In this document: positions 1-64,000 of the stretch, one piece after another
Layout of the letters: each line of letters begins with the position of its first letter
How positions within the stretch are numbered: position 1 is the stretch's first letter
Source of the DNA: a virus
DNA length: 64,000 nt
Virus record (IMG/VR): IMGVR_UViG_3300042387_002391
Reading direction: 5' to 3' (one strand)
The notes under the pieces: model-generated
The model's input: the letters and a program-made list of their open reading frames with translations, nothing else
What the model was told of the DNA's origin: nothing
Database searches by the model: none
Program-made: the position numbers and the translations under genes

Positions 1-389
1 TAAAGATTATTATCTTCTTTAGTATATACAAATTGCTCTAAAACTCCTTTTTTGTTTGATTCGCTAACAACTTGTTCTTCGTTATTTGCTTTCATAAAAT
101 GAAGAGTTAGATCGTTAATTTTAAGCGAATTTTTAAAACCAACGTCACCGCAGGTTAGGTATTTTTTTGTTTCCATATTTGTATTTTTTGTAGTATTTTT
201 CCAAGTTATTGTTTTTTCAATTTCTTGCATTAAAGTTTTTTCGTCAATACCTTTCAATCTTTCACCATAACGGGATCTGTCGATATCATATTTTTCACCA
301 TTTTTAACTGCTACGAAGGTTGATTTTCGCCACAAATCACAAAATCTATAATTTGTTTCTTCTTCTTTATTTTCAAATATAATAATCAT
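1..389 (-). CDS. hypothetical protein (partial, runs off window start)
   Basis: ATG at 389 (MIIIFENKEEETNYRF...), open frame to the window edge; not in ORF track. Confidence 0.55.
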   Translation of the reverse strand, partial: MIIIFENKEEETNYRFCDLWRKSTFVAVKNGEKYDIDRSRYGERLKGIDEKTLMQEIEKTITWKNTTKNTNMETKKYLTCGDVGFKNSLKINDLTLHFMKANNEEQVVSESNKKGVLEQFVYTKEDNNL

Positions 390-419
390 AGTTTAATTCT
401 AAAATGTTTTTCGGAAATG

Positions 420-602
420 TCAATCTTTGTAATACATTTTTCTCAAGATATCAAACAAATTCTCTTTGCTTTCTTTTAGCATATCATCAAAGAAACAAAG
501 ATCTATTTCCTCCAATTTAAAATCTGGAAGTCCGATTGTATGGATTCTTTTTCCTCCTTTTTCTTTGAGCGATAATTCTAGAGTATAAGTTTTGTTGTTC
601 AT
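420..602 (-). CDS. hypothetical protein
   Basis: 60 aa ORF in tightly packed minus-strand array. Confidence 0.6.
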   Translation of the reverse strand: MNNKTYTLELSLKEKGGKRIHTIGLPDFKLEEIDLCFFDDMLKESKENLFDILRKMYYKD

Positions 603-880
603 TTTACTCTCAAACTACAAATTTGTTCTAAAGCTGCATCATAAAGCATATTCTTTGCTGCTAGTGCTGACAATGCTTCTTCTTTTTCCTTTTTAAGATC
701 GTTCACGCACTTGCACAACAAATCCGCAATATCTTTAATACCCTGAAAACTACCAACAGAATTTATTTCAACTTCCGGTAAAGTGTTTTTTGTTTTTTCT
801 TTAATGTAAACAAATGTTGAAGCTGCTTCCGCAAGAAGAGCACCAAAATTATTTTTTATTAGTTTTTCGTCGTCATTCAT
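599..880 (-). CDS. hypothetical protein
   Basis: 93 aa ORF, 4-nt overlap with next gene. Confidence 0.65.
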   Translation of the reverse strand: MNDDEKLIKNNFGALLAEAASTFVYIKEKTKNTLPEVEINSVGSFQGIKDIADLLCKCVNDLKKEKEEALSALAAKNMLYDAALEQICSLRVK

Positions 881-883
881 ATT

Positions 884-1102
884 TCAATAAATATCAAATG
901 CGTGTTCTGCTAAAATATCACGTAATTCACTGTCTCTTTCTCTAACATCCATTTTTACAGCCTCTATCCACTTCTTGGGAAGATTAATATCTTTTACGTT
1001 TTCATCAAGCCATAAAATATAATCTGGATCAATATCAGCAATCTCATCAAAAGTTTTGCCTTTATATTTTCCGAAAGTAATTGTGTCTTCTGGTTTATTC
1101 AC
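884..1102 (-). CDS. small FGKYKG-motif protein (DUF3820/ExoX C-terminal-like)
   Basis: ITFGKYKGKTFDEIADIDPDYILWL motif. Confidence 0.7.
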   Translation of the reverse strand: MNKPEDTITFGKYKGKTFDEIADIDPDYILWLDENVKDINLPKKWIEAVKMDVRERDSELRDILAEHAFDIY

Positions 1103-1440
1103 ACGTCTAAGTCTTCTAACTGGATGCTGAGTCTATATTGCAGATCTTTAATATTTTCCACAGACCTATTAATTCTTTGAACGATTGCAGATTCTGGACG
1201 TTCTGATTTTGCTTTAGTGTCAAAGCATTTTTCTTGTACAGGTCTATCACAAGGATTAGAAACCCATTCCAATCTTTTGATTAGATTACTTTGTAGGTCA
1301 GAAAGTTTTTCAATTGCATATTCTAATTCTCCGAGTTGTTCATAAACTGGAATTATTTTTGCAGTTAGCTCCTCTGGATGAGGCTCTGGACAGTTGTTTT
1401 GTCTATCTTCTTTTCTTGCTTCGTAGTTGTATGTTTACAT
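1099..1440 (-). pseudogene. hypothetical gene with nonsense codon at codon 2
   Basis: ATG TAA followed by 111 open codons ending in TGA that overlaps the next GTG start; fills the gap exactly. Confidence 0.6.
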
Positions 1441-1443
1441 AAA

Positions 1444-1725
1444 TTATTCTGGAATTTTCACTTCACCTGTAAGAACATAATGATTGTGAACTTCTCTAGC
1501 AAATTCCATTTTGTTCATTTGATAGTGTAAATGATTAATATAATTTTGTTTATCATCTTCAAAAAAATCGGGATTAAGTTTTAGATCAGCAATCTTATCA
1601 CTAAGCATTGCTTTAATCTTTTCTATTTGTTTGTCAAAGTGTGTTTTCATGTTTTTTGTATATCGCATTGTGCAGAAAAGCAAAAGCATTTTCTGCTCTA
1701 GCTCCCCACTCATATTCTCTACCAT
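1444..1725 (-). CDS. hypothetical protein (true start probably MKTHF)
   Basis: ORF track and gene packing. Confidence 0.55.
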   Translation of the reverse strand: MVENMSGELEQKMLLLFCTMRYTKNMKTHFDKQIEKIKAMLSDKIADLKLNPDFFEDDKQNYINHLHYQMNKMEFAREVHNHYVLTGEVKIPE

Positions 1726-1873
1726 TAGACCAATCCAAGCAATTCAAAATTGCCTCTCGATACATATCTCTTTCTTTTTTTATTTTGGAATAAATTTCAA
1801 ACCAATCAGTAGGTGATAGTTCTTTATATTTAAAATTAGAATCACCAGTAGTATCACTCATAATATTTTTCAT
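1634..1873 (-). CDS. hypothetical protein
   Basis: 79 aa ORF. Confidence 0.6.
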   Translation of the reverse strand: MKNIMSDTTGDSNFKYKELSPTDWFEIYSKIKKERDMYREAILNCLDWSNGREYEWGARAENAFAFLHNAIYKKHENTL

Positions 1874-1877
1874 AATG

Positions 1878-2102
1878 TTAATTCACTTTAATTTTCTGAT
1901 AACCAATTTCTTCAATTACTTCACCGTCTTTGAGCAAACGGTGTTTGTAGTTCTGATTATAATAACTTTTCAACATAGACCAAGCACCTTCTGCAAATGA
2001 TTTTTGCATACAATCATAAGGATATAAAAGTGACCATCGATTATGTTCGGGTGTATCTGGATATTCCCAGAATCTTTCAATTTTGTAAAGGCTTTTTTTC
2101 AT
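1878..2102 (-). CDS. hypothetical protein
   Basis: 74 aa ORF. Confidence 0.65.
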   Translation of the reverse strand: MKKSLYKIERFWEYPDTPEHNRWSLLYPYDCMQKSFAEGAWSMLKSYYNQNYKHRLLKDGEVIEEIGYQKIKVN

Positions 2103-2246
2103 TTTTCTTTCTGAATTTTCTTAACCAATTTCTTCAATCCACGTTCACCAAGTTTCAAAAAATTTGGATGATTTGAAACTTTAGTTGCCAAATCTTTTCC
2201 ACCTTTTAGTTTTTTAAGTTCTCTACTCATTCACATAATACTATTA

Positions 2247-2582
2247 TTATCCGTAGGAAATGTCAAGCCAATTTGTTTCGTCTGGCATTTTTTCTACATT
2301 TACTCCAGCTTCTTTGGATTTTTCTATAATGTTATGTAAAACACCATAACCATATGCAGTGGAACCATAACGTTTTTCGTTACAGGCATAAACAGAACCA
2401 GAATAACCTTCAAACATATAGAAATTTCCTTCTTTTGTAACTTTTGTAATACCGCTATTCAACTTCCATGAATCTCCGTCCAAATATCCACCGTGCCAAC
2501 AAGCAAATACTTTATAGGTCAAAGGATATTCTTTTCCTTCAATTTTAACAACTAACCATTTATCTGGACAATACTCACTCAC
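2247..2582 (-). CDS. conserved phage hypothetical protein
   Basis: PDKWLVVKI...W.GGYLDGDSWKLNSGI...GYSGSVY motif, recalled as common in large phages. Confidence 0.75.
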   Translation of the reverse strand: MSEYCPDKWLVVKIEGKEYPLTYKVFACWHGGYLDGDSWKLNSGITKVTKEGNFYMFEGYSGSVYACNEKRYGSTAYGYGVLHNIIEKSKEAGVNVEKMPDETNWLDISYG

Positions 2583-2881
2583 GATTCAATAATAAATTCA
2601 TCCTCTTTGCATTTATCTGGAGAAAGATATAAAGAAATTGTTTGTTCTTCATCAACCCATGTTCCAAAAAGAACTGGAAATTCTAAATCGTTTAGATTAT
2701 GTTCAAATTTATATTTTGAAGACATTTGAAGATATGTATAAACTTTTGGACCACAGTACAGTACACCAAATCTTTTCTTACTGGACAAAAATTCATCAAT
2801 TTTTTTAATAATTTCGATATGAGTTACTGTAGGATTATCAGCTATTACATCTTCTAGTTTATATGTTGTTTTTGTATTCAT
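2579..2881 (-). CDS. hypothetical protein
   Basis: 100 aa ORF with overlapping start/stop. Confidence 0.65.
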   Translation of the reverse strand: MNTKTTYKLEDVIADNPTVTHIEIIKKIDEFLSSKKRFGVLYCGPKVYTYLQMSSKYKFEHNLNDLEFPVLFGTWVDEEQTISLYLSPDKCKEDEFIIES

Positions 2882-3000
2882 TGTTTATTAAAAAGAGTTC
2901 TCACTAAATCACAAAGGTAAGCAAGTGGAGCAGTTATTAAAATTAAAGTTCCAATCCAAATCCAAAAAGAGGAAAATATAAATTGTAGTATTTGTAGCAT
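2878..3000 (-). CDS. small membrane protein (40 aa)
   Basis: MLQILQFIFSSFWIWIGTLILITAPLAYLCDLVRTLFNKQ, ATGA overlap with next gene. Confidence 0.55.
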   Translation of the reverse strand: MLQILQFIFSSFWIWIGTLILITAPLAYLCDLVRTLFNKQ

Positions 3001-3005
3001 AATTT

Positions 3006-3395
3006 TTATTTTTTAATCATTTCTGCTGCTTTTTCTACCAGATAAACTTTTGGAGCTACTTTAATTTGAATCACATCTTTAACACTACAAAAAAGATTTA
3101 CAACTAAAAATACAACAATAGGAAAAATAAAAACTAGAATTATAATCATCAACGGGTTTTCATCTTCAAAAGATTCAACAAGATTCTTTTTAAATTTAAT
3201 AAAAAGACCAAAAGTTATTACTAATAAAATTAAAATTCCTACAATGTTAATTAGTCCATTATAAAAATTCCAAATCAAAAATTCTTGAATAAACAAAGGA
3301 ACTTCTGCATTTGCCCAATTTGTTACATTACTTGCTTGATCAATTATCCAGTTTTGTATATTTTGATTCATAATTTTAATTTTCAATAATATCAA
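3006..3395 (-). CDS. membrane protein (2 TM)
   Basis: two hydrophobic stretches; likely start MNQNIQ. Confidence 0.7.
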   Translation of the reverse strand: MILLKIKIMNQNIQNWIIDQASNVTNWANAEVPLFIQEFLIWNFYNGLINIVGILILLVITFGLFIKFKKNLVESFEDENPLMIIILVFIFPIVVFLVVNLFCSVKDVIQIKVAPKVYLVEKAAEMIKK

Positions 3396-3609
3396 ACCAA
3401 GTTAGTTCTACTTCTTCGTTTGTTTCTTCTAGTATAACTCCAGTTGAAGAAGAAGCAACACTAATTTTCTTTACTGTATAAACTTGTCCAGATACTAGCT
3501 TCTTTGCGTTCTCAATTCTATTTGTAAACCAATGCATGGTAGATTCTCTAAACATAATTTTGTCTCCAACTTTGGTGTTTAGATATGTTGCGTATTTTCT
3601 AGGTATCAT
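3376..3609 (-). CDS. hypothetical protein
   Basis: 77 aa ORF. Confidence 0.65.
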   Translation of the reverse strand: MIPRKYATYLNTKVGDKIMFRESTMHWFTNRIENAKKLVSGQVYTVKKISVASSSTGVILEETNEEVELTWFDIIEN

Positions 3610-4121
3610 TCTAAAATATGTCCTCTAAATGTGTATTTTATTTCTGGAGTTCCAAACAACGGTCTTTTTGGGATTATAGTGTACATCCCATTATCAGCAG
3701 TCCCGACCATATGAGCTTTAATAGAGACAACAATCATATACAGTAGATATTTTTTATCTTTTAAAAAGTCTTTCATTTCTTGCAATGAATTAAAAATAAT
3801 AAATGTGGCAGCTTCTACTTTAGTTTTATATGTAAAGACAGGTGCTGTGATATAACCCGAAGCATTGTTAATAATTTCACAATCAAAATTATAATGATAA
3901 TTGCTTTGATTGCAAAGATCTTCAACCCTGTCTGGATTAGGTCCAGTTCCCTTTGTGTTTTTGTTTTCAATATCAATCTCTTTTATGATCTGTAACCATT
4001 CAGTTGCATCTGTTATGCAATTCAAATCGTTCTTATCAACCTCATCTTGAACCATGCTAGATTCAATTTCTTCTAGTTCTTTTGTTACTATACCTGTTAG
4101 TGTTTCTATTTCCGTATTCAT
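3606..4121 (-). CDS. hypothetical protein
   Basis: 171 aa ORF. Confidence 0.7.
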   Translation of the reverse strand: MNTEIETLTGIVTKELEEIESSMVQDEVDKNDLNCITDATEWLQIIKEIDIENKNTKGTGPNPDRVEDLCNQSNYHYNFDCEIINNASGYITAPVFTYKTKVEAATFIIFNSLQEMKDFLKDKKYLLYMIVVSIKAHMVGTADNGMYTIIPKRPLFGTPEIKYTFRGHILE

Positions 4122-4125
4122 TTGT

Positions 4126-4398
4126 TCATTTTTTTAATTGTGCTATTTCTTCTTTGAGTTTTTTGTTCTCAAGAATAAGATCTGTAATGACATCATGTTG
4201 AGCTATAACAACGGGATTTTTAGTATGTTTTTTTAGCACACCTCTTTTCACATAGAAATCCAAAGTTTCTTCTGAATATTCATTAATCAAATGCCCTTTG
4301 TCTTTAAACTTTTTCATCTCTTGCAAATAGAATGTTTCGTTTTCATGATTATAAACAAACAATTCTCCATCATCAATTCTTTCGTAAAATATATTCAT
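4126..4398 (-). CDS. hypothetical protein
   Basis: 90 aa ORF. Confidence 0.65.
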   Translation of the reverse strand: MNIFYERIDDGELFVYNHENETFYLQEMKKFKDKGHLINEYSEETLDFYVKRGVLKKHTKNPVVIAQHDVITDLILENKKLKEEIAQLKK

Positions 4399-4718
4399 TT
4401 AGAATAAAAAATAATTAAAATTAAAATAAAAACAATCGCAACAGACAGAATAATTGAAGTATCGATTAAATGTCTCAGAAATTTATTAGTAGCTTTTTTA
4501 AATTCTTGTAGCTCTTTTTGTAGTTTTTCTATTCGTTCCTCTGCAATTGCTTTGTTTCCGTATATTTCAGCCGAAATATAATGTAGTTCAGACTGCAATG
4601 CCTTCACACATACATCAGCATCTTCCTTCAATTTGAAAACTGTTTCTTTATTTGTGTGTATTTCAGCTTGCATTACATTTAGATCTTTGCTTGTATCGTT
4701 TGCTAATAATTGCTTATA
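4395..4718 (-). pseudogene. 3' part of membrane-anchored coiled-coil gene interrupted by the TnpB element
   Basis: frame of ORF 4395..4673 extends upstream (YKQLLANDTSKDLNVMQAEIH) to TATAA at 4714-4718 and joins in frame with 6276..6371. Confidence 0.5.
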
Positions 4719-6278
4719 ACATATAAAAATATACCTAATGTATAATTTTAGTCAAGCTTTTTTCGTTTGGAGGGATTACTTGCTCCTCCATGATCACTTC
4801 GTTTTCAGTCCAGTAAAATCCTGTCCTGTTAATTTGTTGATCAAACACCCATAACGGGACCTCACAGAGGCAGAGTCTTAGATTGGCAGCAGCATTCATG
4901 TCTGCATCGGCTGTGTGACCACAGCTCCTACAGAGGAATGTCTTTCCTTTTCTATTCTTCTTGTTAACATAACCGCAACTACTACATCTCTGAGAACGAA
5001 ACTTATTAGGAACTTCAGTGAATGTAAAACCTTCACTTTCACTGAGTCTTTCTAGCTTCTCTTTTATCAGAGTGTATTTCCATCTCTTCAAATAATTTGA
5101 AGTATTCTTTCCTTTTCTTATTTGAAAAATCTTTTCTAGTCTTACTTCCTTTACGTTGTTAAAAGTAAGTTCATTTAAGCACCAGTTAACATAGTTCTTT
5201 CGTTCAGCTTGTGCTCTCTTATACCCTTTAGAATCTGGCTTTCTTCTACTGAGCGTCTTCTGAATGTCCGTTAAGTCTTTTCCGTGCTTGTTCTTTTTGG
5301 TGAATTGACCATCAGACATTGAAAGGCAAGTCGTGACGCCTTGATCACATCCGACTACTTCTCCTTCTGTTTTAACGGAGCATTCAATTTCCCATATCAA
5401 ATCCGCTTCCTTGTTGCTCAGAAGAGCTATTGCACTAATCTTTCTCTTGGCACCTTTCTTTAAAAGCTTCTTTGAGTGCTTATGATAATTTAAAGGAACT
5501 GTTAGAGTTCCATGATCTCCTGCTAAAGAAAGTCTTATGAACTCATCAAAAGAGAAGCTCTTGTTGTTTTTGTTCTGTTTAAAAACCTTTACTACGTCTG
5601 GTCTTGAAATTGTTATTTTAAAATCTTTAGGAAGAGAAGGCTTGACTAAGGAGTTCTTATTAACTTTGCTTTGCAGGATCTTTATGCTCTGTTGCTCTTT
5701 GGAAGAAGCTTCTCCTCTACTTAGTTTCTTTTGCAGCTTCTTTAGTTGATACACTCTTTTAGAGTGCTTTGTTGTAGCTCCTTTCAAGATTCCGAGAGCC
5801 TGAAGACCTGCCGTTTGTCTCAGCATTCCTCCTAAAGAGGTTTGAAATGTTTCTAAAAAAGTGCTGTCGAAAAACTTTGGTGCCTCTAAAGAGCCTTTAG
5901 AAGGATAATAATCAGCATATCCTCGATCCCAAACATGATCTATCAATTTAGAAACCAAATTTTTGTATTCAGAAATAAAGAGGTTCAGAGAGTCTTGTTT
6001 TCCTTTGTTTGGAAAGATCTTATGACGAGAAGTTCTATAAGAGACCTTGGTCTTCTGATCTAGCTCTTTTTCAGAGTTTATTTCTAAAATGTATTCCATA
6101 AGTAATTTTTAGAGAGGACAGCTAGGTTTTATTCCAGCTTAGTTTCTTTAAAGTTGACGCTTTAAAGATCACTCTCTATATTTTACTTATCTAAAATGAT
6201 CAAATTTTTCTTCTGTTTACAGAAAATATTTTTGCACTAAGATATTGTTACAGGACTTTAATATAATGAACTATTATA
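4719..6278 (-). mobile_element. TnpB-only IS200/IS605-family element (IS1341-like), about 1560 bp
   Basis: tnpB with no tnpA; bounded by TATAA direct copies (minus strand) at 6274-6278 and 4714-4718; removal restores an ORF. Confidence 0.6.
4735..6099 (-). CDS. tnpB: RNA-guided endonuclease TnpB
   Basis: RuvC-I GCDQG, RuvC-II RLEKI, Zn ribbon CSSC..CRSC, RuvC-III DADMNAAANL; catalytic D/E/D present. Confidence 0.92.
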   Translation of the reverse strand: MEYILEINSEKELDQKTKVSYRTSRHKIFPNKGKQDSLNLFISEYKNLVSKLIDHVWDRGYADYYPSKGSLEAPKFFDSTFLETFQTSLGGMLRQTAGLQALGILKGATTKHSKRVYQLKKLQKKLSRGEASSKEQQSIKILQSKVNKNSLVKPSLPKDFKITISRPDVVKVFKQNKNNKSFSFDEFIRLSLAGDHGTLTVPLNYHKHSKKLLKKGAKRKISAIALLSNKEADLIWEIECSVKTEGEVVGCDQGVTTCLSMSDGQFTKKNKHGKDLTDIQKTLSRRKPDSKGYKRAQAERKNYVNWCLNELTFNNVKEVRLEKIFQIRKGKNTSNYLKRWKYTLIKEKLERLSESEGFTFTEVPNKFRSQRCSSCGYVNKKNRKGKTFLCRSCGHTADADMNAAANLRLCLCEVPLWVFDQQINRTGFYWTENEVIMEEQVIPPNEKSLTKIIH

Positions 6279-6371
6279 CCACATATATTCAAAATGATGA
6301 AAGTTAAACTTTCTGAGAGTTTCTTGAAGCTTCTCCGCTCTTTTAAAGTATTTTATTGTATTAGCATTCAT
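6276..6371 (-). pseudogene. 5' part of gene interrupted by the TnpB element
   Basis: MNANTIKYFKRAEKLQETLRKFNFHHFEYMWY, terminates shortly inside the element. Confidence 0.5.
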
Positions 6372-6381
6372 ATTTAAAGTT

Positions 6382-6849
6382 TTAAGACATTCTGCTATAA
6401 GTTTTAATGTCTACTGCATTGTTTTTATATTCGTAGCAATGTTGATAACCAAAAGCTCCATTATAAATTCTTTTTATCTTACCATCATCATATTTTTCCA
6501 CTTGCAAAATTGTAAATGTTTTAAAAGCATCATCCCAAGAAACTTTTTGCTTAATAAACATCCCAATACTTTTAAACATAGTATGCCCAAATCTAATAAT
6601 TAAAGCATCATCAACATCGATTTTATAAAAATTTAATAGCCTACCATCTTGAGAATAAAGTGTTTTATTAGGCCATCCCAACGCATGATCTAAATTGTTA
6701 TAAATTTCATACAAATCATCTTTTATGACATCAAGGAAGTTTTTATTATCCAATTTTGATTTATCGATAAGAATTTTTTGTCCTTCATTATATTCATCAT
6801 AAGATAAAAACCAACAATTTTTAGTATCAATTTTATCTATGTTTCTCAT
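6382..6849 (-). CDS. hypothetical protein
   Basis: 155 aa ORF. Confidence 0.7.
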   Translation of the reverse strand: MRNIDKIDTKNCWFLSYDEYNEGQKILIDKSKLDNKNFLDVIKDDLYEIYNNLDHALGWPNKTLYSQDGRLLNFYKIDVDDALIIRFGHTMFKSIGMFIKQKVSWDDAFKTFTILQVEKYDDGKIKRIYNGAFGYQHCYEYKNNAVDIKTYSRMS

Positions 6850-7181
6850 ACTTTTTCTTCAAACTCATATTCTTTTGTTTCTAACCTGTCCTCCAACCAA
6901 GCCTTCAATGCCCAATGATAATATGTGTAATTTGGATCTCCTTCATAATGAAAGAAAGCATGACCAAGATCAAAAATTACTTCTCTATAAATTTTTTCTT
7001 TCAATCTTTTTAAATGTTTACAAGTAAAACTTCTTAAACTAATTGAAGACTCCATGCCAAAGTCCCAAACAAAATGCACTGCTCCCGTTACTCTGTCGAC
7101 ATAATAAACATCAAAGTAGATAGGTTCTTTGCAAGTGAAATGACCTAGTTCTTGAAATGTTTCTGGAAGATAGAGTTTCAT
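6846..7181 (-). CDS. hypothetical protein
   Basis: 111 aa ORF. Confidence 0.7.
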   Translation of the reverse strand: MKLYLPETFQELGHFTCKEPIYFDVYYVDRVTGAVHFVWDFGMESSISLRSFTCKHLKRLKEKIYREVIFDLGHAFFHYEGDPNYTYYHWALKAWLEDRLETKEYEFEEKV

Positions 7182-7540
7182 AATAATTCTGGATTAGCAA
7201 ACTTGTTACCAATTACCTTAACTTCACAATATTCGTTCAAGTGTGGCAACCAAAAAAAGCTAAGAGTTCCTTCATGTTTAATAAATTTTGCCAAATATGC
7301 TCCTTCAACAAATTGAATCTCTGCTCTGTGTAATCCTTCTCTATCTTTTCTTTTTAATTCAATTATATCGCCTTCCCATATTTCATTTCCAAAATCATCC
7401 TTTAATCCTGTATATTGAGAAGGAATTAAAATCCTCCATTCTCTTTCATCAAACAATTCATCTACATAGCCGTTATATTTGTATTGTTCTACAAATGATT
7501 TTCCCTGTGGACTCCAGAAACGAAACTTGATGCTTCTCAT
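7178..7540 (-). CDS. YopX family protein
   Basis: MRSIKFRFW...QYTGLKDDFGNEIWEGDII...VIGNKFANPELL. Confidence 0.9.
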   Translation of the reverse strand: MRSIKFRFWSPQGKSFVEQYKYNGYVDELFDEREWRILIPSQYTGLKDDFGNEIWEGDIIELKRKDREGLHRAEIQFVEGAYLAKFIKHEGTLSFFWLPHLNEYCEVKVIGNKFANPELL

Positions 7541-7722
7541 CTTGTTTTTAAGATTTCTTTGACTTGCTCTGGAGTCCAACCTTTTTGAATTGCTTCTTTA
7601 ATTAGATTGGCTTTGATTTCTGTTTCTTTCACATCAGTGTACGCCAAACAGCCCATAAGGACCAAACTAAGAGCAATGAAAGAAATACAAGCTGCAATGA
7701 ATGGATCAATTTGTGTTTTCAT
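7537..7722 (-). CDS. small membrane protein
   Basis: N-terminal hydrophobic segment. Confidence 0.65.
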   Translation of the reverse strand: MKTQIDPFIAACISFIALSLVLMGCLAYTDVKETEIKANLIKEAIQKGWTPEQVKEILKTR

Positions 7723-8000
7723 GATTCAATTGTATATGTTGTTTTTAATTTTACAACTTCAAACTCTAAAAAATTTTCATTGCCGTAGTTTGGCATACCA
7801 TTAAAAATACTGCATCTCAAAAATGTTTCCAAATAACCTTTTGTTCTTGATATAGTGCAATGTTTAAAATCTACCAAAGTTATAACAGTTACTGTTAACT
7901 CCAACTCATCATTTTCAAATTCAATCCATTTCTTCGTAGGTTTATGACGAAGAGCATAACGAATCTCTTCAAATATTTCTTTGTCTTCTTTCATAAACAA
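7719..8000 (-). CDS. hypothetical protein
   Basis: 93 aa ORF. Confidence 0.65.
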   Translation of the reverse strand: MFMKEDKEIFEEIRYALRHKPTKKWIEFENDELELTVTVITLVDFKHCTISRTKGYLETFLRCSIFNGMPNYGNENFLEFEVVKLKTTYTIES

Positions 8001-8003
8001 TTG

Positions 8004-8282
8004 TCAGTCTTTGATGATGAGATTTTTGTCATTCTCGATTTTCCAGCCCCACTTTACATCAAACCAAGCATGCTCCTTCTCCATCATTTGCTTGGTAAAT
8101 TTGAGATCCTTTCGACCTTCTGCTACAAACCATTTCTTGAACTCTTCGGATTGTTCTTCAGTCCAAGTTTTCAGACTGTACCAATTTTCTTGATCTGCAA
8201 AATCTCCATCAAATTTTTCAAAGCCAACCATCTGAAACATTTTGTCTAGTGCTTTTCTCAGGAATTTGTCATAGTTTTTCAT
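8004..8282 (-). CDS. hypothetical protein
   Basis: 92 aa ORF downstream of sigma70-like promoter. Confidence 0.7.
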   Translation of the reverse strand: MKNYDKFLRKALDKMFQMVGFEKFDGDFADQENWYSLKTWTEEQSEEFKKWFVAEGRKDLKFTKQMMEKEHAWFDVKWGWKIENDKNLIIKD

Positions 8283-8288
8283 AAGTTA

Positions 8289-8316
8289 ATTCTAAAAGAT
8301 TTTTAATAATTGTCAA
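8289..8316 (-). promoter_or_regulatory. sigma70-like promoter
   Basis: TTGACA-N16-TAGAAT, 6 nt upstream of ATG 8282. Confidence 0.6.
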
Positions 8317-8332
8317 ACAGTTTGTTTTGATA

Positions 8333-8779
8333 TCAATAAATATCTTGCTCAAGCCATTCTTTAAGTTCTTCTGGTCCGCCTTTGCTAACCCATTCATCAT
8401 ATGACATCCATTTTAATTGAAAATGTTCAGGATTGCGATTCATTCCTTTTTCGTCTTCATACTTTTCAATGTATTTTTTGAGAAGAGGATCGTCGTGCCC
8501 TTCGAAGTCGACGTACAGAAGGCCGGTCCAACCACAAATCATGCTCATCGAGCCCATTTCGTCGTAAAATATATTATTTTCTCGAAACCAACGAATTTGT
8601 TCAAAATCGACTTCTCCATAACATGAATCATATTCATGCTTTTTAGAATTGATGTCTAAAAGAAATATATCTCTCTTCTTTTCATCAAAATATTGGTGAC
8701 TAATTTTAACTAATTTTGGCATTTTATTTTTCTCCTTCCTCTTCATCGTATTGGAAATCTGCTTCGCAGTTAATTCCAA
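8333..8779 (-). CDS. hypothetical protein (likely start MPKLVK)
   Basis: ORF track. Confidence 0.65.
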   Translation of the reverse strand: MELTAKQISNTMKRKEKNKMPKLVKISHQYFDEKKRDIFLLDINSKKHEYDSCYGEVDFEQIRWFRENNIFYDEMGSMSMICGWTGLLYVDFEGHDDPLLKKYIEKYEDEKGMNRNPEHFQLKWMSYDEWVSKGGPEELKEWLEQDIY

Positions 8780-8966
8780 AGTGTTTCAAAATATCTTCAA
8801 TAACAGTCAGATCACAAAAAGCATCAGTGCCGTCTGTTACTTTTTTGCCGTCTACAAAATAATCATAACCAGTCTCGTAACAACATCCATCACCACATTC
8901 ATAAGTGTAGTGCTTAGCAGTTAGTTTATGAACTTTATCTTTGTTTGTTTTCATCAAATTTTCCAA
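8724..8966 (-). CDS. hypothetical protein with CGDGCC motif
   Basis: YECGDGCCYETG. Confidence 0.7.
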   Translation of the reverse strand: MENLMKTNKDKVHKLTAKHYTYECGDGCCYETGYDYFVDGKKVTDGTDAFCDLTVIEDILKHFGINCEADFQYDEEEGEK

Positions 8967-9223
8967 GTCATTTTTTCCACTGTGTCATAACACGAGCTAC
9001 AAGGTTCTGGATCGCTCTCACAATCATCATATTGAAAAAGTTGCACAACATCCTGAAAAGATATTGCGTTGCCTCTGATTCCTTCTTTAATCTTGACAAA
9101 CAAGTAATCTAGAATTTCTTCTTGTTTTTCTGTAGAAATGTCAGAAAAAGGCTGATCATTAACATAAAAATTAAATGCAGTGCAGCCAGTTACTTCTTCA
9201 AATTTGTATTTAAAATTTTCCAT
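8954..9223 (-). CDS. hypothetical protein with C-terminal CxxC
   Basis: PCSSCYD. Confidence 0.7.
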   Translation of the reverse strand: MENFKYKFEEVTGCTAFNFYVNDQPFSDISTEKQEEILDYLFVKIKEGIRGNAISFQDVVQLFQYDDCESDPEPCSSCYDTVEKMTWKI

Positions 9224-9357
9224 GCTTTTCTTGTATTTCTTTTTCTACAATTTGTTCTAATTCTTCCATGTCTAATTTGCTTTGTTTGTTGATGAAGTAG
9301 CTAAAAACAAAAGCTGATAATACTAATGCAAGAATAACTAAAAAGAACAAGATTTTT

Positions 9358-9732
9358 TCAAGAATTTGATTCATATTTTTCATATGCTTTAATTGCCTCT
9401 ACTGTTTCTGAATAAAAATTTGGACCAACTACAACAACCATATGTGTTTTAGAAACTTCTTGGAGATGCAGAACAACACCATAAAGTTTTTTAGCAACAT
9501 CTTTCCATTGATCTTTTTCTACAAGAGTTTCTGCAAGTTTGCAACGAAGATCAAAAGCAGCATTGTGTTCTTCTGTTCCGTCTTCTTCGATTGCTTCAAG
9601 TTGCTCTTCGAGATTTTCTTTTTCGACTTCTGTCGCTGCTAGTTGCTGAACAAGTTTAATGTAGATTTCGTCAATTGCTTTTAGATCTTGTTTGAGCTGG
9701 TTATTTTCTTTTTTGAGAGTCTCGCAATTCAT
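9358..9732 (-). CDS. coiled-coil hypothetical protein
   Basis: 124 aa, heptad-rich. Confidence 0.7.
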   Translation of the reverse strand: MNCETLKKENNQLKQDLKAIDEIYIKLVQQLAATEVEKENLEEQLEAIEEDGTEEHNAAFDLRCKLAETLVEKDQWKDVAKKLYGVVLHLQEVSKTHMVVVVGPNFYSETVEAIKAYEKYESNS

Positions 9733-9755
9733 AAAAATATTCTCTTAAATTTTCT

Positions 9756-10523
9756 TCAAAAATCAACTTCCTTGATAAATTTTGGATGAATTCCAGACAT
9801 CACAAATCCTGCATAAAAATAATTTGGTTTGTAATCAAAAGACTCATCCAAATATACATTGTGCAAATCTAACAAAGATTTATCAATTTCCAAGCAAACC
9901 ATTTTTGGAGGTTCTTTTTTGTCTTCTTCAGAAGCTTTTGGATCGCTCTTAATTTTTTCAAATTTGTTTTGTGCTAAAGATTTTTTTAATCCTCGAATAA
10001 CAATTTCTGGCTGTTTTGTAAAAAATAAATAGACCCTACTTCCAGAATGATCAAAAGTTGTCTGGCTATCTTTTGGAAATAAGCCATATTTCAAAATTTT
10101 ATCTTTCTTTTTGAGCGGTGTGACATGAAATAATCTGCAGTCCTCTAGCACGCTTTTTTCTAACAAAATTGGATATTTTGGCTCAAGTTGGTGCATCTTT
10201 GCTCCGCTGATTTCCGAACTCTGAACAATTGTATAACCGTGTGCACTTGCAATTGTTTTTAGAGCATCTAGTTCTTGAAAAGAAGATTTAAACAAAACTG
10301 TCAGCGTGTTTGGTTTTCCAAATTTGTAGTCAAGGTTGCTTTGAAACAAAGGAATGTCTTCGACTTCTAAAATTTGACCTTTAAATTTTTTGAGAAGCAA
10401 TCTCTTCAAATAATCAGACCCATAAGAAACTCCGAGTCCTTCTTCAATAAGAATTTTTTCTTCCTGGCTGCTAGCAAAGCCTTTTCCTAGAATTCTTCTG
10501 CAAGTTTCTTCAAACGCACTCAT
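9756..10523 (-). CDS. putative ADP-ribosyltransferase-fold protein (Tpt1/KptA/DUF952-like C-terminal domain)
   Basis: LFHVT...KILKYGLFPK...SRVYLFF...LEID pattern. Confidence 0.55.
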   Translation of the reverse strand: MSAFEETCRRILGKGFASSQEEKILIEEGLGVSYGSDYLKRLLLKKFKGQILEVEDIPLFQSNLDYKFGKPNTLTVLFKSSFQELDALKTIASAHGYTIVQSSEISGAKMHQLEPKYPILLEKSVLEDCRLFHVTPLKKKDKILKYGLFPKDSQTTFDHSGSRVYLFFTKQPEIVIRGLKKSLAQNKFEKIKSDPKASEEDKKEPPKMVCLEIDKSLLDLHNVYLDESFDYKPNYFYAGFVMSGIHPKFIKEVDF

Positions 10524-11058
10524 TTTCTTTTGCCTCTAGAAACTTCCAGTGATCAGCAAAACTTCGGTCGTTTGGAAGATAACCTTGTTCTTTTGCTTGT
10601 TCTCTGCAAAGAACTTTTCTCCAGCCTCCTCTTTGACACAGTGTTCCTGAATTTCCAGTAATTTCACAAGTGTTCAAAGACTCTCTTTCTAGATTCCTCA
10701 AAAGAGCTCGAAAAAGTGTTTTAAAAGGCTCTTGCAAGTTATCATCTCCTTGCCAACATATCGAACCAAACTTTTCTTTAAAGATTGATGAATAAACATA
10801 AGCATCTGGTTGGACAGTGCTTCTTAGGTGAACAACAAGCTGTTGAACAGTGTTAGAAAATTCATCAACAATTTTTGACCAGCCTTGTTCAAACTCAAAA
10901 CCATATCGAAGATTTGTAAAGTTTGGATCTTTTGTCAGCTCTTCAAATCTTTCTCCTTTGTACCATTGCTGAAGCTCGATATTTGGCTCCTTGTAAATCG
11001 AAGGATACTTTTCAACAATTTCTTTTTCCCAATCTTTTAGCTTGTTTGTAAACTCCAT
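10510..11058 (-). CDS. conserved phage hypothetical protein (paralog of 11063..11560)
   Basis: VEKYP, GFEFEQGW, KEKFG, TCEITG shared motifs. Confidence 0.75.
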   Translation of the reverse strand: MEFTNKLKDWEKEIVEKYPSIYKEPNIELQQWYKGERFEELTKDPNFTNLRYGFEFEQGWSKIVDEFSNTVQQLVVHLRSTVQPDAYVYSSIFKEKFGSICWQGDDNLQEPFKTLFRALLRNLERESLNTCEITGNSGTLCQRGGWRKVLCREQAKEQGYLPNDRSFADHWKFLEAKENECV

Positions 11059-11062
11059 ATTT

Positions 11063-11560
11063 TTAATCTTCTTCGTTGTTTCCTGTCGCTAGCTTTGCAT
11101 CTTTCTCTTGCCAATATTTTTCTGTCTCTTCGTCACAAGCAACATATCCAAGTTTTCTTGCTTCTTTGTAAGAAAGAGTTTTAAACCAGCCCCATTTCTT
11201 GCAAGATACTCCACTCTCTCCACTAACTTCGCAAGTGTACTCTGACTTTCTTTCTGCTTCAGAAACAATGTCGTCGATAATATCGCTTTCGATTTCATTT
11301 GCTCCTTCAACATAATGATAAAAACGCAGCGATGAAAGTTTCTCTTTAACGGTCGTTGCAACTACCTGCACTTCTCTACCGTCCTTTGAGCAGATGTCAC
11401 AAAAGTACTGGAGTTTTTCTAAACACTTCTCGATAAGTTCTAGCCAGCCATTTTCATGCTGAAAACCAAAGCACATTGAAGTGTGCATCGGATCGCCTCC
11501 ATAATCTTTAAGAATTTTTGGATATTTTTCTACAAGTTTGAGTTCCAGCTCTTTGTCCAT
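11063..11560 (-). CDS. conserved phage hypothetical protein
   Basis: VEKYP, GFQHENGW, KEKLSSLRFY, TCEVSG. Confidence 0.75.
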   Translation of the reverse strand: MDKELELKLVEKYPKILKDYGGDPMHTSMCFGFQHENGWLELIEKCLEKLQYFCDICSKDGREVQVVATTVKEKLSSLRFYHYVEGANEIESDIIDDIVSEAERKSEYTCEVSGESGVSCKKWGWFKTLSYKEARKLGYVACDEETEKYWQEKDAKLATGNNEED

Positions 11561-11590
11561 GATTCTAGAATAACCTATTTCTTTAAGGTT

Positions 11591-11899
11591 TCAAGCAAAT
11601 TTAGAAAACTTTTTTCTGCCTTTTGTTTGTTTATGGCTGACTACTGCTCCGGGATGCTTTTGTCTCCAAGCAATCCATTTTGCAATTTCTTCGTGTTCCT
11701 TTAAAGTCTCGATCGAAGCAAAGCTCTTTTCGATTTGTTTGTTTGTTAAGGTTGTGTGAATTTGTTTGTGACAATCTTCACATAACAAAACTGTTTCTGT
11801 TCCTCCTTGAGATTTTGGAAGAACATGATGTTTTGAAGTTCCTTCTGAAACCTCGCACAAAGCACAAATTACAATTTTTGGTTGATTAGTTTGATCCAT
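11591..11899 (-). CDS. small HNH endonuclease
   Basis: CALC...HHVLPKSQGG...LCEDCHKQIH. Confidence 0.85.
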   Translation of the reverse strand: MDQTNQPKIVICALCEVSEGTSKHHVLPKSQGGTETVLLCEDCHKQIHTTLTNKQIEKSFASIETLKEHEEIAKWIAWRQKHPGAVVSHKQTKGRKKFSKFA

Positions 11900-12942
11900 T
11901 GTTCTTTTGTGATCAATTTATTATCAAGAATTGCAAATGCATACGAAGCATTTTGTCTGTAATTTTTTGTAATGTACTGGGCTTGTTCTTTTCTTGTTGC
12001 AACGCTTCTTATGTCATGAACAAAATCCAAAACATTGTTGATGAACTTCTTTGCTGCTTCTCCGTCATTGCAAATCTTTTCAATTTGTCCTTTCAGCCCT
12101 TTTGCAATTTCAAAGTCAAAGTCTGTTTCGATAATTTTATAAAAGTCTTTGAAAGAAGGCATTTCTTTATCAACATAGAGCTCGAGCAAGTTCTTTTCGT
12201 TGTTCAAGGTTGATTTAATGCGATGCAGAAGAAGATATCGGTCAGATTTAGTTTTCTTGAGAACCTGTCCGTTATTTCCGTAAATGACGATTCCTTCTCC
12301 TTTCTTCCATTGATTAACTGATTCAATCATCGAAGAAAGTGAATTAAATTGATACCGAAGAGGTCTTTCTAATTTCCAATCAGAAGCAAGGATGTCCAAA
12401 TCTTTTTGTAGCAGATAAGAATAGTCATTATGTTTTATGACTCCCGTAAGCCACAAAGTTGGCTCTTCTGCTTCTCTTTCAACAATAACATTCCTCGGCG
12501 AATACCATTCACAAACAATTGAGAATTGTTCGCTATTCAAAAGATCATTATCAAAAACTAAGGGATATTTTTGCTTCAAAAAAGGAATCTCATCACCATT
12601 GTCTAAAATAGTTGCATCGCTTGTTCCTCGTGTTCTGACAATCAGCTCTCCTTTGAATTTTGAAATAATCAAAGTAGATCCGTCTAGCTTATGAATAAAC
12701 TCAATATCAGAATCTACGTCGAGCGGTTCAAACTCTAGTTGCTCTCCGATGTTGGTGAATTTTTTCCAAGACGCGCTGATTAATTCCCCTTCATCAGACC
12801 ATATAGAAGAACGGAAAACTTTGTTCTCTTCTGTCCATTTGATTCCAATCTGATGAGGAAAAACAAGATTGCAAGGAGTATTTGCAATGGTGCAATCTCT
12901 AATGCAGAATTCTTCTTCAGACGGAAATTCTTTAACTTTCAT
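11869..12942 (-). CDS. RNA ligase (T4 Rnl1-like)
   Basis: KFTNIGE, motif I KLDGS, TRG, CEW, EGIVI, K.KS..Y. Confidence 0.8.
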   Translation of the reverse strand: MKVKEFPSEEEFCIRDCTIANTPCNLVFPHQIGIKWTEENKVFRSSIWSDEGELISASWKKFTNIGEQLEFEPLDVDSDIEFIHKLDGSTLIISKFKGELIVRTRGTSDATILDNGDEIPFLKQKYPLVFDNDLLNSEQFSIVCEWYSPRNVIVEREAEEPTLWLTGVIKHNDYSYLLQKDLDILASDWKLERPLRYQFNSLSSMIESVNQWKKGEGIVIYGNNGQVLKKTKSDRYLLLHRIKSTLNNEKNLLELYVDKEMPSFKDFYKIIETDFDFEIAKGLKGQIEKICNDGEAAKKFINNVLDFVHDIRSVATRKEQAQYITKNYRQNASYAFAILDNKLITKEQWIKLINQKL

Positions 12943-12979
12943 TTAGTCATTATCGGACCTCTTCTGCAGACAGTCAACA

Positions 12980-13696
12980 CTAAACTGATCGCTCTCGAAA
13001 CTCATGAATTTCGTCAATATTTAGAAGTCTGTGTACGCAACCATCAATTTCTTCTGACCAAGAATCGTGCATGTGGCCATAAAAATGATATTTTGGTTTA
13101 CAGAGTTCGATGATCCGGTCAATCTTTTCTCGTTCTTCTTTTAGCTCTTTAAGCAAATCAGTTCCGTATTTTTCTTTCTCTTCTTCTGCCCACTCCACAA
13201 CAATTGGAGCAAGTCTTGTTGGAAAGCAATATGTTGCTGTGCTGTGCGTAACAAGAATATCTGCTGGCTGACACAAATCTTCTCTCAGAACGACAACTTC
13301 GTCAGACCAATAAGAAATATATTCTGTTCGACCTTTTCTGTCGATTGAAATTGCTCCGCCAACAAACAAGATTTTTTTATCATTATATTGATAAATTTCA
13401 TAGTCTTCTGGCAAGTGAACGTTTGAGAGTCTATTCCGGAAGAAATTGAATCTGTCCTTGGAGTCATGATTGCCTCTAATGATGACAATGTTGTTGTTAT
13501 GCTCTTCAGCAAGATTGTTAAGTTCGTTCAAAGTTTCTGCTTCTCTATAAACATCTGCAAAGCCCAAGCCAAAATCTCCGACATGAATAATCAAAGAATT
13601 ATCAGAAGCTTCACAAGCAGATTCAATTGCTCTGTTGTTTCCGTGTGTGTCTCCAATAAAAATTAAATTTTGTTTATTAAATGTTTTCATCGCCAT
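12980..13696 (-). CDS. calcineurin-like metallophosphoesterase
   Basis: GDTHG, GDFG, RGNHD, GGAISID, GHMH. Confidence 0.9.
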   Translation of the reverse strand: MAMKTFNKQNLIFIGDTHGNNRAIESACEASDNSLIIHVGDFGLGFADVYREAETLNELNNLAEEHNNNIVIIRGNHDSKDRFNFFRNRLSNVHLPEDYEIYQYNDKKILFVGGAISIDRKGRTEYISYWSDEVVVLREDLCQPADILVTHSTATYCFPTRLAPIVVEWAEEEKEKYGTDLLKELKEEREKIDRIIELCKPKYHFYGHMHDSWSEEIDGCVHRLLNIDEIHEFRERSV

Positions 13697-13952
13697 CTTC
13701 TTTAAATTGTTTTATTTCTTTTTTCAAAATTTCTTTGAGTCCATTCAAGGCCTCTTCGTAAGAATCAAACTCTTCTTCAATATCATGAAGAAGATAACCA
13801 AAATGCTGTGCAAAATATTTTGGTGGTTGTCCGTAACTCCATTTTGTTTCAATGTACCAATGGCAACATCTGTCTTTATGGTGTTCCTTCCCTATTAAAA
13901 AATACCACTCCTCTGTTAATTTTGTAATTTCTTCTACAACGCTCATTTGCAA
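13677..13952 (-). CDS. hypothetical protein
   Basis: 91 aa ORF, HHKDRCCHW. Confidence 0.7.
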   Translation of the reverse strand: MQMSVVEEITKLTEEWYFLIGKEHHKDRCCHWYIETKWSYGQPPKYFAQHFGYLLHDIEEEFDSYEEALNGLKEILKKEIKQFKEDGDENI

Positions 13953-14197
13953 AAATCTTCATATTTCTTGTTTCTATCTTCAAGAAACTCTGTGAACAGC
14001 ATCTTGTTGTCTTGCTCATCTCCGTTAAAAATGAAGTCAAAGAGCCATCCTTCTCCTTCTTCTGAAAGATTCAAATCTTGCAACAAGTTTTCAAAATATT
14101 GGTTTTGAATTTTTGAAAGTTCATTCAAAAAAGTTTTTGTTTCGAAGATTGCATCGTCCGGATGCTTGTTTGATTTTGTATAATTTTTTGTGTTCAT
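13943..14197 (-). CDS. hypothetical protein
   Basis: 84 aa ORF. Confidence 0.7.
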   Translation of the reverse strand: MNTKNYTKSNKHPDDAIFETKTFLNELSKIQNQYFENLLQDLNLSEEGEGWLFDFIFNGDEQDNKMLFTEFLEDRNKKYEDFCK

Positions 14198-14200
14198 ATT

Positions 14201-14932
14201 TTAAAGTTCATAAGGTTCTTGGACAACGACTTGATAATGTCCTTCTTCAGATTGTTCGATTTTTGTTGTTTTTCCTTTCGGAAGTGGCTTTGTTTTGAAA
14301 GCTTTGTCGACAACACTCCAAGCTTCACTAAAGTTTTTTTGATCGAATGCTTTTTGCAAGCTGTTTTGATACTTTGAAGAAACTTTGAAAGACATTTCTG
14401 GTTTCCAGGAAAGAACTTTTGGAAGCGGAACATCCGAAAATTGCATTGCTCCATCACCGCTAACATCCATTACTTTTCTGAAGCCATTGTTCCTTTGATA
14501 ATGCATGTATTGTTCAATAGTTTTCTTGATTTCAAAAGCAACAGTGCCGTCTTTCATTTCTTTGCAGCCAACTCCAAATGAAGAGTTCGGATGATCAAGA
14601 TGAGGATGATTTTTCTTTCGTGCCCATTCTTCACTTTCTTTTACAATCGAACCGCCTTCACTATATTCGTTATCATATTGATCATAAAAGCCACCGTGGC
14701 CATCATAGTTTCGCTCCGGATTCCGAGGAAAGGCAATGTGCCTTATAGTATTCTCAATAAACTGGCTTTCTTCATAAGAAATATGACGATCTCCATAAGC
14801 TGTATCAATCGCCATTTTAATTTGGCCAGATTGAAGACGAGAATATGTCTCCAAAGCTGTTACGAGCGTTGGTAGGTGCTTTTCATCAAACTCGATAACT
14901 ACCTTTTTGGACTCTGCTTTTTTCTTTTTCAT
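14201..14932 (-). CDS. hypothetical protein
   Basis: 243 aa ORF. Confidence 0.8.
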   Translation of the reverse strand: MKKKKAESKKVVIEFDEKHLPTLVTALETYSRLQSGQIKMAIDTAYGDRHISYEESQFIENTIRHIAFPRNPERNYDGHGGFYDQYDNEYSEGGSIVKESEEWARKKNHPHLDHPNSSFGVGCKEMKDGTVAFEIKKTIEQYMHYQRNNGFRKVMDVSGDGAMQFSDVPLPKVLSWKPEMSFKVSSKYQNSLQKAFDQKNFSEAWSVVDKAFKTKPLPKGKTTKIEQSEEGHYQVVVQEPYEL

Positions 14933-15141
14933 GATTTACATCAATATTCTACTCTTTTGGCTGGAACGTCAAGAAAAAAGATTTTGGACACTTGATTATT
15001 TTAGAAGGCAAGAAATGCTGTAGGCGACTGTGTAGAAAGAACCGAGAATTAGAACAGCCCAGCAAATTTTGTCAAACCAATTAGCCTTGTCATTGTTGTT
15101 CATTTCTTAGAATAATTATGCTAGCCGACATTTTTGTCATC

Positions 15142-15435
15142 TCATTTGGTGTTTGATAATTTCAAAACTAACCAAACTTTGTCTGCTAGCAATCTTTCTA
15201 CCTCCATTAAAATGCTTTCATCTACTTCAACGTCTTCAAAAGTATAATTTTCAATCTTTTCTTTGACAAGCTTATCAATTTTTGAAATTTCTGACAAGTC
15301 TCTCAAGTATCTTTTTTCAATTTCTTTTCCTGAATAATTGTCTAAAATTATGTCTTGTTGTTTTGAGTTGTGAGCAATTGATTCATCGCACATTCTCAAA
15401 ATTTCGTCTGCCAAAACTTTTTCGTTCTTTTTCAT
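15142..15435 (-). CDS. hypothetical protein
   Basis: 97 aa ORF. Confidence 0.65.
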   Translation of the reverse strand: MKKNEKVLADEILRMCDESIAHNSKQQDIILDNYSGKEIEKRYLRDLSEISKIDKLVKEKIENYTFEDVEVDESILMEVERLLADKVWLVLKLSNTK

Positions 15436-16101
15436 TCAAAATGGATTTTGTGTGTCCTGACCATGGTGGTCAAAGGTTATAATGCTCTGGTCAAAGCTTT
15501 TCTTGAGTTCATTAAACGAAGGAGGATATTTATATTTTTCTATAGAAACTTCTTTGATCCTGGACTTATAGAGAAGCTTGCCAAGTTCTGACTTTTCTAG
15601 CGTTCCGTGAACATGAGCATGAAACATATAAGAGCCCTTTCCTTGGCCATTCCAAGAAACTATTGGATAGTGAGAGGCAACGACAGCATGACCGTTAATG
15701 AACATTTCTAGGTAATTCGGAGTAATATAAATCTTTTTATTTCCAAGATCAATGCAACCATTTTCGTCAGATTTTTCGAGAAATTGTTTCCAGCCAGCTG
15801 CGTGATTTCCGCTCATCCAATAACATTCTTTGAAGGGAACTCTTGCAAAGAATGAGCTCATGAATTGTTCTGCATTATGTCCAAAGCAAGAGTCACCGAG
15901 CAAGAAAATTATAGAGTCTTCATTGAGATTTTTTCTCCAGTTTTCTTCGAGCGCTTCATTGCTTTCAATAACAGACTCAAAGCCTCTCATTTTCCAAATC
16001 GGAACATCCCACTTTGGATCATGATTTAAATGCAAACATCCCCAGAAGAAAACATTGTTCTCTGGATGTTTGATTTTTAAAGGCTGCAAATAACTTTTCA
16101 C
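15436..16101 (-). CDS. calcineurin-like phosphoesterase (variant first motif)
   Basis: GCLHLNH, LGD, GNH, SHYP, HAHVH. Confidence 0.8.
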   Translation of the reverse strand: MKSYLQPLKIKHPENNVFFWGCLHLNHDPKWDVPIWKMRGFESVIESNEALEENWRKNLNEDSIIFLLGDSCFGHNAEQFMSSFFARVPFKECYWMSGNHAAGWKQFLEKSDENGCIDLGNKKIYITPNYLEMFINGHAVVASHYPIVSWNGQGKGSYMFHAHVHGTLEKSELGKLLYKSRIKEVSIEKYKYPPSFNELKKSFDQSIITFDHHGQDTQNPF

Positions 16102-16124
16102 AACCTAAACTGTACGCAAAATTT

Positions 16125-16982
16125 TTAAAGAGCCAACAATTTTTCTTGCTCTTCTTCAAGATCATCATAAAGATCAACTAACCTCTGCTTAAGTTTTTTC
16201 CATTCTCTCGGATGATCTTTTAGAGTCTCGACAAAATCTTCGTGTTTCGACAAGAATTCAGGAATTGGCAACTCTTCGTATTTAAAATATGTTTCTGCTC
16301 CGGACTTGATGAAAACTTTCAGTTCAAGAAGAAATTTTTCCAGCTTTCTCTTCATGATAACTTTCGTTGCTTCTTGTTTTGATTTTTTAATGTCTTCAAC
16401 ACGGCTCCGGAAGTCTTTCTTAATTCTAAAAGCAAGTTCAGTCAAATAAGCATCAAGTTCGATTGGCTCCATATAATAAATGTTAGGATCATATTCCTCT
16501 CCTGCTGACATTTTCTCGACTTCTGCTTTATATTCTTCCGAAGAAGTCTTGTATTGTTGGGTACCATGAGTTAATTCATGAATAAATGTTGCAAGTAATT
16601 CAGTCCGACTCAAATCTTTTGCGTTGTCATCAAATAATATAATAAAATTGTTTGCTTCATCATAAAAGCCAAGAGGCCCGTCATATTCTCCAAAAGCAAC
16701 CATGAAGCTAATCTCCTTTTTCTTATTTGTTGCTAAATCCTTTACTGCAAACTTTTCAGCAAGTGAAATGTTTGTTATGGTTGGTGTCTTGAAGTATTTT
16801 TGCCAAGCAGTAACGATTGCGATTGGAACAGTAATTTTATCAATTTGCTTCTTGGTCTTATTGTGATATTTTTTTAAGTAAATATCCACGCATTTTTTGG
16901 CAACTTCTTCAATATCAGTAGATGCTTCTCGAAATTTTGCTTCTGTTAAACTTCTCTTAAAATATTCTGCAAAACAAATCAT
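16125..16982 (-). CDS. zincin-like metallopeptidase with putative capsid-targeting leader
   Basis: IHELTHGTQ (HExxH) plus YYMEPIELDAY; start reassigned to MICFAEY at 16982 behind a GATAAGTA motif. Confidence 0.65.
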   Translation of the reverse strand: MICFAEYFKRSLTEAKFREASTDIEEVAKKCVDIYLKKYHNKTKKQIDKITVPIAIVTAWQKYFKTPTITNISLAEKFAVKDLATNKKKEISFMVAFGEYDGPLGFYDEANNFIILFDDNAKDLSRTELLATFIHELTHGTQQYKTSSEEYKAEVEKMSAGEEYDPNIYYMEPIELDAYLTELAFRIKKDFRSRVEDIKKSKQEATKVIMKRKLEKFLLELKVFIKSGAETYFKYEELPIPEFLSKHEDFVETLKDHPREWKKLKQRLVDLYDDLEEEQEKLLAL

Positions 16983-16986
16983 GGAA

Positions 16987-17421
16987 CTACTTATCGAAAA
17001 TTTGGTAATTTCCATCATCGTCCGTGTACAAAACTTCTTTAAATTTGTGATAACGCAGCAAACTAAAGCAAGACATGCATGGTTTTGCAAGAGCAAGCTT
17101 TTTGTTTCTATCATATCGCATATTAACAAGCGTACATTTTTTTGTATCAATATTTGTTAGCCTTTTGAGCTTTATGATAGCCGTAAATTCGCTGCAAGTG
17201 TGCTTTTGATCTGAAAAGTCTTCTCCAGTCCTTACTGAAACTTTTCTGTTTTTTAAGTGTGTTGGATGAGTTTTTTGCAAATTCATTCCGATAGAAATAA
17301 TCTTTTTTTTGTTAAGAATGAACGAAAAATGATTGCATCTTTTGTCGTCCTCCCAATCAACTAACGAAAAAGCAATTTCTTCTAAGCGCTTATAACGAGA
17401 TTTGGGAACATTCGATGCCAT
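16987..17421 (-). CDS. Zn-dependent deaminase-fold protein
   Basis: IISIGMN, TCSE, KPCMSC. Confidence 0.75.
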   Translation of the reverse strand: MASNVPKSRYKRLEEIAFSLVDWEDDKRCNHFSFILNKKKIISIGMNLQKTHPTHLKNRKVSVRTGEDFSDQKHTCSEFTAIIKLKRLTNIDTKKCTLVNMRYDRNKKLALAKPCMSCFSLLRYHKFKEVLYTDDDGNYQIFDK

Positions 17422-17815
17422 TAAATTTAAAGATTTCTATAGCCTTATCGTCCCTAAAATATGTGTCTTTGTAAACAACTTTTTTAATGCCATGAGCAAC
17501 AATCGAAGAGGCACAAGATGAACACGGAAGGAGTGTACAAGCAAGCAATTTGCATTCTCCTCTTTTGAACAAAGAAAGCAAATTAATTTCTGCATGTATC
17601 ATGAAAGGACGGCGAGCATCTCGATCTTTCCAAAAGCATTCATCAACTTCTTTGTTAGAAGCTAGTCCATTATAAGCAACACCAATTACTCTGTTTGAAT
17701 GATCAAGAGCACAAGCTCCAACTTTTACGAAAGGATCTGGACTTCTCAAAGAAGCGACATCAGCAAGTCTCAGAGCATATTCTTCCCAAGAAATTCTGTC
17801 AGTCTTCGTCGTCAT
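17390..17815 (-). CDS. dCMP deaminase
   Basis: RSPDPFVKVGA, YNG, HAE, PCSSC. Confidence 0.92.
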   Translation of the reverse strand: MTTKTDRISWEEYALRLADVASLRSPDPFVKVGACALDHSNRVIGVAYNGLASNKEVDECFWKDRDARRPFMIHAEINLLSLFKRGECKLLACTLLPCSSCASSIVAHGIKKVVYKDTYFRDDKAIEIFKFNGIECSQISL

Positions 17816-18074
17816 CGTCCGGAAATTTCATCACAACATCATATTGGAAGCGCTCTTGCATCAAAATCTTTAGAGCATGATTAAACTTTTCTTCGTATTC
17901 AATCTGATTCTCGTCTGGAACGGTCTTCATCACGGTTTCGAAAAGAGCTGTAACAAGAGCTGCCAATGAAGTCGGACAAATTTCAAATTCTCCAACAATC
18001 CTTATAGCCGGATCTTCATCAAATAAACCAAGCTCAAACAAGGGCTTATAACCTTCGAAAAAGTCTTCAGTCAT
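17799..18074 (-). CDS. hypothetical acidic protein
   Basis: 91 aa ORF. Confidence 0.7.
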   Translation of the reverse strand: MTEDFFEGYKPLFELGLFDEDPAIRIVGEFEICPTSLAALVTALFETVMKTVPDENQIEYEEKFNHALKILMQERFQYDVVMKFPDDDDED

Positions 18075-18468
18075 TTCGCTTGTGTTGTTTTACAATTTGT
18101 TCAAGAATTTCAGAAATTATTTCGTTAACGGAAACATCTTTATCGCAAGACTCAGCAATAAGAAATTCAAGAATTTCTCTATCAAATTCTGCAAAATCGA
18201 TATCAATCGTTTCGAATTTTTTAAGAGCAATGCTATCATCTCCCTGAACTTCCCAGGTGAATTTATCACCTTCTTTAATATTCAATTGTTCCAGTTCTTC
18301 TTTGGTAAATTGAACAAAGCACTCTTCTGAACGCTGGATTGTTTTCTTGATCATTTTAGCGGCTCCAAGAAGATGGTTTGTCCTCAGAAAGAAGTTCTCT
18401 GCCTTCACAGTCATAGCCACAGCAGCTTTCTGATTCACTCTGAATGACTCCAATCGTTTCTCCGTCAT
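18067..18468 (-). CDS. AbrB-like DNA-binding protein (likely start MIKKTIQ)
   Basis: VQFTKEELEQLNIKEGDKFTW and C-terminal DVSVNEII. Confidence 0.55.
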   Translation of the reverse strand: MTEKRLESFRVNQKAAVAMTVKAENFFLRTNHLLGAAKMIKKTIQRSEECFVQFTKEELEQLNIKEGDKFTWEVQGDDSIALKKFETIDIDFAEFDREILEFLIAESCDKDVSVNEIISEILEQIVKQHKRND

Positions 18469-18643
18469 TCAAACGGAAGCCGCAAGCAAGCAAAAAGTTT
18501 TCAAACGCTTGACAAGCTTCTGTAATTGTGCTTTCTCCGTCGATTGCATAATCAATCTTTGTTTCCGGATAGCTATAAAAATTAGCAGAATAGCCTTCGT
18601 GATTGTATGTGAACTTGATGTTAGTTTTTGATTTTTCGTACAT
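18356..18643 (-). CDS. hypothetical protein
   Basis: AFENFLLACGF motif seen in many phage proteins. Confidence 0.7.
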   Translation of the reverse strand: MYEKSKTNIKFTYNHEGYSANFYSYPETKIDYAIDGESTITEACQAFENFLLACGFRLNDGETIGVIQSESESCCGYDCEGRELLSEDKPSSWSR

Positions 18644-18650
18644 ATGTTTG

Positions 18651-18953
18651 TTATTTTGTTTTTAGATGTTCTTTTACTGTTTCCCAAAGAGATGGAATAT
18701 CATAGCATATTTCATTACCATTCTTATCGGTTGCAAGATTTACCTTATTGTTGAAGCCAATCCTCTCATAAAGATACCAATCAATCCAACCGTGACCTTC
18801 TTCATCAAAAATGCTATCCATAAGAATGTTAATAATCTTATAATATTCGTCTTCGAAGTTTATCAAATCCAACCCTAAATCATATATAGCAGATGATCTT
18901 TCTCTAACTTTTTCTGTCGTTTCTATCAGACTTTTAAATTGTTCGTAATTCAT
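18651..18953 (-). CDS. hypothetical protein
   Basis: 100 aa, WIDWYLYE. Confidence 0.75.
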   Translation of the reverse strand: MNYEQFKSLIETTEKVRERSSAIYDLGLDLINFEDEYYKIINILMDSIFDEEGHGWIDWYLYERIGFNNKVNLATDKNGNEICYDIPSLWETVKEHLKTK

Positions 18954-19543
18954 TGATTGTTCCTTATGATGAAGCTATTAATGTCGCCAAAGAATCTTGA
19001 AATGTTATAGCAAATCTTGCCAACTTTATTCCAGAACCAGAACCACCCAGAATACTTTTTGAGCTTATAAGAAAAGCTTTTTTTCTTCTTTTCCTGTTCT
19101 TTCCAAAATTCGTCCATTCTAATTTTGCGGCACTCATGCTTTTCTGTCTTCACAAGCTCAATCTTATCAAGCTTTCCGTACGTAAAATAAGCTTCAAAAT
19201 CTGCCCAAATATCTTCTTCCTCAGAAAGATCGAACATTTCATAAAACTTAATTGTGCCATGAAAATTAACTTGTTTTGTATATTGCTTGGAAATTTTCTG
19301 ATCTTTTACAATATTCCAAGGTTTATGATCCTTTTGCTTCTTTTCTTCTTCTGTATAGTAGGTATACTCATACTCTATAATATCCTCTATAAGAGCACCG
19401 TCTTCAGTAATAACATAATTCTCCAGACAATTATCTAAATCTTTAGTTTGGAACTGTACTTCGTCCCAAACAACATTAAGTTTTTTGAGCTCATCGTTAA
19501 GCGGCAATTCTTTTTTGCATTTGATATATGAAAACATTCCCAT
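18950..19543 (-). CDS. conserved phage hypothetical protein
   Basis: MGMF...FQTKDLDNCL...FHGTIKFY. Confidence 0.8.
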   Translation of the reverse strand: MGMFSYIKCKKELPLNDELKKLNVVWDEVQFQTKDLDNCLENYVITEDGALIEDIIEYEYTYYTEEEKKQKDHKPWNIVKDQKISKQYTKQVNFHGTIKFYEMFDLSEEEDIWADFEAYFTYGKLDKIELVKTEKHECRKIRMDEFWKEQEKKKKSFSYKLKKYSGWFWFWNKVGKICYNISRFFGDINSFIIRNNQ

Positions 19544-19615
19544 GAGTTATTTTGCCTTTCTAAGGTTTTTTATTTCTTCTTCAGACTACTTCAAAAACGA
19601 AGTTTGTCAACAAAA

Positions 19616-19990
19616 TTAATCCTCCTCTTTGATGTCAAGAAGATTTTTCAGCAGATCAATTGATCTACCTGTTAATTCGCAAGAATCCCAGTCTCGAAAG
19701 TCACAACTTGTTTGAAACTGCTCATCATATTCTTCAAATTTCTTGCGCAAAAATGTTTTGAAAGTTTCTGATGCGTTCTTTTTTATGATGTCTAAAAAGA
19801 GTTCGATTTCTTCATCTGTCAAATGTAGCCCAATCATAGCCCCGTCATGCTTTGAGCCATAATTGAACTCAATTTTAATTTCTACGGGAGGATGCAACTC
19901 CCCAAAGCACTTCCCAGAAAAGTCTGAATAATAAGTTGCTTCCTCTCTTTCTGCTGGCTTAGTAATTTTTTTCATCGATAAGATGATCAA
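19616..19990 (-). CDS. hypothetical protein
   Basis: 124 aa ORF. Confidence 0.7.
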   Translation of the reverse strand: MIILSMKKITKPAEREEATYYSDFSGKCFGELHPPVEIKIEFNYGSKHDGAMIGLHLTDEEIELFLDIIKKNASETFKTFLRKKFEEYDEQFQTSCDFRDWDSCELTGRSIDLLKNLLDIKEED

Positions 19991-19999
19991 ACAAATTTT

Positions 20000-20266
20000 T
20001 TAAAAATCTACACCGAGAGTTGTAAAAGCATTTGTTTTAAAATCATTCCCAAAATGATCATAATCGAGTGTAACCTTTCCGCCAATGTATACAATGTAGT
20101 CTTTGTACTTTGGTTCATGAATTACTACACGATACTCACCGCTTAAATTCGTTCCAAGCGCTTTGTCTTGTGATTGAGAGTAGTTTGTCTCTCCAAATAT
20201 TTTAAAAGGTTTGGTCTGCTGACAAACGGCTGTAGCAGTCATCAAAAAGAAGATTAAAAATTTCAT
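20000..20266 (-). CDS. small secreted beta-strand protein with C-terminal Phe
   Basis: signal peptide, alternating beta pattern, ends TTLGVDF. Confidence 0.6.
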   Translation of the reverse strand: MKFLIFFLMTATAVCQQTKPFKIFGETNYSQSQDKALGTNLSGEYRVVIHEPKYKDYIVYIGGKVTLDYDHFGNDFKTNAFTTLGVDF

Positions 20267-20640
20267 TTCACGAACTCAGCAAATGTTACATAACGGCCTT
20301 CTTGACGAGCATCAGTTGCTTTCTGAGCAATAGTCACTGGATCATCTTTAAAAGCACGGACTCTATAACTACCCCAAAAGTCATATGTCCAGAGTTGGTT
20401 CTTGCCTTTTGGATACATATATGCAACAATGGCATGCCCTTTCATCTTTTTGTCCTTTTTATCATACCAGTGGTAAATGACAACTTCTGACCAAACATCA
20501 TATTTTCTGAGACCTTCACGAAAGGCAATTGCTGTCGGTAGACAAGCATTCCTTTTTGTTTCCATCCAAGATTCTGGATTAGAGGGAGTTACACAAGAAG
20601 TTAAGATAGCGCAAGCGAGGAGGAGTAGTATATTTTTCAT
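20263..20640 (-). CDS. lipoprotein with putative Cys-His-Asp triad
   Basis: lipobox LTSC; NACLP, GHAIV, WTYD. Confidence 0.7.
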   Translation of the reverse strand: MKNILLLLACAILTSCVTPSNPESWMETKRNACLPTAIAFREGLRKYDVWSEVVIYHWYDKKDKKMKGHAIVAYMYPKGKNQLWTYDFWGSYRVRAFKDDPVTIAQKATDARQEGRYVTFAEFVK

Positions 20641-21020
20641 TTTAAAAATTCAGCATAGGTTACAATTTTGTTAAAATAGCGAGCATCTTCTGCTTTTTGA
20701 GCAACGTCGAACGGATTTGTCGTGTCCGCACTTATTTGATAAGTTCCGAAATTATCATAAGTCCAGATTCTATTAGAGTTGGTTGGATATTCGAAAACGA
20801 CAGCAGCATGATTTAAAAATTTTTTCTCTTTCAAATCATATTTTCGATACAAAATAATTTCTGACCAGACATCATATTTTTTTAAGCTTTCCTTGAATGT
20901 TACTGCTGCAGGAAAGCAGGAGTTTTTTCTGCTCTCGAGCCAGTAATCTGGATTACTTGGCGGAAGAGCACATGATGTTAAGAACAAACAACTAACAACG
21001 GTCAGTATTTGGTTTTTCAT
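20637..21020 (-). CDS. lipoprotein, paralog of 20263..20640
   Basis: lipobox LTSC; NSCFP, NHAAV, WTYD. Confidence 0.7.
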   Translation of the reverse strand: MKNQILTVVSCLFLTSCALPPSNPDYWLESRKNSCFPAAVTFKESLKKYDVWSEIILYRKYDLKEKKFLNHAAVVFEYPTNSNRIWTYDNFGTYQISADTTNPFDVAQKAEDARYFNKIVTYAEFLK

Positions 21021-21021
21021 T

Positions 21022-21438
21022 TTAAACGAGGCTTTCTGTCCAACAGAATACTACATTTTTAAAATTTTCCAACGCTTTTACTAAATTATGTCTGACGAGC
21101 CTTTGCCAGATGAAATATTTGTTTGCAAGACCACCTCCAAGTTGCGAAACATAAAAGGTTTTATCTGGTCTTTTTTGAATAATCCTTTTGAGCTTTTCTA
21201 ACTCTTCAAAAAACACGGGCGAGTATTCTTCCGGTTTGTAGAACGATTCGTCTTTGTTATCTGGGAACTTTTTCGTAATAAATCCGATTGCATGCGGATG
21301 ATCTCGCAATTTTGCTGCTCCGCCATGTCCCCATCTTTCTAAATTGTCTCCGAAGACGAAGTAAGCATCTGGATTATGATCCAAAAATTCTTGCGTTATT
21401 TTAATGTCTTTATAAGTTGCCATAAGAATATTTATCAA
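21022..21438 (-). CDS. macrodomain-like conserved phage protein
   Basis: FVFGDNL..WGHGGAA, LGGGLA. Confidence 0.65.
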   Translation of the reverse strand: MINILMATYKDIKITQEFLDHNPDAYFVFGDNLERWGHGGAAKLRDHPHAIGFITKKFPDNKDESFYKPEEYSPVFFEELEKLKRIIQKRPDKTFYVSQLGGGLANKYFIWQRLVRHNLVKALENFKNVVFCWTESLV

Positions 21439-22079
21439 AATCCAAAGGCAGCAATTGTGTGCTCAAAAGGATTTCCTTCAATGCTTTTAACTTGTTCTAA
21501 CATTTCTTCAACAACATCTCGTGTTTCCTTTTGAGCATCTGGCTTTAAGCGAAGTTCACACAAATGAAGAAAGGCAAGCATACTTCCTGTCCAAACAAAT
21601 GTTGTTTCTAAGCACAAAGGAAGAATAATTCTGCATTGTTCTTTAGAAACTCCTGCTTGCACTAGTTCCTCATACAAATCTTTTGATTTTTCGATCAGCT
21701 CCCTCATTTTAATTAAAAGCATTGTATTTCCGTATTCAGGAATATCTCCAGCACTTCCTTGTTTAGAATCTTTTGATTGATAGCGCAACTGCTTTGGAAG
21801 CTCATAGGAATCAGAAAAATCTACATAACGACCGCTTATGCTATTTGCTGACCAGCCAACTTGGTGCTTGAAGAGCTGCCTTTCAACATAAATTGGACAC
21901 TGAATGCGGAATTGCAATTGTGCATGACGAAACGGTGAAGTATGTTTGTGCTCAACAAGAAACTTTATCAGGCGAACATCCTTTTCGTCAAAATTTTCTT
22001 TAATTTTGCCATAAGAAACGCGAGCAACATCGACCGCCATCTTATCGCTCCCGAAGTAATCTAGTAATTCAACTTTCAT
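21435..22079 (-). CDS. thyX: FAD-dependent thymidylate synthase
   Basis: ARVSY, HTSPF, KHQ-X7-SGRY, KEQCRIILP, LRL..AQKE. Confidence 0.95.
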   Translation of the reverse strand: MKVELLDYFGSDKMAVDVARVSYGKIKENFDEKDVRLIKFLVEHKHTSPFRHAQLQFRIQCPIYVERQLFKHQVGWSANSISGRYVDFSDSYELPKQLRYQSKDSKQGSAGDIPEYGNTMLLIKMRELIEKSKDLYEELVQAGVSKEQCRIILPLCLETTFVWTGSMLAFLHLCELRLKPDAQKETRDVVEEMLEQVKSIEGNPFEHTIAAFGF

Positions 22080-22288
22080 GATTTTCTTGGTAAAAGAACA
22101 ACCGTTTCTCCTTTATTGTTAAAGTCGTCGTAATATTCCCCTTCCCAATCGCTATGAGTTGGATTTGAGACAACGTTTATCTTGTTTAAGCAATAAACTT
22201 CATCGTAACCACATTCATATCCGTCAACAACTACTTTCATTTCTTGATCCTCTTCTTGGAGAAGTTTGATTAATTCTTTAACTTTCAT
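22076..22288 (-). CDS. hypothetical protein
   Basis: MKVKELIKLL...VVVDGYECGYD. Confidence 0.75.
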   Translation of the reverse strand: MKVKELIKLLQEEDQEMKVVVDGYECGYDEVYCLNKINVVSNPTHSDWEGEYYDDFNNKGETVVLLPRKS

Positions 22289-22992
22289 TTGTCTAGATTT
22301 TTGAGTTCAATTTTTCCTTCTTTGTCAATGATTGCATAAGTTACTGGCAAATCGCACTGAGAACCAAGATTGACACATTCAATGCCTCCAACATAAGAAT
22401 GCTTTGGAACATGAGTGTGTCCAAAGCAAATCGCATCATATTTCAAATCATAGCAGTGCTGAGCAATTCTTACCGTTAGTTCGTGAGCTGCTCCGTGCCA
22501 AGTCTTAACTTTCTTTTTAATTTCTCTAGTGAATTTTTGTTTTTTATCAAATTTTTGTAACAAATAATACATTCCGGAAGCAATTTCAGTAAGCAAAGGT
22601 TTGGATGTAATAAAGTGATCCCATTTATCTCCGTGCGTAAACAAAATCCTCTTCTTTCCAACAATCTTTGTGTGCTCTTCAACAAATTCAAAGCCGAGGA
22701 GTGCAGAAATTGTTTCGAGTGATTTGTCATGGTTTCCTTTGACGAAGACACATTCTTTCTTTTTTGAAATTTTTCTGAGAGTCGAAAGAACTTCCCATTG
22801 CTTTTTGCACAAGCGATGAATATTATAGCTGTCGAGCAAGTCACCACAAATTACAACAGCATCGTATTTTTCCTTGTTAAGAATTTTAAGAGTCAAATCT
22901 GCTTGGCAAATTGGACTGCCGAGATGAATGTCTGAAAGAACGAGAATCACGTTTGCTTCTCCTTTTCCCAGCACCAATTTTGATAATCCCAA
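22285..22992 (-). CDS. LpxH-like (UDP-2,3-diacylglucosamine hydrolase family) metallophosphoesterase
   Basis: SDIHLG, GD, GNHD, HGD, GHTH, NLGS. Confidence 0.85.
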   Translation of the reverse strand: MGLSKLVLGKGEANVILVLSDIHLGSPICQADLTLKILNKEKYDAVVICGDLLDSYNIHRLCKKQWEVLSTLRKISKKKECVFVKGNHDKSLETISALLGFEFVEEHTKIVGKKRILFTHGDKWDHFITSKPLLTEIASGMYYLLQKFDKKQKFTREIKKKVKTWHGAAHELTVRIAQHCYDLKYDAICFGHTHVPKHSYVGGIECVNLGSQCDLPVTYAIIDKEGKIELKNLDK

Positions 22993-23264
22993 TGACGCTT
23001 ATCATAAAAATGAATTTCTAGTTCCCATCCAAAAAGATTTATCATTAGTCTTGCACCAGCATGATCTCTTCCGTAAGGAACAGCATCGAACTCAAAGTTA
23101 AAAAAGTGATAATTGGAATAGAATGCTTCAATTTCAAGATGCTTGTTTTTTGATAGCGACTTTTGAAAAGAAAAGAGCTTTTCCCACTTATCTTTCTTTG
23201 TAAAAAAATTTATGAAGGCAATTTTAAAATACATATTAGGTCCAGAAGAATTCTCGGTTATCAA
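22947..23264 (-). CDS. hypothetical protein
   Basis: DHAG...YDKRHW motif. Confidence 0.7.
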   Translation of the reverse strand: MITENSSGPNMYFKIAFINFFTKKDKWEKLFSFQKSLSKNKHLEIEAFYSNYHFFNFEFDAVPYGRDHAGARLMINLFGWELEIHFYDKRHWDYQNWCWEKEKQT

Positions 23265-23988
23265 TAAACCATTTCAAAATTTCTGTGTCTTTTTGTTTTT
23301 TGTGTTTTTCTAAGCGATCAAAGTCTGCATAAGTTGCATCATAGTCAAATCTACCATTTTTCATAACTTTGCTTTTGACAGCTTTTGACAAAGCTTCGTC
23401 AGTCATTTTTTCAACTTTTGCTCTTTCTTCTTCAATCCAATGCACAGCAGCAACAAGCTCTGTATAGAATTTTTTATGAAGATCATCCGCAGACCAATCA
23501 ACATGACCATCGACGACTTCTTCTCTGTAGAAGTCAACAATCAGAGCAAAGTTGGATTGAACAACCAGTTCAACAGTGTCTGTATATTTGTGCCTTGGAG
23601 CAACCTTCCTCCAGCGTGGAAATTGGGGATTCAGAAAGAGTTTGATTGCATATTTTGATTCGCGGAGAGGCCAACCAATAAATTTTTTAAAAGCAAATAC
23701 CAAAGGATTATCAAGACTTGGAAGCCATTTCCGAAGAAAGTATTGAACAGGATATTCGCTTTTAATTTGTTTATAAAATGCTTCCCAGCCTTTTTCTCCG
23801 TCTCCAAACCATTCTAGAGGAAGCGAAGAAGGACTTTTATACAGACCAAACCATTCACGATCGCTCTTTGGCAGCGCAAAGAACTCATCTACAGTTTTTG
23901 CATCAGAATAAGGAATCGTTGGAATCCTAAACCAGCTTTTTGAATGCTTGTTATCATCAGGTAGGTTTATTGCTTTTGAAAAGCTCAT
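23236..23988 (-). CDS. hypothetical protein
   Basis: 250 aa ORF ending FFWT. Confidence 0.8.
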   Translation of the reverse strand: MSFSKAINLPDDNKHSKSWFRIPTIPYSDAKTVDEFFALPKSDREWFGLYKSPSSLPLEWFGDGEKGWEAFYKQIKSEYPVQYFLRKWLPSLDNPLVFAFKKFIGWPLRESKYAIKLFLNPQFPRWRKVAPRHKYTDTVELVVQSNFALIVDFYREEVVDGHVDWSADDLHKKFYTELVAAVHWIEEERAKVEKMTDEALSKAVKSKVMKNGRFDYDATYADFDRLEKHKKQKDTEILKWFIDNREFFWT

Positions 23989-24025
23989 TCAACTACCTTA
24001 CAGATTATTTTTAAAGCGTCAACGA

Positions 24026-24394
24026 TTATTTCAAGGTCAAAAGATACTTGAGTTGATTAAGCTCCTGAAGAATTGAATCTCTAATGTTCGAGCAATCAGT
24101 ATCTTTTGCTGGATCAACCATTCCGGCAAATTCTGCAGAAAGATAATCAGTAACTTCCGCAAGAACTTCGTCAATTGAAATCTCATCAATGTTTACAAGA
24201 TCGATCGAAAGAGGAGTGGAATACATGATTTTGCCATATTTTCCTTGATGAACCTCAACCAAGCTGTCAATAAGCCCATCAAGGCTTTCATAAGCCTTTC
24301 CAAAAGCTTTGTGTTGAGCATAGCTATCAGTCTGCCAATGAAGAACACGGAGTTGGTTTTGAAGCTTGACAAGATTAACAATTACCTTTTCCAT
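24026..24394 (-). CDS. ferritin/Dps-like protein (DUF5856-like)
   Basis: LHWQTDSYAQHKA...NIRD...LKYLLTL. Confidence 0.85.
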   Translation of the reverse strand: MEKVIVNLVKLQNQLRVLHWQTDSYAQHKAFGKAYESLDGLIDSLVEVHQGKYGKIMYSTPLSIDLVNIDEISIDEVLAEVTDYLSAEFAGMVDPAKDTDCSNIRDSILQELNQLKYLLTLK

Positions 24395-24424
24395 GCTCTT
24401 ATTTATTCCGAGTTTTTAAAAATG

Positions 24425-24991
24425 TTAACGAGTACGACGACGAGTATTTGCGACCGTAATAGGTCTGCGAATGTTTGTTTTGCGCCAGAATTGATAAGCA
24501 AGAGTTACAGGAACTGTTACAATCGTTCCAGAATCAGCAACGCTATAAGCAGTATCAGCAACGGACACGATATAAGCACCATACATAGTGTACTCGCTGA
24601 TTGTTGTCATGTCTTTGTCAAATAATTGCATGATCAATACAGAAGAATCAGAAGGAGTGTTGTAGTCGCCTGTCGAAGTATTATCATTGAATGTCTGGAA
24701 GGTATTTTGTTCAAGAACATTGCGGATGTCATAGCGCTGATCACAGCGGAATGTTACAGAATATCCAGTAGAGCCAGGATAAGTGGCTGTGCCAGGAATG
24801 TTGAACGGAAGGCCCATATAAGGAACTGTTTGGTTTGTGATGGATCTGCCAGGCAATGAAGCAGTTTCAACATAAACAAGATCGTCTTCTGTAAATCCAG
24901 TATTTCCGAAACGGACTAGACGAAATTGAAATTGACGAGCGAAGTCGCGTGTTTGAGCTACTCTGTAGAATGATGTAATGTTTTGAGCCAT
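24425..24991 (-). CDS. tail tube protein (T4 gp19-like)
   Basis: ASLPG, VTFRCD, VTLAYQFW; near sheath gene; late-type motif upstream. Confidence 0.85.
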   Translation of the reverse strand: MAQNITSFYRVAQTRDFARQFQFRLVRFGNTGFTEDDLVYVETASLPGRSITNQTVPYMGLPFNIPGTATYPGSTGYSVTFRCDQRYDIRNVLEQNTFQTFNDNTSTGDYNTPSDSSVLIMQLFDKDMTTISEYTMYGAYIVSVADTAYSVADSGTIVTVPVTLAYQFWRKTNIRRPITVANTRRRTR

Positions 24992-24996
24992 GATTT

Positions 24997-25006
24997 TACT
25001 TATCTA
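24997..25006 (-). promoter_or_regulatory. putative late promoter TAGATAAGTA
   Basis: same motif precedes sheath, 35995 gene and nuclease genes. Confidence 0.65.
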
Positions 25007-25125
25007 AAATGGTTAAATTTTTAAGGTTTGAAAGGTAGTATTTCCGAATTTATTTATCTGACGTTCGATAATTTTTGTATCAAATAAATGGTTGAACGTA
25101 TTTAAAATTAAATTAATTAATTCTA

Positions 25126-26988
25126 ATGAATAATATGAATTTAGATATAGAACTAGTAAAGCAACTAAGAACAAAGCATCCAAAACATTACTGCAAAATT
25201 ATTAAAAACCATTATCAAGAAATTTATAAAGCAATTGAAGATTTTGCACAGAATGTGTATTGCGATTACCAAATGAATTTTCCACAAAAAATATATCACT
25301 GGATTCACCAGCTTCACAAAATTCCACTTTGTCCGATTAAGAATGTACTTTTAAAATTTTATAATCATAAGTTTGAATACAGAAAGTTTAGCGAAAGAGG
25401 ATTGTTCACAGAAGAGTTTGCAAAAAATAGAATGAAGGGAAGAACAAAATTTCCTAATGCCAAAGAAAGAATGGGTGATATTGATGCAAATTTTCGATAC
25501 GAAGAAAATTATAAGGAACAAGCTTTTAAGCAAGTCAGCAAAATGTTTGACGAAATACAAAACATTGGGGGAGTTTGTACCGCAATTAAAACCAAAAAGA
25601 ATGCTAAACTGTATTCTTTTGTTAAAAATTTATATCCAACAGCAGAAACGTTTTCAGAGTGTTTGTTTTTGCTTTTAAACAACATGTCTGAACCACCTTT
25701 GTGTCCATTTTCCAAGCTTCCTTTGCCTTTTGTAAATTTTAAGCAAGGTTATAAAGACACTCACCCTGCTGCTGTTTGCGATTTAAAGAGACACAAAAGG
25801 CAAGAAAAGCTTCAAAATCTCGAAATTTTGTCTAAAGAAGAAACAATTGTACAACTTCAAATGATGATAGACGAGCTCAGAAGAAACAATATTTCGATCA
25901 ATAATTTGAAGCAGTCTGCGGTTAAAAGATGTCCTAGTTTAGCAATATCGATCGAACAGCACACAAAAACATATACAACTCTTACCAAAAAATGGTCAGA
26001 AAGAGCTTATTTGCTTTTGCATGAAGGCGAATCGAGAGATTTCTCGAAATGCAGATTTTCTTCTTTTGATGAAGGCTACTATGACACATTCGTTAACCCT
26101 AACAGTTCGATTGGAGAAGAAAATCTTGCGAGTTGGATCGAAAGTCTGAGTGTCAGCAAAATAAGGAGGCACGAAAGGCTTTTAAACGGGATGGAGGCAG
26201 ACATCTATGCCGAGAATGTTAACTTAGCGATAGAATATCACGGCGAATATTATCATAATTTTGAATTTAGAGGCACAGACTATCACAAGCGAAAAGCAGA
26301 TGCTGCTTTAACCAAAAATATAAATTTGCTTCAAATTTTTGAAAGCGAATGGTATAATAAGCAAGAAATAGTAAAGTCTATTATTAAATCTGAACTGGGA
26401 ATATTCTCTTTCAAAGTTGATGCAGAATCGTGCTTAGTTAAGCAACTTGACTCTAAAACAAAAAATGAATTTTTAGTAAAAAACCATATTCAGGGAATCG
26501 ACCGTTCGATTATTGCTTTTGGCCTTTATTTCGATGACGAATTAGTCTCTTGTATGACATTCGGAAGAGGATGTAAACAAAAGGACAATCGAATTGAATT
26601 AGTTAAATTTTGCAATAAACTAGACACTGCAGTAATTGGAGGAGCAAGTAAACTGATAAATGCATTCGCAAAGCAGTTTAAGCCTGCAAAAATTTTTACA
26701 TTTTCAGACAGAAGATTTGCAAATAGTAGTAATTTTTACGAAGATTTGGGTTTTAAAAAATGTAACCAAACAATACCGAATTATTTTTACTTCAAATCTA
26801 GCATGCCTCAATACATGAAGTTAATCCACCATTGCAATTTCGCGAAACATTTGCTGCCTCGTAAATTAAAACAGTATGACGCAAATCAAACAGAGTATGA
26901 AAATATGAAGCAGAACGGTTACTTTAAAATTTATGATGCAGGAAGCTTCAGATATGAACTAACTTTTAAACAACCTACCAATGTTTAG
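25126..26988 (+). CDS. free-standing homing endonuclease (Hef-like, PD-(D/E)xK-type)
   Basis: EADIY..AIEYHGEYYH, QIFESEW, NHIQG, GGASKL, SDRRF, YDAG; repeated N-terminal PLCP modules. Confidence 0.8.
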   Translation: MNNMNLDIELVKQLRTKHPKHYCKIIKNHYQEIYKAIEDFAQNVYCDYQMNFPQKIYHWIHQLHKIPLCPIKNVLLKFYNHKFEYRKFSERGLFTEEFAKNRMKGRTKFPNAKERMGDIDANFRYEENYKEQAFKQVSKMFDEIQNIGGVCTAIKTKKNAKLYSFVKNLYPTAETFSECLFLLLNNMSEPPLCPFSKLPLPFVNFKQGYKDTHPAAVCDLKRHKRQEKLQNLEILSKEETIVQLQMMIDELRRNNISINNLKQSAVKRCPSLAISIEQHTKTYTTLTKKWSERAYLLLHEGESRDFSKCRFSSFDEGYYDTFVNPNSSIGEENLASWIESLSVSKIRRHERLLNGMEADIYAENVNLAIEYHGEYYHNFEFRGTDYHKRKADAALTKNINLLQIFESEWYNKQEIVKSIIKSELGIFSFKVDAESCLVKQLDSKTKNEFLVKNHIQGIDRSIIAFGLYFDDELVSCMTFGRGCKQKDNRIELVKFCNKLDTAVIGGASKLINAFAKQFKPAKIFTFSDRRFANSSNFYEDLGFKKCNQTIPNYFYFKSSMPQYMKLIHHCNFAKHLLPRKLKQYDANQTEYENMKQNGYFKIYDAGSFRYELTFKQPTNV

Positions 26989-27002
26989 TTGGTAGGTTGT
27001 TT
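26968..27002. terminator. bidirectional intrinsic terminator
   Basis: perfect 14-bp stem AAACAACCTACCAA/TTGGTAGGTTGTTT between convergent genes. Confidence 0.8.
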
Positions 27003-27016
27003 TCCTTTTTGACTTT

Positions 27017-29119
27017 TTAAATAATTTCTTGGAAGTTTTGGCTCGTGCGGGTTGCAATAAAGTCAATCAAAATAAATTCCGAACTCCGTACAGCCTTCAA
27101 ATAAATGCTAACCAAAAGTTCGTTATTATCGATGACATCAGGTGTGTTAATTCTTTCGTCGCAGACAATTTCAAAGTCAAAAAGTCCTTCTGTGTTCTTT
27201 GCAAACTCAAAAATTGGAGTAATAACACTCTTCAGACGAGTCCTTGTAAATTCGGTATTTGGTTCAAACACAAAATACTTCAAGGTTCTTTGAGTTGCTC
27301 TTTCGAGAGTTAGGAACAATCTGCGAACATTGATGCGATCAAAAGCAGTTGGTTTTGTTTGAAGGGTTTTTTGACCCATTACAGCAAATCCGTCTCCACT
27401 AAAGAACACAACAGGGTTTACAGAAATTTCATAAAGTCTGTCGCGTTGTTTTTGATTTGGATTGAAAGCAATATCGAGAGCATTGAAAGTGCCTCTGTTG
27501 AGACCTGCTGGAGCAAACCATGGTTGAGAGACCGCATCATTGCGAGCAAATGTTGCAGCAGCATAACCTGAAAACGGTACCCACATTCTGCGACCTGTAA
27601 AGATATCAGAAACTTTGACCCAGTTACCATACATTGCAGCATAGTTGCTTTCAGAGCTAGCAATCTCTTTGAGGGGATTGTAAATGTCTTGGGTAAATGT
27701 TTTTCCTTCAGAATCAATTACTTTTGAGTCTCTGCCCAATACAAAAATAGGACGAAGAGGATCGATAATTGCCATGCAATCTTTGCGAGTATTTTGAGCA
27801 AAGTTGACAAGTGTGTCAGAAACTGCGCGGAAGTCATCAGTCAAGGCAGAAACATCGCTGACGAATGTTTCATCATTGAAGGAGCTAATTCCGAGCGTAT
27901 TTGTCATTGCAAATACTGTAGAAAGACCGGCATCAACAATAACATCAACAATAGTGTTTTCAATGCTTTCGAGAGGACGAAGAGCTTTGTCAAGCTTTCC
28001 TGGAACGCTTCCGATAACTTTCGAAACGTCTTGTGAGCGGCTGTCGGGAGTAAAGACGCCAAGAGGGAAGAGAGCTTTGGCTCCGTCAGTAACAGTAACG
28101 CGAGAGGTCGGAAGAGTGGAGTTAACAGCCCATTGATAGCTCTTAGAGATTGCTGGGTTGATATACATCTTAATTGTCGGAGAGGCATCGTTGATATTAT
28201 CTCCAATGAATGCGTTTGAAAGAATGCCACCAGTTGGGCTTACTTGGCGTCTGTTATAATCAAATGAGCCGAGGTACTTTTCAGTTGTTGCGAGGGTTAA
28301 CATTGTTGCGTCTGAAGTAGAACGACGAACTTTATAAACACCGAGGGAAAGATGATCTTGATATTCATCAGTTTCGAAACCGATGAAGCCAACCTTTTCG
28401 AGAGATTCAGAAATGCTATACAAGCCTCTGTTGCTGTCTGCAAGAGTTGCTGAAAGAGCAAAGTCGATGCGATCTGTCGTAATCGAACCAAATGTATCAG
28501 AAGCAGTAAGAGTCGTTAGAGCAAGAACCGATTCGAAGTTTGGTGAGCTGGTGGAAACCGCAAGGTTGTCTGCAAAGCCAACATAGTAGCCTTCTGCATA
28601 TTCATTGACAACTGTTTGGAGGTCATTAAGAATGAAGAAGCCGGCGTTAATTTCGACATCACCTGTAAGTTTAGCAGAAAGAACGGAAGAACCGGTGCCA
28701 ACCCAATCAAAGTTGCCTTCAACGAGCTTTGTGTATTGCTCTTGGCTCATGCTTGCCGCAATTGGCGCACCAATCTCCCATTCGCCAGTTGCTGAAGTCA
28801 TTGGATAGAATAGAGCTCCAAAAGAATTGGAATAAGCAGAACCAGTGTTTGCTCCGTATGGTAAACGAACAGTGTTCAGAACGCCAGGAGAATTGAGAAC
28901 TTCTTTACAGCTGTAGTAAAAGTACATTTCAGCTGGTGTCGAAGGAATGCCGTAAATTGATTCAAATTCGCTTGTTGAAGTAATCAACAAAGGCTCGCTG
29001 ACAGGACCTTGGGGAGCAAAGCCAGGAACAACGATTGTCGTGCCTGCTTGAATTTGTGTACGAAGTGAAAGATCTTTTTCAGTAATCTGAACGCCGGGTG
29101 AGTTAATGATTCTTGCCAT
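27017..29119 (-). CDS. tail sheath protein (T4 gp18-like)
   Basis: SPGVQITEKDLS; PWFAPAGLNRG; GQKTLQ..AFDRINVRRLF; VFEPN. Confidence 0.96.
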   Translation of the reverse strand: MARIINSPGVQITEKDLSLRTQIQAGTTIVVPGFAPQGPVSEPLLITSTSEFESIYGIPSTPAEMYFYYSCKEVLNSPGVLNTVRLPYGANTGSAYSNSFGALFYPMTSATGEWEIGAPIAASMSQEQYTKLVEGNFDWVGTGSSVLSAKLTGDVEINAGFFILNDLQTVVNEYAEGYYVGFADNLAVSTSSPNFESVLALTTLTASDTFGSITTDRIDFALSATLADSNRGLYSISESLEKVGFIGFETDEYQDHLSLGVYKVRRSTSDATMLTLATTEKYLGSFDYNRRQVSPTGGILSNAFIGDNINDASPTIKMYINPAISKSYQWAVNSTLPTSRVTVTDGAKALFPLGVFTPDSRSQDVSKVIGSVPGKLDKALRPLESIENTIVDVIVDAGLSTVFAMTNTLGISSFNDETFVSDVSALTDDFRAVSDTLVNFAQNTRKDCMAIIDPLRPIFVLGRDSKVIDSEGKTFTQDIYNPLKEIASSESNYAAMYGNWVKVSDIFTGRRMWVPFSGYAAATFARNDAVSQPWFAPAGLNRGTFNALDIAFNPNQKQRDRLYEISVNPVVFFSGDGFAVMGQKTLQTKPTAFDRINVRRLFLTLERATQRTLKYFVFEPNTEFTRTRLKSVITPIFEFAKNTEGLFDFEIVCDERINTPDVIDNNELLVSIYLKAVRSSEFILIDFIATRTSQNFQEII

Positions 29120-29125
29120 ATATTT

Positions 29126-29135
29126 TATTTATCTA
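29126..29135 (-). promoter_or_regulatory. putative late promoter TAGATAAATA
   Basis: 6 nt upstream of sheath ATG. Confidence 0.65.
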
Positions 29136-29191
29136 ATTTCGGATTATTTTTTCGTTTGCGCATAAAAAACCTGTATTTTTGCGTGCAAATT

Positions 29192-29812
29192 TTATTTAAT
29201 GGCGTTCAGATTATTTTTCTTCTTTCTAATCATATTAAATTGATTAAATTGAAAATCCGCAGTAGTTTCAAGAATTTCTCCGTCTCTATAAGAATAGTTA
29301 ATTCCTCTCAAATTTGTAATAAAAGCATTGTGATAAACAAATTCGACAACAGTTTCATTATATTCATTCAGTGCAAGAATTGAAAAAGTGGTTTGATATT
29401 CATTAACCATTCCGCTTTCCATGCTTGCTGCAGCAGTCATCAAAGCTCCTGGTGTTCCATCATAAATACTCAAGCGCGGATCATTCAAAACAGCAAGCCA
29501 TCTCCACAACACATAATAATTTTTATAATCATTATCAACAACAAAGTTAACAGAAATTGGGGGATGGTTTGGACGATGGTGTGAAGAAAAGTTCAGTGTC
29601 TGACCGACCCAATCTACTTCCACGGCTGGTACAGTAATGTCTGGCACAATTGTTCCGTGAACACTAATTTGCACAGAATCAATATCTAAGTCTGGATCGG
29701 TTTTGCTCATCTCTCTTAAAATCTTCGGAAGAGTTAAGACAAGAATAAACTTATCCTTCGAAGCAACGTTCAAAGGAGACTGGAGTGTTGGATTTTGGCA
29801 AATTTCAGACAT
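29192..29812 (-). CDS. tail completion / tube-like protein (T4 gp3-like)
   Basis: VNFVVDNDYKNY..LWRWL, FVYHNAF..L.GI.Y, tube-fold pattern. Confidence 0.7.
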   Translation of the reverse strand: MSEICQNPTLQSPLNVASKDKFILVLTLPKILREMSKTDPDLDIDSVQISVHGTIVPDITVPAVEVDWVGQTLNFSSHHRPNHPPISVNFVVDNDYKNYYVLWRWLAVLNDPRLSIYDGTPGALMTAAASMESGMVNEYQTTFSILALNEYNETVVEFVYHNAFITNLRGINYSYRDGEILETTADFQFNQFNMIRKKKNNLNAIK

Positions 29813-31775
29813 CTTGGTTGTAATATGTGTATCCCATTTCTAGGAGCGATTCTTCATCTAAATCATACTTATCAAGAGTTTCAAGTTCTTTCTGAGTAAT
29901 TCCGAGAGCTGGATATGCAAGATTTTCTTCAGCAGCTGGTTTCGGAACAACTGAAGGATTTTTACTAAGATCTTTCAAATCATAATTTTCTGTAAAGTTT
30001 TCCCAGTAACCATTCGGAACAATTTTTAAAGGATGGTTCTGTAAGTCAAAATCTACAATCTGAAAGTATTGTTCGACTATTTCGGTTTTGAGAATGAATA
30101 AAGCCCAAGTAAGAGCCATAATTCTATCGTCGAAGAATTTATCTGTTCTTTTTTTATAAACGCCATTTGGATGTTTCACAAATGTTTCAAACTCAGAAAT
30201 TGTTTGCGGGTCGTTTATTTGTACGCATTGCAAATGATTTACCCAATATCTCATATTTCCAATTCCGTCACTTCTGATATTTGTATGAGAAAGTACTCCA
30301 AGATTTCTTGTTGTATTGTATTTGTCTGAAGTAGATATTTTTGAATATGCAACAATTTTTTCGTAATTGTGATGATAATGCAGAGCATCAATAACTTGGG
30401 CACCGCAATTGTTTCTTTCAATCAGTATTGGAGGCACACCCCAAGATTGTCCGATTGTTAGCAGTTTATTTGCAAAGTGGTATGGTTCAATAACTGCTGA
30501 ACCGTATACAGCCACTTGCTGAATGTTTTGAAGATCCGTTACATCAAGAATTTGAGCAACAGATGCTGCTCTTCCAATACCTTCTCCAACGTCTACTCCG
30601 ATTACATAAAGTTTATTCTTATCGGGATATTCAAAGACGCTGTAGTCACCTTCTTCTGAAGTCCAAATCGGAGGCTTTTTAGTTTGTTTAAATCTTTCTA
30701 TGAGAAGTGCTCCAACTGCTGAGGTGGAGTCGTCAAGGAAGCAATTATGAACTAGCACGCCGTTTGCATAGTAACAAGAACCATCAACACTTATGAGATC
30801 ATATACCCATCTTTTTTGTTTGATCTTTTTTATGTTAGTAATCTTTTGCAGTTCTCCTCGCTCTCCTTCTAAAAAATCTCCTACGCTTAGCGAATCAGCT
30901 ATCTTGAGTTCTCCTTCTACGATAAACGGATGCTTTAGTGACGCAACTATTTTTGTTCTGTCTGTTGTAAACTCTAAAACATTTTTCTTGAGTCTCTGAA
31001 CTCCTTTAAATGAACGAAGTCCCCAAGGTGTAGACACTTTTAAATTTTTGTCGTTAATAGCTACATTTTCTGAGAGCAATTCTTTAAAAAGATCGTATAA
31101 GTCTCGGATTTTATAAAATTTTGAATCTCCTTCGTTGCTTATGTAAACTTGTGACGAACCTCCTACGCAATTGTTAAATTCTTGCAAGAACTTTTCTTCT
31201 GATCCGAGAGCAGCAATCATTGTCTCTTTCCATGCTTGATCTCTTCCAGGAACTTCCCACCAATCAATTCTTTCTGCTTTCCAAGGCGGATTTAAGTTCT
31301 GTTCAGCCTGTGAATATATTTCGTAAAATTTATTTCCGACTCCCTGTGGCGTACTCACCAGTAATATTTTAGACTTTTTGCCAGACGAAATTGTAGGAAT
31401 AACCGATGACCAAAATTCTTCAAGCAAGTGTGTATTGTGATGGAGAACTCCGTTTGAGTAAAACATCCGACTAGGCACATCAACAATATCATACACAAAA
31501 TCTTTGTTTTTCAGCTTTTCTTTTGCAATAACTTTATCGAGACCACTCTTTGTTTGAATAATTCTATTCTTGCAATTTCTAACAAGCAAACTATCGCCCT
31601 TTTTGTCTATTAGTGAATGGTTTGCTGACGCTTTAAATGTTAAGCCAGATCTCGTTGTAATTTTATAAATGGACTTTGGTCGGTATTTGGCAACACCTTT
31701 AAAAACTTCCCATCCATTAGGCGTTTCTATTTTTATGCCTTTTGTATTTGGTTTAAACTCAATTAAATCCTTCAT
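29805..31775 (-). CDS. terL: terminase large subunit fragment 3 (IntC2 + ATPase C-part + mini-intein + nuclease)
   Basis: STPQG coupling motif, GVDVGEG nuclease motif, ERNN, DDRIMA; begins with 114 aa intein C-fragment ending HN|T. Confidence 0.93.
   Translation of the reverse strand: MKDLIEFKPNTKGIKIETPNGWEVFKGVAKYRPKSIYKITTRSGLTFKASANHSLIDKKGDSLLVRNCKNRIIQTKSGLDKVIAKEKLKNKDFVYDIVDVPSRMFYSNGVLHHNTHLLEEFWSSVIPTISSGKKSKILLVSTPQGVGNKFYEIYSQAEQNLNPPWKAERIDWWEVPGRDQAWKETMIAALGSEEKFLQEFNNCVGGSSQVYISNEGDSKFYKIRDLYDLFKELLSENVAINDKNLKVSTPWGLRSFKGVQRLKKNVLEFTTDRTKIVASLKHPFIVEGELKIADSLSVGDFLEGERGELQKITNIKKIKQKRWVYDLISVDGSCYYANGVLVHNCFLDDSTSAVGALLIERFKQTKKPPIWTSEEGDYSVFEYPDKNKLYVIGVDVGEGIGRAASVAQILDVTDLQNIQQVAVYGSAVIEPYHFANKLLTIGQSWGVPPILIERNNCGAQVIDALHYHHNYEKIVAYSKISTSDKYNTTRNLGVLSHTNIRSDGIGNMRYWVNHLQCVQINDPQTISEFETFVKHPNGVYKKRTDKFFDDRIMALTWALFILKTEIVEQYFQIVDFDLQNHPLKIVPNGYWENFTENYDLKDLSKNPSVVPKPAAEENLAYPALGITQKELETLDKYDLDEESLLEMGYTYYNQDV
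30744..31169 (-). mobile_element. contiguous mini-intein (142 aa) in TerL
   Basis: QEFNN|CVGG...ASLKH...VYDL...YYANGVLVHN|CFL. Confidence 0.92.
31434..31775 (-). mobile_element. split intein C-fragment IntC2 (114 aa)
   Basis: TPNGW, ASANH, VYDIVDV, FYSNGVLHHN|T. Confidence 0.9.
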
Positions 31776-32938
31776 AATTGATTATATAACTCATCTATGG
31801 TTGAAGAAACAATTTGATTTTCAGAGTTCATCAGATTAATTTTTGAGTCTCCTTGGAGACACTCTATGAACGCACATTCGTCAACCATGACGCAATTATG
31901 CGCTTGCAAACCGTTTGCAAAAAAGTGATGGTGCTCTGTCTCAATTACATCAAAAACTTCTGTTAGTTTATTCTTAGAAATTTCTTCAATCGAAATTATT
32001 TTTTCTGGTCCGTCAACGGTTTGAATAATATCACTAATGCTGAAATTTTTTGCTTGCTTAAATTCCGACGAGTTAAAAAATAACAAATGATCTTCTGTAC
32101 AAGAAACTTCCTTTTTGCTTTCTGTAGTTAATTTTAAAATGGGACTACTGACAGTGCTTCTTTTAATTCCCGAAAAGCTGCTCCAACCTGTTCCGGTTAG
32201 TACTTTAGAATTTTGTGTATTAAGCTTTTGTTTGAGTGTTTGCTCAAAAGGATTCCCAAATATTTCAAAAGCTTTTGATAATGTTATCTCTCTCTGATCA
32301 GACTCTCTGTCGTTAATTGTTATTTTGCAATCTCCTGTAAGACAGTTTAAAGAATCGCCGCGAATAGAAGTAGCTGTCGTAGTCGAAACTATAATGCTCG
32401 AGTCGTTGCCGAGCGTCATTCCAGTTTTTGCATAATCTTTTACACCTGGTTTGATATAGTTTGGAAGCTGTTCGTAAGCCATCCTAATTCTTTTAAAAAT
32501 GTTGATTGCTGTTGTTTCTTTATTAGCTACAATAGCAACTCTATAGTCGTCATGAAAACAAACCATCCAAAGTGAAAAGATAGTAAGAAGTGTCGAATTG
32601 TGAGACAAAATACCGTTAGAATAAAATCTGTGATTATCATCTTTCACAGCAACGTCATACATATTTTCGATCTTATCTGTCTTTTTGATTGAAGTAATTT
32701 TTTGAAGGCCCTTTTCTGTCATGATCTCATCGCCCTCTCGAAGATCTTTTACATAAACTTCTTGCAAATATTTTTTGTAGACAATGTGTTCGTCAGCACA
32801 CTCTAGAAAAAAATTTTTAGTTTTAATTTTCCAGACTTGGTACGGAATAGTTTTGTAAGCAGCCTCAAGATCTTGCCAGCCACTGTCAGTCATTATTTCG
32901 TAATCTGAAATTTTTCTTGTTTCGATGATTTCTGCCAT
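31772..32938 (-). CDS. terL: terminase large subunit fragment 2 (IntC1 + ATPase core + mini-intein + Walker B + IntN2)
   Basis: extein STLLTIF..VANK..IRG and CVMVDECAFIE (Walker B). Confidence 0.93.
   Translation of the reverse strand: MAEIIETRKISDYEIMTDSGWQDLEAAYKTIPYQVWKIKTKNFFLECADEHIVYKKYLQEVYVKDLREGDEIMTEKGLQKITSIKKTDKIENMYDVAVKDDNHRFYSNGILSHNSTLLTIFSLWMVCFHDDYRVAIVANKETTAINIFKRIRMAYEQLPNYIKPGVKDYAKTGMTLGNDSSIIVSTTTATSIRGDSLNCLTGDCKITINDRESDQREITLSKAFEIFGNPFEQTLKQKLNTQNSKVLTGTGWSSFSGIKRSTVSSPILKLTTESKKEVSCTEDHLLFFNSSEFKQAKNFSISDIIQTVDGPEKIISIEEISKNKLTEVFDVIETEHHHFFANGLQAHNCVMVDECAFIECLQGDSKINLMNSENQIVSSTIDELYNQL
31775..31861 (-). mobile_element. split intein N-fragment IntN2 (29 aa)
   Basis: AFIE|CLQGDSKINL...STIDELYNQL then stop. 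Confidence 0.88.
31895..32344 (-). mobile_element. contiguous mini-intein (150 aa) in TerL
   Basis: RGDSLN|CLTGD...CTEDH...VFDV...FFANGLQAHN|CVMVDE. Confidence 0.93.
32597..32938 (-). mobile_element. split intein C-fragment IntC1 (114 aa)
   Basis: TDSGW, CADEH, MYDV, FYSNGILSHN|S. Confidence 0.92.
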
Positions 32939-32943
32939 TTTCT

Positions 32944-34359
32944 TTAATTAGTTTGTTTAATTTCTTTTAAAACAGGAGGCTCTAAAAGAAATTCTAAGCA
33001 AGTGTTAAGAATTTTTTGTTTGTCTTTGTAATAATCCATTTCTGGAATGTGCAAAATCTTGCAGTTAATTGCTTCTACAATTTGTTGATCTCTTTTTTGA
33101 TCATTTTGAGTTCCTCTTCGATTTCTTTCGTCGTGCCAATATGCTCCATCAAATTCAATGCACTTGTTAATGCTCTTAATAAAGAAATCCAACCTTCTGT
33201 AAGTAGTAGATGTTTGAACTTTGTATTCAAGAGTTTTTCCCGTATCTTCTTTAGCACCATTGTTAAAGGTTGCAAAGAAAATATCCGAAGGATCAAACAA
33301 TTGTTTTATTTTCTCGTAAATTGACCAAAATAATTCTTGTGAAACCTTTGAATATACAGAAGATTTGTTTGAATCCATCCATTTTTTTGTAATTCCTTTT
33401 CTAATTTCTGTTGCTTCTTCAAACGAGCATTCGTGTCTCCTAGCAATAGCTTCTACAGAATTTGTTGTTTGTCTTTCTCTCACTTTTTCTTTTGCCTCTT
33501 CTTCTGTATATCCTCTTTTCAACCAATAACCTTTTTGGTTTGGCATATTTTGAAGTTCTTTTTGTCTTTGGCTAATTTTTTCTCCGTTATCGTTTCTATT
33601 CTCAAATTTGTTGTGCCACAAAACGTTGCAAGACGAATTGTGACAAAAGTTTCTGTAGCCTGCTTCAATATTGTAGAACGGAACTGGTTTACAGCACCAT
33701 TTACAAGTGCCTGTTGCAGAAGGATCAACATATTTTTTGTAGTAGTCCTCCAGAGGCATTTGCAATTTTGCTATGTGCAATGAAAGTCTGCTGAGAGAGG
33801 GAAATTTTTCGCCGTCAATTGCGCATTGATATGTTAAATCGTCTGTTGTATATACGCCTTTCTTGAGTTTAGAATCTCTGTTATAGTGAAGCGTGCAGCA
33901 AGCATTTGTTCTAGTTTGTTCATAAGGAACTTTGTTGTCGCAAGAAGCAAGTCTGCATTTTGTATCATCCAAAATGTATTTGTTGTAAAGAAATTTTTTC
34001 TGCTCACTAGAGAAGTTATTTTTTGTCATGCACAAAGCAATTCCTGCCCAACCTGAAAAATAATTGTTGATTTCTTCTACGTATATAAAATTTTTGATGG
34101 CTGATTTGCATTTTTCTTTGTCCTTGTATTTTTTAAAAGTCTTTTTAATAATCACTCCGCAAAACAAGCCGCAAGATTTATATGTCTCGTAAGTTAGTTT
34201 GCGGTCAGTAATCATGCACCTCGGACATATGTCGGAAGTAAAAATAAAGGTATCATAAAAATTCTTGACGTTGTTCTTTCCCTCTTTTGTAGACACAGCT
34301 CTCAGCAGGCCTGTAACGTTGTTGTAATTTTTATTTTGGTAGGTTATATGGTTTGCCAT
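32944..34359 (-). CDS. free-standing homing endonuclease (Vsr/DUF559-like C-terminal nuclease, Cys-rich N-terminus)
   Basis: LDFFI....CIEFDGAYWH...KRD...ILHIPE; lies between the halves of split intein 1. Confidence 0.82.
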   Translation of the reverse strand: MANHITYQNKNYNNVTGLLRAVSTKEGKNNVKNFYDTFIFTSDICPRCMITDRKLTYETYKSCGLFCGVIIKKTFKKYKDKEKCKSAIKNFIYVEEINNYFSGWAGIALCMTKNNFSSEQKKFLYNKYILDDTKCRLASCDNKVPYEQTRTNACCTLHYNRDSKLKKGVYTTDDLTYQCAIDGEKFPSLSRLSLHIAKLQMPLEDYYKKYVDPSATGTCKWCCKPVPFYNIEAGYRNFCHNSSCNVLWHNKFENRNDNGEKISQRQKELQNMPNQKGYWLKRGYTEEEAKEKVRERQTTNSVEAIARRHECSFEEATEIRKGITKKWMDSNKSSVYSKVSQELFWSIYEKIKQLFDPSDIFFATFNNGAKEDTGKTLEYKVQTSTTYRRLDFFIKSINKCIEFDGAYWHDERNRRGTQNDQKRDQQIVEAINCKILHIPEMDYYKDKQKILNTCLEFLLEPPVLKEIKQTN

Positions 34360-34422
34360 AAAGTTATTTATCTACCTTTAAGGCCTTTTCAACTTTGACT
34401 CGAAACTAAAATTGCTGCTAGA

Positions 34423-35199
34423 CTATTTAGAAGCTAGTTCGAACAAGTCTTTGACTGAAATTTCCTGTATTTCTCCAGTCTTTTTGTTGCGAACCTTTAT
34501 AATACTTTCAGATTGAAGGCACTTCCCAACTTGGCGAGATGAAAGAACGCAAGCCATACGCTCTCGGACAAACGTTCTCAGAACTCTTCTCTGAGCCTCA
34601 TACAACTCAATCCTTACTTTGCCTTTATCAAGGTTTATAATATAAAAAAAGTTTTCTGCAAAATAAATGATATCGTCTTTGCATTTTACTAACTCACTAA
34701 CCATGTCTGCAGTAAACTCATACTGAGCTCCTGCTACTGGAATGTTTTTAGAACCTCTATAATAATATGAAGGATCGATTGGTTCTTGGTTAATAATTTT
34801 TTGTGTGGAAGTATTATAACCAGCTTCTGTAAATTTATCGTCGTCTAGAGTAGCATTCAGCAAATCATTCTCTGTTACTTTTGGAGCTTTGGTTTTTTTT
34901 ACAGGTTTCGCTTCCAAGGTTTGAGAAACCTCGAACTCTTCCTTCTCTTTCTTTTCTTTCTTCTCTAACTGCTTAACGGTTGGAATTCTAATAACCTTTC
35001 CGTCTTTTTTAATAATAGGTGGTCTACCAATTGGTCTTTTCTTCCCAGACCCTTTCGGACGTCCTCTCCTTGGCTTATTTTTAACGCCCTTTGGACGCCC
35101 TCCCTTATTCTTAAAAACTGGCTGCTCTTGCTGAGAGTGCTCGTTGCTTTGAGAAATTTCTGGAGCTGCTTGGTTATCTTGTTCTGACTGTTCTTCCAT
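34423..35199 (-). CDS. terL: terminase large subunit fragment 1 (N-terminus to Walker A + IntN1)
   Basis: YRGSKNI, KCKDDIIYFAENF, LYEAQ, SSRQVGK; N-terminal GRP (AT-hook-like) repeats. Confidence 0.92.
   Translation of the reverse strand: MEEQSEQDNQAAPEISQSNEHSQQEQPVFKNKGGRPKGVKNKPRRGRPKGSGKKRPIGRPPIIKKDGKVIRIPTVKQLEKKEKKEKEEFEVSQTLEAKPVKKTKAPKVTENDLLNATLDDDKFTEAGYNTSTQKIINQEPIDPSYYYRGSKNIPVAGAQYEFTADMVSELVKCKDDIIYFAENFFYIINLDKGKVRIELYEAQRRVLRTFVRERMACVLSSRQVGKCLQSESIIKVRNKKTGEIQEISVKDLFELASK
34426..34521 (-). mobile_element. split intein N-fragment IntN1 (32 aa)
   Basis: RQVGK|CLQSESIIKVRNKKTGEIQEISVKDLFELASK then stop. Confidence 0.92.
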
Positions 35200-35230
35200 G
35201 GCTTCTAATTAGCCCTCAGAAGCACCTTTT

Positions 35231-35581
35231 TCAAGGTCTGTTATTAGCAATCTCGAGAAACGTTGCTCGCATAAGATCTACCAAAGCAGCTTCGTCTCTT
35301 GGAGTATTTGCATTAAAAACACACACTTGTTCTCCCTGCAAAGTATAACCAACAATGGAAAAGCAACTCAAATATTCTTCAGTCATCAAAGTCAGATGAT
35401 CAATTTCTTTGTGCTTTTGCTTTTTGTCCTGCAAGACTTCATTCTTATGTCTCGCAAGTGCCTGAGCAAATAATTGGTTTATTTCAACCTTTTCGGTTTT
35501 TGAAGCTGGCTTAATACTCTCTGCAGCCAAATTTTGTTTCTTTTTAGTTTTTGCAGAAGTGCTTGTTTTTTTAGTAGCCAT
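35231..35581 (-). CDS. hypothetical protein
   Basis: 116 aa ORF. Confidence 0.75.
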   Translation of the reverse strand: MATKKTSTSAKTKKKQNLAAESIKPASKTEKVEINQLFAQALARHKNEVLQDKKQKHKEIDHLTLMTEEYLSCFSIVGYTLQGEQVCVFNANTPRDEAALVDLMRATFLEIANNRP

Positions 35582-35585
35582 AAAT

Positions 35586-35912
35586 TTAAAGTTCTTGATC
35601 TTTGATTGAAACTCCTTTTCCGATGATTCCGTGCCTTACAAGATGTTCAATAATAACTTCAAATGAAGAAGTTTGGATTTTTAAGCGACCTGGAATGTAT
35701 TGGTTGCCGTCATACAATTCAAAGAATGATTCGTTGATGTAAGGATCATTTATATAGCAAGTAAACCAAACCGAAGCAACTCCAGGATCAACCATAATTG
35801 ACCAGGCTCTCGGATCGTTTTCTCCGTAATCTACAAAGAGCTTGTGAGCAACATAGCCGGAATCTCTGAATCTCTTCAGAGTATAACCAAGCGTTGTTAG
35901 TTTGTTTGCCAT
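35586..35912 (-). CDS. conserved hypothetical protein (start MANKLTT)
   Basis: DPRAWSIMVDPG motif; TAATTA motif upstream. Confidence 0.75.
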   Translation of the reverse strand: MANKLTTLGYTLKRFRDSGYVAHKLFVDYGENDPRAWSIMVDPGVASVWFTCYINDPYINESFFELYDGNQYIPGRLKIQTSSFEVIIEHLVRHGIIGKGVSIKDQEL

Positions 35913-35994
35913 GTTTTTAATTACTACTAATAATGCACTAGGTCTAGCAAAAGACAATAACGAAAAAAAAAACAATTTTAGATAAGTAAATTAT

Positions 35995-36738
35995 ATGTCT
36001 ATTAAAATTTACGATAAAGCCAAGATCTTCGGAAAAACAAAAGTGGTAGTCGGTTCTAATGAGGAGATTCCTACTTCGAGTTACAGCGTAGTTTTTGGAG
36101 ATGGTTACACGGACGAACCAATAACAGAAGCTAACGAAGGTTCGTATGTTTCATTAACTTTATTAACTTTAGAAACTGATGCCCCGAACGGAACTGAAAT
36201 TCCTTACACCATAACCGGCATTTCCGAACAAGATTCATCATTACCTTTGAATGGAGTATTTGTTGTTGGCGTTGACCAACAACGTCGCTTTACTGTGGCA
36301 GAAGACTTCTTAACAGAAGGACCAGAAACAATGGTCATTACTTTAGATGGAATTACTCCAACTGTTTCTGCTGCTTTAGTTATTAATGATACTTCTACGA
36401 CTCCTGTTCCAACTTATACTCCGTTTTTTGGTGACGGTAACTATGTTAACTTATTAACAGAAGCTAATGAGGGTGATTACACGGTATATGTATTACAGAC
36501 TACAAATGTAACCCAAGGAACAGTAATACCTTACACTATAACAGGCATTTCTCCAAGCGACATCAATGTTCCTCTTCAAGGAAGTTTAGTAATTGAAGCA
36601 AATCGTGAGGGATATATCTTCTTTACAATAGCTGATGACCTCTCAACAGAAGGACCAGAAACAATGGTCATTACTTTAGATGGAATTACTCCAACTGTTT
36701 CTGCTGCTTTAGTTATTAATGATACTTCTACAGAGTAA
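35995..36738 (+). CDS. two-repeat Calx-beta/Ig-like acidic protein (virion-surface candidate)
   Basis: duplicated EANEG...IPYTITGIS...D..TEGPET module; TAGATAAGTA at 35979-35988. Confidence 0.75.
   Translation: MSIKIYDKAKIFGKTKVVVGSNEEIPTSSYSVVFGDGYTDEPITEANEGSYVSLTLLTLETDAPNGTEIPYTITGISEQDSSLPLNGVFVVGVDQQRRFTVAEDFLTEGPETMVITLDGITPTVSAALVINDTSTTPVPTYTPFFGDGNYVNLLTEANEGDYTVYVLQTTNVTQGTVIPYTITGISPSDINVPLQGSLVIEANREGYIFFTIADDLSTEGPETMVITLDGITPTVSAALVINDTSTE
36312..36731 (+). repeat. 87-bp perfect direct repeat (36312-36398 = 36645-36731)
   Basis: direct comparison of the two copies. Confidence 0.92.
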
Positions 36739-36752
36739 TTTTGCATTCAAAC

Positions 36753-37469
36753 TCACTTAACAAGTCCAGAAGCAATATATTTCAAATAAGGGGTAACAAA
36801 TTTAAAGATCTTGAGCTTGTGATTAATAGAGACTTTAATAGTTTCGTGAGCAAATGACATCAGAAGAATGTTCTGAATATTCAGAGGTACATTCTCAATA
36901 ATTGGACTTCCTTGAAATTGCAGAGCTGCTTCACAAACAATCTCGTTTGTATTTGCTCTCTGTTCATCACCAATTTTCGCAAACACCTTGCCTTCTTTTG
37001 TAACAAAATAAAGTTTTTCAGCATCTGGAATAATTGAATTAAATTTCAAAATTTCCGAGAACTTTGATTTAGAAATTTCGAAGGTGGTATCGAACTCAAT
37101 AGCATTCAGTTTCTCTTCACTGATTGATTTCTTTGCAACCATATAGCTCTCATCAAGCAAATGATACTTGAAAGAAATTGTTGGGCTGATATATTCAATA
37201 GCATTTGTTCCAACAACCAAACTTATCTCATCTTGCTCAATGCCAGCAAATAGTCTCAAAAACGTTTTGCAATCAGGAATAATACATTTGAAAGGCTGCT
37301 CACACTTGCTTGGAAGAGAAGCAAGAAGAATTGTTGCATTGTCAACAGAAGTTACGAGAGTCTTTATTGTTCCATCTTCCTGAACATCCAAACAAATATT
37401 ATCAGAAATTTTTGAAGCAGGACCAAGAAGATTATCGACAAATGTGCGCCGGTCAAGTTTAATTGTCAT
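36753..37469 (-). CDS. sliding clamp (T4 gp45-like)
   Basis: 238 aa, clamp-like beta/alpha pattern, replication block context. Confidence 0.65.
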   Translation of the reverse strand: MTIKLDRRTFVDNLLGPASKISDNICLDVQEDGTIKTLVTSVDNATILLASLPSKCEQPFKCIIPDCKTFLRLFAGIEQDEISLVVGTNAIEYISPTISFKYHLLDESYMVAKKSISEEKLNAIEFDTTFEISKSKFSEILKFNSIIPDAEKLYFVTKEGKVFAKIGDEQRANTNEIVCEAALQFQGSPIIENVPLNIQNILLMSFAHETIKVSINHKLKIFKFVTPYLKYIASGLVK

Positions 37470-37966
37470 TTGATGCGACTGACTCTCTTACTTTTTACTT
37501 GGATGTCAACTTCGTCGAGACGATTTGCGATGCGCTCAAGATTGCTATTAATCTTTTCAAAAATGGCTTGCAACTTACTATCAAAAGCAGGAGCAGCAAT
37601 TGGAGCAATTTGTTGAGCAAGAGATGGAGCAGGAGCTTGCTGAACATAATGTTGCTCTTGAATTGGAGAAATTGTCTGCTCATTGATTGGATAAGAGTTT
37701 TCTGCTTCTCTTTGAAGAAGCGCAAGCATTTCTTTCTCTTTGTTGTTCTGGAAGTTGTGCTGAGGAAATCCTTGTGTGAGGATTTGTTTTGGATCAATGC
37801 GAGTTGCTTGTTGAGTTGCACTGGTTCTTTCTGTAGTATTGTGATCAACTCTCAGAAGCTCGCTTCCAAAGATTTGAGCAATTTGTGCTGCTGCGATTTT
37901 GTCTTCAGTAATCATTTGGTTTACCTTAAACCACTTTTTAAATGTTTCAACTAGATTTTTGAACAT
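37466..37966 (-). CDS. hypothetical protein
   Basis: Q/A/P-rich linker; start may be MITEDK at 37915. Confidence 0.7.
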   Translation of the reverse strand: MFKNLVETFKKWFKVNQMITEDKIAAAQIAQIFGSELLRVDHNTTERTSATQQATRIDPKQILTQGFPQHNFQNNKEKEMLALLQREAENSYPINEQTISPIQEQHYVQQAPAPSLAQQIAPIAAPAFDSKLQAIFEKINSNLERIANRLDEVDIQVKSKRVSRIK

Positions 37967-38285
37967 TGAGATTTATGGGATATTTGGGTTCCAACCAAAG
38001 CTGCGTGTCGTCAAATATTTCAACAGAGTTTGTGTAATTAAAGCGTTCTAACGCTTTCTTAACCTCTGATGTTTCTTCTGAAGAAAGAGGACTTGTTAGA
38101 AATATAACCGTTTTAAAAGATTTTGGCGGAGTTGTTATTTCATGCCTTTCGACTTTTTTGTCGATAATTTTTAAAACTTCTTCAGTTAATTTTTCGATCT
38201 CTGGAGAAGAAAACAAACCTTCTTCAAAGCAGTATTTGTCAAATTCTTCTTGAAGTAATTGGCTAAATTTTTTAGTCATGCTCAC
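37947..38285 (-). CDS. truncated paralog of the N-terminal module of 9756..10523
   Basis: shared EEGL..S and LEPKYPI. Confidence 0.55.
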   Translation of the reverse strand: MSMTKKFSQLLQEEFDKYCFEEGLFSSPEIEKLTEEVLKIIDKKVERHEITTPPKSFKTVIFLTSPLSSEETSEVKKALERFNYTNSVEIFDDTQLWLEPKYPINLNVQKSS

Positions 38286-38383
38286 AAGACATTCTAAAGA
38301 GTTTTTTGAAAATGTTAACTAGATAAATTAAAGAATCATTTTATTGTTTTTGACATGATCTTTTTTTATACAAAAAGACAAAA

Positions 38384-38411
38384 AAAAAGAGCTTCCGAAG
38401 AAGCTCTTTTT
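38384..38411 (-). terminator. intrinsic terminator after folE2
   Basis: AAAAAGAGCTTC-CGAA-GAAGCTCTTTTT. Confidence 0.85.
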
Positions 38412-38438
38412 AACATTTTCGAAACGTTCACTGTGAGA

Positions 38439-39458
38439 TTAACAAACTAAACTATCATAAACTTCTACAGGCACGTCTGGTGTCAGGCCTCCCTTAACTC
38501 CTTTTACTATTACAGATACAGCGTTGTGACTGTGTAGAGATTCAAGATGAGAGCAAATTGCTTTAAAATCTTTAATTCTCGGATCTGCATCCAATTGTTC
38601 GTGAAGCAACCGAGCTGCGTCCTCAACAAATTTCAAATAAGATCCGTTAGCGATAGCAAAAAACATCTCATCTTCTCGCTTAACCATAACTTGGGTCTCT
38701 GTGCGCAAGGCATTCAGACACATATCCTTTAGGTCTTCAATCCAAACCATGTCTTCAAACTCTACAGTAATTCGAGCTTTGGATCGCTGAGAGTGCGGAA
38801 CGACCAATTTGTTCATTTCTTCCATTGCTTGCAAAGAAAGAGTACTTGAACACGGACAAGCGCTAGAGTATACCATGTCAAAGTGCATGAACTTCTTAAC
38901 TGAACCATCCTCTTTGTGATGAGCCTCCAAAGAGACATTGTAATATTGATAACCTTCTAAGCCGCTTTTCAATGATTTCTGGATAATCGGATAACTAAAA
39001 TTCAAAATAATGTGAGCATCATATGAGCCAAGTTTTTCGCGATATGTTCCGAGAACTTTTTCAAGGAGTTCGATCGAGAATACTTCATCCTTGTATTCAT
39101 AAAACGAACGCATGATGCGAGACATGTTGATGCCTTTCTTTTCTGCTTCTAGCGAAACTGTTCCCGTAACAGAGGTTTCGAGATCATAGGTTAGACCTCC
39201 CTCTTTCCTTTTGAATTTAAGAGGAAGTCTGAAATTGTGAATACCAACTTGATGTATTTTTGTGTGACTTCCTTGAATATTTGCAGAAGGCCCATTCTGG
39301 AGATCTGCCATCGAAGCCTTAAAATCTTCTGTCGCAATAAAATCTTCGTCATATGTCCTGTCAAGAGTCGCATATAGCGTACCTTCCTTGCGATCATATG
39401 GAATAATTTCCGACTTAGTTGAATCTTCTCCTAGCCATTCGTATGTTTTTTCTGTCAT
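38439..39458 (-). CDS. folE2: GTP cyclohydrolase IB
   Basis: DLQNGP, VGI, KGINMSR, SACPCS, HSQRS, VKREDE, FVEDAAR, ESLHSHNA. Confidence 0.95.
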   Translation of the reverse strand: MTEKTYEWLGEDSTKSEIIPYDRKEGTLYATLDRTYDEDFIATEDFKASMADLQNGPSANIQGSHTKIHQVGIHNFRLPLKFKRKEGGLTYDLETSVTGTVSLEAEKKGINMSRIMRSFYEYKDEVFSIELLEKVLGTYREKLGSYDAHIILNFSYPIIQKSLKSGLEGYQYYNVSLEAHHKEDGSVKKFMHFDMVYSSACPCSSTLSLQAMEEMNKLVVPHSQRSKARITVEFEDMVWIEDLKDMCLNALRTETQVMVKREDEMFFAIANGSYLKFVEDAARLLHEQLDADPRIKDFKAICSHLESLHSHNAVSVIVKGVKGGLTPDVPVEVYDSLVC

Positions 39459-39501
39459 AATTTATGATTGTATAATACTTTTTAAATTCTTCAATAAAAA
39501 A

Positions 39502-39534
39502 TTAACAGCAAAGCTCTTTAAACTTTGCTGTTAA
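39502..39534 (-). terminator. intrinsic terminator after SSB
   Basis: TTAACAGCAAAG/CTTTGCTGTTAA 12-bp stem. Confidence 0.8.
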
Positions 39535-39548
39535 AATCCTTTTAATTT

Positions 39549-40499
39549 TTACAGATCTGCAAGAAGTTTCTTGAGCTTGTCATCTGTTGAATCTTCGGAA
39601 TCGTCTTCACCGTTCTCAGCAGCAAATACTGAAGGCTTCGAAGAAGCTGCTGGTGCTTTTTCACTAATATCAAAGACCTCTTCAACAACGTTTCCGATCT
39701 TCGTAACACTCGAAGGCTTCTCATTACGAATCGGAGCATACTCATCAGAATCATCTTCCGGAGCAGAACCAGTCGTCAAGTTAAAGAAGTGCTCATCAAG
39801 CAAGCGCTGCATCTCGGAAGACGTTGTTTGCTTATTGACTGCTTTAAGATCATGAATAGATCCAAGAATTGCCTCGACGTCAACTTCAATTGTAGAAGCA
39901 GACAAGAACTTCGAAGAAGCATAAGTGACATACTGAGCTTTTCCGCCACGAGCTCCTGTACGGTTTTCACATTTGATGCGTAGAGTGCTTCCGTTCTCAA
40001 CATCAAAGACTTTTTCTACTCCAAACTCATCAGCATCATCGCCCTCCAAGGCGCTTTCAATAATCTTAGCCATTTCCTTACCATAGCGAAGAATCTTAAC
40101 TTTGCCTTCATTCTCCGGATTCTCTGGATCAGAAATAACGAGAACGTTGACCATCCAACCTTCTTTGCGCGAAAGAACCTTTGCTGCTTCTTTCTCGGAT
40201 TCGGTTCCAGTGCGATAAGTCTTCAAGTAGTATGCATCGATCGGACAAGTTTCTCCAAAGGTAGTTGGACAGAGTGCTGTTACAAACTTTCCGGTAGCAA
40301 CAGAATTCCAACCATGGTTATAATAGTGGAAGATTGTCTCTTTCGGAGAGCTGGGATTTGGAAGCAAACGAACTTGATAAGTGTTGCCTGGTGTGAATTT
40401 TAGGATTTCTTTATAAAGGCCATTGCCTCCCTTTTCTTTCTCACCAGAAGAAAGAGATTGCTTGATGGCTTCGAACATGGATTTAGTGTTAATACTCAT
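39549..40499 (-). CDS. single-stranded DNA-binding protein (T4 gp32-like)
   Basis: VRLLP, H, CP..CPI, DPENPENEGKV, Y..SKF, acidic tail LLADL. Confidence 0.9.
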   Translation of the reverse strand: MSINTKSMFEAIKQSLSSGEKEKGGNGLYKEILKFTPGNTYQVRLLPNPSSPKETIFHYYNHGWNSVATGKFVTALCPTTFGETCPIDAYYLKTYRTGTESEKEAAKVLSRKEGWMVNVLVISDPENPENEGKVKILRYGKEMAKIIESALEGDDADEFGVEKVFDVENGSTLRIKCENRTGARGGKAQYVTYASSKFLSASTIEVDVEAILGSIHDLKAVNKQTTSSEMQRLLDEHFFNLTTGSAPEDDSDEYAPIRNEKPSSVTKIGNVVEEVFDISEKAPAASSKPSVFAAENGEDDSEDSTDDKLKKLLADL

Positions 40500-40545
40500 T
40501 TCAAAATTAATCTTACATTATCTCTCAGGACAGTCAACAAAAAGA

Positions 40546-41214
40546 TCAAATTTCTCTTTGCAATTGCTTGTAAACAAACTCTGTGAGTGACGGAATTGCC
40601 TTCTTAACATACGGCCGGAGGATAACAGACTTTGTATAAAGAGCATACAAGGTTTTAAATTGTTCTACAAACTCTCCAATAAAGAATCCTCTAACATCTT
40701 CTGCAAGCGTTTGGACAGATGAATAAACGTCAGGAAACTCCATAACTGTATAGACGTTAATCTTGTTCTCTTTGTAGTGAGCCATCCAAGTAAATGCATC
40801 CGAAGTTTGATGAGACGGATATTGATAAAATTGGATTTTATTCTGAACACAGAAGTTTGCAATAAATCTCAAGGACTCTTTGACTTCTTCAATCTGACTA
40901 TCAGGATCCTGCAAAAATTGTTGCTTCTTGTAGGTTGTATATGCTTTGACAGCACGCATCGTTGAAAAATAATCTAAGCCAAAGTATTCAACGTCCGGAT
41001 AAAGCTTATAAGGAGCCTGGAAAAAGATGTCTGGATTAATTTCTGGATGCTTCTTAAAGAGGATTGAAATACGCTTTAAAAATTTGTGCTTATCTGTATC
41101 AATAATGTCTCCGAAGTCCTTTTTAATTTTAAAGGGTTTGTTTTTTATTGAACGCGATACGATCAGGTGTTTATTATAAAGAGTTTTTTCTAGCTCGGTG
41201 ATTGGGCTTTGCAT
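40546..41214 (-). CDS. conserved protein upstream of gp32 (possible gp59-like helicase loader)
   Basis: size and synteny only. Confidence 0.4.
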   Translation of the reverse strand: MQSPITELEKTLYNKHLIVSRSIKNKPFKIKKDFGDIIDTDKHKFLKRISILFKKHPEINPDIFFQAPYKLYPDVEYFGLDYFSTMRAVKAYTTYKKQQFLQDPDSQIEEVKESLRFIANFCVQNKIQFYQYPSHQTSDAFTWMAHYKENKINVYTVMEFPDVYSSVQTLAEDVRGFFIGEFVEQFKTLYALYTKSVILRPYVKKAIPSLTEFVYKQLQREI

Positions 41215-41337
41215 TGATCTTTTGAACGATTGATTTGATTACCTTTGATTTTACTAAAAATTTTCATGATATCAAATTTTTGGAGCTACTCTTGTTTCCT
41301 TATCTTCTGAGCCCCGTTAAACAATTTTTTTTGAGCA

Positions 41338-41703
41338 TTAATTTTTAGGGCGCTGAGTCGATTTTTTAGCATTATGGATCCGACGAACAGTTGATTTGGT
41401 TACTTTGCTCTTCACAAGTGACGGATTCAAATACAACATCGACAGCAAAGCATCTCGAAAATTATTTGAAGAAGTAATCTCAGCAAAGAACTCTTGATAA
41501 CTTTTATTTTCCAAAAGAAGCGCAAAAAATGCAGCAGTATTCAACTTCTTGTTCTCAATCATGGAAATCATCGAACCAGCTTTTAGCATTCCATCAATGA
41601 ATTCTTTTGAAAGCATCTGATCAACTGGTGATGCTTTTGAATTCTCAATGTCAGAAAAGATGGTTGGTGCCATCTCTTTAATTACTGGGGGACAATAAAA
41701 CAT
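41338..41703 (-). CDS. hypothetical protein C (full copy)
   Basis: near-identical 5' part to 43139..43342. Confidence 0.7.
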   Translation of the reverse strand: MFYCPPVIKEMAPTIFSDIENSKASPVDQMLSKEFIDGMLKAGSMISMIENKKLNTAAFFALLLENKSYQEFFAEITSSNNFRDALLSMLYLNPSLVKSKVTKSTVRRIHNAKKSTQRPKN

Positions 41704-41714
41704 TCAACTCGTAC

Positions 41715-42479
41715 TTAATTGCTGTGCTTTAATTGTTTTGCAAATTTTTGATAAAACTCTTTCTCTTTTGAATTATTTGAAAAGACGAAAGCGAAATCTT
41801 CTAAAGAGTCATGCTTCAAAATTAATTCTTTCACAACCCAATAAAATTCATAAAATGATATTTTGTCATGCAAAAGTTCTTCGCAATAAATATACTTTGA
41901 AGGTTTCTCCGAAAGGTTTAAAATTGCTTCTTTTTGTGAGTCGAATTCAAATGGATCGACAGTGAAGAACAAAGCACAAAAATTATTTTGGAAAATTATT
42001 CTAGTACATGCTGAGTTTTCTTCTGTATTTTTAGTAAAGTCAAAGTAATTTGCAATAAGCCAACAAAAATCAGCATTCTTTACATCTCCGTCTTCTTTTA
42101 AGAATTTCTGAAAAGCTTCTCGCTCTTTTGTAATTTTTTCAAAAACTTCTTTTAAAATTTTTGACTTACAACAAAAGATTGTGCAAAATCGACCAACTCC
42201 TGAAGAAGGCTGCGTCACGAGTTTTAAATTATACTCAGCGTATTTTTTAACAATTTGCTTCGCAATTTCTAAATCATCTTCAACAAGAATCGAATCAATC
42301 TGCAAATTAAAAAGGTCCTTCAAATCTTTCTCTGAAACACCGTCATCTTCAAACCACACAACATTGACTTCACGAATTTGTTTAATTTTTTGATGACAAA
42401 TTGCAAAAGTCTGTTCGTCGAGATAAGAACAAAAGCTATCAAAAACTTGTAGTCCAGTTTGTTTGTTAATTTTCATCAA
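41715..42479 (-). CDS. hypothetical protein B' (partner of A')
   Basis: C-terminus FAFVFSNNSKEKEFYQKF shared with 43354..44106. Confidence 0.75.
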   Translation of the reverse strand: MMKINKQTGLQVFDSFCSYLDEQTFAICHQKIKQIREVNVVWFEDDGVSEKDLKDLFNLQIDSILVEDDLEIAKQIVKKYAEYNLKLVTQPSSGVGRFCTIFCCKSKILKEVFEKITKEREAFQKFLKEDGDVKNADFCWLIANYFDFTKNTEENSACTRIIFQNNFCALFFTVDPFEFDSQKEAILNLSEKPSKYIYCEELLHDKISFYEFYWVVKELILKHDSLEDFAFVFSNNSKEKEFYQKFAKQLKHSN

Positions 42480-43128
42480 ATGTTATTTTGAACAATTTTT
42501 TGGAAGCTATAGAAGCAGACCCTCTTTTATATTGCTTCTTGTTGAGCGGGTCATTTACTAAGTGATCTTCAAATGTTTCTGGTTCAAAATTTGTTGTGCG
42601 TTGTTTTGAAAGGCTCTCTACTTTGAATCCTCTTTCTAAAGCTTGATTGAGAATTTGTTGCCAAAAGTCTTTGCCGTCACTGTTACAAGAAGGTCCTGAT
42701 GTCAAAAACGGAAAGAATTTGGGCAAATAATCCAAGACAATACTTCTGGTTAACCCGACATTCTCTTTCGTTTTTAATTGACTGACAGATTCTAAGATAT
42801 AGTTTGTGCTAACTATTGGAGGTTTTTTGCTTTTAACAAAGAAATATTCAGTTGTTTTTTCTTCAAAAATAACAACTCTGCTTTGATTTTTGTCGTCTTT
42901 TATAAAATTAAAAATAAAAACTTTTTTGTATGCTTCAGAAGTTTCATTTAAAAAAACTTCGTGGTTTATAAAGTTTTCTAACCTTTTGCCTATCTTTTTA
43001 ATTTTGACGAGGTCTTGATTTTTTTCTACGTCATAATCTTCCTTTAATTTTTCGTCAGGAAAATAATCTGGAGCCTCTAAAACTAAGCTCTTTTCTACTT
43101 CTTCAACGAGTGTGTCAAATTTGTTCAT
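42466..43128 (-). CDS. protein A', GNAT-like, with putative capsid-targeting leader
   Basis: MNKFDTLVEEVEKSLVLEA; GLTRSIVLDYL..TSG..NSDGKDFW. Confidence 0.6.
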   Translation of the reverse strand: MNKFDTLVEEVEKSLVLEAPDYFPDEKLKEDYDVEKNQDLVKIKKIGKRLENFINHEVFLNETSEAYKKVFIFNFIKDDKNQSRVVIFEEKTTEYFFVKSKKPPIVSTNYILESVSQLKTKENVGLTRSIVLDYLPKFFPFLTSGPSCNSDGKDFWQQILNQALERGFKVESLSKQRTTNFEPETFEDHLVNDPLNKKQYKRGSASIASKKLFKITFDEN

Positions 43129-43138
43129 AGATCATTAA

Positions 43139-43342
43139 TCAATGAGTTTCAGCAAAGAATTCTTGATAACTTTTATTTTCCAAAAGAAGTGCAAAAAATG
43201 CAACAGTATTTATCTTCTCGTTTTCAATCATGAAAATCATCGAACCAGCTTTCAGCATTCCATCAATGAATTCTTTTGAATTTTCAAGGTCGGAAAAGAT
43301 GGTTGGAGCCATCTCTTTAATTACTAGGGGACAATAAAACAT
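43139..43342 (-). pseudogene. truncated copy of gene C with 30-bp internal deletion
   Basis: deletion between CTTTTGA microrepeats; lacks C-terminal part. Confidence 0.7.
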
Positions 43343-43353
43343 TCAACTCACGC

Positions 43354-44106
43354 TTATTTCTTGCCCTTCAATTGCTTGCTAAATTTTTGATAAAACTCTT
43401 TCTCTTTTGAATTATTTGGAAAAACAAAAGCAAACTCTTCTAAAGGACGTTTGTTCATCACAGAGGTCAAAAAACAAGCAAAGTGATAAAAATTAATTTG
43501 ATTATGCAGAACTTGGTCGCAACAAACAAAACTCTTCGGTTCTTCTGAACATTTTAGAACATACTGATCATCAAAAACGTTTTCACAATTACTTCTGATG
43601 CTCGATACAGCATGGACGCTGTTATCAAAAATCACATAACAATGTTCTAAACCATCTTCCCAAAAGCGATTAAAAAAGCTAATTGCACAACGAATGTGTG
43701 ATCTATTAAGCACGTCTGCTTCACCATCTAGAAGAAATTGTTTGTATGCTTCTCGTGCTTTGTCATATTCTGTAAACAATTGTTTGAAAAGCGAAGTATT
43801 ACAGCAAAAAATTGCATATCCATCAGACCAAAAAAATTCCGGATATTCAATAACTCTTAAAGGAAATTTTTGATATTTTTTTAAAAAACTATCTAACGTT
43901 TGTTTGTCTTTGGATTCAATCAAAACAATCGAATCCAAAGTTTGCTCAAAAATTTCCTCAACGTCCTCTTCGAGGTCTGAAATTGATTTGAAGTAAAATT
44001 CCAGAGCAGGATCAAGTTTGCCCTCAGTAAAATAATTCAAGAGAACGTCAGAACAATTTTGAAACATTTGACGTGCAAAAGGATAACTTTGTTTCTCAAG
44101 CAACAT
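43354..44106 (-). CDS. hypothetical protein B (partner of A)
   Basis: paralog of 41715..42479. Confidence 0.75.
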   Translation of the reverse strand: MLLEKQSYPFARQMFQNCSDVLLNYFTEGKLDPALEFYFKSISDLEEDVEEIFEQTLDSIVLIESKDKQTLDSFLKKYQKFPLRVIEYPEFFWSDGYAIFCCNTSLFKQLFTEYDKAREAYKQFLLDGEADVLNRSHIRCAISFFNRFWEDGLEHCYVIFDNSVHAVSSIRSNCENVFDDQYVLKCSEEPKSFVCCDQVLHNQINFYHFACFLTSVMNKRPLEEFAFVFPNNSKEKEFYQKFSKQLKGKK

Positions 44107-44770
44107 TTTTAAATATAATTTTGAAGTATTTGCGTCCTGCTAAAGTTTTGTTGGAAACGTGAGACAGTTCCGCTGGATCGATGACACGGTCGCTCAACCA
44201 GTATTTTTCAAAATCGTTTGGTTTAAAACCATGTTCTTCTTTATTTAGAGAACCTACTACTTTAAACCCCTTCTCTAGAGCTCCTCTAAGAAGCTTTTCC
44301 CAGAAAGGCCTTCCGAAACGATTAGCATCTTGTCCTGAGGTAAAACTTGGAAATAATTTAGAAAGATAGTTTAAAACAATTTTTCTAGCAAGTCCTAAAT
44401 TTTGCTCTTCGTGCCTTTGATCAGCTGAGTAAAGAACAAATTCATCGGTCGTACCGACAGGACGTTTTCCTATGCTTACAGGAGGATTAATGTGTTTTGT
44501 ATGATAGATTTTGACCATGCACTCGCATTGATTATTTTCGAAAAAGCAAAAAATATAATGTTTCATTCGTTCAGTAATATTTCTTTCCAAAACATATACT
44601 TCAAGACCTTCAAAATCTTCAAGCTTCTTTCCGCGTTCTTTTGCTTCAGCAACGTCCTCAGAATGAGCAACAGTATGCTCATCCGCAAGAACAGCATTTT
44701 CGTGATAATCTGGAGCTTCTGTCATCAAGCTCTTTTCTACTTCTTCAACTAGTGTATCAAATTTTTTCAT
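44096..44770 (-). CDS. protein A, GNAT-like, with putative capsid-targeting leader
   Basis: MKKFDTLVEEVEKSLMTEA; GLARKIVLNYL..TSG..NRFGRPFWEKL. Confidence 0.6.
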   Translation of the reverse strand: MKKFDTLVEEVEKSLMTEAPDYHENAVLADEHTVAHSEDVAEAKERGKKLEDFEGLEVYVLERNITERMKHYIFCFFENNQCECMVKIYHTKHINPPVSIGKRPVGTTDEFVLYSADQRHEEQNLGLARKIVLNYLSKLFPSFTSGQDANRFGRPFWEKLLRGALEKGFKVVGSLNKEEHGFKPNDFEKYWLSDRVIDPAELSHVSNKTLAGRKYFKIIFKNVA

Positions 44771-44776
44771 AACTTA

Positions 44777-45670
44777 TCAATCAACGGGCTTCAACATCTT
44801 CGTGAACTCCATGAACTCTTCTGTTAAATTTCCTCCGGCAGCTGCTTCATGACCTCCACCAGAAGCAATTCTTTGAACAAATTTAGAAACATCTACAGAA
44901 GTGTTGTTTGGGCTTCTGCGCACGGCAATTCTTTTCTGATTAACAATAACAGCAATAGCAACATCAACTTTGTGTTTTGTTATCAAATAATCACAGCATT
45001 CTTGAACATATTTCTCACAAAAGACTGCTCCAACATTTACTGGAACACCGTCAAACTCAACTTTACCAAAGAATGGTTTTAGTTCTCTGAGATGACCACT
45101 CATGTGCTTCTTATATAGCTCAATCGTATTCTGTTTAAATTTATCAAAAGGAACAAAGCCGTTATAATAATCTTCAATAAACGATTCTACTTTGTTTGAC
45201 ATGCAATGATAAACAATATTAAGAGATTCAGAAAGAGGAGTGGCACTTGTATGTGAATCCCAATCATCAGCAAGAGCAATCAAAGTCTTCTGAGCACTAG
45301 AAAGCTCTTTTCCAGCTTTTTTGAAGAACGTATCATAAATCAACTTCGAGCAAGATGTTTCATTATAGATTCTTGCAATTGCTTCTTTGAATGGATAAAT
45401 GTTTGTTTTGTGATGATCGAGAATTATTGTTGTTTTATGATCAATCATTTCTCCAATTTTTGAGACATCTAAATCAGCAAAATATAAGCGATCAACTTTC
45501 TTTTCGAGAGCCATCCATTTATAAAAATCTTCAGAAAGCTTCATCGGAGTTGTTGCGACGTAATCTAGTTTCTTGTTATAAAGCCAGCAAAGAACAAGAT
45601 AACTCACAATGCCATCAAGATCTTTATGAAAGAATACTGTTGCGTTTGAATTAGTCATAAAATTTAACAA
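44777..45670 (-). CDS. DHH family phosphoesterase
   Basis: HKDLDG, AD, LDHH, GGGHEAAAG. Confidence 0.9.
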   Translation of the reverse strand: MLNFMTNSNATVFFHKDLDGIVSYLVLCWLYNKKLDYVATTPMKLSEDFYKWMALEKKVDRLYFADLDVSKIGEMIDHKTTIILDHHKTNIYPFKEAIARIYNETSCSKLIYDTFFKKAGKELSSAQKTLIALADDWDSHTSATPLSESLNIVYHCMSNKVESFIEDYYNGFVPFDKFKQNTIELYKKHMSGHLRELKPFFGKVEFDGVPVNVGAVFCEKYVQECCDYLITKHKVDVAIAVIVNQKRIAVRRSPNNTSVDVSKFVQRIASGGGHEAAAGGNLTEEFMEFTKMLKPVD

Positions 45671-45692
45671 AGAATTTTTATTTAACGGGATA

Positions 45693-46211
45693 TTAAAGTT
45701 TTTTATACAGATCGATCAGTTCCGGATCGTTTGTGAAAATTAAAAAGCTTTTGAGATTACCTTTTGATTGAAAACACTCTTTAAAAGAAAAAGCAGAAAT
45801 AGAAAAATTTAGATCATCTAAAGGCAACTCGACGATCATGATATCTTTTTCATTTTTAACGATCTCACTTTGTTCGAAGAGTCGTGTAATAATATTCACA
45901 AACTCGTCGCGAGAAATTCCATTCTTTTGATCAAATCTTATATTAATAGAAGTTCTATCTTCATTTTTTTGCAAGAATTCATCAAACTGCACATACAACC
46001 GATCTTCTATTGAAATTCTTTCGTCAACGCATTCAATTAAGCTCCGAATATAATCAAAGCTGTAGTTTTTCGATATAGTTATTCGAACAGACGTAGAACT
46101 TTCAAATATTTCGTAACTTTTAAATAACTCTACAATTTGCGAATCTGAAGATCTCTTTATTAATTTCAAAGGTGTTTTTTGAAATGGCTTCTCAGACATC
46201 ATAAGTTTCAA
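45693..46211 (-). CDS. hypothetical protein
   Basis: 172 aa ORF. Confidence 0.7.
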   Translation of the reverse strand: MKLMMSEKPFQKTPLKLIKRSSDSQIVELFKSYEIFESSTSVRITISKNYSFDYIRSLIECVDERISIEDRLYVQFDEFLQKNEDRTSINIRFDQKNGISRDEFVNIITRLFEQSEIVKNEKDIMIVELPLDDLNFSISAFSFKECFQSKGNLKSFLIFTNDPELIDLYKKL

Positions 46212-46764
46212 GAAAGTTAATTAACGGTTCATCTGTCAAAAGCATAATAGAACATATGTCATCATGTTCATATGAATATTGCGACTCTTCTGTGTTGTTG
46301 CTTTCAAATGTTTTAAATGTGTTGTTAGGATTAAATAGATCATAAATAAATTTCGAAAAATTTTGCGAAAGATCACAGTTTCTTAAAACTACAACAAGAT
46401 TGTCTGAAATTATTATATTTTGATCGTGGATCCAATTTTTCAGATAAACCAAAAAAGTCTCTAAAAAGGTTTGTGATAGACTGTAATAATTTTTAATTTC
46501 CAATTCCCACATACAAGGAATCTTGTTATTACTTGTATATAAAATAAATCCAGGGCTATCGTGAGCCGAATTGTCAATATAACTAGTAAAACATCTGCAA
46601 GCTTCTAAACCTCTGTGATAAACCAATCTTGCAAAACTATTTCGGGGATCGTCAATATCTTGCAATCGAAAAAATCCAATAGTCTCTTTACTGTCATCAT
46701 AAATGTCTATAACAATTTCATGAGAAGCATCTTCTACTTTTAACTGGAAAGGCTTACTCTTCAT
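46192..46764 (-). CDS. hypothetical protein
   Basis: 190 aa ORF. Confidence 0.7.
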   Translation of the reverse strand: MKSKPFQLKVEDASHEIVIDIYDDSKETIGFFRLQDIDDPRNSFARLVYHRGLEACRCFTSYIDNSAHDSPGFILYTSNNKIPCMWELEIKNYYSLSQTFLETFLVYLKNWIHDQNIIISDNLVVVLRNCDLSQNFSKFIYDLFNPNNTFKTFESNNTEESQYSYEHDDICSIMLLTDEPLINFLETYDV

Positions 46765-48118
46765 TGATCAGGTTATTTAGCGCGTTTTCTGCTCCTTTGA
46801 CAACACTCTCTGTAGAAGGACCATCTTCTTCAAAATAGTCTTTATTAGTTTCTTTCAGAGTAAGAGTATTGTAGTTGCATTTAAAGGCAGCACTTCCAAA
46901 GTTTGGACCGAAACGGTTTTTTTGTAAACCCATGTTAATGATTCCTAGCTCAATGTCCTCCTCTTCTCTCCACAAAGAGCAGATCAAGTCAGCTGTAGAT
47001 GCAATTCCTATACTGTCTGCAATTCCTTCCATTCCTGGAGACGAAGTATTAAAATTTCCGCGATTTAGCTGAGTGGCGCTAACGCAAGGCAGATTGAATT
47101 CAAATGCTAAAGCTCTTAATTGTTCTGCTATTTCTTTAATTGATTCGTACGAATTTAAACCTTTACTGACAGGTTGAATTAAATTAATGTAGTCAATTAC
47201 TATGACGTCAGGTATAAATCCTTTGTGTTTAAGTTTTTTGAGATACGAACTAATCTGACGAACAGTAACCGTTTTTGGAGGATATTCTTTGATTATCAAA
47301 CGGCTAGATAAATTTTTTTCAATGTGTTTGATTTGCTCCTTTAGTTCTATAGTAAATGTCTTCAGATCATTATGTGGAATTTGCGACATTTGCGCACTAA
47401 TTCTCTTGGCATACATAAACTCAGACATTTCCAAAGAGATCAACAGAACGTTTTTATTTTGCAGTAATAGATTAGTTGCAATGTTACCAAGAACAATCGA
47501 CTTTCCGACGTTCACTTGACCTGCAAATATCGTAAGCGTCTTTGGAAAAAGTCCTCCTTCTGTCCTATCATCCAAAAACTTCCAGCCTGTAGGAATTGGA
47601 TTGTAAGTCGTCGTTAATTCTTTAACGTGCTTATCGATATCTTCAAAATACCAGTGACCAAGATTTTCCTTTAAAGTAATATTATAAGCCTTTTCAAAAT
47701 CTACAAGAACCTCTTCAATCTTAAAAGAATTATCTGAAAATTTCTCAGCAACGTTTAGAATAGTTTTATAAACAAACCTTTCTTTAAGAAATTTTTCTGT
47801 ATTAGCAATCAGTTCGTCTTTATTATAAGAAGAATCTAGCTGAGCCAAACGAGGCTTTAAATCAGCAAGAGCTTTTCTATCCTCGTCTGAAGTCAGCCTT
47901 GCTTTTATTTCTGTTACTGAAGGAACTACACCATGCTGCGTAAAAAACTCTGCTACCTTTCCAACAATTTTACCAATATTTTTATCATTAAAAAAAGAAG
48001 GATCCAGATAACTTATAATTGAGCTCAAATACTCTTGATCAGCAAGAGCATTGAGCAACAATATATTTTCAAAATAATCTAAATCAACTTTTGGAGCTGG
48101 AGATTGCTTATCACTCAT
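46754..48118 (-). CDS. replicative helicase (T4 gp41/DnaB-like)
   Basis: AGQVNVGKS, SLEM, IDY, SATQLNR, KNRFG. Confidence 0.95.
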   Translation of the reverse strand: MSDKQSPAPKVDLDYFENILLLNALADQEYLSSIISYLDPSFFNDKNIGKIVGKVAEFFTQHGVVPSVTEIKARLTSDEDRKALADLKPRLAQLDSSYNKDELIANTEKFLKERFVYKTILNVAEKFSDNSFKIEEVLVDFEKAYNITLKENLGHWYFEDIDKHVKELTTTYNPIPTGWKFLDDRTEGGLFPKTLTIFAGQVNVGKSIVLGNIATNLLLQNKNVLLISLEMSEFMYAKRISAQMSQIPHNDLKTFTIELKEQIKHIEKNLSSRLIIKEYPPKTVTVRQISSYLKKLKHKGFIPDVIVIDYINLIQPVSKGLNSYESIKEIAEQLRALAFEFNLPCVSATQLNRGNFNTSSPGMEGIADSIGIASTADLICSLWREEEDIELGIINMGLQKNRFGPNFGSAAFKCNYNTLTLKETNKDYFEEDGPSTESVVKGAENALNNLINEE

Positions 48119-49272
48119 TCAGAATCATCTTCGCTGGATTCTTCGTCGCTGTCAACAATACTTTCTTCAGACTCGTTTTTAAAACAAAGTTCTTTTTGCA
48201 GCTTTGCCTCAAGGACTGGCAAGATCTTATTCCAAATTGCTTCATCGTCCTTAAAATCTTTAAAGTAACCAAGCATTTCGCCATTAAGAGCATAACGATG
48301 TCCTTGCTTTTCAAGCACTCCGTAACCCTCTGCCATTTCAAGTAATCCCGAAAATTTATTCAAACCTGTTCGGAAGTTCAAATACATTTCAATTTCAAGA
48401 AAAGGCGTAACAAAACGGTTTTTGGTAGTGAATGCTCTCAGAGTTACACCATTAATTCCTTTTGCAAGAAAGGTCATTTCTGAATTTGCGTCTTTATTTT
48501 TAGTGTCTTCTGCTCGCTCTGTCTTCTTTGCAAGCTGAACAATTACAGAAGCCATATACAAAGGACCAGATCCACCTGCTTGCTTTTTAATAGCACTCGG
48601 ATGCAGCTGAGACGGATCCTCATAAATGTGATTAGTAAATACGACTGGACAGTTTGCCTTTGCAGCGGCATGAGTAATTGCTCGCATCAGACTTTTGAGT
48701 TGTCTTGCTCTGTTGCCCATATCCACGGTTTCTGCACCTTCGTCGATTTTCTTTTTCTCTTGTGCAGTAATCAAATTTCCCAATGAATCAATAACAACCA
48801 AGACTTTGCCTTGCAATTTGCTTTGAACGATCGTATCCAAGAATTGAACAATCTCATTTCGACATTGTTCTGTAATTTCAGAAGGCACGTGCTTAATTTT
48901 TTTAGTGTCGCAACCAAGACGCTCTGCGGTTGCTTGATCAAGTGCTCCCTCAGTATCAAAGTAGGCAACATACATTCCTTTCTTTTGAGCATTGGCCATA
49001 ATTTTGTTAGCCAAAACGGTCTTACCGCAACTTTCCGCACCAATTAATGCTGTGAGACGCCCCATTGGAATGCCTCCATAAAGCGATCCGGAAACGATTG
49101 CATTGAGGGCATAAGAGCCTGTATCAATCCATTCATTAACCGTAGACAAGCTATTGCCATCCAAAAATGCTGCATTTGAATTTAGTTTATCAAGAACTTT
49201 AAAAGCATCTTGAATTGAACCTACTGATGAATCTTCTACTTCCTCTTCGTTAGTTTTTTTAGTTTTAGCCAT
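48115..49272 (-). CDS. uvsX: RecA-like recombinase
   Basis: DTGSYALN, GAESCGKT, DTEG, IDSLG, KNRF. Confidence 0.93.
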   Translation of the reverse strand: MAKTKKTNEEEVEDSSVGSIQDAFKVLDKLNSNAAFLDGNSLSTVNEWIDTGSYALNAIVSGSLYGGIPMGRLTALIGAESCGKTVLANKIMANAQKKGMYVAYFDTEGALDQATAERLGCDTKKIKHVPSEITEQCRNEIVQFLDTIVQSKLQGKVLVVIDSLGNLITAQEKKKIDEGAETVDMGNRARQLKSLMRAITHAAAKANCPVVFTNHIYEDPSQLHPSAIKKQAGGSGPLYMASVIVQLAKKTERAEDTKNKDANSEMTFLAKGINGVTLRAFTTKNRFVTPFLEIEMYLNFRTGLNKFSGLLEMAEGYGVLEKQGHRYALNGEMLGYFKDFKDDEAIWNKILPVLEAKLQKELCFKNESEESIVDSDEESSEDDSE

Positions 49273-49320
49273 ATGTTTTCTCTATAAGAATCTTGTATTT
49301 TTAGAATTTTTCAACAAAAG

Positions 49321-49350
49321 AAAAAGGAGAGTTTTGGACTCTCCTTTTTT
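49321..49350 (-). terminator. intrinsic terminator
   Basis: AAAAAGGAGAGT-TTTGG-ACTCTCCTTTTT. Confidence 0.85.
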
Positions 49351-49375
49351 AGCAGTTGACTCTTAACTAAAGTTT

Positions 49376-49738
49376 TTATTCATCGTCAAACAATTTCACT
49401 ACGTCAGCACTTTTCTGTTGAGCAGGCTGCGGAGGTGCAAAAAGCTGATCATACTGAGCAGCAAATTGAAAAGCAAAAGGAATTGAATCGCTGAGAGTAA
49501 TATTTGCCTTATTAAAGTGCCATACCGTTGGTTGACCTTTATCTGCTTGAAATTCCTTGAAAAACAAGGGAAGAATTTGAAGCTGGAGTTGGTTTGTTTG
49601 TGAATTTGGTTGGATATGAACCAGAGCAGGATTCTCAATAGTCAGAGTGGTCTCTGTTTGCTTAATTGCTTTTCCGATGACTGTTCGTCCGATTGTATCG
49701 AGGAACACTGTTAGTTCTTTGTTGGTTGTTTCACTCAT
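49376..49738 (-). CDS. conserved hypothetical protein (Sm-like fold possible)
   Basis: GRTVIG...IENPA; C-terminal VVKLFDDE. Confidence 0.75.
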   Translation of the reverse strand: MSETTNKELTVFLDTIGRTVIGKAIKQTETTLTIENPALVHIQPNSQTNQLQLQILPLFFKEFQADKGQPTVWHFNKANITLSDSIPFAFQFAAQYDQLFAPPQPAQQKSADVVKLFDDE

Positions 49739-50100
49739 AATTTGTAAGCCTTGACCTTCTTTGATTTTTTAGAAAGTTCAACAACCTGCGTGACATAAAG
49801 CAAAACTTTTTCTCCTTTCGGAGTTAGCATAATTCTGTCATCCGAAGCAATCCAAATCAGATCATAAACTTCGAGCATGTACATAAAATCTCCGGCAAGG
49901 TCGCAAGTAATATAATCAACAAGATAACAATCCTCATTTACAATACTTTTTAAAGTATCATAGAGCTCTTGATAGGAAAGAGCTTGAAGAATTTGTTCTG
50001 CAGAGTACACAAAGGTAATTAGTTCACATTCCAAACATTTCAAAAAGATCTGTCTGAACTTCTTTTCCAATTTGCGGTAAAGACCATCCAATTGCTTCAT
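49735..50100 (-). CDS. hypothetical protein
   Basis: C-terminal winged-helix-like LTPKGEKVL; start uncertain. Confidence 0.55.
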   Translation of the reverse strand: MKQLDGLYRKLEKKFRQIFLKCLECELITFVYSAEQILQALSYQELYDTLKSIVNEDCYLVDYITCDLAGDFMYMLEVYDLIWIASDDRIMLTPKGEKVLLYVTQVVELSKKSKKVKAYKL

Positions 50101-51637
50101 ATAAGCGCTCAGTTGGTTGCGTGACTAATTTTGCAAACATCCTATCCCAATCTGGCTTCAGACCAAATTCTAAAGGAAGTGTCGAAACGTATGTAATTGC
50201 GTCCAAACCGTATTTGTTCTTTGTGCAATATAACTTCTTAACTTTCTGTCCAGTCTGAATTGCTTCAAATTTATCATCAATTTTAAACTCTTTAATAAGA
50301 ATATTATAAGCAATTGCTCCTTTGACATGAGAAGGAGTTTTATTTGCAAATTTGTAGAGCGATGATCCTTCTGCATATTTGTCGAGATTGTTAATAGAAG
50401 TTCTGGCAGCAACATCATTAGGATCAAGATTCAAAAATTCATTATAACCTTCTCTATAAACTTCGTTGGTTTGCTTTATATTTTGAGTAAGAAGTGCTGT
50501 TTGAATAATTTTTTCAATAAACTTCTTAACTTTCTTCGGAGTTGTTGAGCGAACAAGTTCAATTCCTGTATATTTAAATTTATCTACAGCAACGCCCTCT
50601 TCATCAAGAACGTGAAGAACATATCGCTTCTTTTGCAAGAATATTCCAACATCCGAAATAACTTCTCTCTTGAAAACATATCGAGGATCAACTGAAAATA
50701 ATTCTTTCCTAGCCCACTCGAGAATTTCTGTATTGACTACTTTATCGAGTTCATCAACAATTTCATGAACCTTTTCATTAACCTTTCCATCAATTGTAAG
50801 AGGAATGTTTTGCTTTTGGAGAATTGGATCAATTGTTATATAAACAGAATTATGAACAAGAATGTCATTAGCAAAGAAAGTATGCTCTGTGTCATCTGCC
50901 ATTTCAATATCATAAACATATTCATCTTCAAACTCTCCAATGTGTTCTACTGAAGTAATATCAACAATTAAAGGGGTTCTGTTTACATTTACAACAAATT
51001 TATCAGTATCTTTGCAAACTTGCTTTGGAGGCAATCTCAACAAAGTATTGTCTCTCCAAACCATGCAACCATGATCTTCTGTCATTATTACTTCGTTGCC
51101 ATTTGCACAAACTTTATATTTGCCTTTTGAAACTTTGTGACGAATGAGCTTTTTTATTTTTCCAAAAACAATTTCGTGATTTTCGGAATTATAAGTCAAA
51201 CATTGCAAATCGATGTCAGAAACATCCAAAATTTCATGACCAAATTGTGAGAGGTCTGTTGGACTGTTTTTGAATTTTTCATACAAGTCACCAATGCAAA
51301 TATCCCCTTTATTAGTGGTTATAACAGTGCTAAAAATTTCACTGTCCGTATCGCCATATTTGGTAACTGACTCAGAAATGCCGTATTTTTCTCTTACAAA
51401 ATTGTCAAGAATGTTTCCTCCAGCCTTGGCAACGCTTTGGCCAGTTGCTGTAATAGATGAGGCATGATCCAAGTCCATCAAAGACGAGTGTTTGTTAGAC
51501 GTGACACCATAGGCGCTGTTCAAGAGCACCTTCAAAGCGGCATTAAGATTGTTGTAGTGGGTTATACTCCATACCATTTTCTTCTCTAATTCCTTCAACT
51601 CTTCTAGAGTCATTTCTTGATAGGATTTTTTTGTCAT
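50024..51637 (-). CDS. family B DNA polymerase fragment 3 (fingers C-helix, palm, thumb; with mini-intein)
   Basis: KVLLNSAYG, YGDTD|..|SVY, KKRY, GIELVRS, C-terminal clamp-binding DLFEMF. Confidence 0.95.
   Translation of the reverse strand: MTKKSYQEMTLEELKELEKKMVWSITHYNNLNAALKVLLNSAYGVTSNKHSSLMDLDHASSITATGQSVAKAGGNILDNFVREKYGISESVTKYGDTDSEIFSTVITTNKGDICIGDLYEKFKNSPTDLSQFGHEILDVSDIDLQCLTYNSENHEIVFGKIKKLIRHKVSKGKYKVCANGNEVIMTEDHGCMVWRDNTLLRLPPKQVCKDTDKFVVNVNRTPLIVDITSVEHIGEFEDEYVYDIEMADDTEHTFFANDILVHNSVYITIDPILQKQNIPLTIDGKVNEKVHEIVDELDKVVNTEILEWARKELFSVDPRYVFKREVISDVGIFLQKKRYVLHVLDEEGVAVDKFKYTGIELVRSTTPKKVKKFIEKIIQTALLTQNIKQTNEVYREGYNEFLNLDPNDVAARTSINNLDKYAEGSSLYKFANKTPSHVKGAIAYNILIKEFKIDDKFEAIQTGQKVKKLYCTKNKYGLDAITYVSTLPLEFGLKPDWDRMFAKLVTQPTERLYEAIGWSLPQIGKEVQTDLFEMFGM
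50849..51343 (-). mobile_element. contiguous Ser1/Ser+1 mini-intein (165 aa) at YGDTD|S
   Basis: SEIFST...LIRHKV...TEDH...VYDIEM...FFANDILVHN|S. Confidence 0.93.
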
Positions 51638-52850
51638 ATGGTTCAAAATATTTTAAGTCTTCGTCTGTTAAATTTAACACGATGTCGATTACTCGTTCGT
51701 CTTCTATCTTAGCATTCTTTTTCTTATTTTCTACTGAAGTTAACATTTGTAGGTTTTTAAAGTGTGACATTTTTTGGGGATCAATGTCGTGCTCAAAGCC
51801 GTAAATTTTAGGTAGAACATGGTCTATGTGAAACTTCTTTAATCCTCTCGGAAGATTGTCGGGATTAATAACATTTCTGTGGAGTCTATATGATATGGTC
51901 GTATAATACTCTACTAAAAATTTGTATTCTGCCCACTTTTCAGGATCTCTATGTTTTCTATTGCTTAGTCCTGTATATGTCCATCTACATCTTTCGCTAC
52001 AAAAATCACGATAACCTGTATTAAGCGTTTTAAACTCACAAGGCTTATTGCAAAAAAGACATTCGTCAGGTTTATCTTTTTCATACATGAAAAGATGATA
52101 CGATTCAGGTTTTGTTTTTGCTGGATATTCTTTTACAATTTTCGAATGAATTGAAGGAAAGTAATGTTCTACGAAATACGTCATCGAACAATAATCGATC
52201 TTATTGAGCTCTGTAATAAATTCGTGCAAGTTTTTCTCATCGTGTTTGTTAGCAAATTCTGCAAGTGCTTGATATGAGTATCCCACCGACAATGTTTGAA
52301 ACTGCAAGTGTTTGCCGTTGCAAATTATTGGTTCTATATCATGATAATAACAGTAAAGAGCTTCCCTGTTATGTTTGCATTTTTTTCTAATTTCTTTGAG
52401 TTTTTTGTATTCGTCAGGAAAGGCTAGTTTAGCAACATCGATCAATTGTACTCCTGAAAGTTTATTGTCAGCGCATACCTTTATTATGTCTTTCAGCGAA
52501 CTTTTGTTGTTGGTATTTTCGATGAGAACATGCACATTAACGTTTTTCCAAACATACTTGGTGGAAACTATAATGTCGTTATAAATCAACGGTGTATAAT
52601 TTTTTTCTGTAAAAGAAATTTTTTTAAACTCGCCGCTTACGGTTTTATAGTACACTGTCTTTCCTTCAACCTTTTTCCAAAGATCCGGATAATCTGATTT
52701 AATCTTAGCAAAACTATCTTTGGTGTAGTTTGCGTTAATAAATTTTCTTGGAGTAGAAAGAGTTTTTGTAATCAACTCTACCAACTCATTATTTTCTTCA
52801 GAACTTCCGTAAGTAGGGTTTTCGCTATTGTTACTATTATCAATTATCAT
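51543..52850 (-). CDS. free-standing HNH homing endonuclease
   Basis: C-terminal HIDHVLP...NLQML..ENKKKN; CLFC..FCSERC. Confidence 0.82.
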   Translation of the reverse strand: MIIDNSNNSENPTYGSSEENNELVELITKTLSTPRKFINANYTKDSFAKIKSDYPDLWKKVEGKTVYYKTVSGEFKKISFTEKNYTPLIYNDIIVSTKYVWKNVNVHVLIENTNNKSSLKDIIKVCADNKLSGVQLIDVAKLAFPDEYKKLKEIRKKCKHNREALYCYYHDIEPIICNGKHLQFQTLSVGYSYQALAEFANKHDEKNLHEFITELNKIDYCSMTYFVEHYFPSIHSKIVKEYPAKTKPESYHLFMYEKDKPDECLFCNKPCEFKTLNTGYRDFCSERCRWTYTGLSNRKHRDPEKWAEYKFLVEYYTTISYRLHRNVINPDNLPRGLKKFHIDHVLPKIYGFEHDIDPQKMSHFKNLQMLTSVENKKKNAKIEDERVIDIVLNLTDEDLKYFEPYDKKILSRNDSRRVEGIREENGMEYNPLQQS

Positions 52851-52866
52851 GATAATAGTATTTATG
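52832..52866 (-). promoter_or_regulatory. late-type promoter overlapping an 11-bp hairpin that buries the HNH start codon
   Basis: CATAAATA (52866-52859); TACTATTATCA/TGATAATAGTA inverted repeat. Confidence 0.7.
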
Positions 52867-52874
52867 CTATAAAT

Positions 52875-54167
52875 TTATTTTTCTTTGGATTTAATAGCCT
52901 TTTTGATTTTGGCGAGCTCTTGCTTAAAATAATTCATCTGATCCTTACTTTCTACACGCTCTTTGTAGATCTGATCGATTAGATTTGGAAGAATACCTTT
53001 GGTTTTTTGACTATACAATACTCCAGCCTTAGTGAGTGCTACATTTTCTTTGACTAGGAATTCTTTAAATTTTTGTCCCGAAAGCGTATGAATCTTGCCA
53101 TTCAAAAGCCTTATCGAAATTTCTCCTTTTGGATCATTAGCAATATTCCCGAAATCTCCTTGAACAACTTTCCCTAATTTTGTTTCTGGAGAAATGTTTA
53201 ATGTAATAATAGTATTGGGATATAGTGAATTAACGTCAAAACTCACAATCGACTTTTGAATACCTCTTTCTGGATCTCTTACAAACCCTCCTTCAAAAGC
53301 TTCTCTGTCAAGATTGTTCGGAAAGGTGGGAATAACCATTCCTTGTTTATGAGCCTGAATAGCAACTGCTCCCGTAACAACTGCAACTTTTCCGAGGGCT
53401 GCTTCAAAATTTGTGCATCCCTTATAAGCAATCATTCTAGCAATTTCCAAGAATTTGAGCTTTTCTTCAAGCTTTACGAGCAAATGCACATCTTGAATAT
53501 TGTAATCTACAAACAATTTCCAGTCTGTATGAGCCAATTCACCTAAGCTAACTGCATTATAAGCAATCTTTCCTTCTCCGAGTTCAAGTTCAGCAATATA
53601 ATTTAAACTAAACGATTCTTTCTCTCCAGGCGAAAAGGCTTTATAAAGATCCATGTAATCAATCAAAGACACTCCGCTAATCGACCATACAGTAATTTCT
53701 TTACCCATGTCAGTAAAGACTTTCCTTCCTCTCACATTTCCAACTGGCGACAACTGTTTTACGAAGTCGTCGCCAAAAATTCTCGTAAATCGATTAATGA
53801 TATAAGGAAAGTCAAACCCAGAAGAATTCCAACCTGAAGCAATATCTGGATAATCGCTCTTCCAAAAATCTACAAATTGCAAGATCAAATCTTGCTCATC
53901 CTTACATCTGTGATAAATGCAATCAGGAAGAGTTGGAGTATATTGCTCCTTAAGTCCCCAAGTATGAGTTGCTTTGGTTAAGGTATCATAAATTGTTATC
54001 AAATTGATAGGAACGGCTGCTCTCTCAGGAACTGGGAACTGTCCTCTCTTTGCGTAACAAGTTTGAGAGTAGCTAACCCATTTGTGCTGTTCTTCATCAT
54101 ACACCTCATATTCTTCTTTATCAGAAAGTGTTAAAAAATTTTCTATGCTAATTTGTTGTTCTGTCAT
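52875..54167 (-). CDS. family B DNA polymerase fragment 2 (exonuclease II/III, motif A, fingers N-helix)
   Basis: FPVP, GWNSSGFD, YNIQD, EGGFV, FDVNSLYP. Confidence 0.95.
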   Translation of the reverse strand: MTEQQISIENFLTLSDKEEYEVYDEEQHKWVSYSQTCYAKRGQFPVPERAAVPINLITIYDTLTKATHTWGLKEQYTPTLPDCIYHRCKDEQDLILQFVDFWKSDYPDIASGWNSSGFDFPYIINRFTRIFGDDFVKQLSPVGNVRGRKVFTDMGKEITVWSISGVSLIDYMDLYKAFSPGEKESFSLNYIAELELGEGKIAYNAVSLGELAHTDWKLFVDYNIQDVHLLVKLEEKLKFLEIARMIAYKGCTNFEAALGKVAVVTGAVAIQAHKQGMVIPTFPNNLDREAFEGGFVRDPERGIQKSIVSFDVNSLYPNTIITLNISPETKLGKVVQGDFGNIANDPKGEISIRLLNGKIHTLSGQKFKEFLVKENVALTKAGVLYSQKTKGILPNLIDQIYKERVESKDQMNYFKQELAKIKKAIKSKEK

Positions 54168-54948
54168 ATGAATATCTGTTGCGATAAGTAATCATTCTGC
54201 TTCTAGCTTTAGGATTAATGGTCAATAAATATGCCTCAAATTCTTTCTCACTCATTTTTCCTAAACGTTCTGTTAGAATCTGTGGCTGATTTGTCTTTTT
54301 TCCTTTTGATATATTAGCTCCACGTTTCTTATGGTCAACGTTTTTGTTGTGAAGAGAATTTAAGCATCTTTGAATTTTTTGTTCAGGTGTCAACGTTTGA
54401 ATAAAGGTTTTAAGAGTGTTGCTGACATTTTTATATTTTTCTTCTTTCGTAATTTTTGGCTTTTGTACTTTAGGAGCATAATTATGTCCAAACAAATACT
54501 TGCTTTGTTTTTGCTTGACAGGGTTTCCGCACCCACAACAACACAGCGGCAGAGGATCCTTGGGAGGTCTTGGTTTAGATAACATTGCTTCTCTTATTTT
54601 TTGCCTTACTTCAGGACACTTGGTTGGGTGATTTTTAGCAAATTCGATGCGCGCAATCTCAAATTGTTTGCTGTTAAAAAATCGCTGGTGGTGATTCTTT
54701 GAACACATTTTATTGAATGCTGAGGCCAGCTTGCTTCTCACTTGTATCGAGTCGTTTTGATGAATTTTGCATAACAATCTGTGTATTAGAAAGTGTTCTC
54801 TTGCCGTAAGTTTGACTAAATTGTCGCGATCATTTGTTCCGCCTAAACATTTTGGTAAAATGTGATGTTTTTCGTAGTATTGGCCACTTATTGTTTGTCT
54901 GGATTTAGATCTTTCAATAATCGAGTCGTGCACATTTTTATAATTCAT
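54148..54948 (-). CDS. free-standing HNH homing endonuclease (Mob-like, NUMOD-like C-terminus)
   Basis: YYEKHHILPKCLGG..NLVKLTAREHFLIHRLL. Confidence 0.9.
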   Translation of the reverse strand: MNYKNVHDSIIERSKSRQTISGQYYEKHHILPKCLGGTNDRDNLVKLTAREHFLIHRLLCKIHQNDSIQVRSKLASAFNKMCSKNHHQRFFNSKQFEIARIEFAKNHPTKCPEVRQKIREAMLSKPRPPKDPLPLCCCGCGNPVKQKQSKYLFGHNYAPKVQKPKITKEEKYKNVSNTLKTFIQTLTPEQKIQRCLNSLHNKNVDHKKRGANISKGKKTNQPQILTERLGKMSEKEFEAYLLTINPKARSRMITYRNRYSYDRTTN

Positions 54949-54951
54949 ATG

Positions 54952-54974
54952 TGCGTTTACTTAATCTAAACGCA
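54952..54974 (-). promoter_or_regulatory. hairpin containing late-type motif just upstream of HNH ATG
   Basis: TGCGTTTA-GATTAAG-TAAACGCA, ending 3 nt before ATG. Confidence 0.65.
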
Positions 54975-54994
54975 ACATCTACCTCGATATCAAA

Positions 54995-55396
54995 TCATGT
55001 TTGCCGTTTTCTAATCTTGATTTTGTGTGATTTTGGATATGATGAGGTATCAACTTCAATATCCAACAAAAATACTTTCAAAGGAAATTGCGAAAAGGTT
55101 GGATCTCCATTCTGCTCCTTATACATATCAATAAGGAATTGCTGTTCTGGTCCAAGATTATGAAAGATTCTTTTGTTAGCTGTGTTGTCTACAAACTTCT
55201 TGCGCTCTAAACTATTCTTAAAAGTCTTCTTCATCAAAGAAGTCTTGAAAATCGATACAGCATCTTCTGCACCATCCTTCTCAAGATACAAAAACGGACG
55301 AAAAGGAATCTCTGTATCAATTCTCTGACCATCTTCTGTCCAAGTTCTCAAGAAGACCGATTCATTAAAAGGATTGTAGGAAGCAGCGCGATACAT
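54995..55396 (-). CDS. family B DNA polymerase fragment 1 (N-terminal domain + ExoI)
   Basis: MYR..W..DG.R...PFRPFLY; FLLDIEV, then 16 aa tail. Confidence 0.9.
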   Translation of the reverse strand: MYRAASYNPFNESVFLRTWTEDGQRIDTEIPFRPFLYLEKDGAEDAVSIFKTSLMKKTFKNSLERKKFVDNTANKRIFHNLGPEQQFLIDMYKEQNGDPTFSQFPLKVFLLDIEVDTSSYPKSHKIKIRKRQT

Positions 55397-55427
55397 GCTT
55401 CCTACAATATACTAAACCAAACTAAAA

Positions 55428-57854
55428 TCAAACTAAAAATTTACGATCCTTTGAACCAAATGGCGTGAAATAAACTTCATGATATTTCATCAAATTCTTT
55501 TCATCATCAAGCCAGAATTTTTCCGCATATGCTCGAGCCTTTTTACAATGTTCTGCGTAAATGCTTTGGTTTTTGAGAACGGTTTTTAGACAGTCAATGA
55601 ACTCTGCACCAGTCTTATATTTTAAAGAAGCATCTTTGTAGGTAACCATATCAGGACATACGCAAGGAAGACCAAGGGCACCCGATTCGATTAATTTAAT
55701 ATTGCTATTGTGCGAAACTATTCCATTAGCAATATAAGACTTTGTAGCTGGAACGCAAATATCATACACAATTTCTTCATCTTCTAGATGCTCGATAGAA
55801 ACAACTTCGTCTTTCCATTGAAATTCTTTGTATGCGTTGCTGTGAGACTTACTGCAAATATTGCGCAAGCGTTGTTTTTTAAATTCGGAAACAAAACCAA
55901 TTTCTTTCTCGTAAATATCGCAACCCTCTCTGGTAATTCTAATATTGTAATGATGACCAGTATAAACTTTTTCGGTTTCCTTCGATTTACCGAATGGTCT
56001 GGTGTACATAGAAATTTCTTTCTTAATTTTGCTATGAATACCAAAGCCAAGTAGTAAAATCTGTATGTCTTTAGCAAATTTTTCTGACTTAGTGCAGAAT
56101 AAAATATCAGTACCATTTCTTCCGACTGTAGCATCGGCTTCAAACAAACCTTTGATAAACTGAGCTACTACCGATTTTCTTGATTGCCAAATAAAGTTCG
56201 GAACAAACAAGTTCTTGCTTTGTTTTCTTGTTGTTAGTCCCATCCATTCAAACATCCTTCTGAGCAATCTAGAGTTACAAGAAATGGTTTGGTGGTTAGT
56301 AAAGTCGTATGTAGATTGATAGCGCTTTGGCTCAATACCTAACTGACTAATTAAATATTTCACATCTTCTATGACTTCTTGGTCTCTGTTGCAGCAAACG
56401 ATCGAAATGCAATTACCAGCTGAAAAATGACCGTCTCCTAAAATGTAGCCAAACAGTCGAGCAAACTCTTCGTTAAATCTCACCAAAGGAGAAATGGCCT
56501 TGTCTTGAATGTGAATAAAGTCTTCGATAGTTATTTTTTTAGTATTCCAAAACGGAAGCTGAATTTCTTGATATGGTAAATTTTCTTCCAATTGATACTT
56601 AGAAAGATTCACGAAATCGCCAATTTTTATGTCTTTCATTTCAGTCCAATCACTGTCTTTTGAAATTCTGTGAGTGATGGTCCCTTTAATCTCATAGCCC
56701 ATTTTTGTGACCACCTTAATAATTTTTTCCGTCTTCGGAGAAATATAGTAAGCATTGCTCTCTTCAAATTTATTGTCCTGAGAAAGCGTCTTAAATTTTA
56801 CATTGTTTTTGTTATTTTGATCAAGCTTACTAACTGAGTTACAGTAGTCTTCAATTTTAATTAATCCCTTTCCTTTAACTTGAATCATCGTGTCGCCCGT
56901 AACGCATTTGCTGCGATTGAAATGATTATCTTGAAGAGCTGCAAAGGTTACCTGTGCTCCAGATTTTGCCATTGCTTCTGGAAACTCGACAAGAGGAGCC
57001 CACGGAAAGAATCTCATTTCTCCGCTATCAATAAATGGCTTGAGAGGAAGTGGATAAGATCCGTAAAAGTGCCATTGAAAATCTTTGCGTGTTTTAATAA
57101 TGTTCGGAACAACAAATTCAAAGTCATCCTTTTGATTAACTCTATTCATTACATCAACATGCGTTCCGGATGCAAAAATAGCAACGATGGGTTTCTTCTT
57201 ATTCTTATCAAACTTCTTAATGAGATCTCCAAGATTATAATAGCGGTCAAACCACCATTTCATCAGATAGTTTGGAACAGTTGTAACATTCTTGTTACCT
57301 GTCTTATTAATCATATAGTCTCTAAAATAATCACAAGTAACCGTGACTTCGTCCATCATAGAAATAATTTCTAAAATGCTGTTACGGATTTCGTCAGAAA
57401 CAAATGCATCTCTATTCCTATTATACATTGGAATGTCTTCATGGAATACGACGTCATCGACTTCATAAATCAGCTTCAGAGGCTTTTGTGTTGAAATTTG
57501 TTTGAGAATTTTAACAAAGTCTCTTTGATGAGGAGTTGCTTGCCTTTGAAGTTTAACAGCTTCGACTGTCTGATAGAATTTTGGATCAAGCACCATTGCT
57601 GTTGATTCCATGATAACTGCTTTCTGATACAAGTTGAGTAAAAGATTTGGAGCCATGCAGCGGTAATATCCACATCCGCCATAATCAGCAAGATAGTTTA
57701 GAGCACGCTTCAAACCTTCTCCGGGAACTTCTGGTGCTGGAACTGGTCTTTGTGCAGGAGAACGGTTAACATATGATGGAGAAGGAATGCCAAATGGAAG
57801 GCCGTGTGGTGCTCCAATCATATTTTGGATGCCTAATTGTACAGGTTGTGACAT
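55428..57854 (-). CDS. glycosyltransferase (GT-B-like) containing a LAGLIDADG intein
   Basis: DYGGCGYYR, YEVDD, FNRSK|..|SNIKLIE. Confidence 0.85.
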   Translation of the reverse strand: MSQPVQLGIQNMIGAPHGLPFGIPSPSYVNRSPAQRPVPAPEVPGEGLKRALNYLADYGGCGYYRCMAPNLLLNLYQKAVIMESTAMVLDPKFYQTVEAVKLQRQATPHQRDFVKILKQISTQKPLKLIYEVDDVVFHEDIPMYNRNRDAFVSDEIRNSILEIISMMDEVTVTCDYFRDYMINKTGNKNVTTVPNYLMKWWFDRYYNLGDLIKKFDKNKKKPIVAIFASGTHVDVMNRVNQKDDFEFVVPNIIKTRKDFQWHFYGSYPLPLKPFIDSGEMRFFPWAPLVEFPEAMAKSGAQVTFAALQDNHFNRSKCVTGDTMIQVKGKGLIKIEDYCNSVSKLDQNNKNNVKFKTLSQDNKFEESNAYYISPKTEKIIKVVTKMGYEIKGTITHRISKDSDWTEMKDIKIGDFVNLSKYQLEENLPYQEIQLPFWNTKKITIEDFIHIQDKAISPLVRFNEEFARLFGYILGDGHFSAGNCISIVCCNRDQEVIEDVKYLISQLGIEPKRYQSTYDFTNHQTISCNSRLLRRMFEWMGLTTRKQSKNLFVPNFIWQSRKSVVAQFIKGLFEADATVGRNGTDILFCTKSEKFAKDIQILLLGFGIHSKIKKEISMYTRPFGKSKETEKVYTGHHYNIRITREGCDIYEKEIGFVSEFKKQRLRNICSKSHSNAYKEFQWKDEVVSIEHLEDEEIVYDICVPATKSYIANGIVSHNSNIKLIESGALGLPCVCPDMVTYKDASLKYKTGAEFIDCLKTVLKNQSIYAEHCKKARAYAEKFWLDDEKNLMKYHEVYFTPFGSKDRKFLV
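55707..56906 (-). mobile_element. full-length intein (400 aa) with LAGLIDADG endonuclease
   Basis: CVTGDT, GTITH, LFGYILGDG, FIKGLFEADA, VYDICV..YIANGIVSHN|S. Confidence 0.95.
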
Positions 57855-57885
57855 AATTTTAATTTATTTGTAATTTGATTTTAAT

Positions 57886-59682
57886 CTAGCTCGTGACGGT
57901 CGAAATTCCGTTTTGTTTTGTAACATGAATAACATGCTCTGCTTTTGAAAGCACTTCTGGTCCTCTGTGAGTAATAATGTAACAAGATTCATTATTTTCA
58001 TTAAACCGCTCACGAAGAACTTTGAGAGTCAAAGAAACGCCTTTATCATCTAGCGAAGAATCAAGAAGCTCATCATAAAAAACCGTGCTAAAATTTACAT
58101 CGCCTTGCAAACGACGAATATCTGCAAAGGCAAACAGGCAGGCGAGGTCAATACGTTTGCGCTCTCCTCCAGAAAAGTTGAAGTAAGACTTTTGTTGTGA
58201 ATTTTCATCAATGATTTCTTCATCAAAGAACTCATTAAACTGACACAAGCAATTTGCTTCAAGCTTTTTAAGATAGTAAGCAATTCTCGAATTAAGAACT
58301 TTGAGAATTTTTTTGACAATGAACGACTTAATTCCTTCTTCAGAAAGAACGAATTTTACCGTTTCAAGAATATTCAGTTCGTTGTTGAGCTTATCCACAT
58401 TTGCTTTTGACTCCACAGCAACATTTTTAAGCGTCGTAATTTTTCCTTTGAGGTCATTATTGTGTTCTTTAGAAGCGCATTTTATGTCGTCTTCAACTTC
58501 GTTTAAATTGCCTTCCAAATGCTTAATACTAATCTGTAGTGAATTTACGTCAGAATGTTGTTTTTGAATGGAAGACTTTTTAGTATTCAGCTCTTCTCGC
58601 TCTTCTCTTAATTTTTTTGCATTTTCATTGACTGAAGAAACTGATTCACCAACTACGACTTTTGCCTTTTCGTATGTTTGGATTGTTTCTTGATGCTTTG
58701 CAATTAAATCTTGAACATGCTTTACATGCTCTTCAGAGTATTCTCTGTTACAAGTCGGGCAAGAGTCTTTGTTTGTTTGCAGTTGTTTAATTTGCTTGTT
58801 CTCTGCATTGATTTCTGCATCAATCTTATGAATTTTAGATTGCAAAGAAGTTTGTTTTTCTTGCAAAGTATTCAAAGATTCTTTTACTTTTAAAAGTTGT
58901 TCATCAATCTCTTTATCAGAAACAATTTGATATTTTGCTAACTGCTCTTTGAGATTAGAAATATCTACTATCAACTTAGCCTTCTTATCGCTAAGTTTAT
59001 TGACTCTTTCTTGTTTGATAGTTTCGTAGTTGTCAAATTGAGATTGGTTGAAATTTAGTTCGTTTTCTGTTTGCTCAAATTTTGAATAAGCAATTTCATA
59101 GTCCTTTTTTGCAATACTATGATCATCTCGAGCCTTCAAAACCATTTGTGTAAAAACTTCTAGACCAAGAACGCTCTCGATAAATTTTCTCCTATCAGTC
59201 TTCGGTAGCGCCATAAAGGGCTGCGCATTATTTGCTGACATGATAACAGAGTTTTGAAAGACAGTTGCTGGCGTATGAATCAAATCCTGAATAAATGCAT
59301 TTGTTTTAGCAAGTGTTGATCTCGTAACATCTTCTCCGTTCTTAAAGAGTTGGCATTTTGTTGGACCAAGCTTTCTGCAAATTTTATAAGTGTCCGTAAC
59401 ATTATTAGAAGTTACATCAAACTCCAAAGAAACTTCACAGCGCTTTTGAGTAAAGCTGTTTTGAATAAAATCCTTAGGAATCTCCCTAAGTGTTGTGCCG
59501 TAAAGCGAATAATAAAGAAATTCTGTAATGCCGCTCTTCCCAGCAGCATTTTTAGAATCTTCTTTATCGAGATTTGTTCCGACAATAGCATTGACTCCTG
59601 GTCTAAGATCGACTTTTACAGGAACATCACCAAACGACAAAAAATTTCTTCCTTCTAAAGTCTTAAAATTAATAAAACGCAT
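57886..59682 (-). CDS. SbcC/Rad50-like recombination endonuclease subunit (T4 gp46-like)
   Basis: NFLSFG, NAAGKS, CPTC hook, FSGGE, DE, ITH. Confidence 0.95.
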   Translation of the reverse strand: MRFINFKTLEGRNFLSFGDVPVKVDLRPGVNAIVGTNLDKEDSKNAAGKSGITEFLYYSLYGTTLREIPKDFIQNSFTQKRCEVSLEFDVTSNNVTDTYKICRKLGPTKCQLFKNGEDVTRSTLAKTNAFIQDLIHTPATVFQNSVIMSANNAQPFMALPKTDRRKFIESVLGLEVFTQMVLKARDDHSIAKKDYEIAYSKFEQTENELNFNQSQFDNYETIKQERVNKLSDKKAKLIVDISNLKEQLAKYQIVSDKEIDEQLLKVKESLNTLQEKQTSLQSKIHKIDAEINAENKQIKQLQTNKDSCPTCNREYSEEHVKHVQDLIAKHQETIQTYEKAKVVVGESVSSVNENAKKLREEREELNTKKSSIQKQHSDVNSLQISIKHLEGNLNEVEDDIKCASKEHNNDLKGKITTLKNVAVESKANVDKLNNELNILETVKFVLSEEGIKSFIVKKILKVLNSRIAYYLKKLEANCLCQFNEFFDEEIIDENSQQKSYFNFSGGERKRIDLACLFAFADIRRLQGDVNFSTVFYDELLDSSLDDKGVSLTLKVLRERFNENNESCYIITHRGPEVLSKAEHVIHVTKQNGISTVTS

Positions 59683-59707
59683 TGACGAATTATATGTTAT
59701 GTTACTC

Positions 59708-60400
59708 CTAAATCAAGTCTTTTAGAAAATTATTCAACTTAGTGAGATCCATTGTAGTGTTTTGAGGAGCTTGAGGAGGTCTAGTTGATAAACCAACACT
59801 GCTATTTGTCTTTAGTGCAAGATCATAAATTGATTTTGTTTCTGTTCCAACATTGAAAACTCCTTGAGCCTTATTATTGATAAGTTTAACAACAAGACCA
59901 GCAATAACATCAACATAATCACAATTCGTTTGAACATCCGACCAAGCCTTCTCATAAGGAAAAGGATTTGGTTTATGAGACAATCTGCAAATCAAATAAT
60001 CATTACTTCTCAGTTGAACCAGAGCATCTCCAATGAGTTTAGTGTAACCGTAAAAGGTTCCAAGATGAACAGGAACTCCTTCTTCTGAACAATTTTCTTC
60101 AGAGCCAGCATAAACATAATCTGTTGAAATATGTACGAGTTTCTTAGAAGTTTTGTTGCAGTAGTCAATTAGTTCATCCAGCGCTTTAACGTTTGTGCTC
60201 CAACTTTCCTCTCTATTTTCTTCGTATGTTTTTGTGAAAGCAATACAATTGATAACAACATCGTAGCAAATGAGCTTGTAGCTCCATCCTGCAAGATCTA
60301 CAAAATCAATCGAGTCTTTCTTTCTACTAAGAACGTCCCAATTTGTTTGGCTTGCTAGTTCTTTGCCGAACAAGCCGTCACCTAAAATAACAGCATTCAC
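59708..60400 (-). CDS. dTDP-4-dehydrorhamnose reductase-like SDR (RmlD-like)
   Basis: GDGLFG, HISTDYVY, YGYTK. Confidence 0.85.
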   Translation of the reverse strand: MNAVILGDGLFGKELASQTNWDVLSRKKDSIDFVDLAGWSYKLICYDVVINCIAFTKTYEENREESWSTNVKALDELIDYCNKTSKKLVHISTDYVYAGSEENCSEEGVPVHLGTFYGYTKLIGDALVQLRSNDYLICRLSHKPNPFPYEKAWSDVQTNCDYVDVIAGLVVKLINNKAQGVFNVGTETKSIYDLALKTNSSVGLSTRPPQAPQNTTMDLTKLNNFLKDLI

Positions 60401-60945
60401 TTTTTAAACAAAACTCCGAGACCAAAATGTTCAGTAATGTTATAAAAACCAACATCATGCTTTGCTGAGATATCTTGACATACACGATAAATTTCTGGAA
60501 AAGAAACTGTATCATGCAAAATTACGACATCACTGTGCTGAATAGCCCAATCTGCACAAGCAAAGGTCGGATCATATTCATGAACAATGTCGATGTGAAT
60601 GAGATCATAGCGATTGTTATTGTCTTTAATAAAGTCTTCAAAAGAAGATCGGACAATTTCTACATTGGTTCCGTCAAATGAATTTTTAACAGTATTATAA
60701 AATTTGTCACCTTGCGCGTGATTAATATGTGCGTCTCCAACGAAAGAATCCACACCAACAACTTTGTTAAAAGCCTGCGAAAGAATATCAGAACTATAAC
60801 CATGATCTACTCCAAATTCTAGAGCAATGTCCTGCTTCAGGTTAAATTGTTTAATAATCGGAAAGATATAATCTTCTAGTCCTATCCAGGCAGTTGATAT
60901 ATTAGTTCTACGTTTTAGTTCCCACGGCTGTCTTGTTATTGACAT
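60397..60945 (-). CDS. class I SAM methyltransferase
   Basis: LEFGVDHGYS, DLIHID..HEY, HDT. Confidence 0.85.
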   Translation of the reverse strand: MSITRQPWELKRRTNISTAWIGLEDYIFPIIKQFNLKQDIALEFGVDHGYSSDILSQAFNKVVGVDSFVGDAHINHAQGDKFYNTVKNSFDGTNVEIVRSSFEDFIKDNNNRYDLIHIDIVHEYDPTFACADWAIQHSDVVILHDTVSFPEIYRVCQDISAKHDVGFYNITEHFGLGVLFKK

Positions 60946-60948
60946 AAG

Positions 60949-61596
60949 TTAAAATTTATAATTTGATTCTTCATAAACCGCTCCATAAAGATCTTTTCCA
61001 GCTGTGTGTAAGTTGCAAGGAGTGCAAGCGCTATTCAACAACCAAAATTCACAATACCATCTTGGATCGTTAACAGAACCTCTCTTCAAGCCTTCTTCAA
61101 AAGTTGGCAGAGTCTTAATATAGTTACTGTTAGCCCACCAAAAATTACCCGAGTAGTGATTCATCGGCTTATTATAAAGATCTACTCCAACTGTATCATG
61201 CTCCTTAAGTTTTTCTAAACAATTTGAATATTGTTCGATTAAAAAGTATTCCATGTAGTTTACCCAAGACTCGATGTTTTTATTTTTACCTCTTGATACT
61301 CCTTTACTGTGCAAATACAAAACCTGGACGTCCTGTGCACTTTGACAAAAGTCTTGAATTGTTTTAAGAGTATTCATCTCTCCTTTTATGTCACTAGAAA
61401 AACAAGTTGTTTTAACTTTTTTTAAAAAATTTATTTTTGTTTTATATCTTTCGACCTTATCATCTCCTACCAAAACAACGTTAACATTGTTGCAGGCATC
61501 AAGCAAACCAGACTCTTGAATTTTGTTGTATGTTTTAAGGAATCTGTCAACACAATCATTGACACAATACATATGATAAAAAATTTCAATGCTCAT
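60949..61596 (-). CDS. glycosyltransferase-associated conserved protein
   Basis: LYLHSKG, HYSGNFWWA. Confidence 0.65.
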   Translation of the reverse strand: MSIEIFYHMYCVNDCVDRFLKTYNKIQESGLLDACNNVNVVLVGDDKVERYKTKINFLKKVKTTCFSSDIKGEMNTLKTIQDFCQSAQDVQVLYLHSKGVSRGKNKNIESWVNYMEYFLIEQYSNCLEKLKEHDTVGVDLYNKPMNHYSGNFWWANSNYIKTLPTFEEGLKRGSVNDPRWYCEFWLLNSACTPCNLHTAGKDLYGAVYEESNYKF

Positions 61597-62446
61597 GAGT
61601 TGTGATCGTTTTTATAAAATTTGAGGCCATTGCCTTCGTTGTGTTATTATTCAGAAAGTGTTCTTCAAATTTACTTGCGTATTTTTCATAAACGTTAGGT
61701 GCACTGTTCGATTTAGAATCAGAAAATATGTCCAAGCACAGTTGTTTAGGAAAAGAAGCCATTGTCAGTTCCGGACACTTATCTATGTTTATGAAATAAG
61801 GCAAACAACCATTTGCCAAAATCTCATAGTGTCTCATGCAATCCCAACCAGCCTTCTTGATCGTTACCGCAAAGCAAGACTCTTGATATCCTTTGTAGTA
61901 ATCTGTTTCATTATTATAAATATAAGTTGAACGATCTCTCGGATCACAAATGGCGACATCTCTTGTTTTATTTTTAACAAAATTTACTTTACATATCGGA
62001 ATAGCAAATGAAATCGGAAATAGTCTTTCGTGCTTATAAACAAGTTCTCTTTTGAAGTATAGAATACCGAGATCAAAAACTTTATGAATGTTTGTTTCGT
62101 CTTCTCCATCAACTGCGATAACTTTATTCTTCGGATAGTGTTCTAAAATTTGTTGAATGTGATCACTGCATCTCCAAATAGAACCATAAACAATGTAGTC
62201 AAAATATTTGTTTTTAATCTTCGAAGTAATGTCTGTTCTATCTACTTCAATATCTGGAAGAATTCTCGTAACCGACATGCCCATTCCGTAGAGCTTCTTT
62301 GCTGCATCCTCATCATAAGAAACATAATTGTGATCTCTCTTATTATAATCAACAACGTCTGCTCCAAATAGCTCTCTTAAACCAATCAACAAGCAATCAT
62401 CTTGATAATCGACATGGTCTCCTTTTGTCAAATACAAAATTTTCAT
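61586..62446 (-). CDS. putative glycosyltransferase
   Basis: DGED, YFKREL, KKAGWDCMRHYEILANGC. Confidence 0.7.
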   Translation of the reverse strand: MKILYLTKGDHVDYQDDCLLIGLRELFGADVVDYNKRDHNYVSYDEDAAKKLYGMGMSVTRILPDIEVDRTDITSKIKNKYFDYIVYGSIWRCSDHIQQILEHYPKNKVIAVDGEDETNIHKVFDLGILYFKRELVYKHERLFPISFAIPICKVNFVKNKTRDVAICDPRDRSTYIYNNETDYYKGYQESCFAVTIKKAGWDCMRHYEILANGCLPYFINIDKCPELTMASFPKQLCLDIFSDSKSNSAPNVYEKYASKFEEHFLNNNTTKAMASNFIKTITTHEH

Positions 62447-63198
62447 ATTTGATTTAATTTAAAAGTTTTAAAATTCGTATTAATCTTCGCATCTTTAGGA
62501 ACGCACAAAAAGTCTGCTGGATATTTTGTCATCATTTGGTACATATCATATTGCAAATCTTCCTTAATAAAAGAAACGAGTTCGTCAGGCGTATAACCAA
62601 ATTTTGCTAATTGAAAATCTTCAATCTCGACAATCATTACTGGTTTGTCTTTCAGAATTTTATTTTTGGCTCCTTTTAGCACAGGCAACTCACAACCTTG
62701 CACATCGAGCTTGATAAAATTAATTTTGGGTAGTTCTAAAGCATCGACAACGACCATTTTAACTTGTTGTCCAACATTATTTTTTGATATGGACGTATCT
62801 CCGTGATTGATAGACTCCCCTGGACTTGTATTTGGCTCTGAAATAAAAACTTCTTGCTCTGTGTCACCTACAGCATTATTCATCACCTGAATGTTCGACA
62901 GTCTATTCAGATGAGCATTTGCATTAACTTGATGATAGAACAAATTCATTGGCTCAAAAGAAAATACCGATCCTTCTTTTGTCAAAAGACCCATTGTTAC
63001 AGAATGGTAACCAAAATTAGCTCCGATATCCAAGCAGTTATGCGTTGGCTTCAAATAACCAACAAGAAGTTCTGTAATATGTTCTTCCCAGCAACCTTCT
63101 CTTTTAATTGTATCTCCAATCGCATCGTTTGATAAAAATACATAATTCTTATAAAGACCAAATTCTGTTAAACTAATTGTTGTAAACATTGAGCTCAT
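62443..63198 (-). CDS. FkbM family methyltransferase
   Basis: DIGANFG, FEP, IKLDVQGCE. Confidence 0.92.
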   Translation of the reverse strand: MSSMFTTISLTEFGLYKNYVFLSNDAIGDTIKREGCWEEHITELLVGYLKPTHNCLDIGANFGYHSVTMGLLTKEGSVFSFEPMNLFYHQVNANAHLNRLSNIQVMNNAVGDTEQEVFISEPNTSPGESINHGDTSISKNNVGQQVKMVVVDALELPKINFIKLDVQGCELPVLKGAKNKILKDKPVMIVEIEDFQLAKFGYTPDELVSFIKEDLQYDMYQMMTKYPADFLCVPKDAKINTNFKTFKLNQI

Positions 63199-64000
63199 TT
63201 TAAAAATATTTCTTCGAAGCGCTTCATTACGTTTTTTGGTGAAAATTGTTCAACGATTGTTTTACAATCTGCAGGAGTTATTTTATCATGTCGCTTTTTA
63301 AGGTTCGTGAGAATTACATTAAGCTGGCTTCCGTTCTCATACCAAATTCCTTTATCATTCAACAATTCAATATGATGCTTATCAAGACCACCTTTCCAGC
63401 TAATAACAGGCTTTCCTCCATGCAGGAACTCACAAATTGCAAGACCAAAGCTCTCGCCATGATTTCTTCCGTGAATCATGTAATCACAGGTGTTAATAAA
63501 GTTAGATTTATTCTGAAGATTATGTGTTCCGTTAACATGAATAATATTTGGATGCTCTGGTCCAAACGGTCTTGTGTTCATAAACAAGAAAACAATGTCT
63601 TTTTTGATTTGTAAAACGTTATAAATTTCTTGGTGAACAAACGAAAGGTCAAATTCGCTTTGGCCACCATATCTTCCGATAACAATATTATCTTTTGGAA
63701 TATTGAGTGCTTCTCTGTAATTTTCACTTGGTTCTGGCAAGGAAACGATGTGAGGCACATAACTACCTTCCATGTTCATTTTGCTTGCTAGCCACTTTGA
63801 AACATATGCGTATTTGTCTCCATGAATATCTTTATTTTGGAATACTACATGAATCAAATTTTTGGCATTCGGAACAACCTTGCCGTCATTATCTCCAGCT
63901 TTAATATAATAAACGCAAACAATATTTTTATCTTCAACAAATTGATAGCAATCTTTGAAATCTTCATACAAAAACACTTCAAAGCGCTTTTCAAATTTTT
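63195..64000 (-). CDS. glycosyltransferase (GT4-like), start probably beyond window
   Basis: GRYGG, HGR..GESFGLAICE. Confidence 0.8.
   Translation of the reverse strand, partial: KFEKRFEVFLYEDFKDCYQFVEDKNIVCVYYIKAGDNDGKVVPNAKNLIHVVFQNKDIHGDKYAYVSKWLASKMNMEGSYVPHIVSLPEPSENYREALNIPKDNIVIGRYGGQSEFDLSFVHQEIYNVLQIKKDIVFLFMNTRPFGPEHPNIIHVNGTHNLQNKSNFINTCDYMIHGRNHGESFGLAICEFLHGGKPVISWKGGLDKHHIELLNDKGIWYENGSQLNVILTNLKKRHDKITPADCKTIVEQFSPKNVMKRFEEIFLK

What the first reader, a model, noticed from the sequence alone, without database searches (positions are those of the whole stretch)
50024..55396. DNA polymerase B in three pieces, each break occupied by a free-standing HNH gene, without complete split inteins
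Seen: fragment 1 stops just after ExoI (LDIEV). Fragment 2 holds ExoII/III and motif A and ends in a basic helix (QELAKIKKAIKSKEK). Fragment 3 starts with an acidic helix (EMTLEELKELEKK) leading into motif B. Neither downstream fragment begins with an HN|C/S/T intein end, and there is no room for a group I core. Known: fingers-split gp43A/B in some T4-like phages, and mobE-split nrdA in Aeh1 that assembles non-covalently. Inference: a heterotrimeric polymerase in which even the proofreading active site is shared between two chains.
Basis: partly seen in the sequence, partly recalled or inferred. Interest (0 to 1): 0.82.

Follow-up and report, generated by a model that had tools for sequence, protein, structure and literature searches.

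The report
Three-piece phage DNA polymerase gene

Summary
The gp43-type polB of this freshwater T4-like phage lies on the minus strand as three ORFs of 133, 430 and 537 aa, separated by two endonuclease genes.

About 16 close relatives (59-88% aa identity) carry one uninterrupted ~850-aa gene. Lake metagenomes hold alleles both with and without the inserts.

Break 1, just after ExoI, is a recurrent MobE-like HNH cassette. It supplies a conserved tail (..HKIKIRK..) and head (..ITLGEF..YEVWDE..W..Y..SCY..). These are the two halves of a ~58-aa insertion domain that is contiguous in many unsplit metagenomic polBs. In one lineage the endonuclease gene has been deleted but the split remains.

Break 2, at the fingertip, is a second recurrent cassette with conserved basic and acidic helices. 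Both pairs of ends evolve under protein-level selection while synonymous sites are saturated. That argues against introns, and no intein blocks are present.

Non-covalent assembly into a heterotrimer is the best reading, but it is inferred, not shown. The kind is known (Aeh1 nrdA/mobE; fingertip-split gp43A/B). The ExoI site, the split-domain clasp and the three-piece form are new variants. This scan had already noted the ExoI-split cassette on other DNA (e1-5401010).

The parts
54995..55396 (-). polB piece 1 (F1, 133 aa): N-terminal domain plus the ExoI strand (D112, E114), followed by a 16-aa tail.
   Evidence: ORF. Collinear with residues 1-117 of intact relatives. D112/I113/E114 are invariant in 16 sequences.
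54998..55045 (-). F1 tail (SSYPKSHKIKIRKRQT), the first strand of the split insertion domain.
   Evidence: The tail motif I-K-x-R-K is invariant in six split lineages. It matches positions 22-34 of an HMM built from unsplit polBs. It lies in the predicted F1-F2 interface.
54040..55046 (.). Cassette 1 (1007 nt): F1 tail, recoded DIEVD relic, hairpin and promoter-like motif, HNH1, and the F2 head. An insert-free allele has 15 nt here.
   Evidence: DNA homology to L003 stops at 55047 and resumes at 54038. A 2016 metagenome contig joins 54039 to 55047 with 15 nt between, which reads DIEVDTTVESGFPVPE.
54977..54994 (-). In-frame FDIEVD copy directly after the F1 stop codon. It differs from the true ExoI codons only at third positions. 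Unexplained relic.
   Evidence: Read from the sequence. A partly similar ATCGAGG stretch sits at the same place in L038.
54952..54974 (-). Hairpin (TGCGTTTA / TAAACGCA) with a TAAGTAAA late-promoter-like motif, just upstream of the HNH1 start.
   Evidence: RNAfold. Similar AGATAA[AG]TAAA motifs precede several other genes of the window.
54148..54948 (-). HNH1, a MobE-like free-standing HNH homing endonuclease (266 aa).
   Evidence: phrog_655 'homing endonuclease' at 7.8e-43. Pfam HNH at 0.0053, below the cut-off. tblastn hits to MobE and homing endonucleases of T4-like phages. Homologous endonuclease genes occupy the same polB site in L038 and L040.
52875..54167 (-). polB piece 2 (F2, 430 aa): 43-aa head, the rest of the exonuclease domain (ExoII, ExoIII), palm motif A and the first finger helix with a basic tail.
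   Evidence: Pfam DNA_pol_B_exo1 at 5e-15 and DNA_pol_B at 1e-14. Alignments.
54039..54167 (-). F2 head (43 aa), the remaining strands and helix of the split insertion domain.
   Evidence: Conserved in L037, L038 and L040. On its own it matches positions 37-76 of the HMM of unsplit polBs at E 2e-14. About 32 representative proteins start with it.
51514..52934 (.). Cassette 2 (1421 nt): F2 tail, HNH2 with its promoter-like motif and hairpin, and the F3 head through motif B. An insert-free allele has 100 nt here.
   Evidence: A 2016 metagenome contig joins 51513 to 52935 with 100 nt between. DNA homology boundaries.
52878..52937 (-). F2 tail (MNYFKQELAKIKKAIKSKEK), a basic extension of the first finger helix.
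   Evidence: Conserved in L042, L044 and L046. pN 0.08-0.26 against pS 0.53-0.90.
52832..52866 (-). CATAAATAC late-promoter-like motif and a hairpin that encloses the HNH2 start codon.
   Evidence: RNAfold gives -11.9 kcal/mol. The same design is seen in L046 and L042, with changes on both arms that keep the pairing.
51543..52850 (-). HNH2 (435 aa), a free-standing endonuclease-like gene. It is HNH-like by motif (H341, D343, H344, N366, N375) and has a four-Cys cluster.
   Evidence: Seven homologues at 52-80% identity; in the three whose contexts were fetched (P0014, P0019, P0020) the gene sits at the polB fingertip. Pfam, fold and profile tests were inconclusive.
50024..51637 (-). polB piece 3 precursor (F3, 537 aa from the ATG at 51637): acidic head, second finger helix with motif B, palm motif C interrupted by an intein, and thumb.
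   Evidence: ORF. Conserved start MT.KSY..MTL.EL. Alignments.
51515..51637 (-). F3 head (MTKKSYQEMTLEELKELEKK... up to KVLLNS), brought in with cassette 2.
   Evidence: Conserved in L042, L044 and L046. pN 0.09-0.34 against pS 0.55-0.91. Lies inside the 1421-nt replacement.
50849..51343 (-). 165-aa mini-intein in motif C (YGDTD|SEIF...ILVHN|SVY).
   Evidence: Ser1, TxxH, terminal HN and +1 Ser are all present. Pfam Intein_splicing at 1.1e-8. Solved PolB inteins 9hth at 4e-14 and 8cpn at 6e-8. The L049 variant shows 17 synonymous against 2 amino-acid changes. Most relatives lack it; L018 has it.

Best explanation
This is the phage's only recognisable replicative polymerase gene (the gp43 orthologue) in the window. 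It has been invaded by three selfish elements and is still functional.

Two free-standing homing-endonuclease cassettes cut it into three separately translated ORFs. Cassette 1 carries a MobE-like HNH gene and sits after ExoI. Cassette 2 carries an HNH-like gene and sits at the fingertip. A cis-splicing mini-intein sits in motif C of the third ORF and removes itself from the protein.

The three chains assemble non-covalently. F1 inserts its ExoI strand into the exonuclease sheet of F2. The pair is locked by a split ~58-aa insertion domain: the F1 tail is its first strand, and the F2 head supplies the next strand, a helix and two more strands. The break falls in the hairpin turn between them. 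F2 and F3 rebuild the fingers as an antiparallel helix pair, lengthened by a basic tail and an acidic head that came with the cassette.

The endonuclease genes appear to be held back by late-promoter-like motifs and start-site hairpins, as for T4 mobE and I-TevI.

Shown here: gene anatomy, insert boundaries, recurrence and protein-level conservation of the ends, and the contiguous form of the clasp domain. Inferred: separate translation, assembly, activity, intein splicing and endonuclease regulation.
For: 1. Relatives at 59-88% aa identity carry one ~850-aa ORF. Insert-free alleles (15 nt and 100 nt in place of 1007 and 1421 nt) co-occur with insert-bearing ones in a 2016 lake metagenome at similar contig depth.

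2. The ExoI-split cassette recurs in lineages with only 38-74% F1 identity. All have the tail motif, a homologous MobE-like gene and the head. In L039 the endonuclease gene is decayed. In L037 it is deleted down to a 100-nt relic, yet polB stays split with intact ends.

3. For cassette 1, tail and head have pN 0.26-0.42, like the polB core, with saturated pS of 0.6-1.0; for example Arg is encoded by AGA or by CGT. For cassette 2, the ends have pN 0.08-0.34 against pS 0.53-0.91.

4. A profile search of 1.84 billion representatives gave two groups among the best 150. About 32 proteins start with the head; six of these are 408-442 aa and end at the fingertip, so other lineages also have three pieces. 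About 23 unsplit polBs of 784-1067 aa carry tail plus head contiguously after ExoI.

5. An HMM built only from the unsplit forms matches F1 at positions 2-33 (2e-8) and F2 at positions 37-112 (2e-29). Insert-less polBs skip positions 19-76.

6. An AF2 model of an unsplit form (pLDDT 90.7) shows a compact strand-strand-helix-strand-strand domain, with the break point in the first hairpin turn.

7. Complex prediction for F2 with F1 gave ipSAE 0.85 against a best control of 0.01. This mark was reached by 58 of 80 solved complexes and by 2 of 110 mismatched pairs. The three runs agree in at least 96% of contacts, and the partner's pLDDT is at least 87. The interface includes F1 residues 105-131 and F2 residues 1-9, 19-25 and 36-45. 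The pass may stem from likeness to solved single-chain gp43 structures.

8. The fingertip cassette recurs in L042-L047 with a conserved tail and head.

9. D112 and E114 in F1 and the ExoII, ExoIII and motif A residues in F2 are invariant in the alignments. Motif B (KVLLNS) and motif C are present in F3.

10. The identical locus appears in independent assemblies, and a 97% variant appears in a run from eight years earlier.

11. Published precedents: 43A/43B of Aeromonas phage 25 co-purify and are active (PMC2988022); a fingertip-split Pfu polymerase is fully active (PMC3061061); the cassette-derived tails of Aeh1 NrdA-a/b are essential (PMC3045599).
Against: There is no RNA or protein data for this phage, so separate translation, assembly, polymerase and exonuclease activity and intein splicing are all untested.

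The whole genome is not held. A second polB outside the 64-kb window cannot be excluded, although none lies in the window.

The Rfam negative for introns is weak. The same search missed the T4 td intron.

The F2-F3 contact was not modelled. No contiguous counterpart of the fingertip tail and head was found in the small set searched.

HNH2 could not be placed in the HNH family by any profile or fold test.

The recoded DIEVD copy after the F1 stop is unexplained.
Confidence: 0.8

Rival explanations
1. The two inserts are group I introns that carry endonuclease ORFs. RNA splicing restores one continuous polB mRNA, as in SPO1, Bastille, phage 25 g43B and JSE.
For: The insert sizes (1007 and 1421 nt) are typical of phage introns with endonuclease ORFs. 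About 100-130 nt flank HNH1 on each side. Group I introns are known in phage polymerase genes, including gp43 of phage 25 and JSE (PMC2993671). The Rfam search missed the T4 td intron in my control, so its silence here is weak.
Against: No Intron_gpI match at E<=10 around the locus, at gathering score in the whole window, or at E<=1 in L037, L038 and L040. That includes the compact endonuclease-less L037 spacer.

The would-be intron flanks are open, in frame with the exons, and conserved as protein while their synonymous sites are saturated. In other polBs they are a contiguous, translated domain that folds with high confidence.

HNH1 belongs to the free-standing MobE group.
Confidence: 0.04
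2. The locus is a recently disrupted, decaying polymerase gene. The phage is defective or relies on another polymerase.
For: Close relatives have an intact gene, so the inserts are evolutionarily recent in this lineage. The whole genome could not be searched.
Against: All three pieces are open and keep every catalytic residue. The same split forms persist in lineages diverged to 38-57% identity and after loss of the endonuclease gene. The same phage is seen identical or 97-99% identical in several runs from 2016 to 2024. No other polB lies in the window, and the locus sits in the usual gp43-uvsX-gp41 order.
Confidence: 0.06
3. The tails and heads are split-intein halves, or their degenerate remains, and the pieces are joined by protein trans-splicing, as in 'fractured genes'.
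For: The gene order N-piece, free-standing endonuclease gene, C-piece is that of fractured genes (PMC2677866). Relatives L003 and L005 really do have a split intein with a free-standing ORF at motif C. Another first-reader note suggested an intein-derived clasp (e1-5765570).
Against: The tail is 16 aa and the head 43 aa, too short for a Hint fold. There is no conserved Cys/Ser at the tail start and no terminal HN plus nucleophile at the head end. No Pfam intein hit on four heads even at E<=10. hhalign of the insertion domain against the window's inteins gives probability 0.2-0.9%. The module is an ordinary internal domain in unsplit polBs.
Confidence: 0.01

Closest known systems
nrdA-a / mobE / nrdA-b of Aeromonas phage Aeh1 (Friedrich et al. 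2007; Crona et al. 2011, PMC3045599)
   Same: A MobE-type free-standing HNH endonuclease gene sits inside an essential replication-related gene and splits an active-site region between two chains. Short unique tails at the break are needed for function. There is no intron or intein.
   Different: The host gene here is polB, not nrdA. The ends are not novel peptides created by the insertion: they are two halves of a domain that is contiguous in other polBs. The cassette recurs in many lineages and survives loss of the endonuclease gene.
Fingertip-split gp43A/gp43B of T4-like phages 133, 44RR, 31, 25 and 65 (Petrov et al. 2006, 2010, as described in PMC3061061 and PMC2988022)
   Same: Break 2 lies between the two finger helices of a T4-type polB. 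Two cistrons are separated by mobile or untranslated DNA. For phage 25 the pieces co-purify and are active.
   Different: The intervening gene is HNH-like rather than the GIY-YIG seg gene or an untranslated spacer. It carries conserved charge-complementary helix extensions. It is combined here with a second split and an intein.
Other naturally or artificially split family-B polymerases: Methanobacterium thermoautotrophicum PolB (palm), RM378 (between N and palm, predicted), split Pfu (PMC3061061), and Nanoarchaeum PolB (split intein, PMC2677866)
   Same: They show that family-B polymerases tolerate being made as separate chains.
   Different: None of those listed is split directly after ExoI within the exonuclease domain, and none of those listed is in three pieces.
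PolB motif-C inteins (solved PolB inteins 9hth and 8cpn). The pol-c site of archaeal and giant-virus polBs is recalled from memory and was not checked here.
   Same: A mini-intein inserted at YGDTD|S with the canonical splicing residues.
   Different: Here it sits in a fragment of an already split gene. In relatives L003 and L005 the same intein is itself split by a free-standing ORF.

Membership tests
Gene in pieces made by a free-standing homing-endonuclease cassette (Aeh1 nrdA/mobE type) | The host gene is contiguous in close relatives, and the insert has sharp boundaries. | tested here: met
   About 16 intact ~850-aa polBs. Insert-free alleles with 15 nt and 100 nt at the two sites.
Gene in pieces made by a free-standing homing-endonuclease cassette (Aeh1 nrdA/mobE type) | The intervening ORF is a homing endonuclease with its own expression signals, not fused to the host frames. 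| tested here: met
   HNH1: phrog_655 at 7.8e-43 and MobE-like tblastn hits. Both genes are preceded by promoter-like motifs and hairpins. For HNH2 the endonuclease assignment rests on a motif only.
Gene in pieces made by a free-standing homing-endonuclease cassette (Aeh1 nrdA/mobE type) | The peptide ends at the break are conserved as protein. | tested here: met
Gene in pieces made by a free-standing homing-endonuclease cassette (Aeh1 nrdA/mobE type) | The fragments assemble into an active enzyme. | not testable with these tools
   Only a prediction for F1 with F2: ipSAE 0.85 against a best control of 0.01; mark reached by 58 of 80 solved complexes and 2 of 110 mismatched pairs; runs agree in at least 96% of contacts; partner pLDDT at least 87.
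Group I intron | A conserved catalytic core recognisable by the covariance model. | tested here: not met
   No RF00028 match. Sensitivity is limited: the T4 nrdB intron was found and the td intron missed.
Group I intron | Sequence flanking the endonuclease ORF is non-coding RNA structure, not in-frame conserved protein. | tested here: not met
   The flanks are in frame, have pN well below a saturated pS, and are a translated domain in unsplit polBs.
Split intein / fractured gene | N-intein blocks A and B at the end of the N piece; blocks F and G with terminal HN and a +1 nucleophile at the start of the C piece. | tested here: not met
Fingertip-split gp43A/B | The break lies between the two finger helices, N-terminal to motif B. 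| tested here: met
   Alignment with intact relatives. Location of the known splits is as described in PMC3061061.
Class 1 mini-intein (Hint) | N-terminal Ser/Cys, block B TxxH, C-terminal HN, +1 Ser/Cys/Thr, and Hint-domain homology. | tested here: met
   Residues present. Pfam score 35.5 bits against a cut-off of 35.8, E 1.1e-8. PolB inteins in the PDB at 4e-14. Purifying selection.
HNH endonuclease superfamily (HNH2 only) | A profile or fold match to the HNH nuclease core. | tested here: inconclusive
   No Pfam hit. Weak phrog endonuclease VII hit at 0.008. The AF2 model of the motif region has pLDDT below 50, and Foldseek found nothing. hhalign aligns the motif with HNH1 at probability 2.7%. 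Invariant H, D, H, N, N and four Cys.

The most novel reading that the evidence does not exclude
The ExoI cassette may be a portable 'split-domain clasp'. In this reading, a homing endonuclease that originally landed in a hairpin turn of a small accessory domain of some polBs now carries both halves of that domain with it. It can then invade polB alleles that never had the domain, next to the proofreading active site, and leave a working enzyme made of separate chains. Together with the fingertip cassette, this would make splicing-free protein complementation a general third way, beside introns and inteins, for selfish DNA to live inside essential genes. Three-piece replicative polymerases would then be a recurrent natural architecture.
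Probability: 0.5. Interest if true: 0.75.

Novelty: new variant of a known kind. Interest (0 to 1): 0.62.

Why it matters
Replicative polymerases are usually treated as single catalytic chains. Here the proofreading site, the fingers and the palm would be built from three polypeptides.

The comparative data give a concrete, testable account of how a selfish endonuclease cassette can cut an essential gene at an active-site region without killing its host. It would do so by carrying matching halves of a small domain (break 1) or complementary helices (break 2).

This extends the single well-studied case, Aeh1 NrdA, to a widespread family of uncultured phages. It also offers natural split sites and clasp peptides for engineering split family-B polymerases. 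Finally, it warns annotators that short 'hypothetical' ORFs next to polB can be true polymerase subunits.

Tried and rejected
- **Rfam search for introns.** Nothing was found. My T4 control showed that the method finds the nrdB intron but misses td, so this counts for little.
- **RNA evidence.** No RNA holder was listed among the public runs, so splicing could not be tested directly.
- **Own genome.** It is not held, so a second polB elsewhere could not be searched for.
- **IMG/VR scans with HNH1 and HNH2.** No relatives were found, because the method needs shared 8-mers.
- **Megablast of the locus against cultured phages.** No match. tblastn of the L038 F1 protein (P0012) against cultured phages also gave no match, so no isolate with this cassette is known to me.
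- **Word-based protein search with the 45-aa head.** No candidates; the query is too short.
- **Partial duplication idea.** I first thought the F2 head was a duplicate of the region before ExoI. No DNA-level support appeared, and the idea is superseded by the insertion-domain result.
- **Intein-derived clasp.** No profile similarity.
- **HNH2 fold.** The model was poor in the motif region, and there was no structural match.
- **Contiguous counterpart of the fingertip tail and head.** None among about 150 fetched proteins, which is a small set.
- **Shine-Dalgarno check of the F2 and F3 starts.** Uninformative, because genes of this window do not use SD motifs: 6 of 49 genes against a 12% background.
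- **Contig of P0001.** Its DNA could not be fetched.
- **Literature.** Searches found no description of an ExoI-site split.

Full report
**What is there.** On the minus strand of 50024-55396 there are five consecutive ORFs: F1 (54995-55396, 133 aa), HNH1 (54148-54948, 266 aa), F2 (52875-54167, 430 aa), HNH2 (51543-52850, 435 aa) and F3 (50024-51646).
- Pfam finds the family-B exonuclease and polymerase domains in F2 and the polymerase domain in F3. It also finds an intein signal in F3.
- The nearest cultured phages are only ~35% identical: Methylophilales phage Melnitz and T4-like cyanophages. There is no nucleotide match in cultured phages.
- The neighbours are those of a T4-like replication module: a gp46-like SbcC homologue, a glycosyltransferase-like gene, polB, uvsX and a gp41-like helicase.
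- Aligned with intact polBs, F1 ends just after ExoI (D112-I-E114). F2 carries ExoII, ExoIII and motif A and ends in the first finger helix. F3 begins in the second finger helix with motif B.
- No other polB homology lies in the window. The whole genome is not held.

**The gene is whole in relatives, and the inserts are polymorphic.** An IMG/VR scan gave 20 loci at 59-88% aa identity. In about 16 of them, F1, F2 and F3 are collinear in one frame as a single ~850-aa ORF, and none has HNH1 or HNH2.

DNA alignment with the closest one places insert 1 between 55047 and 54038, and insert 2 roughly between 52938 and 51512.

Laying public lake-metagenome contigs on the locus gave three results:
- Three 2024 runs hold identical sequence across every junction.
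- A 2016 run from another study holds ~97% identical contigs spanning all of HNH1 and all of HNH2.
- The same 2016 run also holds related contigs that skip the inserts. In one, 1007 nt are replaced by 15 nt, which restores DIEVDTTVESGFPVPE. In the other, 1421 nt are replaced by 100 nt. Contig depths are similar for both kinds.

An independent Logan assembly is 100% identical over 6647 nt, and a JGI contig is 98.9% identical. The arrangement is therefore real, persistent, and polymorphic in the way homing-endonuclease genes usually are.

**Break 1 is a recurrent cassette.** HNH1 matches the PHROG 'homing endonuclease' family 655 (7.8e-43) and the MobE-type genes of T4-like phages.

A search for short F1-like proteins found stand-alone F1 homologues on long contigs at 38-74% identity. 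All of them end in the same tail motif..Y..[HK].IK[IF]RK[KR]...

Their contexts are F1, then a MobE-like gene, then the rest of polB (L038, L040, and the P0001 contig). In L039 the endonuclease gene is frameshifted. In L037 only a 100-nt relic of its 3' end remains, yet polB is still in two ORFs.

The downstream pieces all start with a conserved ~43-aa head, M.E..ITLGEF....[DE]YEV[WY]DE...W..[YF]..S.Y..FP.

Between these lineages synonymous sites are saturated (pS 0.6-1.0). The tail and head change at the amino-acid level no faster than the polymerase core (pN 0.26-0.42 against 0.27-0.50), and conserved Arg and Ile residues use different codons. This is selection on protein, not on RNA.

**What the clasp is.** A profile of the first 130 residues of four head-bearing pieces was searched against 1.84 billion representatives. 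The best 150 hits fall into three groups:
- About 32 proteins begin with the head.
- About 23 uninterrupted polBs of 784-1067 aa contain the head internally at about residue 135-175, preceded by a tail-like Y..H.IKI[KR]K.
- The rest are ordinary polBs that lack both.

An HMM built only from the uninterrupted forms matches F1 at positions 2-33 (2e-8), F2 at positions 37-112 (2e-29), the head alone at positions 37-76 (2e-14) and the tail alone at positions 22-34. Insert-less polBs such as L006 and Melnitz skip positions 19-76.

An AF2 model of one uninterrupted form (P0096 residues 1-400, pLDDT 90.7, closest solved fold RB69/T4 gp43) shows the insert as a compact strand-strand-helix-strand-strand unit. 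The position of the break in the split genes corresponds to the first hairpin turn.

So the tail and head are the two halves of a native accessory domain. The window's lineage, whose nearest relatives lack the domain altogether, most likely received both halves together with the endonuclease gene. That last step is inference.

Complex prediction for F2 with F1 gave ipSAE 0.85 against a best control of 0.01. This mark was reached by 58 of 80 solved complexes and by 2 of 110 mismatched pairs. The three runs agree in at least 96% of contacts, and the partner's pLDDT is at least 87. The interface includes the ExoI strand, the tail (F1 residues 105-131) and the head (F2 residues 1-9, 19-25, 36-45). 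Because single-chain gp43 structures are solved, this pass may reflect likeness rather than binding.

**Break 2 is a second recurrent cassette.** HNH2 has seven homologues at 52-80% identity. In the three whose contexts were fetched (P0014, P0019, P0020; loci L042-L047), the gene lies between a 503-509-aa polB N-piece and a C-piece (364-371 aa where complete).
- The N-pieces end in a conserved basic helix (..QM..K.EL.K.K.AI..K).
- The C-pieces start with MT.KSY..MTL.EL.ELE.K.., which identifies the ATG at 51637 as the likely F3 start.
- These ends also show pN well below pS.
- The 1421-nt replacement includes the second finger helix through motif B (KVLLNS), so part of a foreign polB came in with the cassette.

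The position matches the known fingertip splits of T4-like phages 133, 44RR, 31, 25 and 65. For phage 25 the pieces co-purify and are active, and an engineered fingertip split of Pfu polymerase is fully active (PMC3061061, PMC2988022).

HNH2 itself has invariant H, D, H, N, N residues and four Cys. No Pfam, fold or profile test places it in the HNH family.

**The missed intein.** F3 residues 102-266 (window 50849-51343) interrupt motif C as YGDTD|SEIF...ILVHN|SVY.
- Ser1, TxxH, the terminal HN and the +1 Ser are present.
- The segment matches Pfam Intein_splicing (1.1e-8) and solved PolB inteins (9hth at 4e-14).
- A 98.9% identical variant differs in the intein by 17 synonymous and 2 amino-acid changes.
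- Most relatives lack it, and L018 has it.
- In L003 and L005 it is itself split by a free-standing 354-aa ORF, which is a true fractured gene.

**Regulation (inferred).** Both endonuclease genes are preceded by late-promoter-like motifs: CATAA[AG]TAC for HNH2 and TAAGTAAA for HNH1. Both also have hairpins at or over the start codon, and for HNH2 the pairing is kept through changes on both arms in other lineages. This resembles the published control of T4 I-TevI and Aeh1 mobE; that comparison rests on my own knowledge and on PMC2677866 reference 22.

Genes of this window do not use Shine-Dalgarno motifs, so their absence before F2 and F3 says nothing.

**Rivals.**
- *Group I introns* are the main alternative, because the inserts have the right size. 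The covariance search is negative, but my control showed that it misses T4 td. The decisive argument is that the flanks are translated and conserved as protein, and form a contiguous domain elsewhere.
- *Split inteins* are excluded by length, by the missing blocks and by profile comparison.
- *Decay* is unlikely given intact catalytic residues, persistence across diverged lineages and years, and retention of the split after loss of the endonuclease gene.

**Relation to earlier notes of this scan.**
- The ExoI-split cassette with a conserved clasp was already reported on another genome (e1-5401010). I reached the same reading independently and add the contiguous-domain origin and the three-piece forms.
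- Notes on this window about the recoded DIEVD copy and the promoter-hairpin design agree with what I saw.
- The suggestion that the clasp derives from an intein is not supported.

**Verdict.** This is a new variant of a known kind: a new split site, a split-domain clasp, and a three-piece gene that also carries an intein.

Noticed in passing
window 55428-57854 (-): The 808-aa glycosyltransferase-like gene next to polB carries a ~400-aa intein with a LAGLIDADG endonuclease domain (Pfam LAGLIDADG_3 at 8e-23, Intein_splicing at 6e-14). The orthologue in L037 is 414 aa and lacks it.
   Followed up: partly
L005:7000-9764 and L003:3600-4937: In these close relatives the same motif-C polB intein is split. 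The N piece ends inside the intein, a free-standing ORF follows (354 aa in L005; cut off by the contig end in L003), and the C piece starts with the intein C-terminal blocks (..VYDIEM..ILVHN|SVY). This is a classical fractured gene.
   Followed up: partly
window 54977-54994 (-): An in-frame FDIEVD copy lies directly after the F1 stop codon. It differs from the real ExoI codons only at third positions. L038 has a partly similar stretch at the same place. Its origin and role are unexplained.
   Followed up: partly
proteins P0042, P0049, P0057, P0063, P0067, P0111, P0114: These head-bearing polB fragments of only ~240-267 aa end in a helix with a recurring ..K.E...RRG[LI] motif. The same motif is seen at the end of some ~410-aa fragments. 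This suggests further split sites or another family of tails; four-piece polBs are possible.
   Followed up: no
window, starts of genes of at least 150 aa: There is no enrichment of Shine-Dalgarno motifs (6 of 49 genes against a 12% background). A recurring AGATAA[AG]TAAA motif lies upstream of several genes and is probably the late promoter. The host may be a bacterium that does not use SD motifs.
   Followed up: partly
window 54295 (HNH1): The 2016 variant carries a 9-nt in-frame insertion (TTTTTTCCT on the plus strand) inside HNH1.
   Followed up: no
window 51543-51646: HNH2 of this phage and of L046 has a C-terminal extension that overlaps the start of F3. From the conserved F3 start ATG the overlap is about 95 nt in the window and 89 nt in L046. 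In L042 the overlap is 20 nt, the same as that of the conserved start in L044. The displayed differences of the 2016 variant in this overlap fall mostly on third codon positions of the F3 frame (5 of 8).
   Followed up: partly

Follow-up and report, generated by a model that had tools for sequence, protein, structure and literature searches.

The window analysed here (64,000 nucleotides of viral DNA, IMG/VR record IMGVR_UViG_3300042387_002391) contains a T4-like family-B DNA polymerase gene which carries an insert of about 1 kb immediately 3' of its ExoI motif (54039-55045, minus strand). The insert has a free-standing HNH homing endonuclease gene at its centre, and its two ends extend the flanking polymerase cistrons by a short tail and a short head, which appear to be the halves of one mini-domain of about 55 amino acids. 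Sequence conservation and structure modelling suggest that these halves probably hold the polymerase pieces together without splicing, and a nuclease cassette that uses them as a non-covalent clasp is likely the best explanation of the locus.

The features of the locus are listed in Table 1. The 3' end of the nuclease gene and the start of fragment 2 share 20 nt, and the only free sequence is found between the stop codon of fragment 1 and the start of the nuclease gene (46 nt). The initial annotation had placed the insert to within a few bases and had described an extra tail behind DIEVDT and an extra head on fragment 2, both of which are real. Its head of 37 residues is correct if counted up to the Cys, the full extra head being 43 residues long. 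The opposite charges it had pointed out are present as well: K, R and H make up 7 of the 16 tail residues, and the first 37 residues of the head contain 9 D/E versus 2 K. The untranslated second copy of the ExoI codons stands out from shuffled sequence in the window (P<0.002), and a GAYATHGAR copy is located 2-16 nt 3' of the fragment-1 stop at 13 of the split loci examined.

Table 1. Features of the split polymerase locus; positions refer to the window.
Feature	Position	Strand	Remarks
PolB fragment 1, ORF	55396..54995	-	133 aa
PolB fragment 1, core: N-terminal domain and ExoI strand, last residues DIEVDT	55046..55396	-	phrog_2062 DNA polymerase
Tail, 16 codons (SSYPKSHKIKIRKRQT), predicted strand beta1 of the mini-domain	54998..55045	-	no counterpart in empty allele L080
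Stop codon of fragment 1	54995-54997	-	
Second copy of the ExoI codons (F-D-I-E-V-D), untranslated, adjoining the fragment-1 stop	54977..54994	-	14/18 nt identical to the real site
Predicted 7-bp hairpin, GCGTTTA / TAAACGC, just 5' of the nuclease start codon	54953..54973	-	found by reading the sequence
Free-standing HNH homing endonuclease gene	54148..54948	-	266 aa; phrog_655
Head, 43 codons, predicted beta2, helix, beta3, beta4 and short linker, N-terminal extension of fragment 2	54039..54167	-	not in L080
PolB fragment 2, ORF	54167..52875	-	430 aa
PolB fragment 2, core: remaining exonuclease domain and start of palm, from FPVPE	52875..54038	-	Pfam DNA_pol_B_exo1 and DNA_pol_B; phrog_262, E=1.5e-107

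The polymerase pieces match the Pfam families PF03104 and PF00136 as well as phrog_262 and phrog_2062, and are 33-35% identical to DNA polymerases of Kyanoviridae phages with Synechococcus, Prochlorococcus and Methylophilales hosts. The ExoI D-x-E, the exonuclease and polymerase domains and the YGDTDS motif are those of T4-like family-B (gp43) enzymes; the latter motif lies in fragment 3, where it is broken by a mini-intein (YGDTD|S). A tblastn search with fragment 1 against 50,697 phage records gave no match, and its polymerase family is known from metagenomes only. The nuclease ORF belongs to the homing endonucleases of phrog_655 (E=7.8e-43), the Pfam HNH score of 17.3 bits being under the cut-off, and it stands by itself between two cistrons of one essential gene, both flanking ORFs being PolB pieces. 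Homologues with 35-48% identity occupy the same place in other split polymerases. A group I or II intron was considered and rejected: an Rfam search of 49500-58000 (E<=10) gave no match to either type, and the nuclease ORF fills the gap between the fragments up to the short spacer given above.

That tail and head are truly additional follows from the nearest empty allele (L080/P0082), which has only 5 codons (TVEAG, 14-15 nt) at the junction as compared to about 1006 nt in the window. Its protein is 96-100% identical to fragment 1 and 92-98% to fragment 2, and its DNA is 90% identical up to 55047 and 91% from 54040 on. In close unsplit relatives DIEVDT is followed by 4-6 residues and then by FPVPE. 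The module is missing from all 120 closest full-length relatives, and none of them carries a full intein or a longer insert at the ExoI site. As the polymerases of the closest relatives work without it, the domain is dispensable for polymerase function as such. No dip in identity of the kind left by a co-conversion tract was seen beside the insert in comparisons with L004 and others, identity being about 88% right up to the junction. A donor close to the cassette of the window was not found, the best module match being 55% and the best nuclease match 48% identical, so that gain in this lineage, instead of precise loss in its relatives, is something we infer, mainly because the relatives without the module share a conserved linker, TT-x-D-S-x.

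Tail, nuclease and head were found together in about 20 divergent split polymerases, and the break point is always identical. The tail motif Y-x-x-x-H-K-I-K-I-R-K-K and the head motif I-T-L-x-E-F ... D-Y-E-V-W-D-E ... W ... C-Y are shared by all split relatives that were examined and are therefore not chance extensions; the tail is conserved across 18 distinct tails. In addition, four lineages (L038, L042, L043 and L058) have lost the nuclease, yet the polymerase gene is still split there and tail and head persist. Purifying selection acts on these two as it does on the polymerase core. In detail, dN/dS is 0.02-0.10 for the tail and 0.03-0.12 for the head (cleanly aligned pairs), both computed at dS near 1 and including nuclease-less L058, and 0.05-0.07 for the core.

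The same domain of about 55 residues occupies the same site without interruption in at least 8 lineages of unsplit polymerases (L046/49/50, L064/69/70, L066-68, P0029, P0034, P0059, P0064, P0070, P0073 and P0080), and in one unsplit pair (L064 vs L069) its ratio is near 0.1. The module is thus a polymerase insertion domain which has been targeted by the nuclease and carried along, and, contrary to what the initial annotation had supposed, it is not specific to split genes. That annotation had itself named the occurrence of the segment as a normal insertion in unsplit homologues, with no similarity to HINT domains, as grounds to abandon its proposal, and the first half of this is what we found. 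Among 1.84 billion representatives searched, all non-repeat module matches that were read are PolBs, and in every one the module continues directly into the polymerase, so that neither a full intein nor an intermediate was seen there. The search for co-occurrence of the two peptides that the initial annotation had recommended was positive for split polymerases, whereas no other split gene with the module was seen among the matches read. Multi-repeat matches were discarded as false positives explained by a generic 'EVYD..W' hairpin motif. Look-alikes of the module found by a language model are PolB exonuclease fragments (0.87), which serves as a lead only.

Some tblastn and PHROG alignments run into the head, and in these, as on visual inspection, the head seemed to resemble a polymerase segment upstream of ExoI (EQQFLI...). 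An origin of the head as an internal copy of this segment was rejected (hhalign P=0.44-0.76).

Modelled with AF2, the contiguous module (mean pLDDT 75) has predicted strands at 16-21 and 24-29, a helix at 30-36 and strands at 42-45 and 50-53. The natural break maps to positions 22-23, the turn of the first predicted hairpin. The complex of the two peptides (50 aa of the head and the last 34 aa of fragment 1, each with its own alignment) was predicted with a score of 0.40 versus 0.02 for the best of 3 controls, the runs sharing at least 89% of contacts with a partner pLDDT of at least 54. Of 80 solved complexes 58 attained the mark used, as did 2 of 110 mismatched pairs; 7 of the 80 solved complexes and both of these mismatched pairs passed at 0.60 or below, and 0.40 falls into a range which the tool itself describes as more often wrong than right unless pairing is likely beforehand. 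The prediction thus supports an association of tail and head weakly. Taken together with the purifying selection, the persistence of both halves after nuclease loss and the position of the break in a hairpin turn, the association of the halves that had been assumed initially is plausible.

We therefore propose the following mechanism as a working model. The mobile cassette, with the nuclease gene at its core, is seated in the loop behind ExoI, and its ends encode the halves of a mini-domain of the predicted order beta1-beta2-helix-beta3-beta4, with beta1 becoming the C-terminal tail of fragment 1 and the remainder the N-terminal head of fragment 2. The home of the nuclease would be the beta1-beta2 turn of this domain, which is otherwise an ordinary insertion in many T4-like polymerases. 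If the recipient polymerase gene has no such domain, as presumably in the present phage lineage, it offers no counterpart to the two halves, which would therefore be copied in with the nuclease. The polymerase pieces would then be translated separately and stay unjoined, and tail and head would refold across the break into the mini-domain, which would help the ExoI-bearing fragment 1 to dock on fragment 2.

Several observations speak against such a clasp. The native interface of the N-terminal and exonuclease domains is large and might suffice alone, and in the split NrdA of phage Aeh1 the tails are needed for a later dimerisation step only and not for the pairing of the fragments (PMC3045599). 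Moreover, unsplit polymerases show equally strong selection on the module, so that its conservation may reflect another role of the domain instead of assembly. Indeed, the module could be a lineage-variable accessory domain that serves a separate purpose, for instance the binding of a replisome partner or of nucleic acid, and whose tolerant loop was used by the nuclease; the fragments would then assemble through the native interface, and tail and head would contribute little. The contiguous module in diverse unsplit PolB lineages and the restriction of the matches read to PolBs fit this reading, as does the pairing of Aeh1 NrdA fragments without tails. However, the closest relatives do without the domain, both halves are intact wherever the gene is split, even after nuclease loss, the break is always at the hairpin turn, the easiest spot for refolding in trans, and the isolated halves scored above their controls in the complex model. 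An accessory role alone is therefore unlikely in our view.

Covalent rejoining of the fragments, whether through protein trans-splicing (at ...YSQ|T), through an intron or through bypass or readthrough during translation, is disfavoured by the sequences and would be most surprising. The tail of the window begins with Ser and the head ends with ...SQ|TC, which is superficially intein-like, and several inteins that look functional are present in the same genome. However, the junction residues are not conserved among homologous modules, blocks B, F and G are absent, and a minimal HINT domain is far larger than 55 aa. Furthermore, there is the negative Rfam result and the occupation of the gap by the nuclease ORF, in nuclease-less L058 the start codon of fragment 2 is out of frame with the stop codon of fragment 1, and the module, although devoid of splicing residues, stays coding in unsplit polymerases.

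The origin of the mini-domain is a separate question. An intein that once resided behind ExoI may have decayed after the nuclease broke it behind its first strand, and the mini-domain might be what is left of its N-terminal lobe, blocks B, F and G having been lost later. On this view, which would be compatible with the clasp mechanism, the uninterrupted copies in unsplit polymerases would represent intein stumps that became frozen, or else re-fusions. The strand-strand-helix-strand-strand order predicted by AF2 is the topology with which HINT domains begin (their first ~55 residues), and hhalign aligned the module to the six inteins of the window with P=0.0014, module residues 11-35 pairing with intein residues 5-28, the register to be expected. 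When a module HMM was run against 5856 ORFs, its best non-self match was the 31-aa N-piece of the split TerL intein of the window (E=0.0076), to which pairwise z-scores reach 6.2. In addition, a break after about 16 residues agrees with natural atypical split points such as that of the PolB16 intein with its N-piece of 15 aa (PMC10189870), the order half, free-standing nuclease, half is that of 'fractured genes' (PMC2677866), and the same origin has been suggested for the NrdA tails by Crona et al. (PMC3045599). However, with a broader profile of 13 inteins the N-terminal match is gone (P=0.1, different register), and the likeness is due to one lysine-rich intein, the other twelve having mean z-scores of 0-0.8. 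Pfam searches with the module and with the head gave nothing relevant, no HINT family matching the module even at E<=10, and the module profile retrieved Kelch-type hairpins and EVH1 domains, generic 'EVYD..W' matches, and zero inteins from the PDB sequences. Hallmarks of class 1 inteins are also lacking: position 1 varies among modules (S, A, M, N, K, R, H, C) instead of being a Cys/Ser/Thr nucleophile, there is no TxxH of block B, and no block F/G with a terminal Asn (or Gln/Asp) and Cys/Ser/Thr at +1, the module ending about 55 aa in with (C/S/R)-Y, 3-6 variable residues and then the polymerase FP motif. The empty site in the 120 closest relatives and the lack of a full intein or intermediate among the matches read speak against it as well. 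The likeness to HINT domains is weak and inconsistent. The conserved two-part module without splicing residues described in the initial annotation stands; its further idea of a decayed split intein is matched by the narrower comparisons and not by the broader profile, and a lobe stripped of all splicing chemistry that spread with the nuclease among phage polymerases purely as a non-covalent clasp is a somewhat doubtful, though by no means idle, suggestion.

If the non-covalent clasp is correct, a selfish nuclease can settle in an essential gene without intron or intein by bringing or exploiting a small domain that refolds across the break. Four natural states are known, namely empty site, uninterrupted domain, split with nuclease and split after nuclease loss, and as several of them occur in near-identical genetic backgrounds the question is directly testable at the bench. 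Should the halves bind tightly, they would provide a very small natural peptide pair (16 aa and ~40 aa) for splicing-free protein assembly, and an intein origin, if true, would mean a new fate for inteins, a natural end-point of decay in which a splicing element turns into a portable assembly module.

Split T4-like polymerases have been described before: as cited in PMC2988022 and PMC2677866, gp43 is divided into 43A and 43B in the Aeromonas phages 25 and 44RR (Petrov, Ratnayaka & Karam 2010), and by these accounts a homing endonuclease gene lies between the two cistrons in one case. In contrast to our locus this nuclease belongs to the GIY-YIG/seg type, and in phage 44RR an untranslated spacer lies between the cistrons instead. 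Atypically split inteins (PolB16 OarG with 15 aa, PMC10189870; TerL inteins of the window with 29-31 aa) share with the module a break directly after the first strand or hairpin, a short lysine-rich N-piece and, going by the model of the module, the strand-strand-helix-strand-strand order in the first ~55 residues, and the TerL N-piece weakly resembles the module in sequence. They are, however, complete HINT domains of ~140-185 aa that have Ser/Cys at position 1, TxxH and a terminal Asn and that splice, and the PolB16 intein resides at the YGDTD|S site and not at ExoI (PMC10189870). In the 'fractured genes' of Dassa et al. (2009, PMC2677866), of which the TerL gene of the window is a genuine example, an N-part with a half-domain, a nuclease ORF with an upstream hairpin and a half-domain with the C-part follow each other, again in replication genes of environmental phage-like origin. 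The polymerase halves differ in having no catalytic block and only ~55 aa in total, so that no splicing is expected, and in an HNH nuclease in place of the Vsr-like family.

The closest parallel is Aeh1 NrdA-a/NrdA-b with mobE (Friedrich 2007; PMC3045599), where a free-standing HNH nuclease likewise splits an essential gene of a T4-like phage without RNA or protein splicing, and a basic tail on the N-fragment and an acidic one on the C-fragment, absent from unsplit relatives, are derived from the element. The extensions of the polymerase show the same polarity and the same absence from unsplit close relatives. The initial annotation knew of no description of such a module, but these tails and the idea that they derive from a degenerate intein had already been published (Crona et al., Nucleic Acids Res 2011, PMC3045599). 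The NrdA tails have been proven essential in the split enzyme, whereas a part of tail and head in assembly of the polymerase is putative. Unlike the NrdA tails, on the other hand, these are halves of one recognisable predicted domain that is found uninterrupted in other polymerases, and the arrangement, travelling with the nuclease, is seen in about 20 lineages, which would turn the single worked example of NrdA into a recurrent and widespread case.

In the window, the minus strand encodes a T4-like family-B DNA polymerase in three pieces (see table). Fragment 1 ends 16 residues after its exonuclease motif (ExoI, DIEVDT) and 43 residues precede the conserved polymerase segment FPVPE in fragment 2; these extensions are referred to here as tail and head, and together as the module. 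No Rfam model of an RNA intron matched within 49500-58000.

Features of the split polymerase and of other interrupted genes in the window
Feature	Position	Strand	Remarks
PolB fragment 1	55396..54995	-	133 aa
Second, untranslated ExoI-codon copy	54977-54994	-	directly after fragment-1 stop; 14/18 identical to real site; shuffle P<0.002
Second ExoI copy and hairpin, whole stretch	54953-54994	-	7-bp hairpin after the copy
Nuclease ORF between fragments 1 and 2	54948..54148	-	266 aa; PHROG 655 'homing endonuclease', E=7.8e-43; HNH motif
PolB fragment 2	54167..52875	-	430 aa
PolB fragment 3	51646..50024	-	540 aa; holds Ser1 mini-intein at YGDTD|S (residues ~105-268)
Second polymerase break	50024-52875	-	between fragments 2 and 3
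ORF in second break	51543-52850		435 aa; no clear family, weak PHROG 5104 match
ORF upstream of polymerase	55428-57854	-	808 aa
LAGLIDADG intein in that ORF	about 55704-56912		~400 aa
TerL gene	29808-35208	-	three coding pieces
ORF in first split TerL intein	32947-34371		475 aa

Related viral contigs (65-88% identity) read without a break from DIEVDT through 4-6 residues to FPVPE, as do all 120 of the closest homologues that are longer than fragment 1. The best of these is P0082, encoded on contig L080 from freshwater: its identity is 96-100% to fragment 1 and 92-98% to fragment 2. Since the DNA of L080 aligns on both flanks, with 90% identity up to window position 55047 and 91% from 54040 onwards, and has 14-15 nt (TVEAG) where the window has about 1006 nt, 54039-55045 is best read as an insertion, precise deletion in the relatives being less likely. 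The tail (54998-55045) and the head (54039-54167), which the initial annotation had recognised as extra and which are now delimited against L080 at single-base resolution, are accordingly placed by alignment within the inserted segment. Fragment 1 (55046-55396) is also 98-100% identical, up to residue ~114, to the polymerases P0083, P0085 and P0087, in which the ExoI loop reads DIETYSPNAFP and identity drops to 83-92% downstream; we regard this pattern as mosaicism whose breakpoint lies at ExoI, as would be expected near a homing site.

The two peptides co-occur at the ExoI split, a point for which a search had initially been suggested: tail, homologous nuclease and head are present in about 20 distinct split lineages. 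The tail motif Y-x-x-x-H-K-I-K-I-R-K-K closes fragment-1 homologues of comparable length, their contigs show the window's order of fragment 1, HNH gene and fragment 2, and each fragment 2 opens with the head motif I-T-L-x-E-F ... D-Y-E-V-W-D-E ... W ... C-Y. With the head alignment as query, viral and metagenome contigs yielded 38 further loci. The nucleases of the split lineages are 35-48% identical to that of the window and the polymerases only 33-61%. In L038, L042, L043 and L058 the nuclease has been lost, leaving 16-98 nt between the cistrons, and both halves are kept; in L041 the nuclease gene is frameshifted. Among cleanly aligned pairs, the nuclease-less L058 included, dN/dS was 0.02-0.12 for tail and head (dS near 1) and 0.05-0.07 for the adjacent polymerase core, and on these ratios both peptides are under strong selection.

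The module had been thought of as a device specific to split genes, a view that did not hold. Unsplit polymerases of 890-1180 aa (L046/49/50, L064/69/70, L066-68; likewise P0029, P0034, P0059, P0064, P0070, P0073 and P0080) have tail and head as one continuous insertion of ~55 aa, placed after ExoI and before the FP motif, and one lineage carries, as read off the sequences, the same lineage-specific version in unsplit (L066, P0059) and split (L054, L078) form. The module profile gave 69 matches among 1.84 billion representative proteins; every non-repeat match read represented either the N-terminus of a polymerase or a site within one, with no other split gene among them, and the remainder were Kelch- or FG-GAP-like repeat proteins that have a generic hairpin motif in common. 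Because the module also occurs uninterrupted in unsplit polymerases, under equal constraint (ratio near 0.1), it is an insertion domain of polymerases, and the nuclease has its home in the first hairpin turn of that domain. Both halves would have entered the window's lineage, otherwise without the domain, together with the nuclease.

Whether this domain descends from the N-terminal part of the intein fold (HINT), as a decayed split intein would, seems rather doubtful to us. Its topology equals that of the initial ~55 residues of HINT domains, an hhalign comparison with the six inteins of the window aligned the module in the expected register (P=0.0014), and the top non-self match of the module HMM was the 31-aa N-piece of an atypically split intein in the window's large terminase (TerL; E=0.0076, pairwise z-scores up to 6.2). 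The break point also equals natural atypical splits, e.g. the 15-aa N-piece of PolB16 (PMC10189870). However, the six-intein match depends on one lysine-rich intein and is gone with a 13-intein profile (P=0.1), there is no Pfam match, a sequence-profile search of the PDB returned no intein, and neither a full intein nor an intermediate was seen at this site among the 120 closest relatives and the module-profile matches read. The initial annotation had noted that block B, block F and the terminal HN are lacking, and no catalytic position is conserved; judged by sequence, intein-family membership fails on defining features, and trans-splicing of the polymerase fragments is very unlikely. Of the counter-explanation named at the outset, a normal insertion in unsplit PolB homologues lacking HINT similarity, the insertion is observed; the HINT likeness is weak and inconsistent.

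For the continuous insertion domain, AF2 with a 37-row alignment (mean pLDDT 75) predicted four strands (16-21, 24-29, 42-45 and 50-53) with a helix (30-36) between the second and third; the natural break falls in the turn that joins strands one and two. The proposed non-covalent clasp was modelled, with purpose-built alignments, from two segments only: the head (50 aa) and the C-terminal 34 residues of fragment 1. The complex scored 0.40 against 0.02 for the best of 3 controls, with at least 89% of contacts agreeing between runs and a partner pLDDT of at least 54; the passing mark is reached by 58/80 solved complexes and 2/110 mismatched pairs, but passes at 0.60 or under comprise only 7 of the 80 solved complexes and both passing mismatched pairs. 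This lends weak support to tail-head association and, with the basic/acidic polarity, fits refolding across the break, although it falls short of proof.

Comparable GAYATHGAR... copies of the ExoI codons lie 2-16 nt past the fragment-1 stop in most nuclease-bearing loci (L039, L044, L051, L053, L054, L060, L061, L073, L074, L077, L078 and the window). In other loci the copy is often followed by the late-promoter-like motif TATAAATA, in place of which the window has its hairpin, and the extent to which it follows the ExoI variant of its host is modest (11.6 vs 10.1 of 18 nt). The arrangement resembles that of I-TevI, where a homing-site look-alike over the nuclease's late promoter is an autorepression operator (PMC2988022). 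This likeness suggests that the nuclease recognises ExoI-coding DNA, and the copy may be an autorepression operator or a duplication scar.

Further interruptions were observed. At the second polymerase break, across which the close relative P0087 is unbroken, the C-terminus of fragment 2 is lysine-rich and the N-terminus of fragment 3 glutamate-rich. Two of the inteins in TerL are split atypically, their N-pieces measuring 31 and 29 aa, and two more are contiguous mini-inteins; the ORF between the halves of the first split intein ends in a motif which we take to be Vsr-like, and no ORF lies between those of the second. The LAGLIDADG intein is missing from L080, otherwise 90-95% identical. The fragment-3 mini-intein is absent from P0087; its site suggests identity with that of the atypically split PolB16 OarG intein, because the N-extein of the latter ends in ...SGDTD (PMC10189870). 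In the cultured cyanophage Synechococcus phage S-H34 (L002, MT162467.2; 2249-5035) the DNA polymerase is annotated as two CDSs separated by an 81-aa ORF; the gene is broken not at the ExoI split but near the window's second break.

The nearest parallel in the literature is phage Aeh1, whose NrdA is split by mobE: a basic tail and an acidic tail, both born with the insertion, are essential for activity there, and the authors of that study already speculated on degenerate split inteins (PMC3045599). In gene order the window resembles the 'fractured genes' reported by Dassa et al. (PMC2677866), and Aeromonas phages are known to have split gp43 genes (PMC2988022, PMC2677866). New here is that the two tails are predicted to make up, half each, a single defined folded domain, that the same domain is found whole in other polymerases, that domain and nuclease recur as a unit in many lineages, and that all four evolutionary states are sampled.
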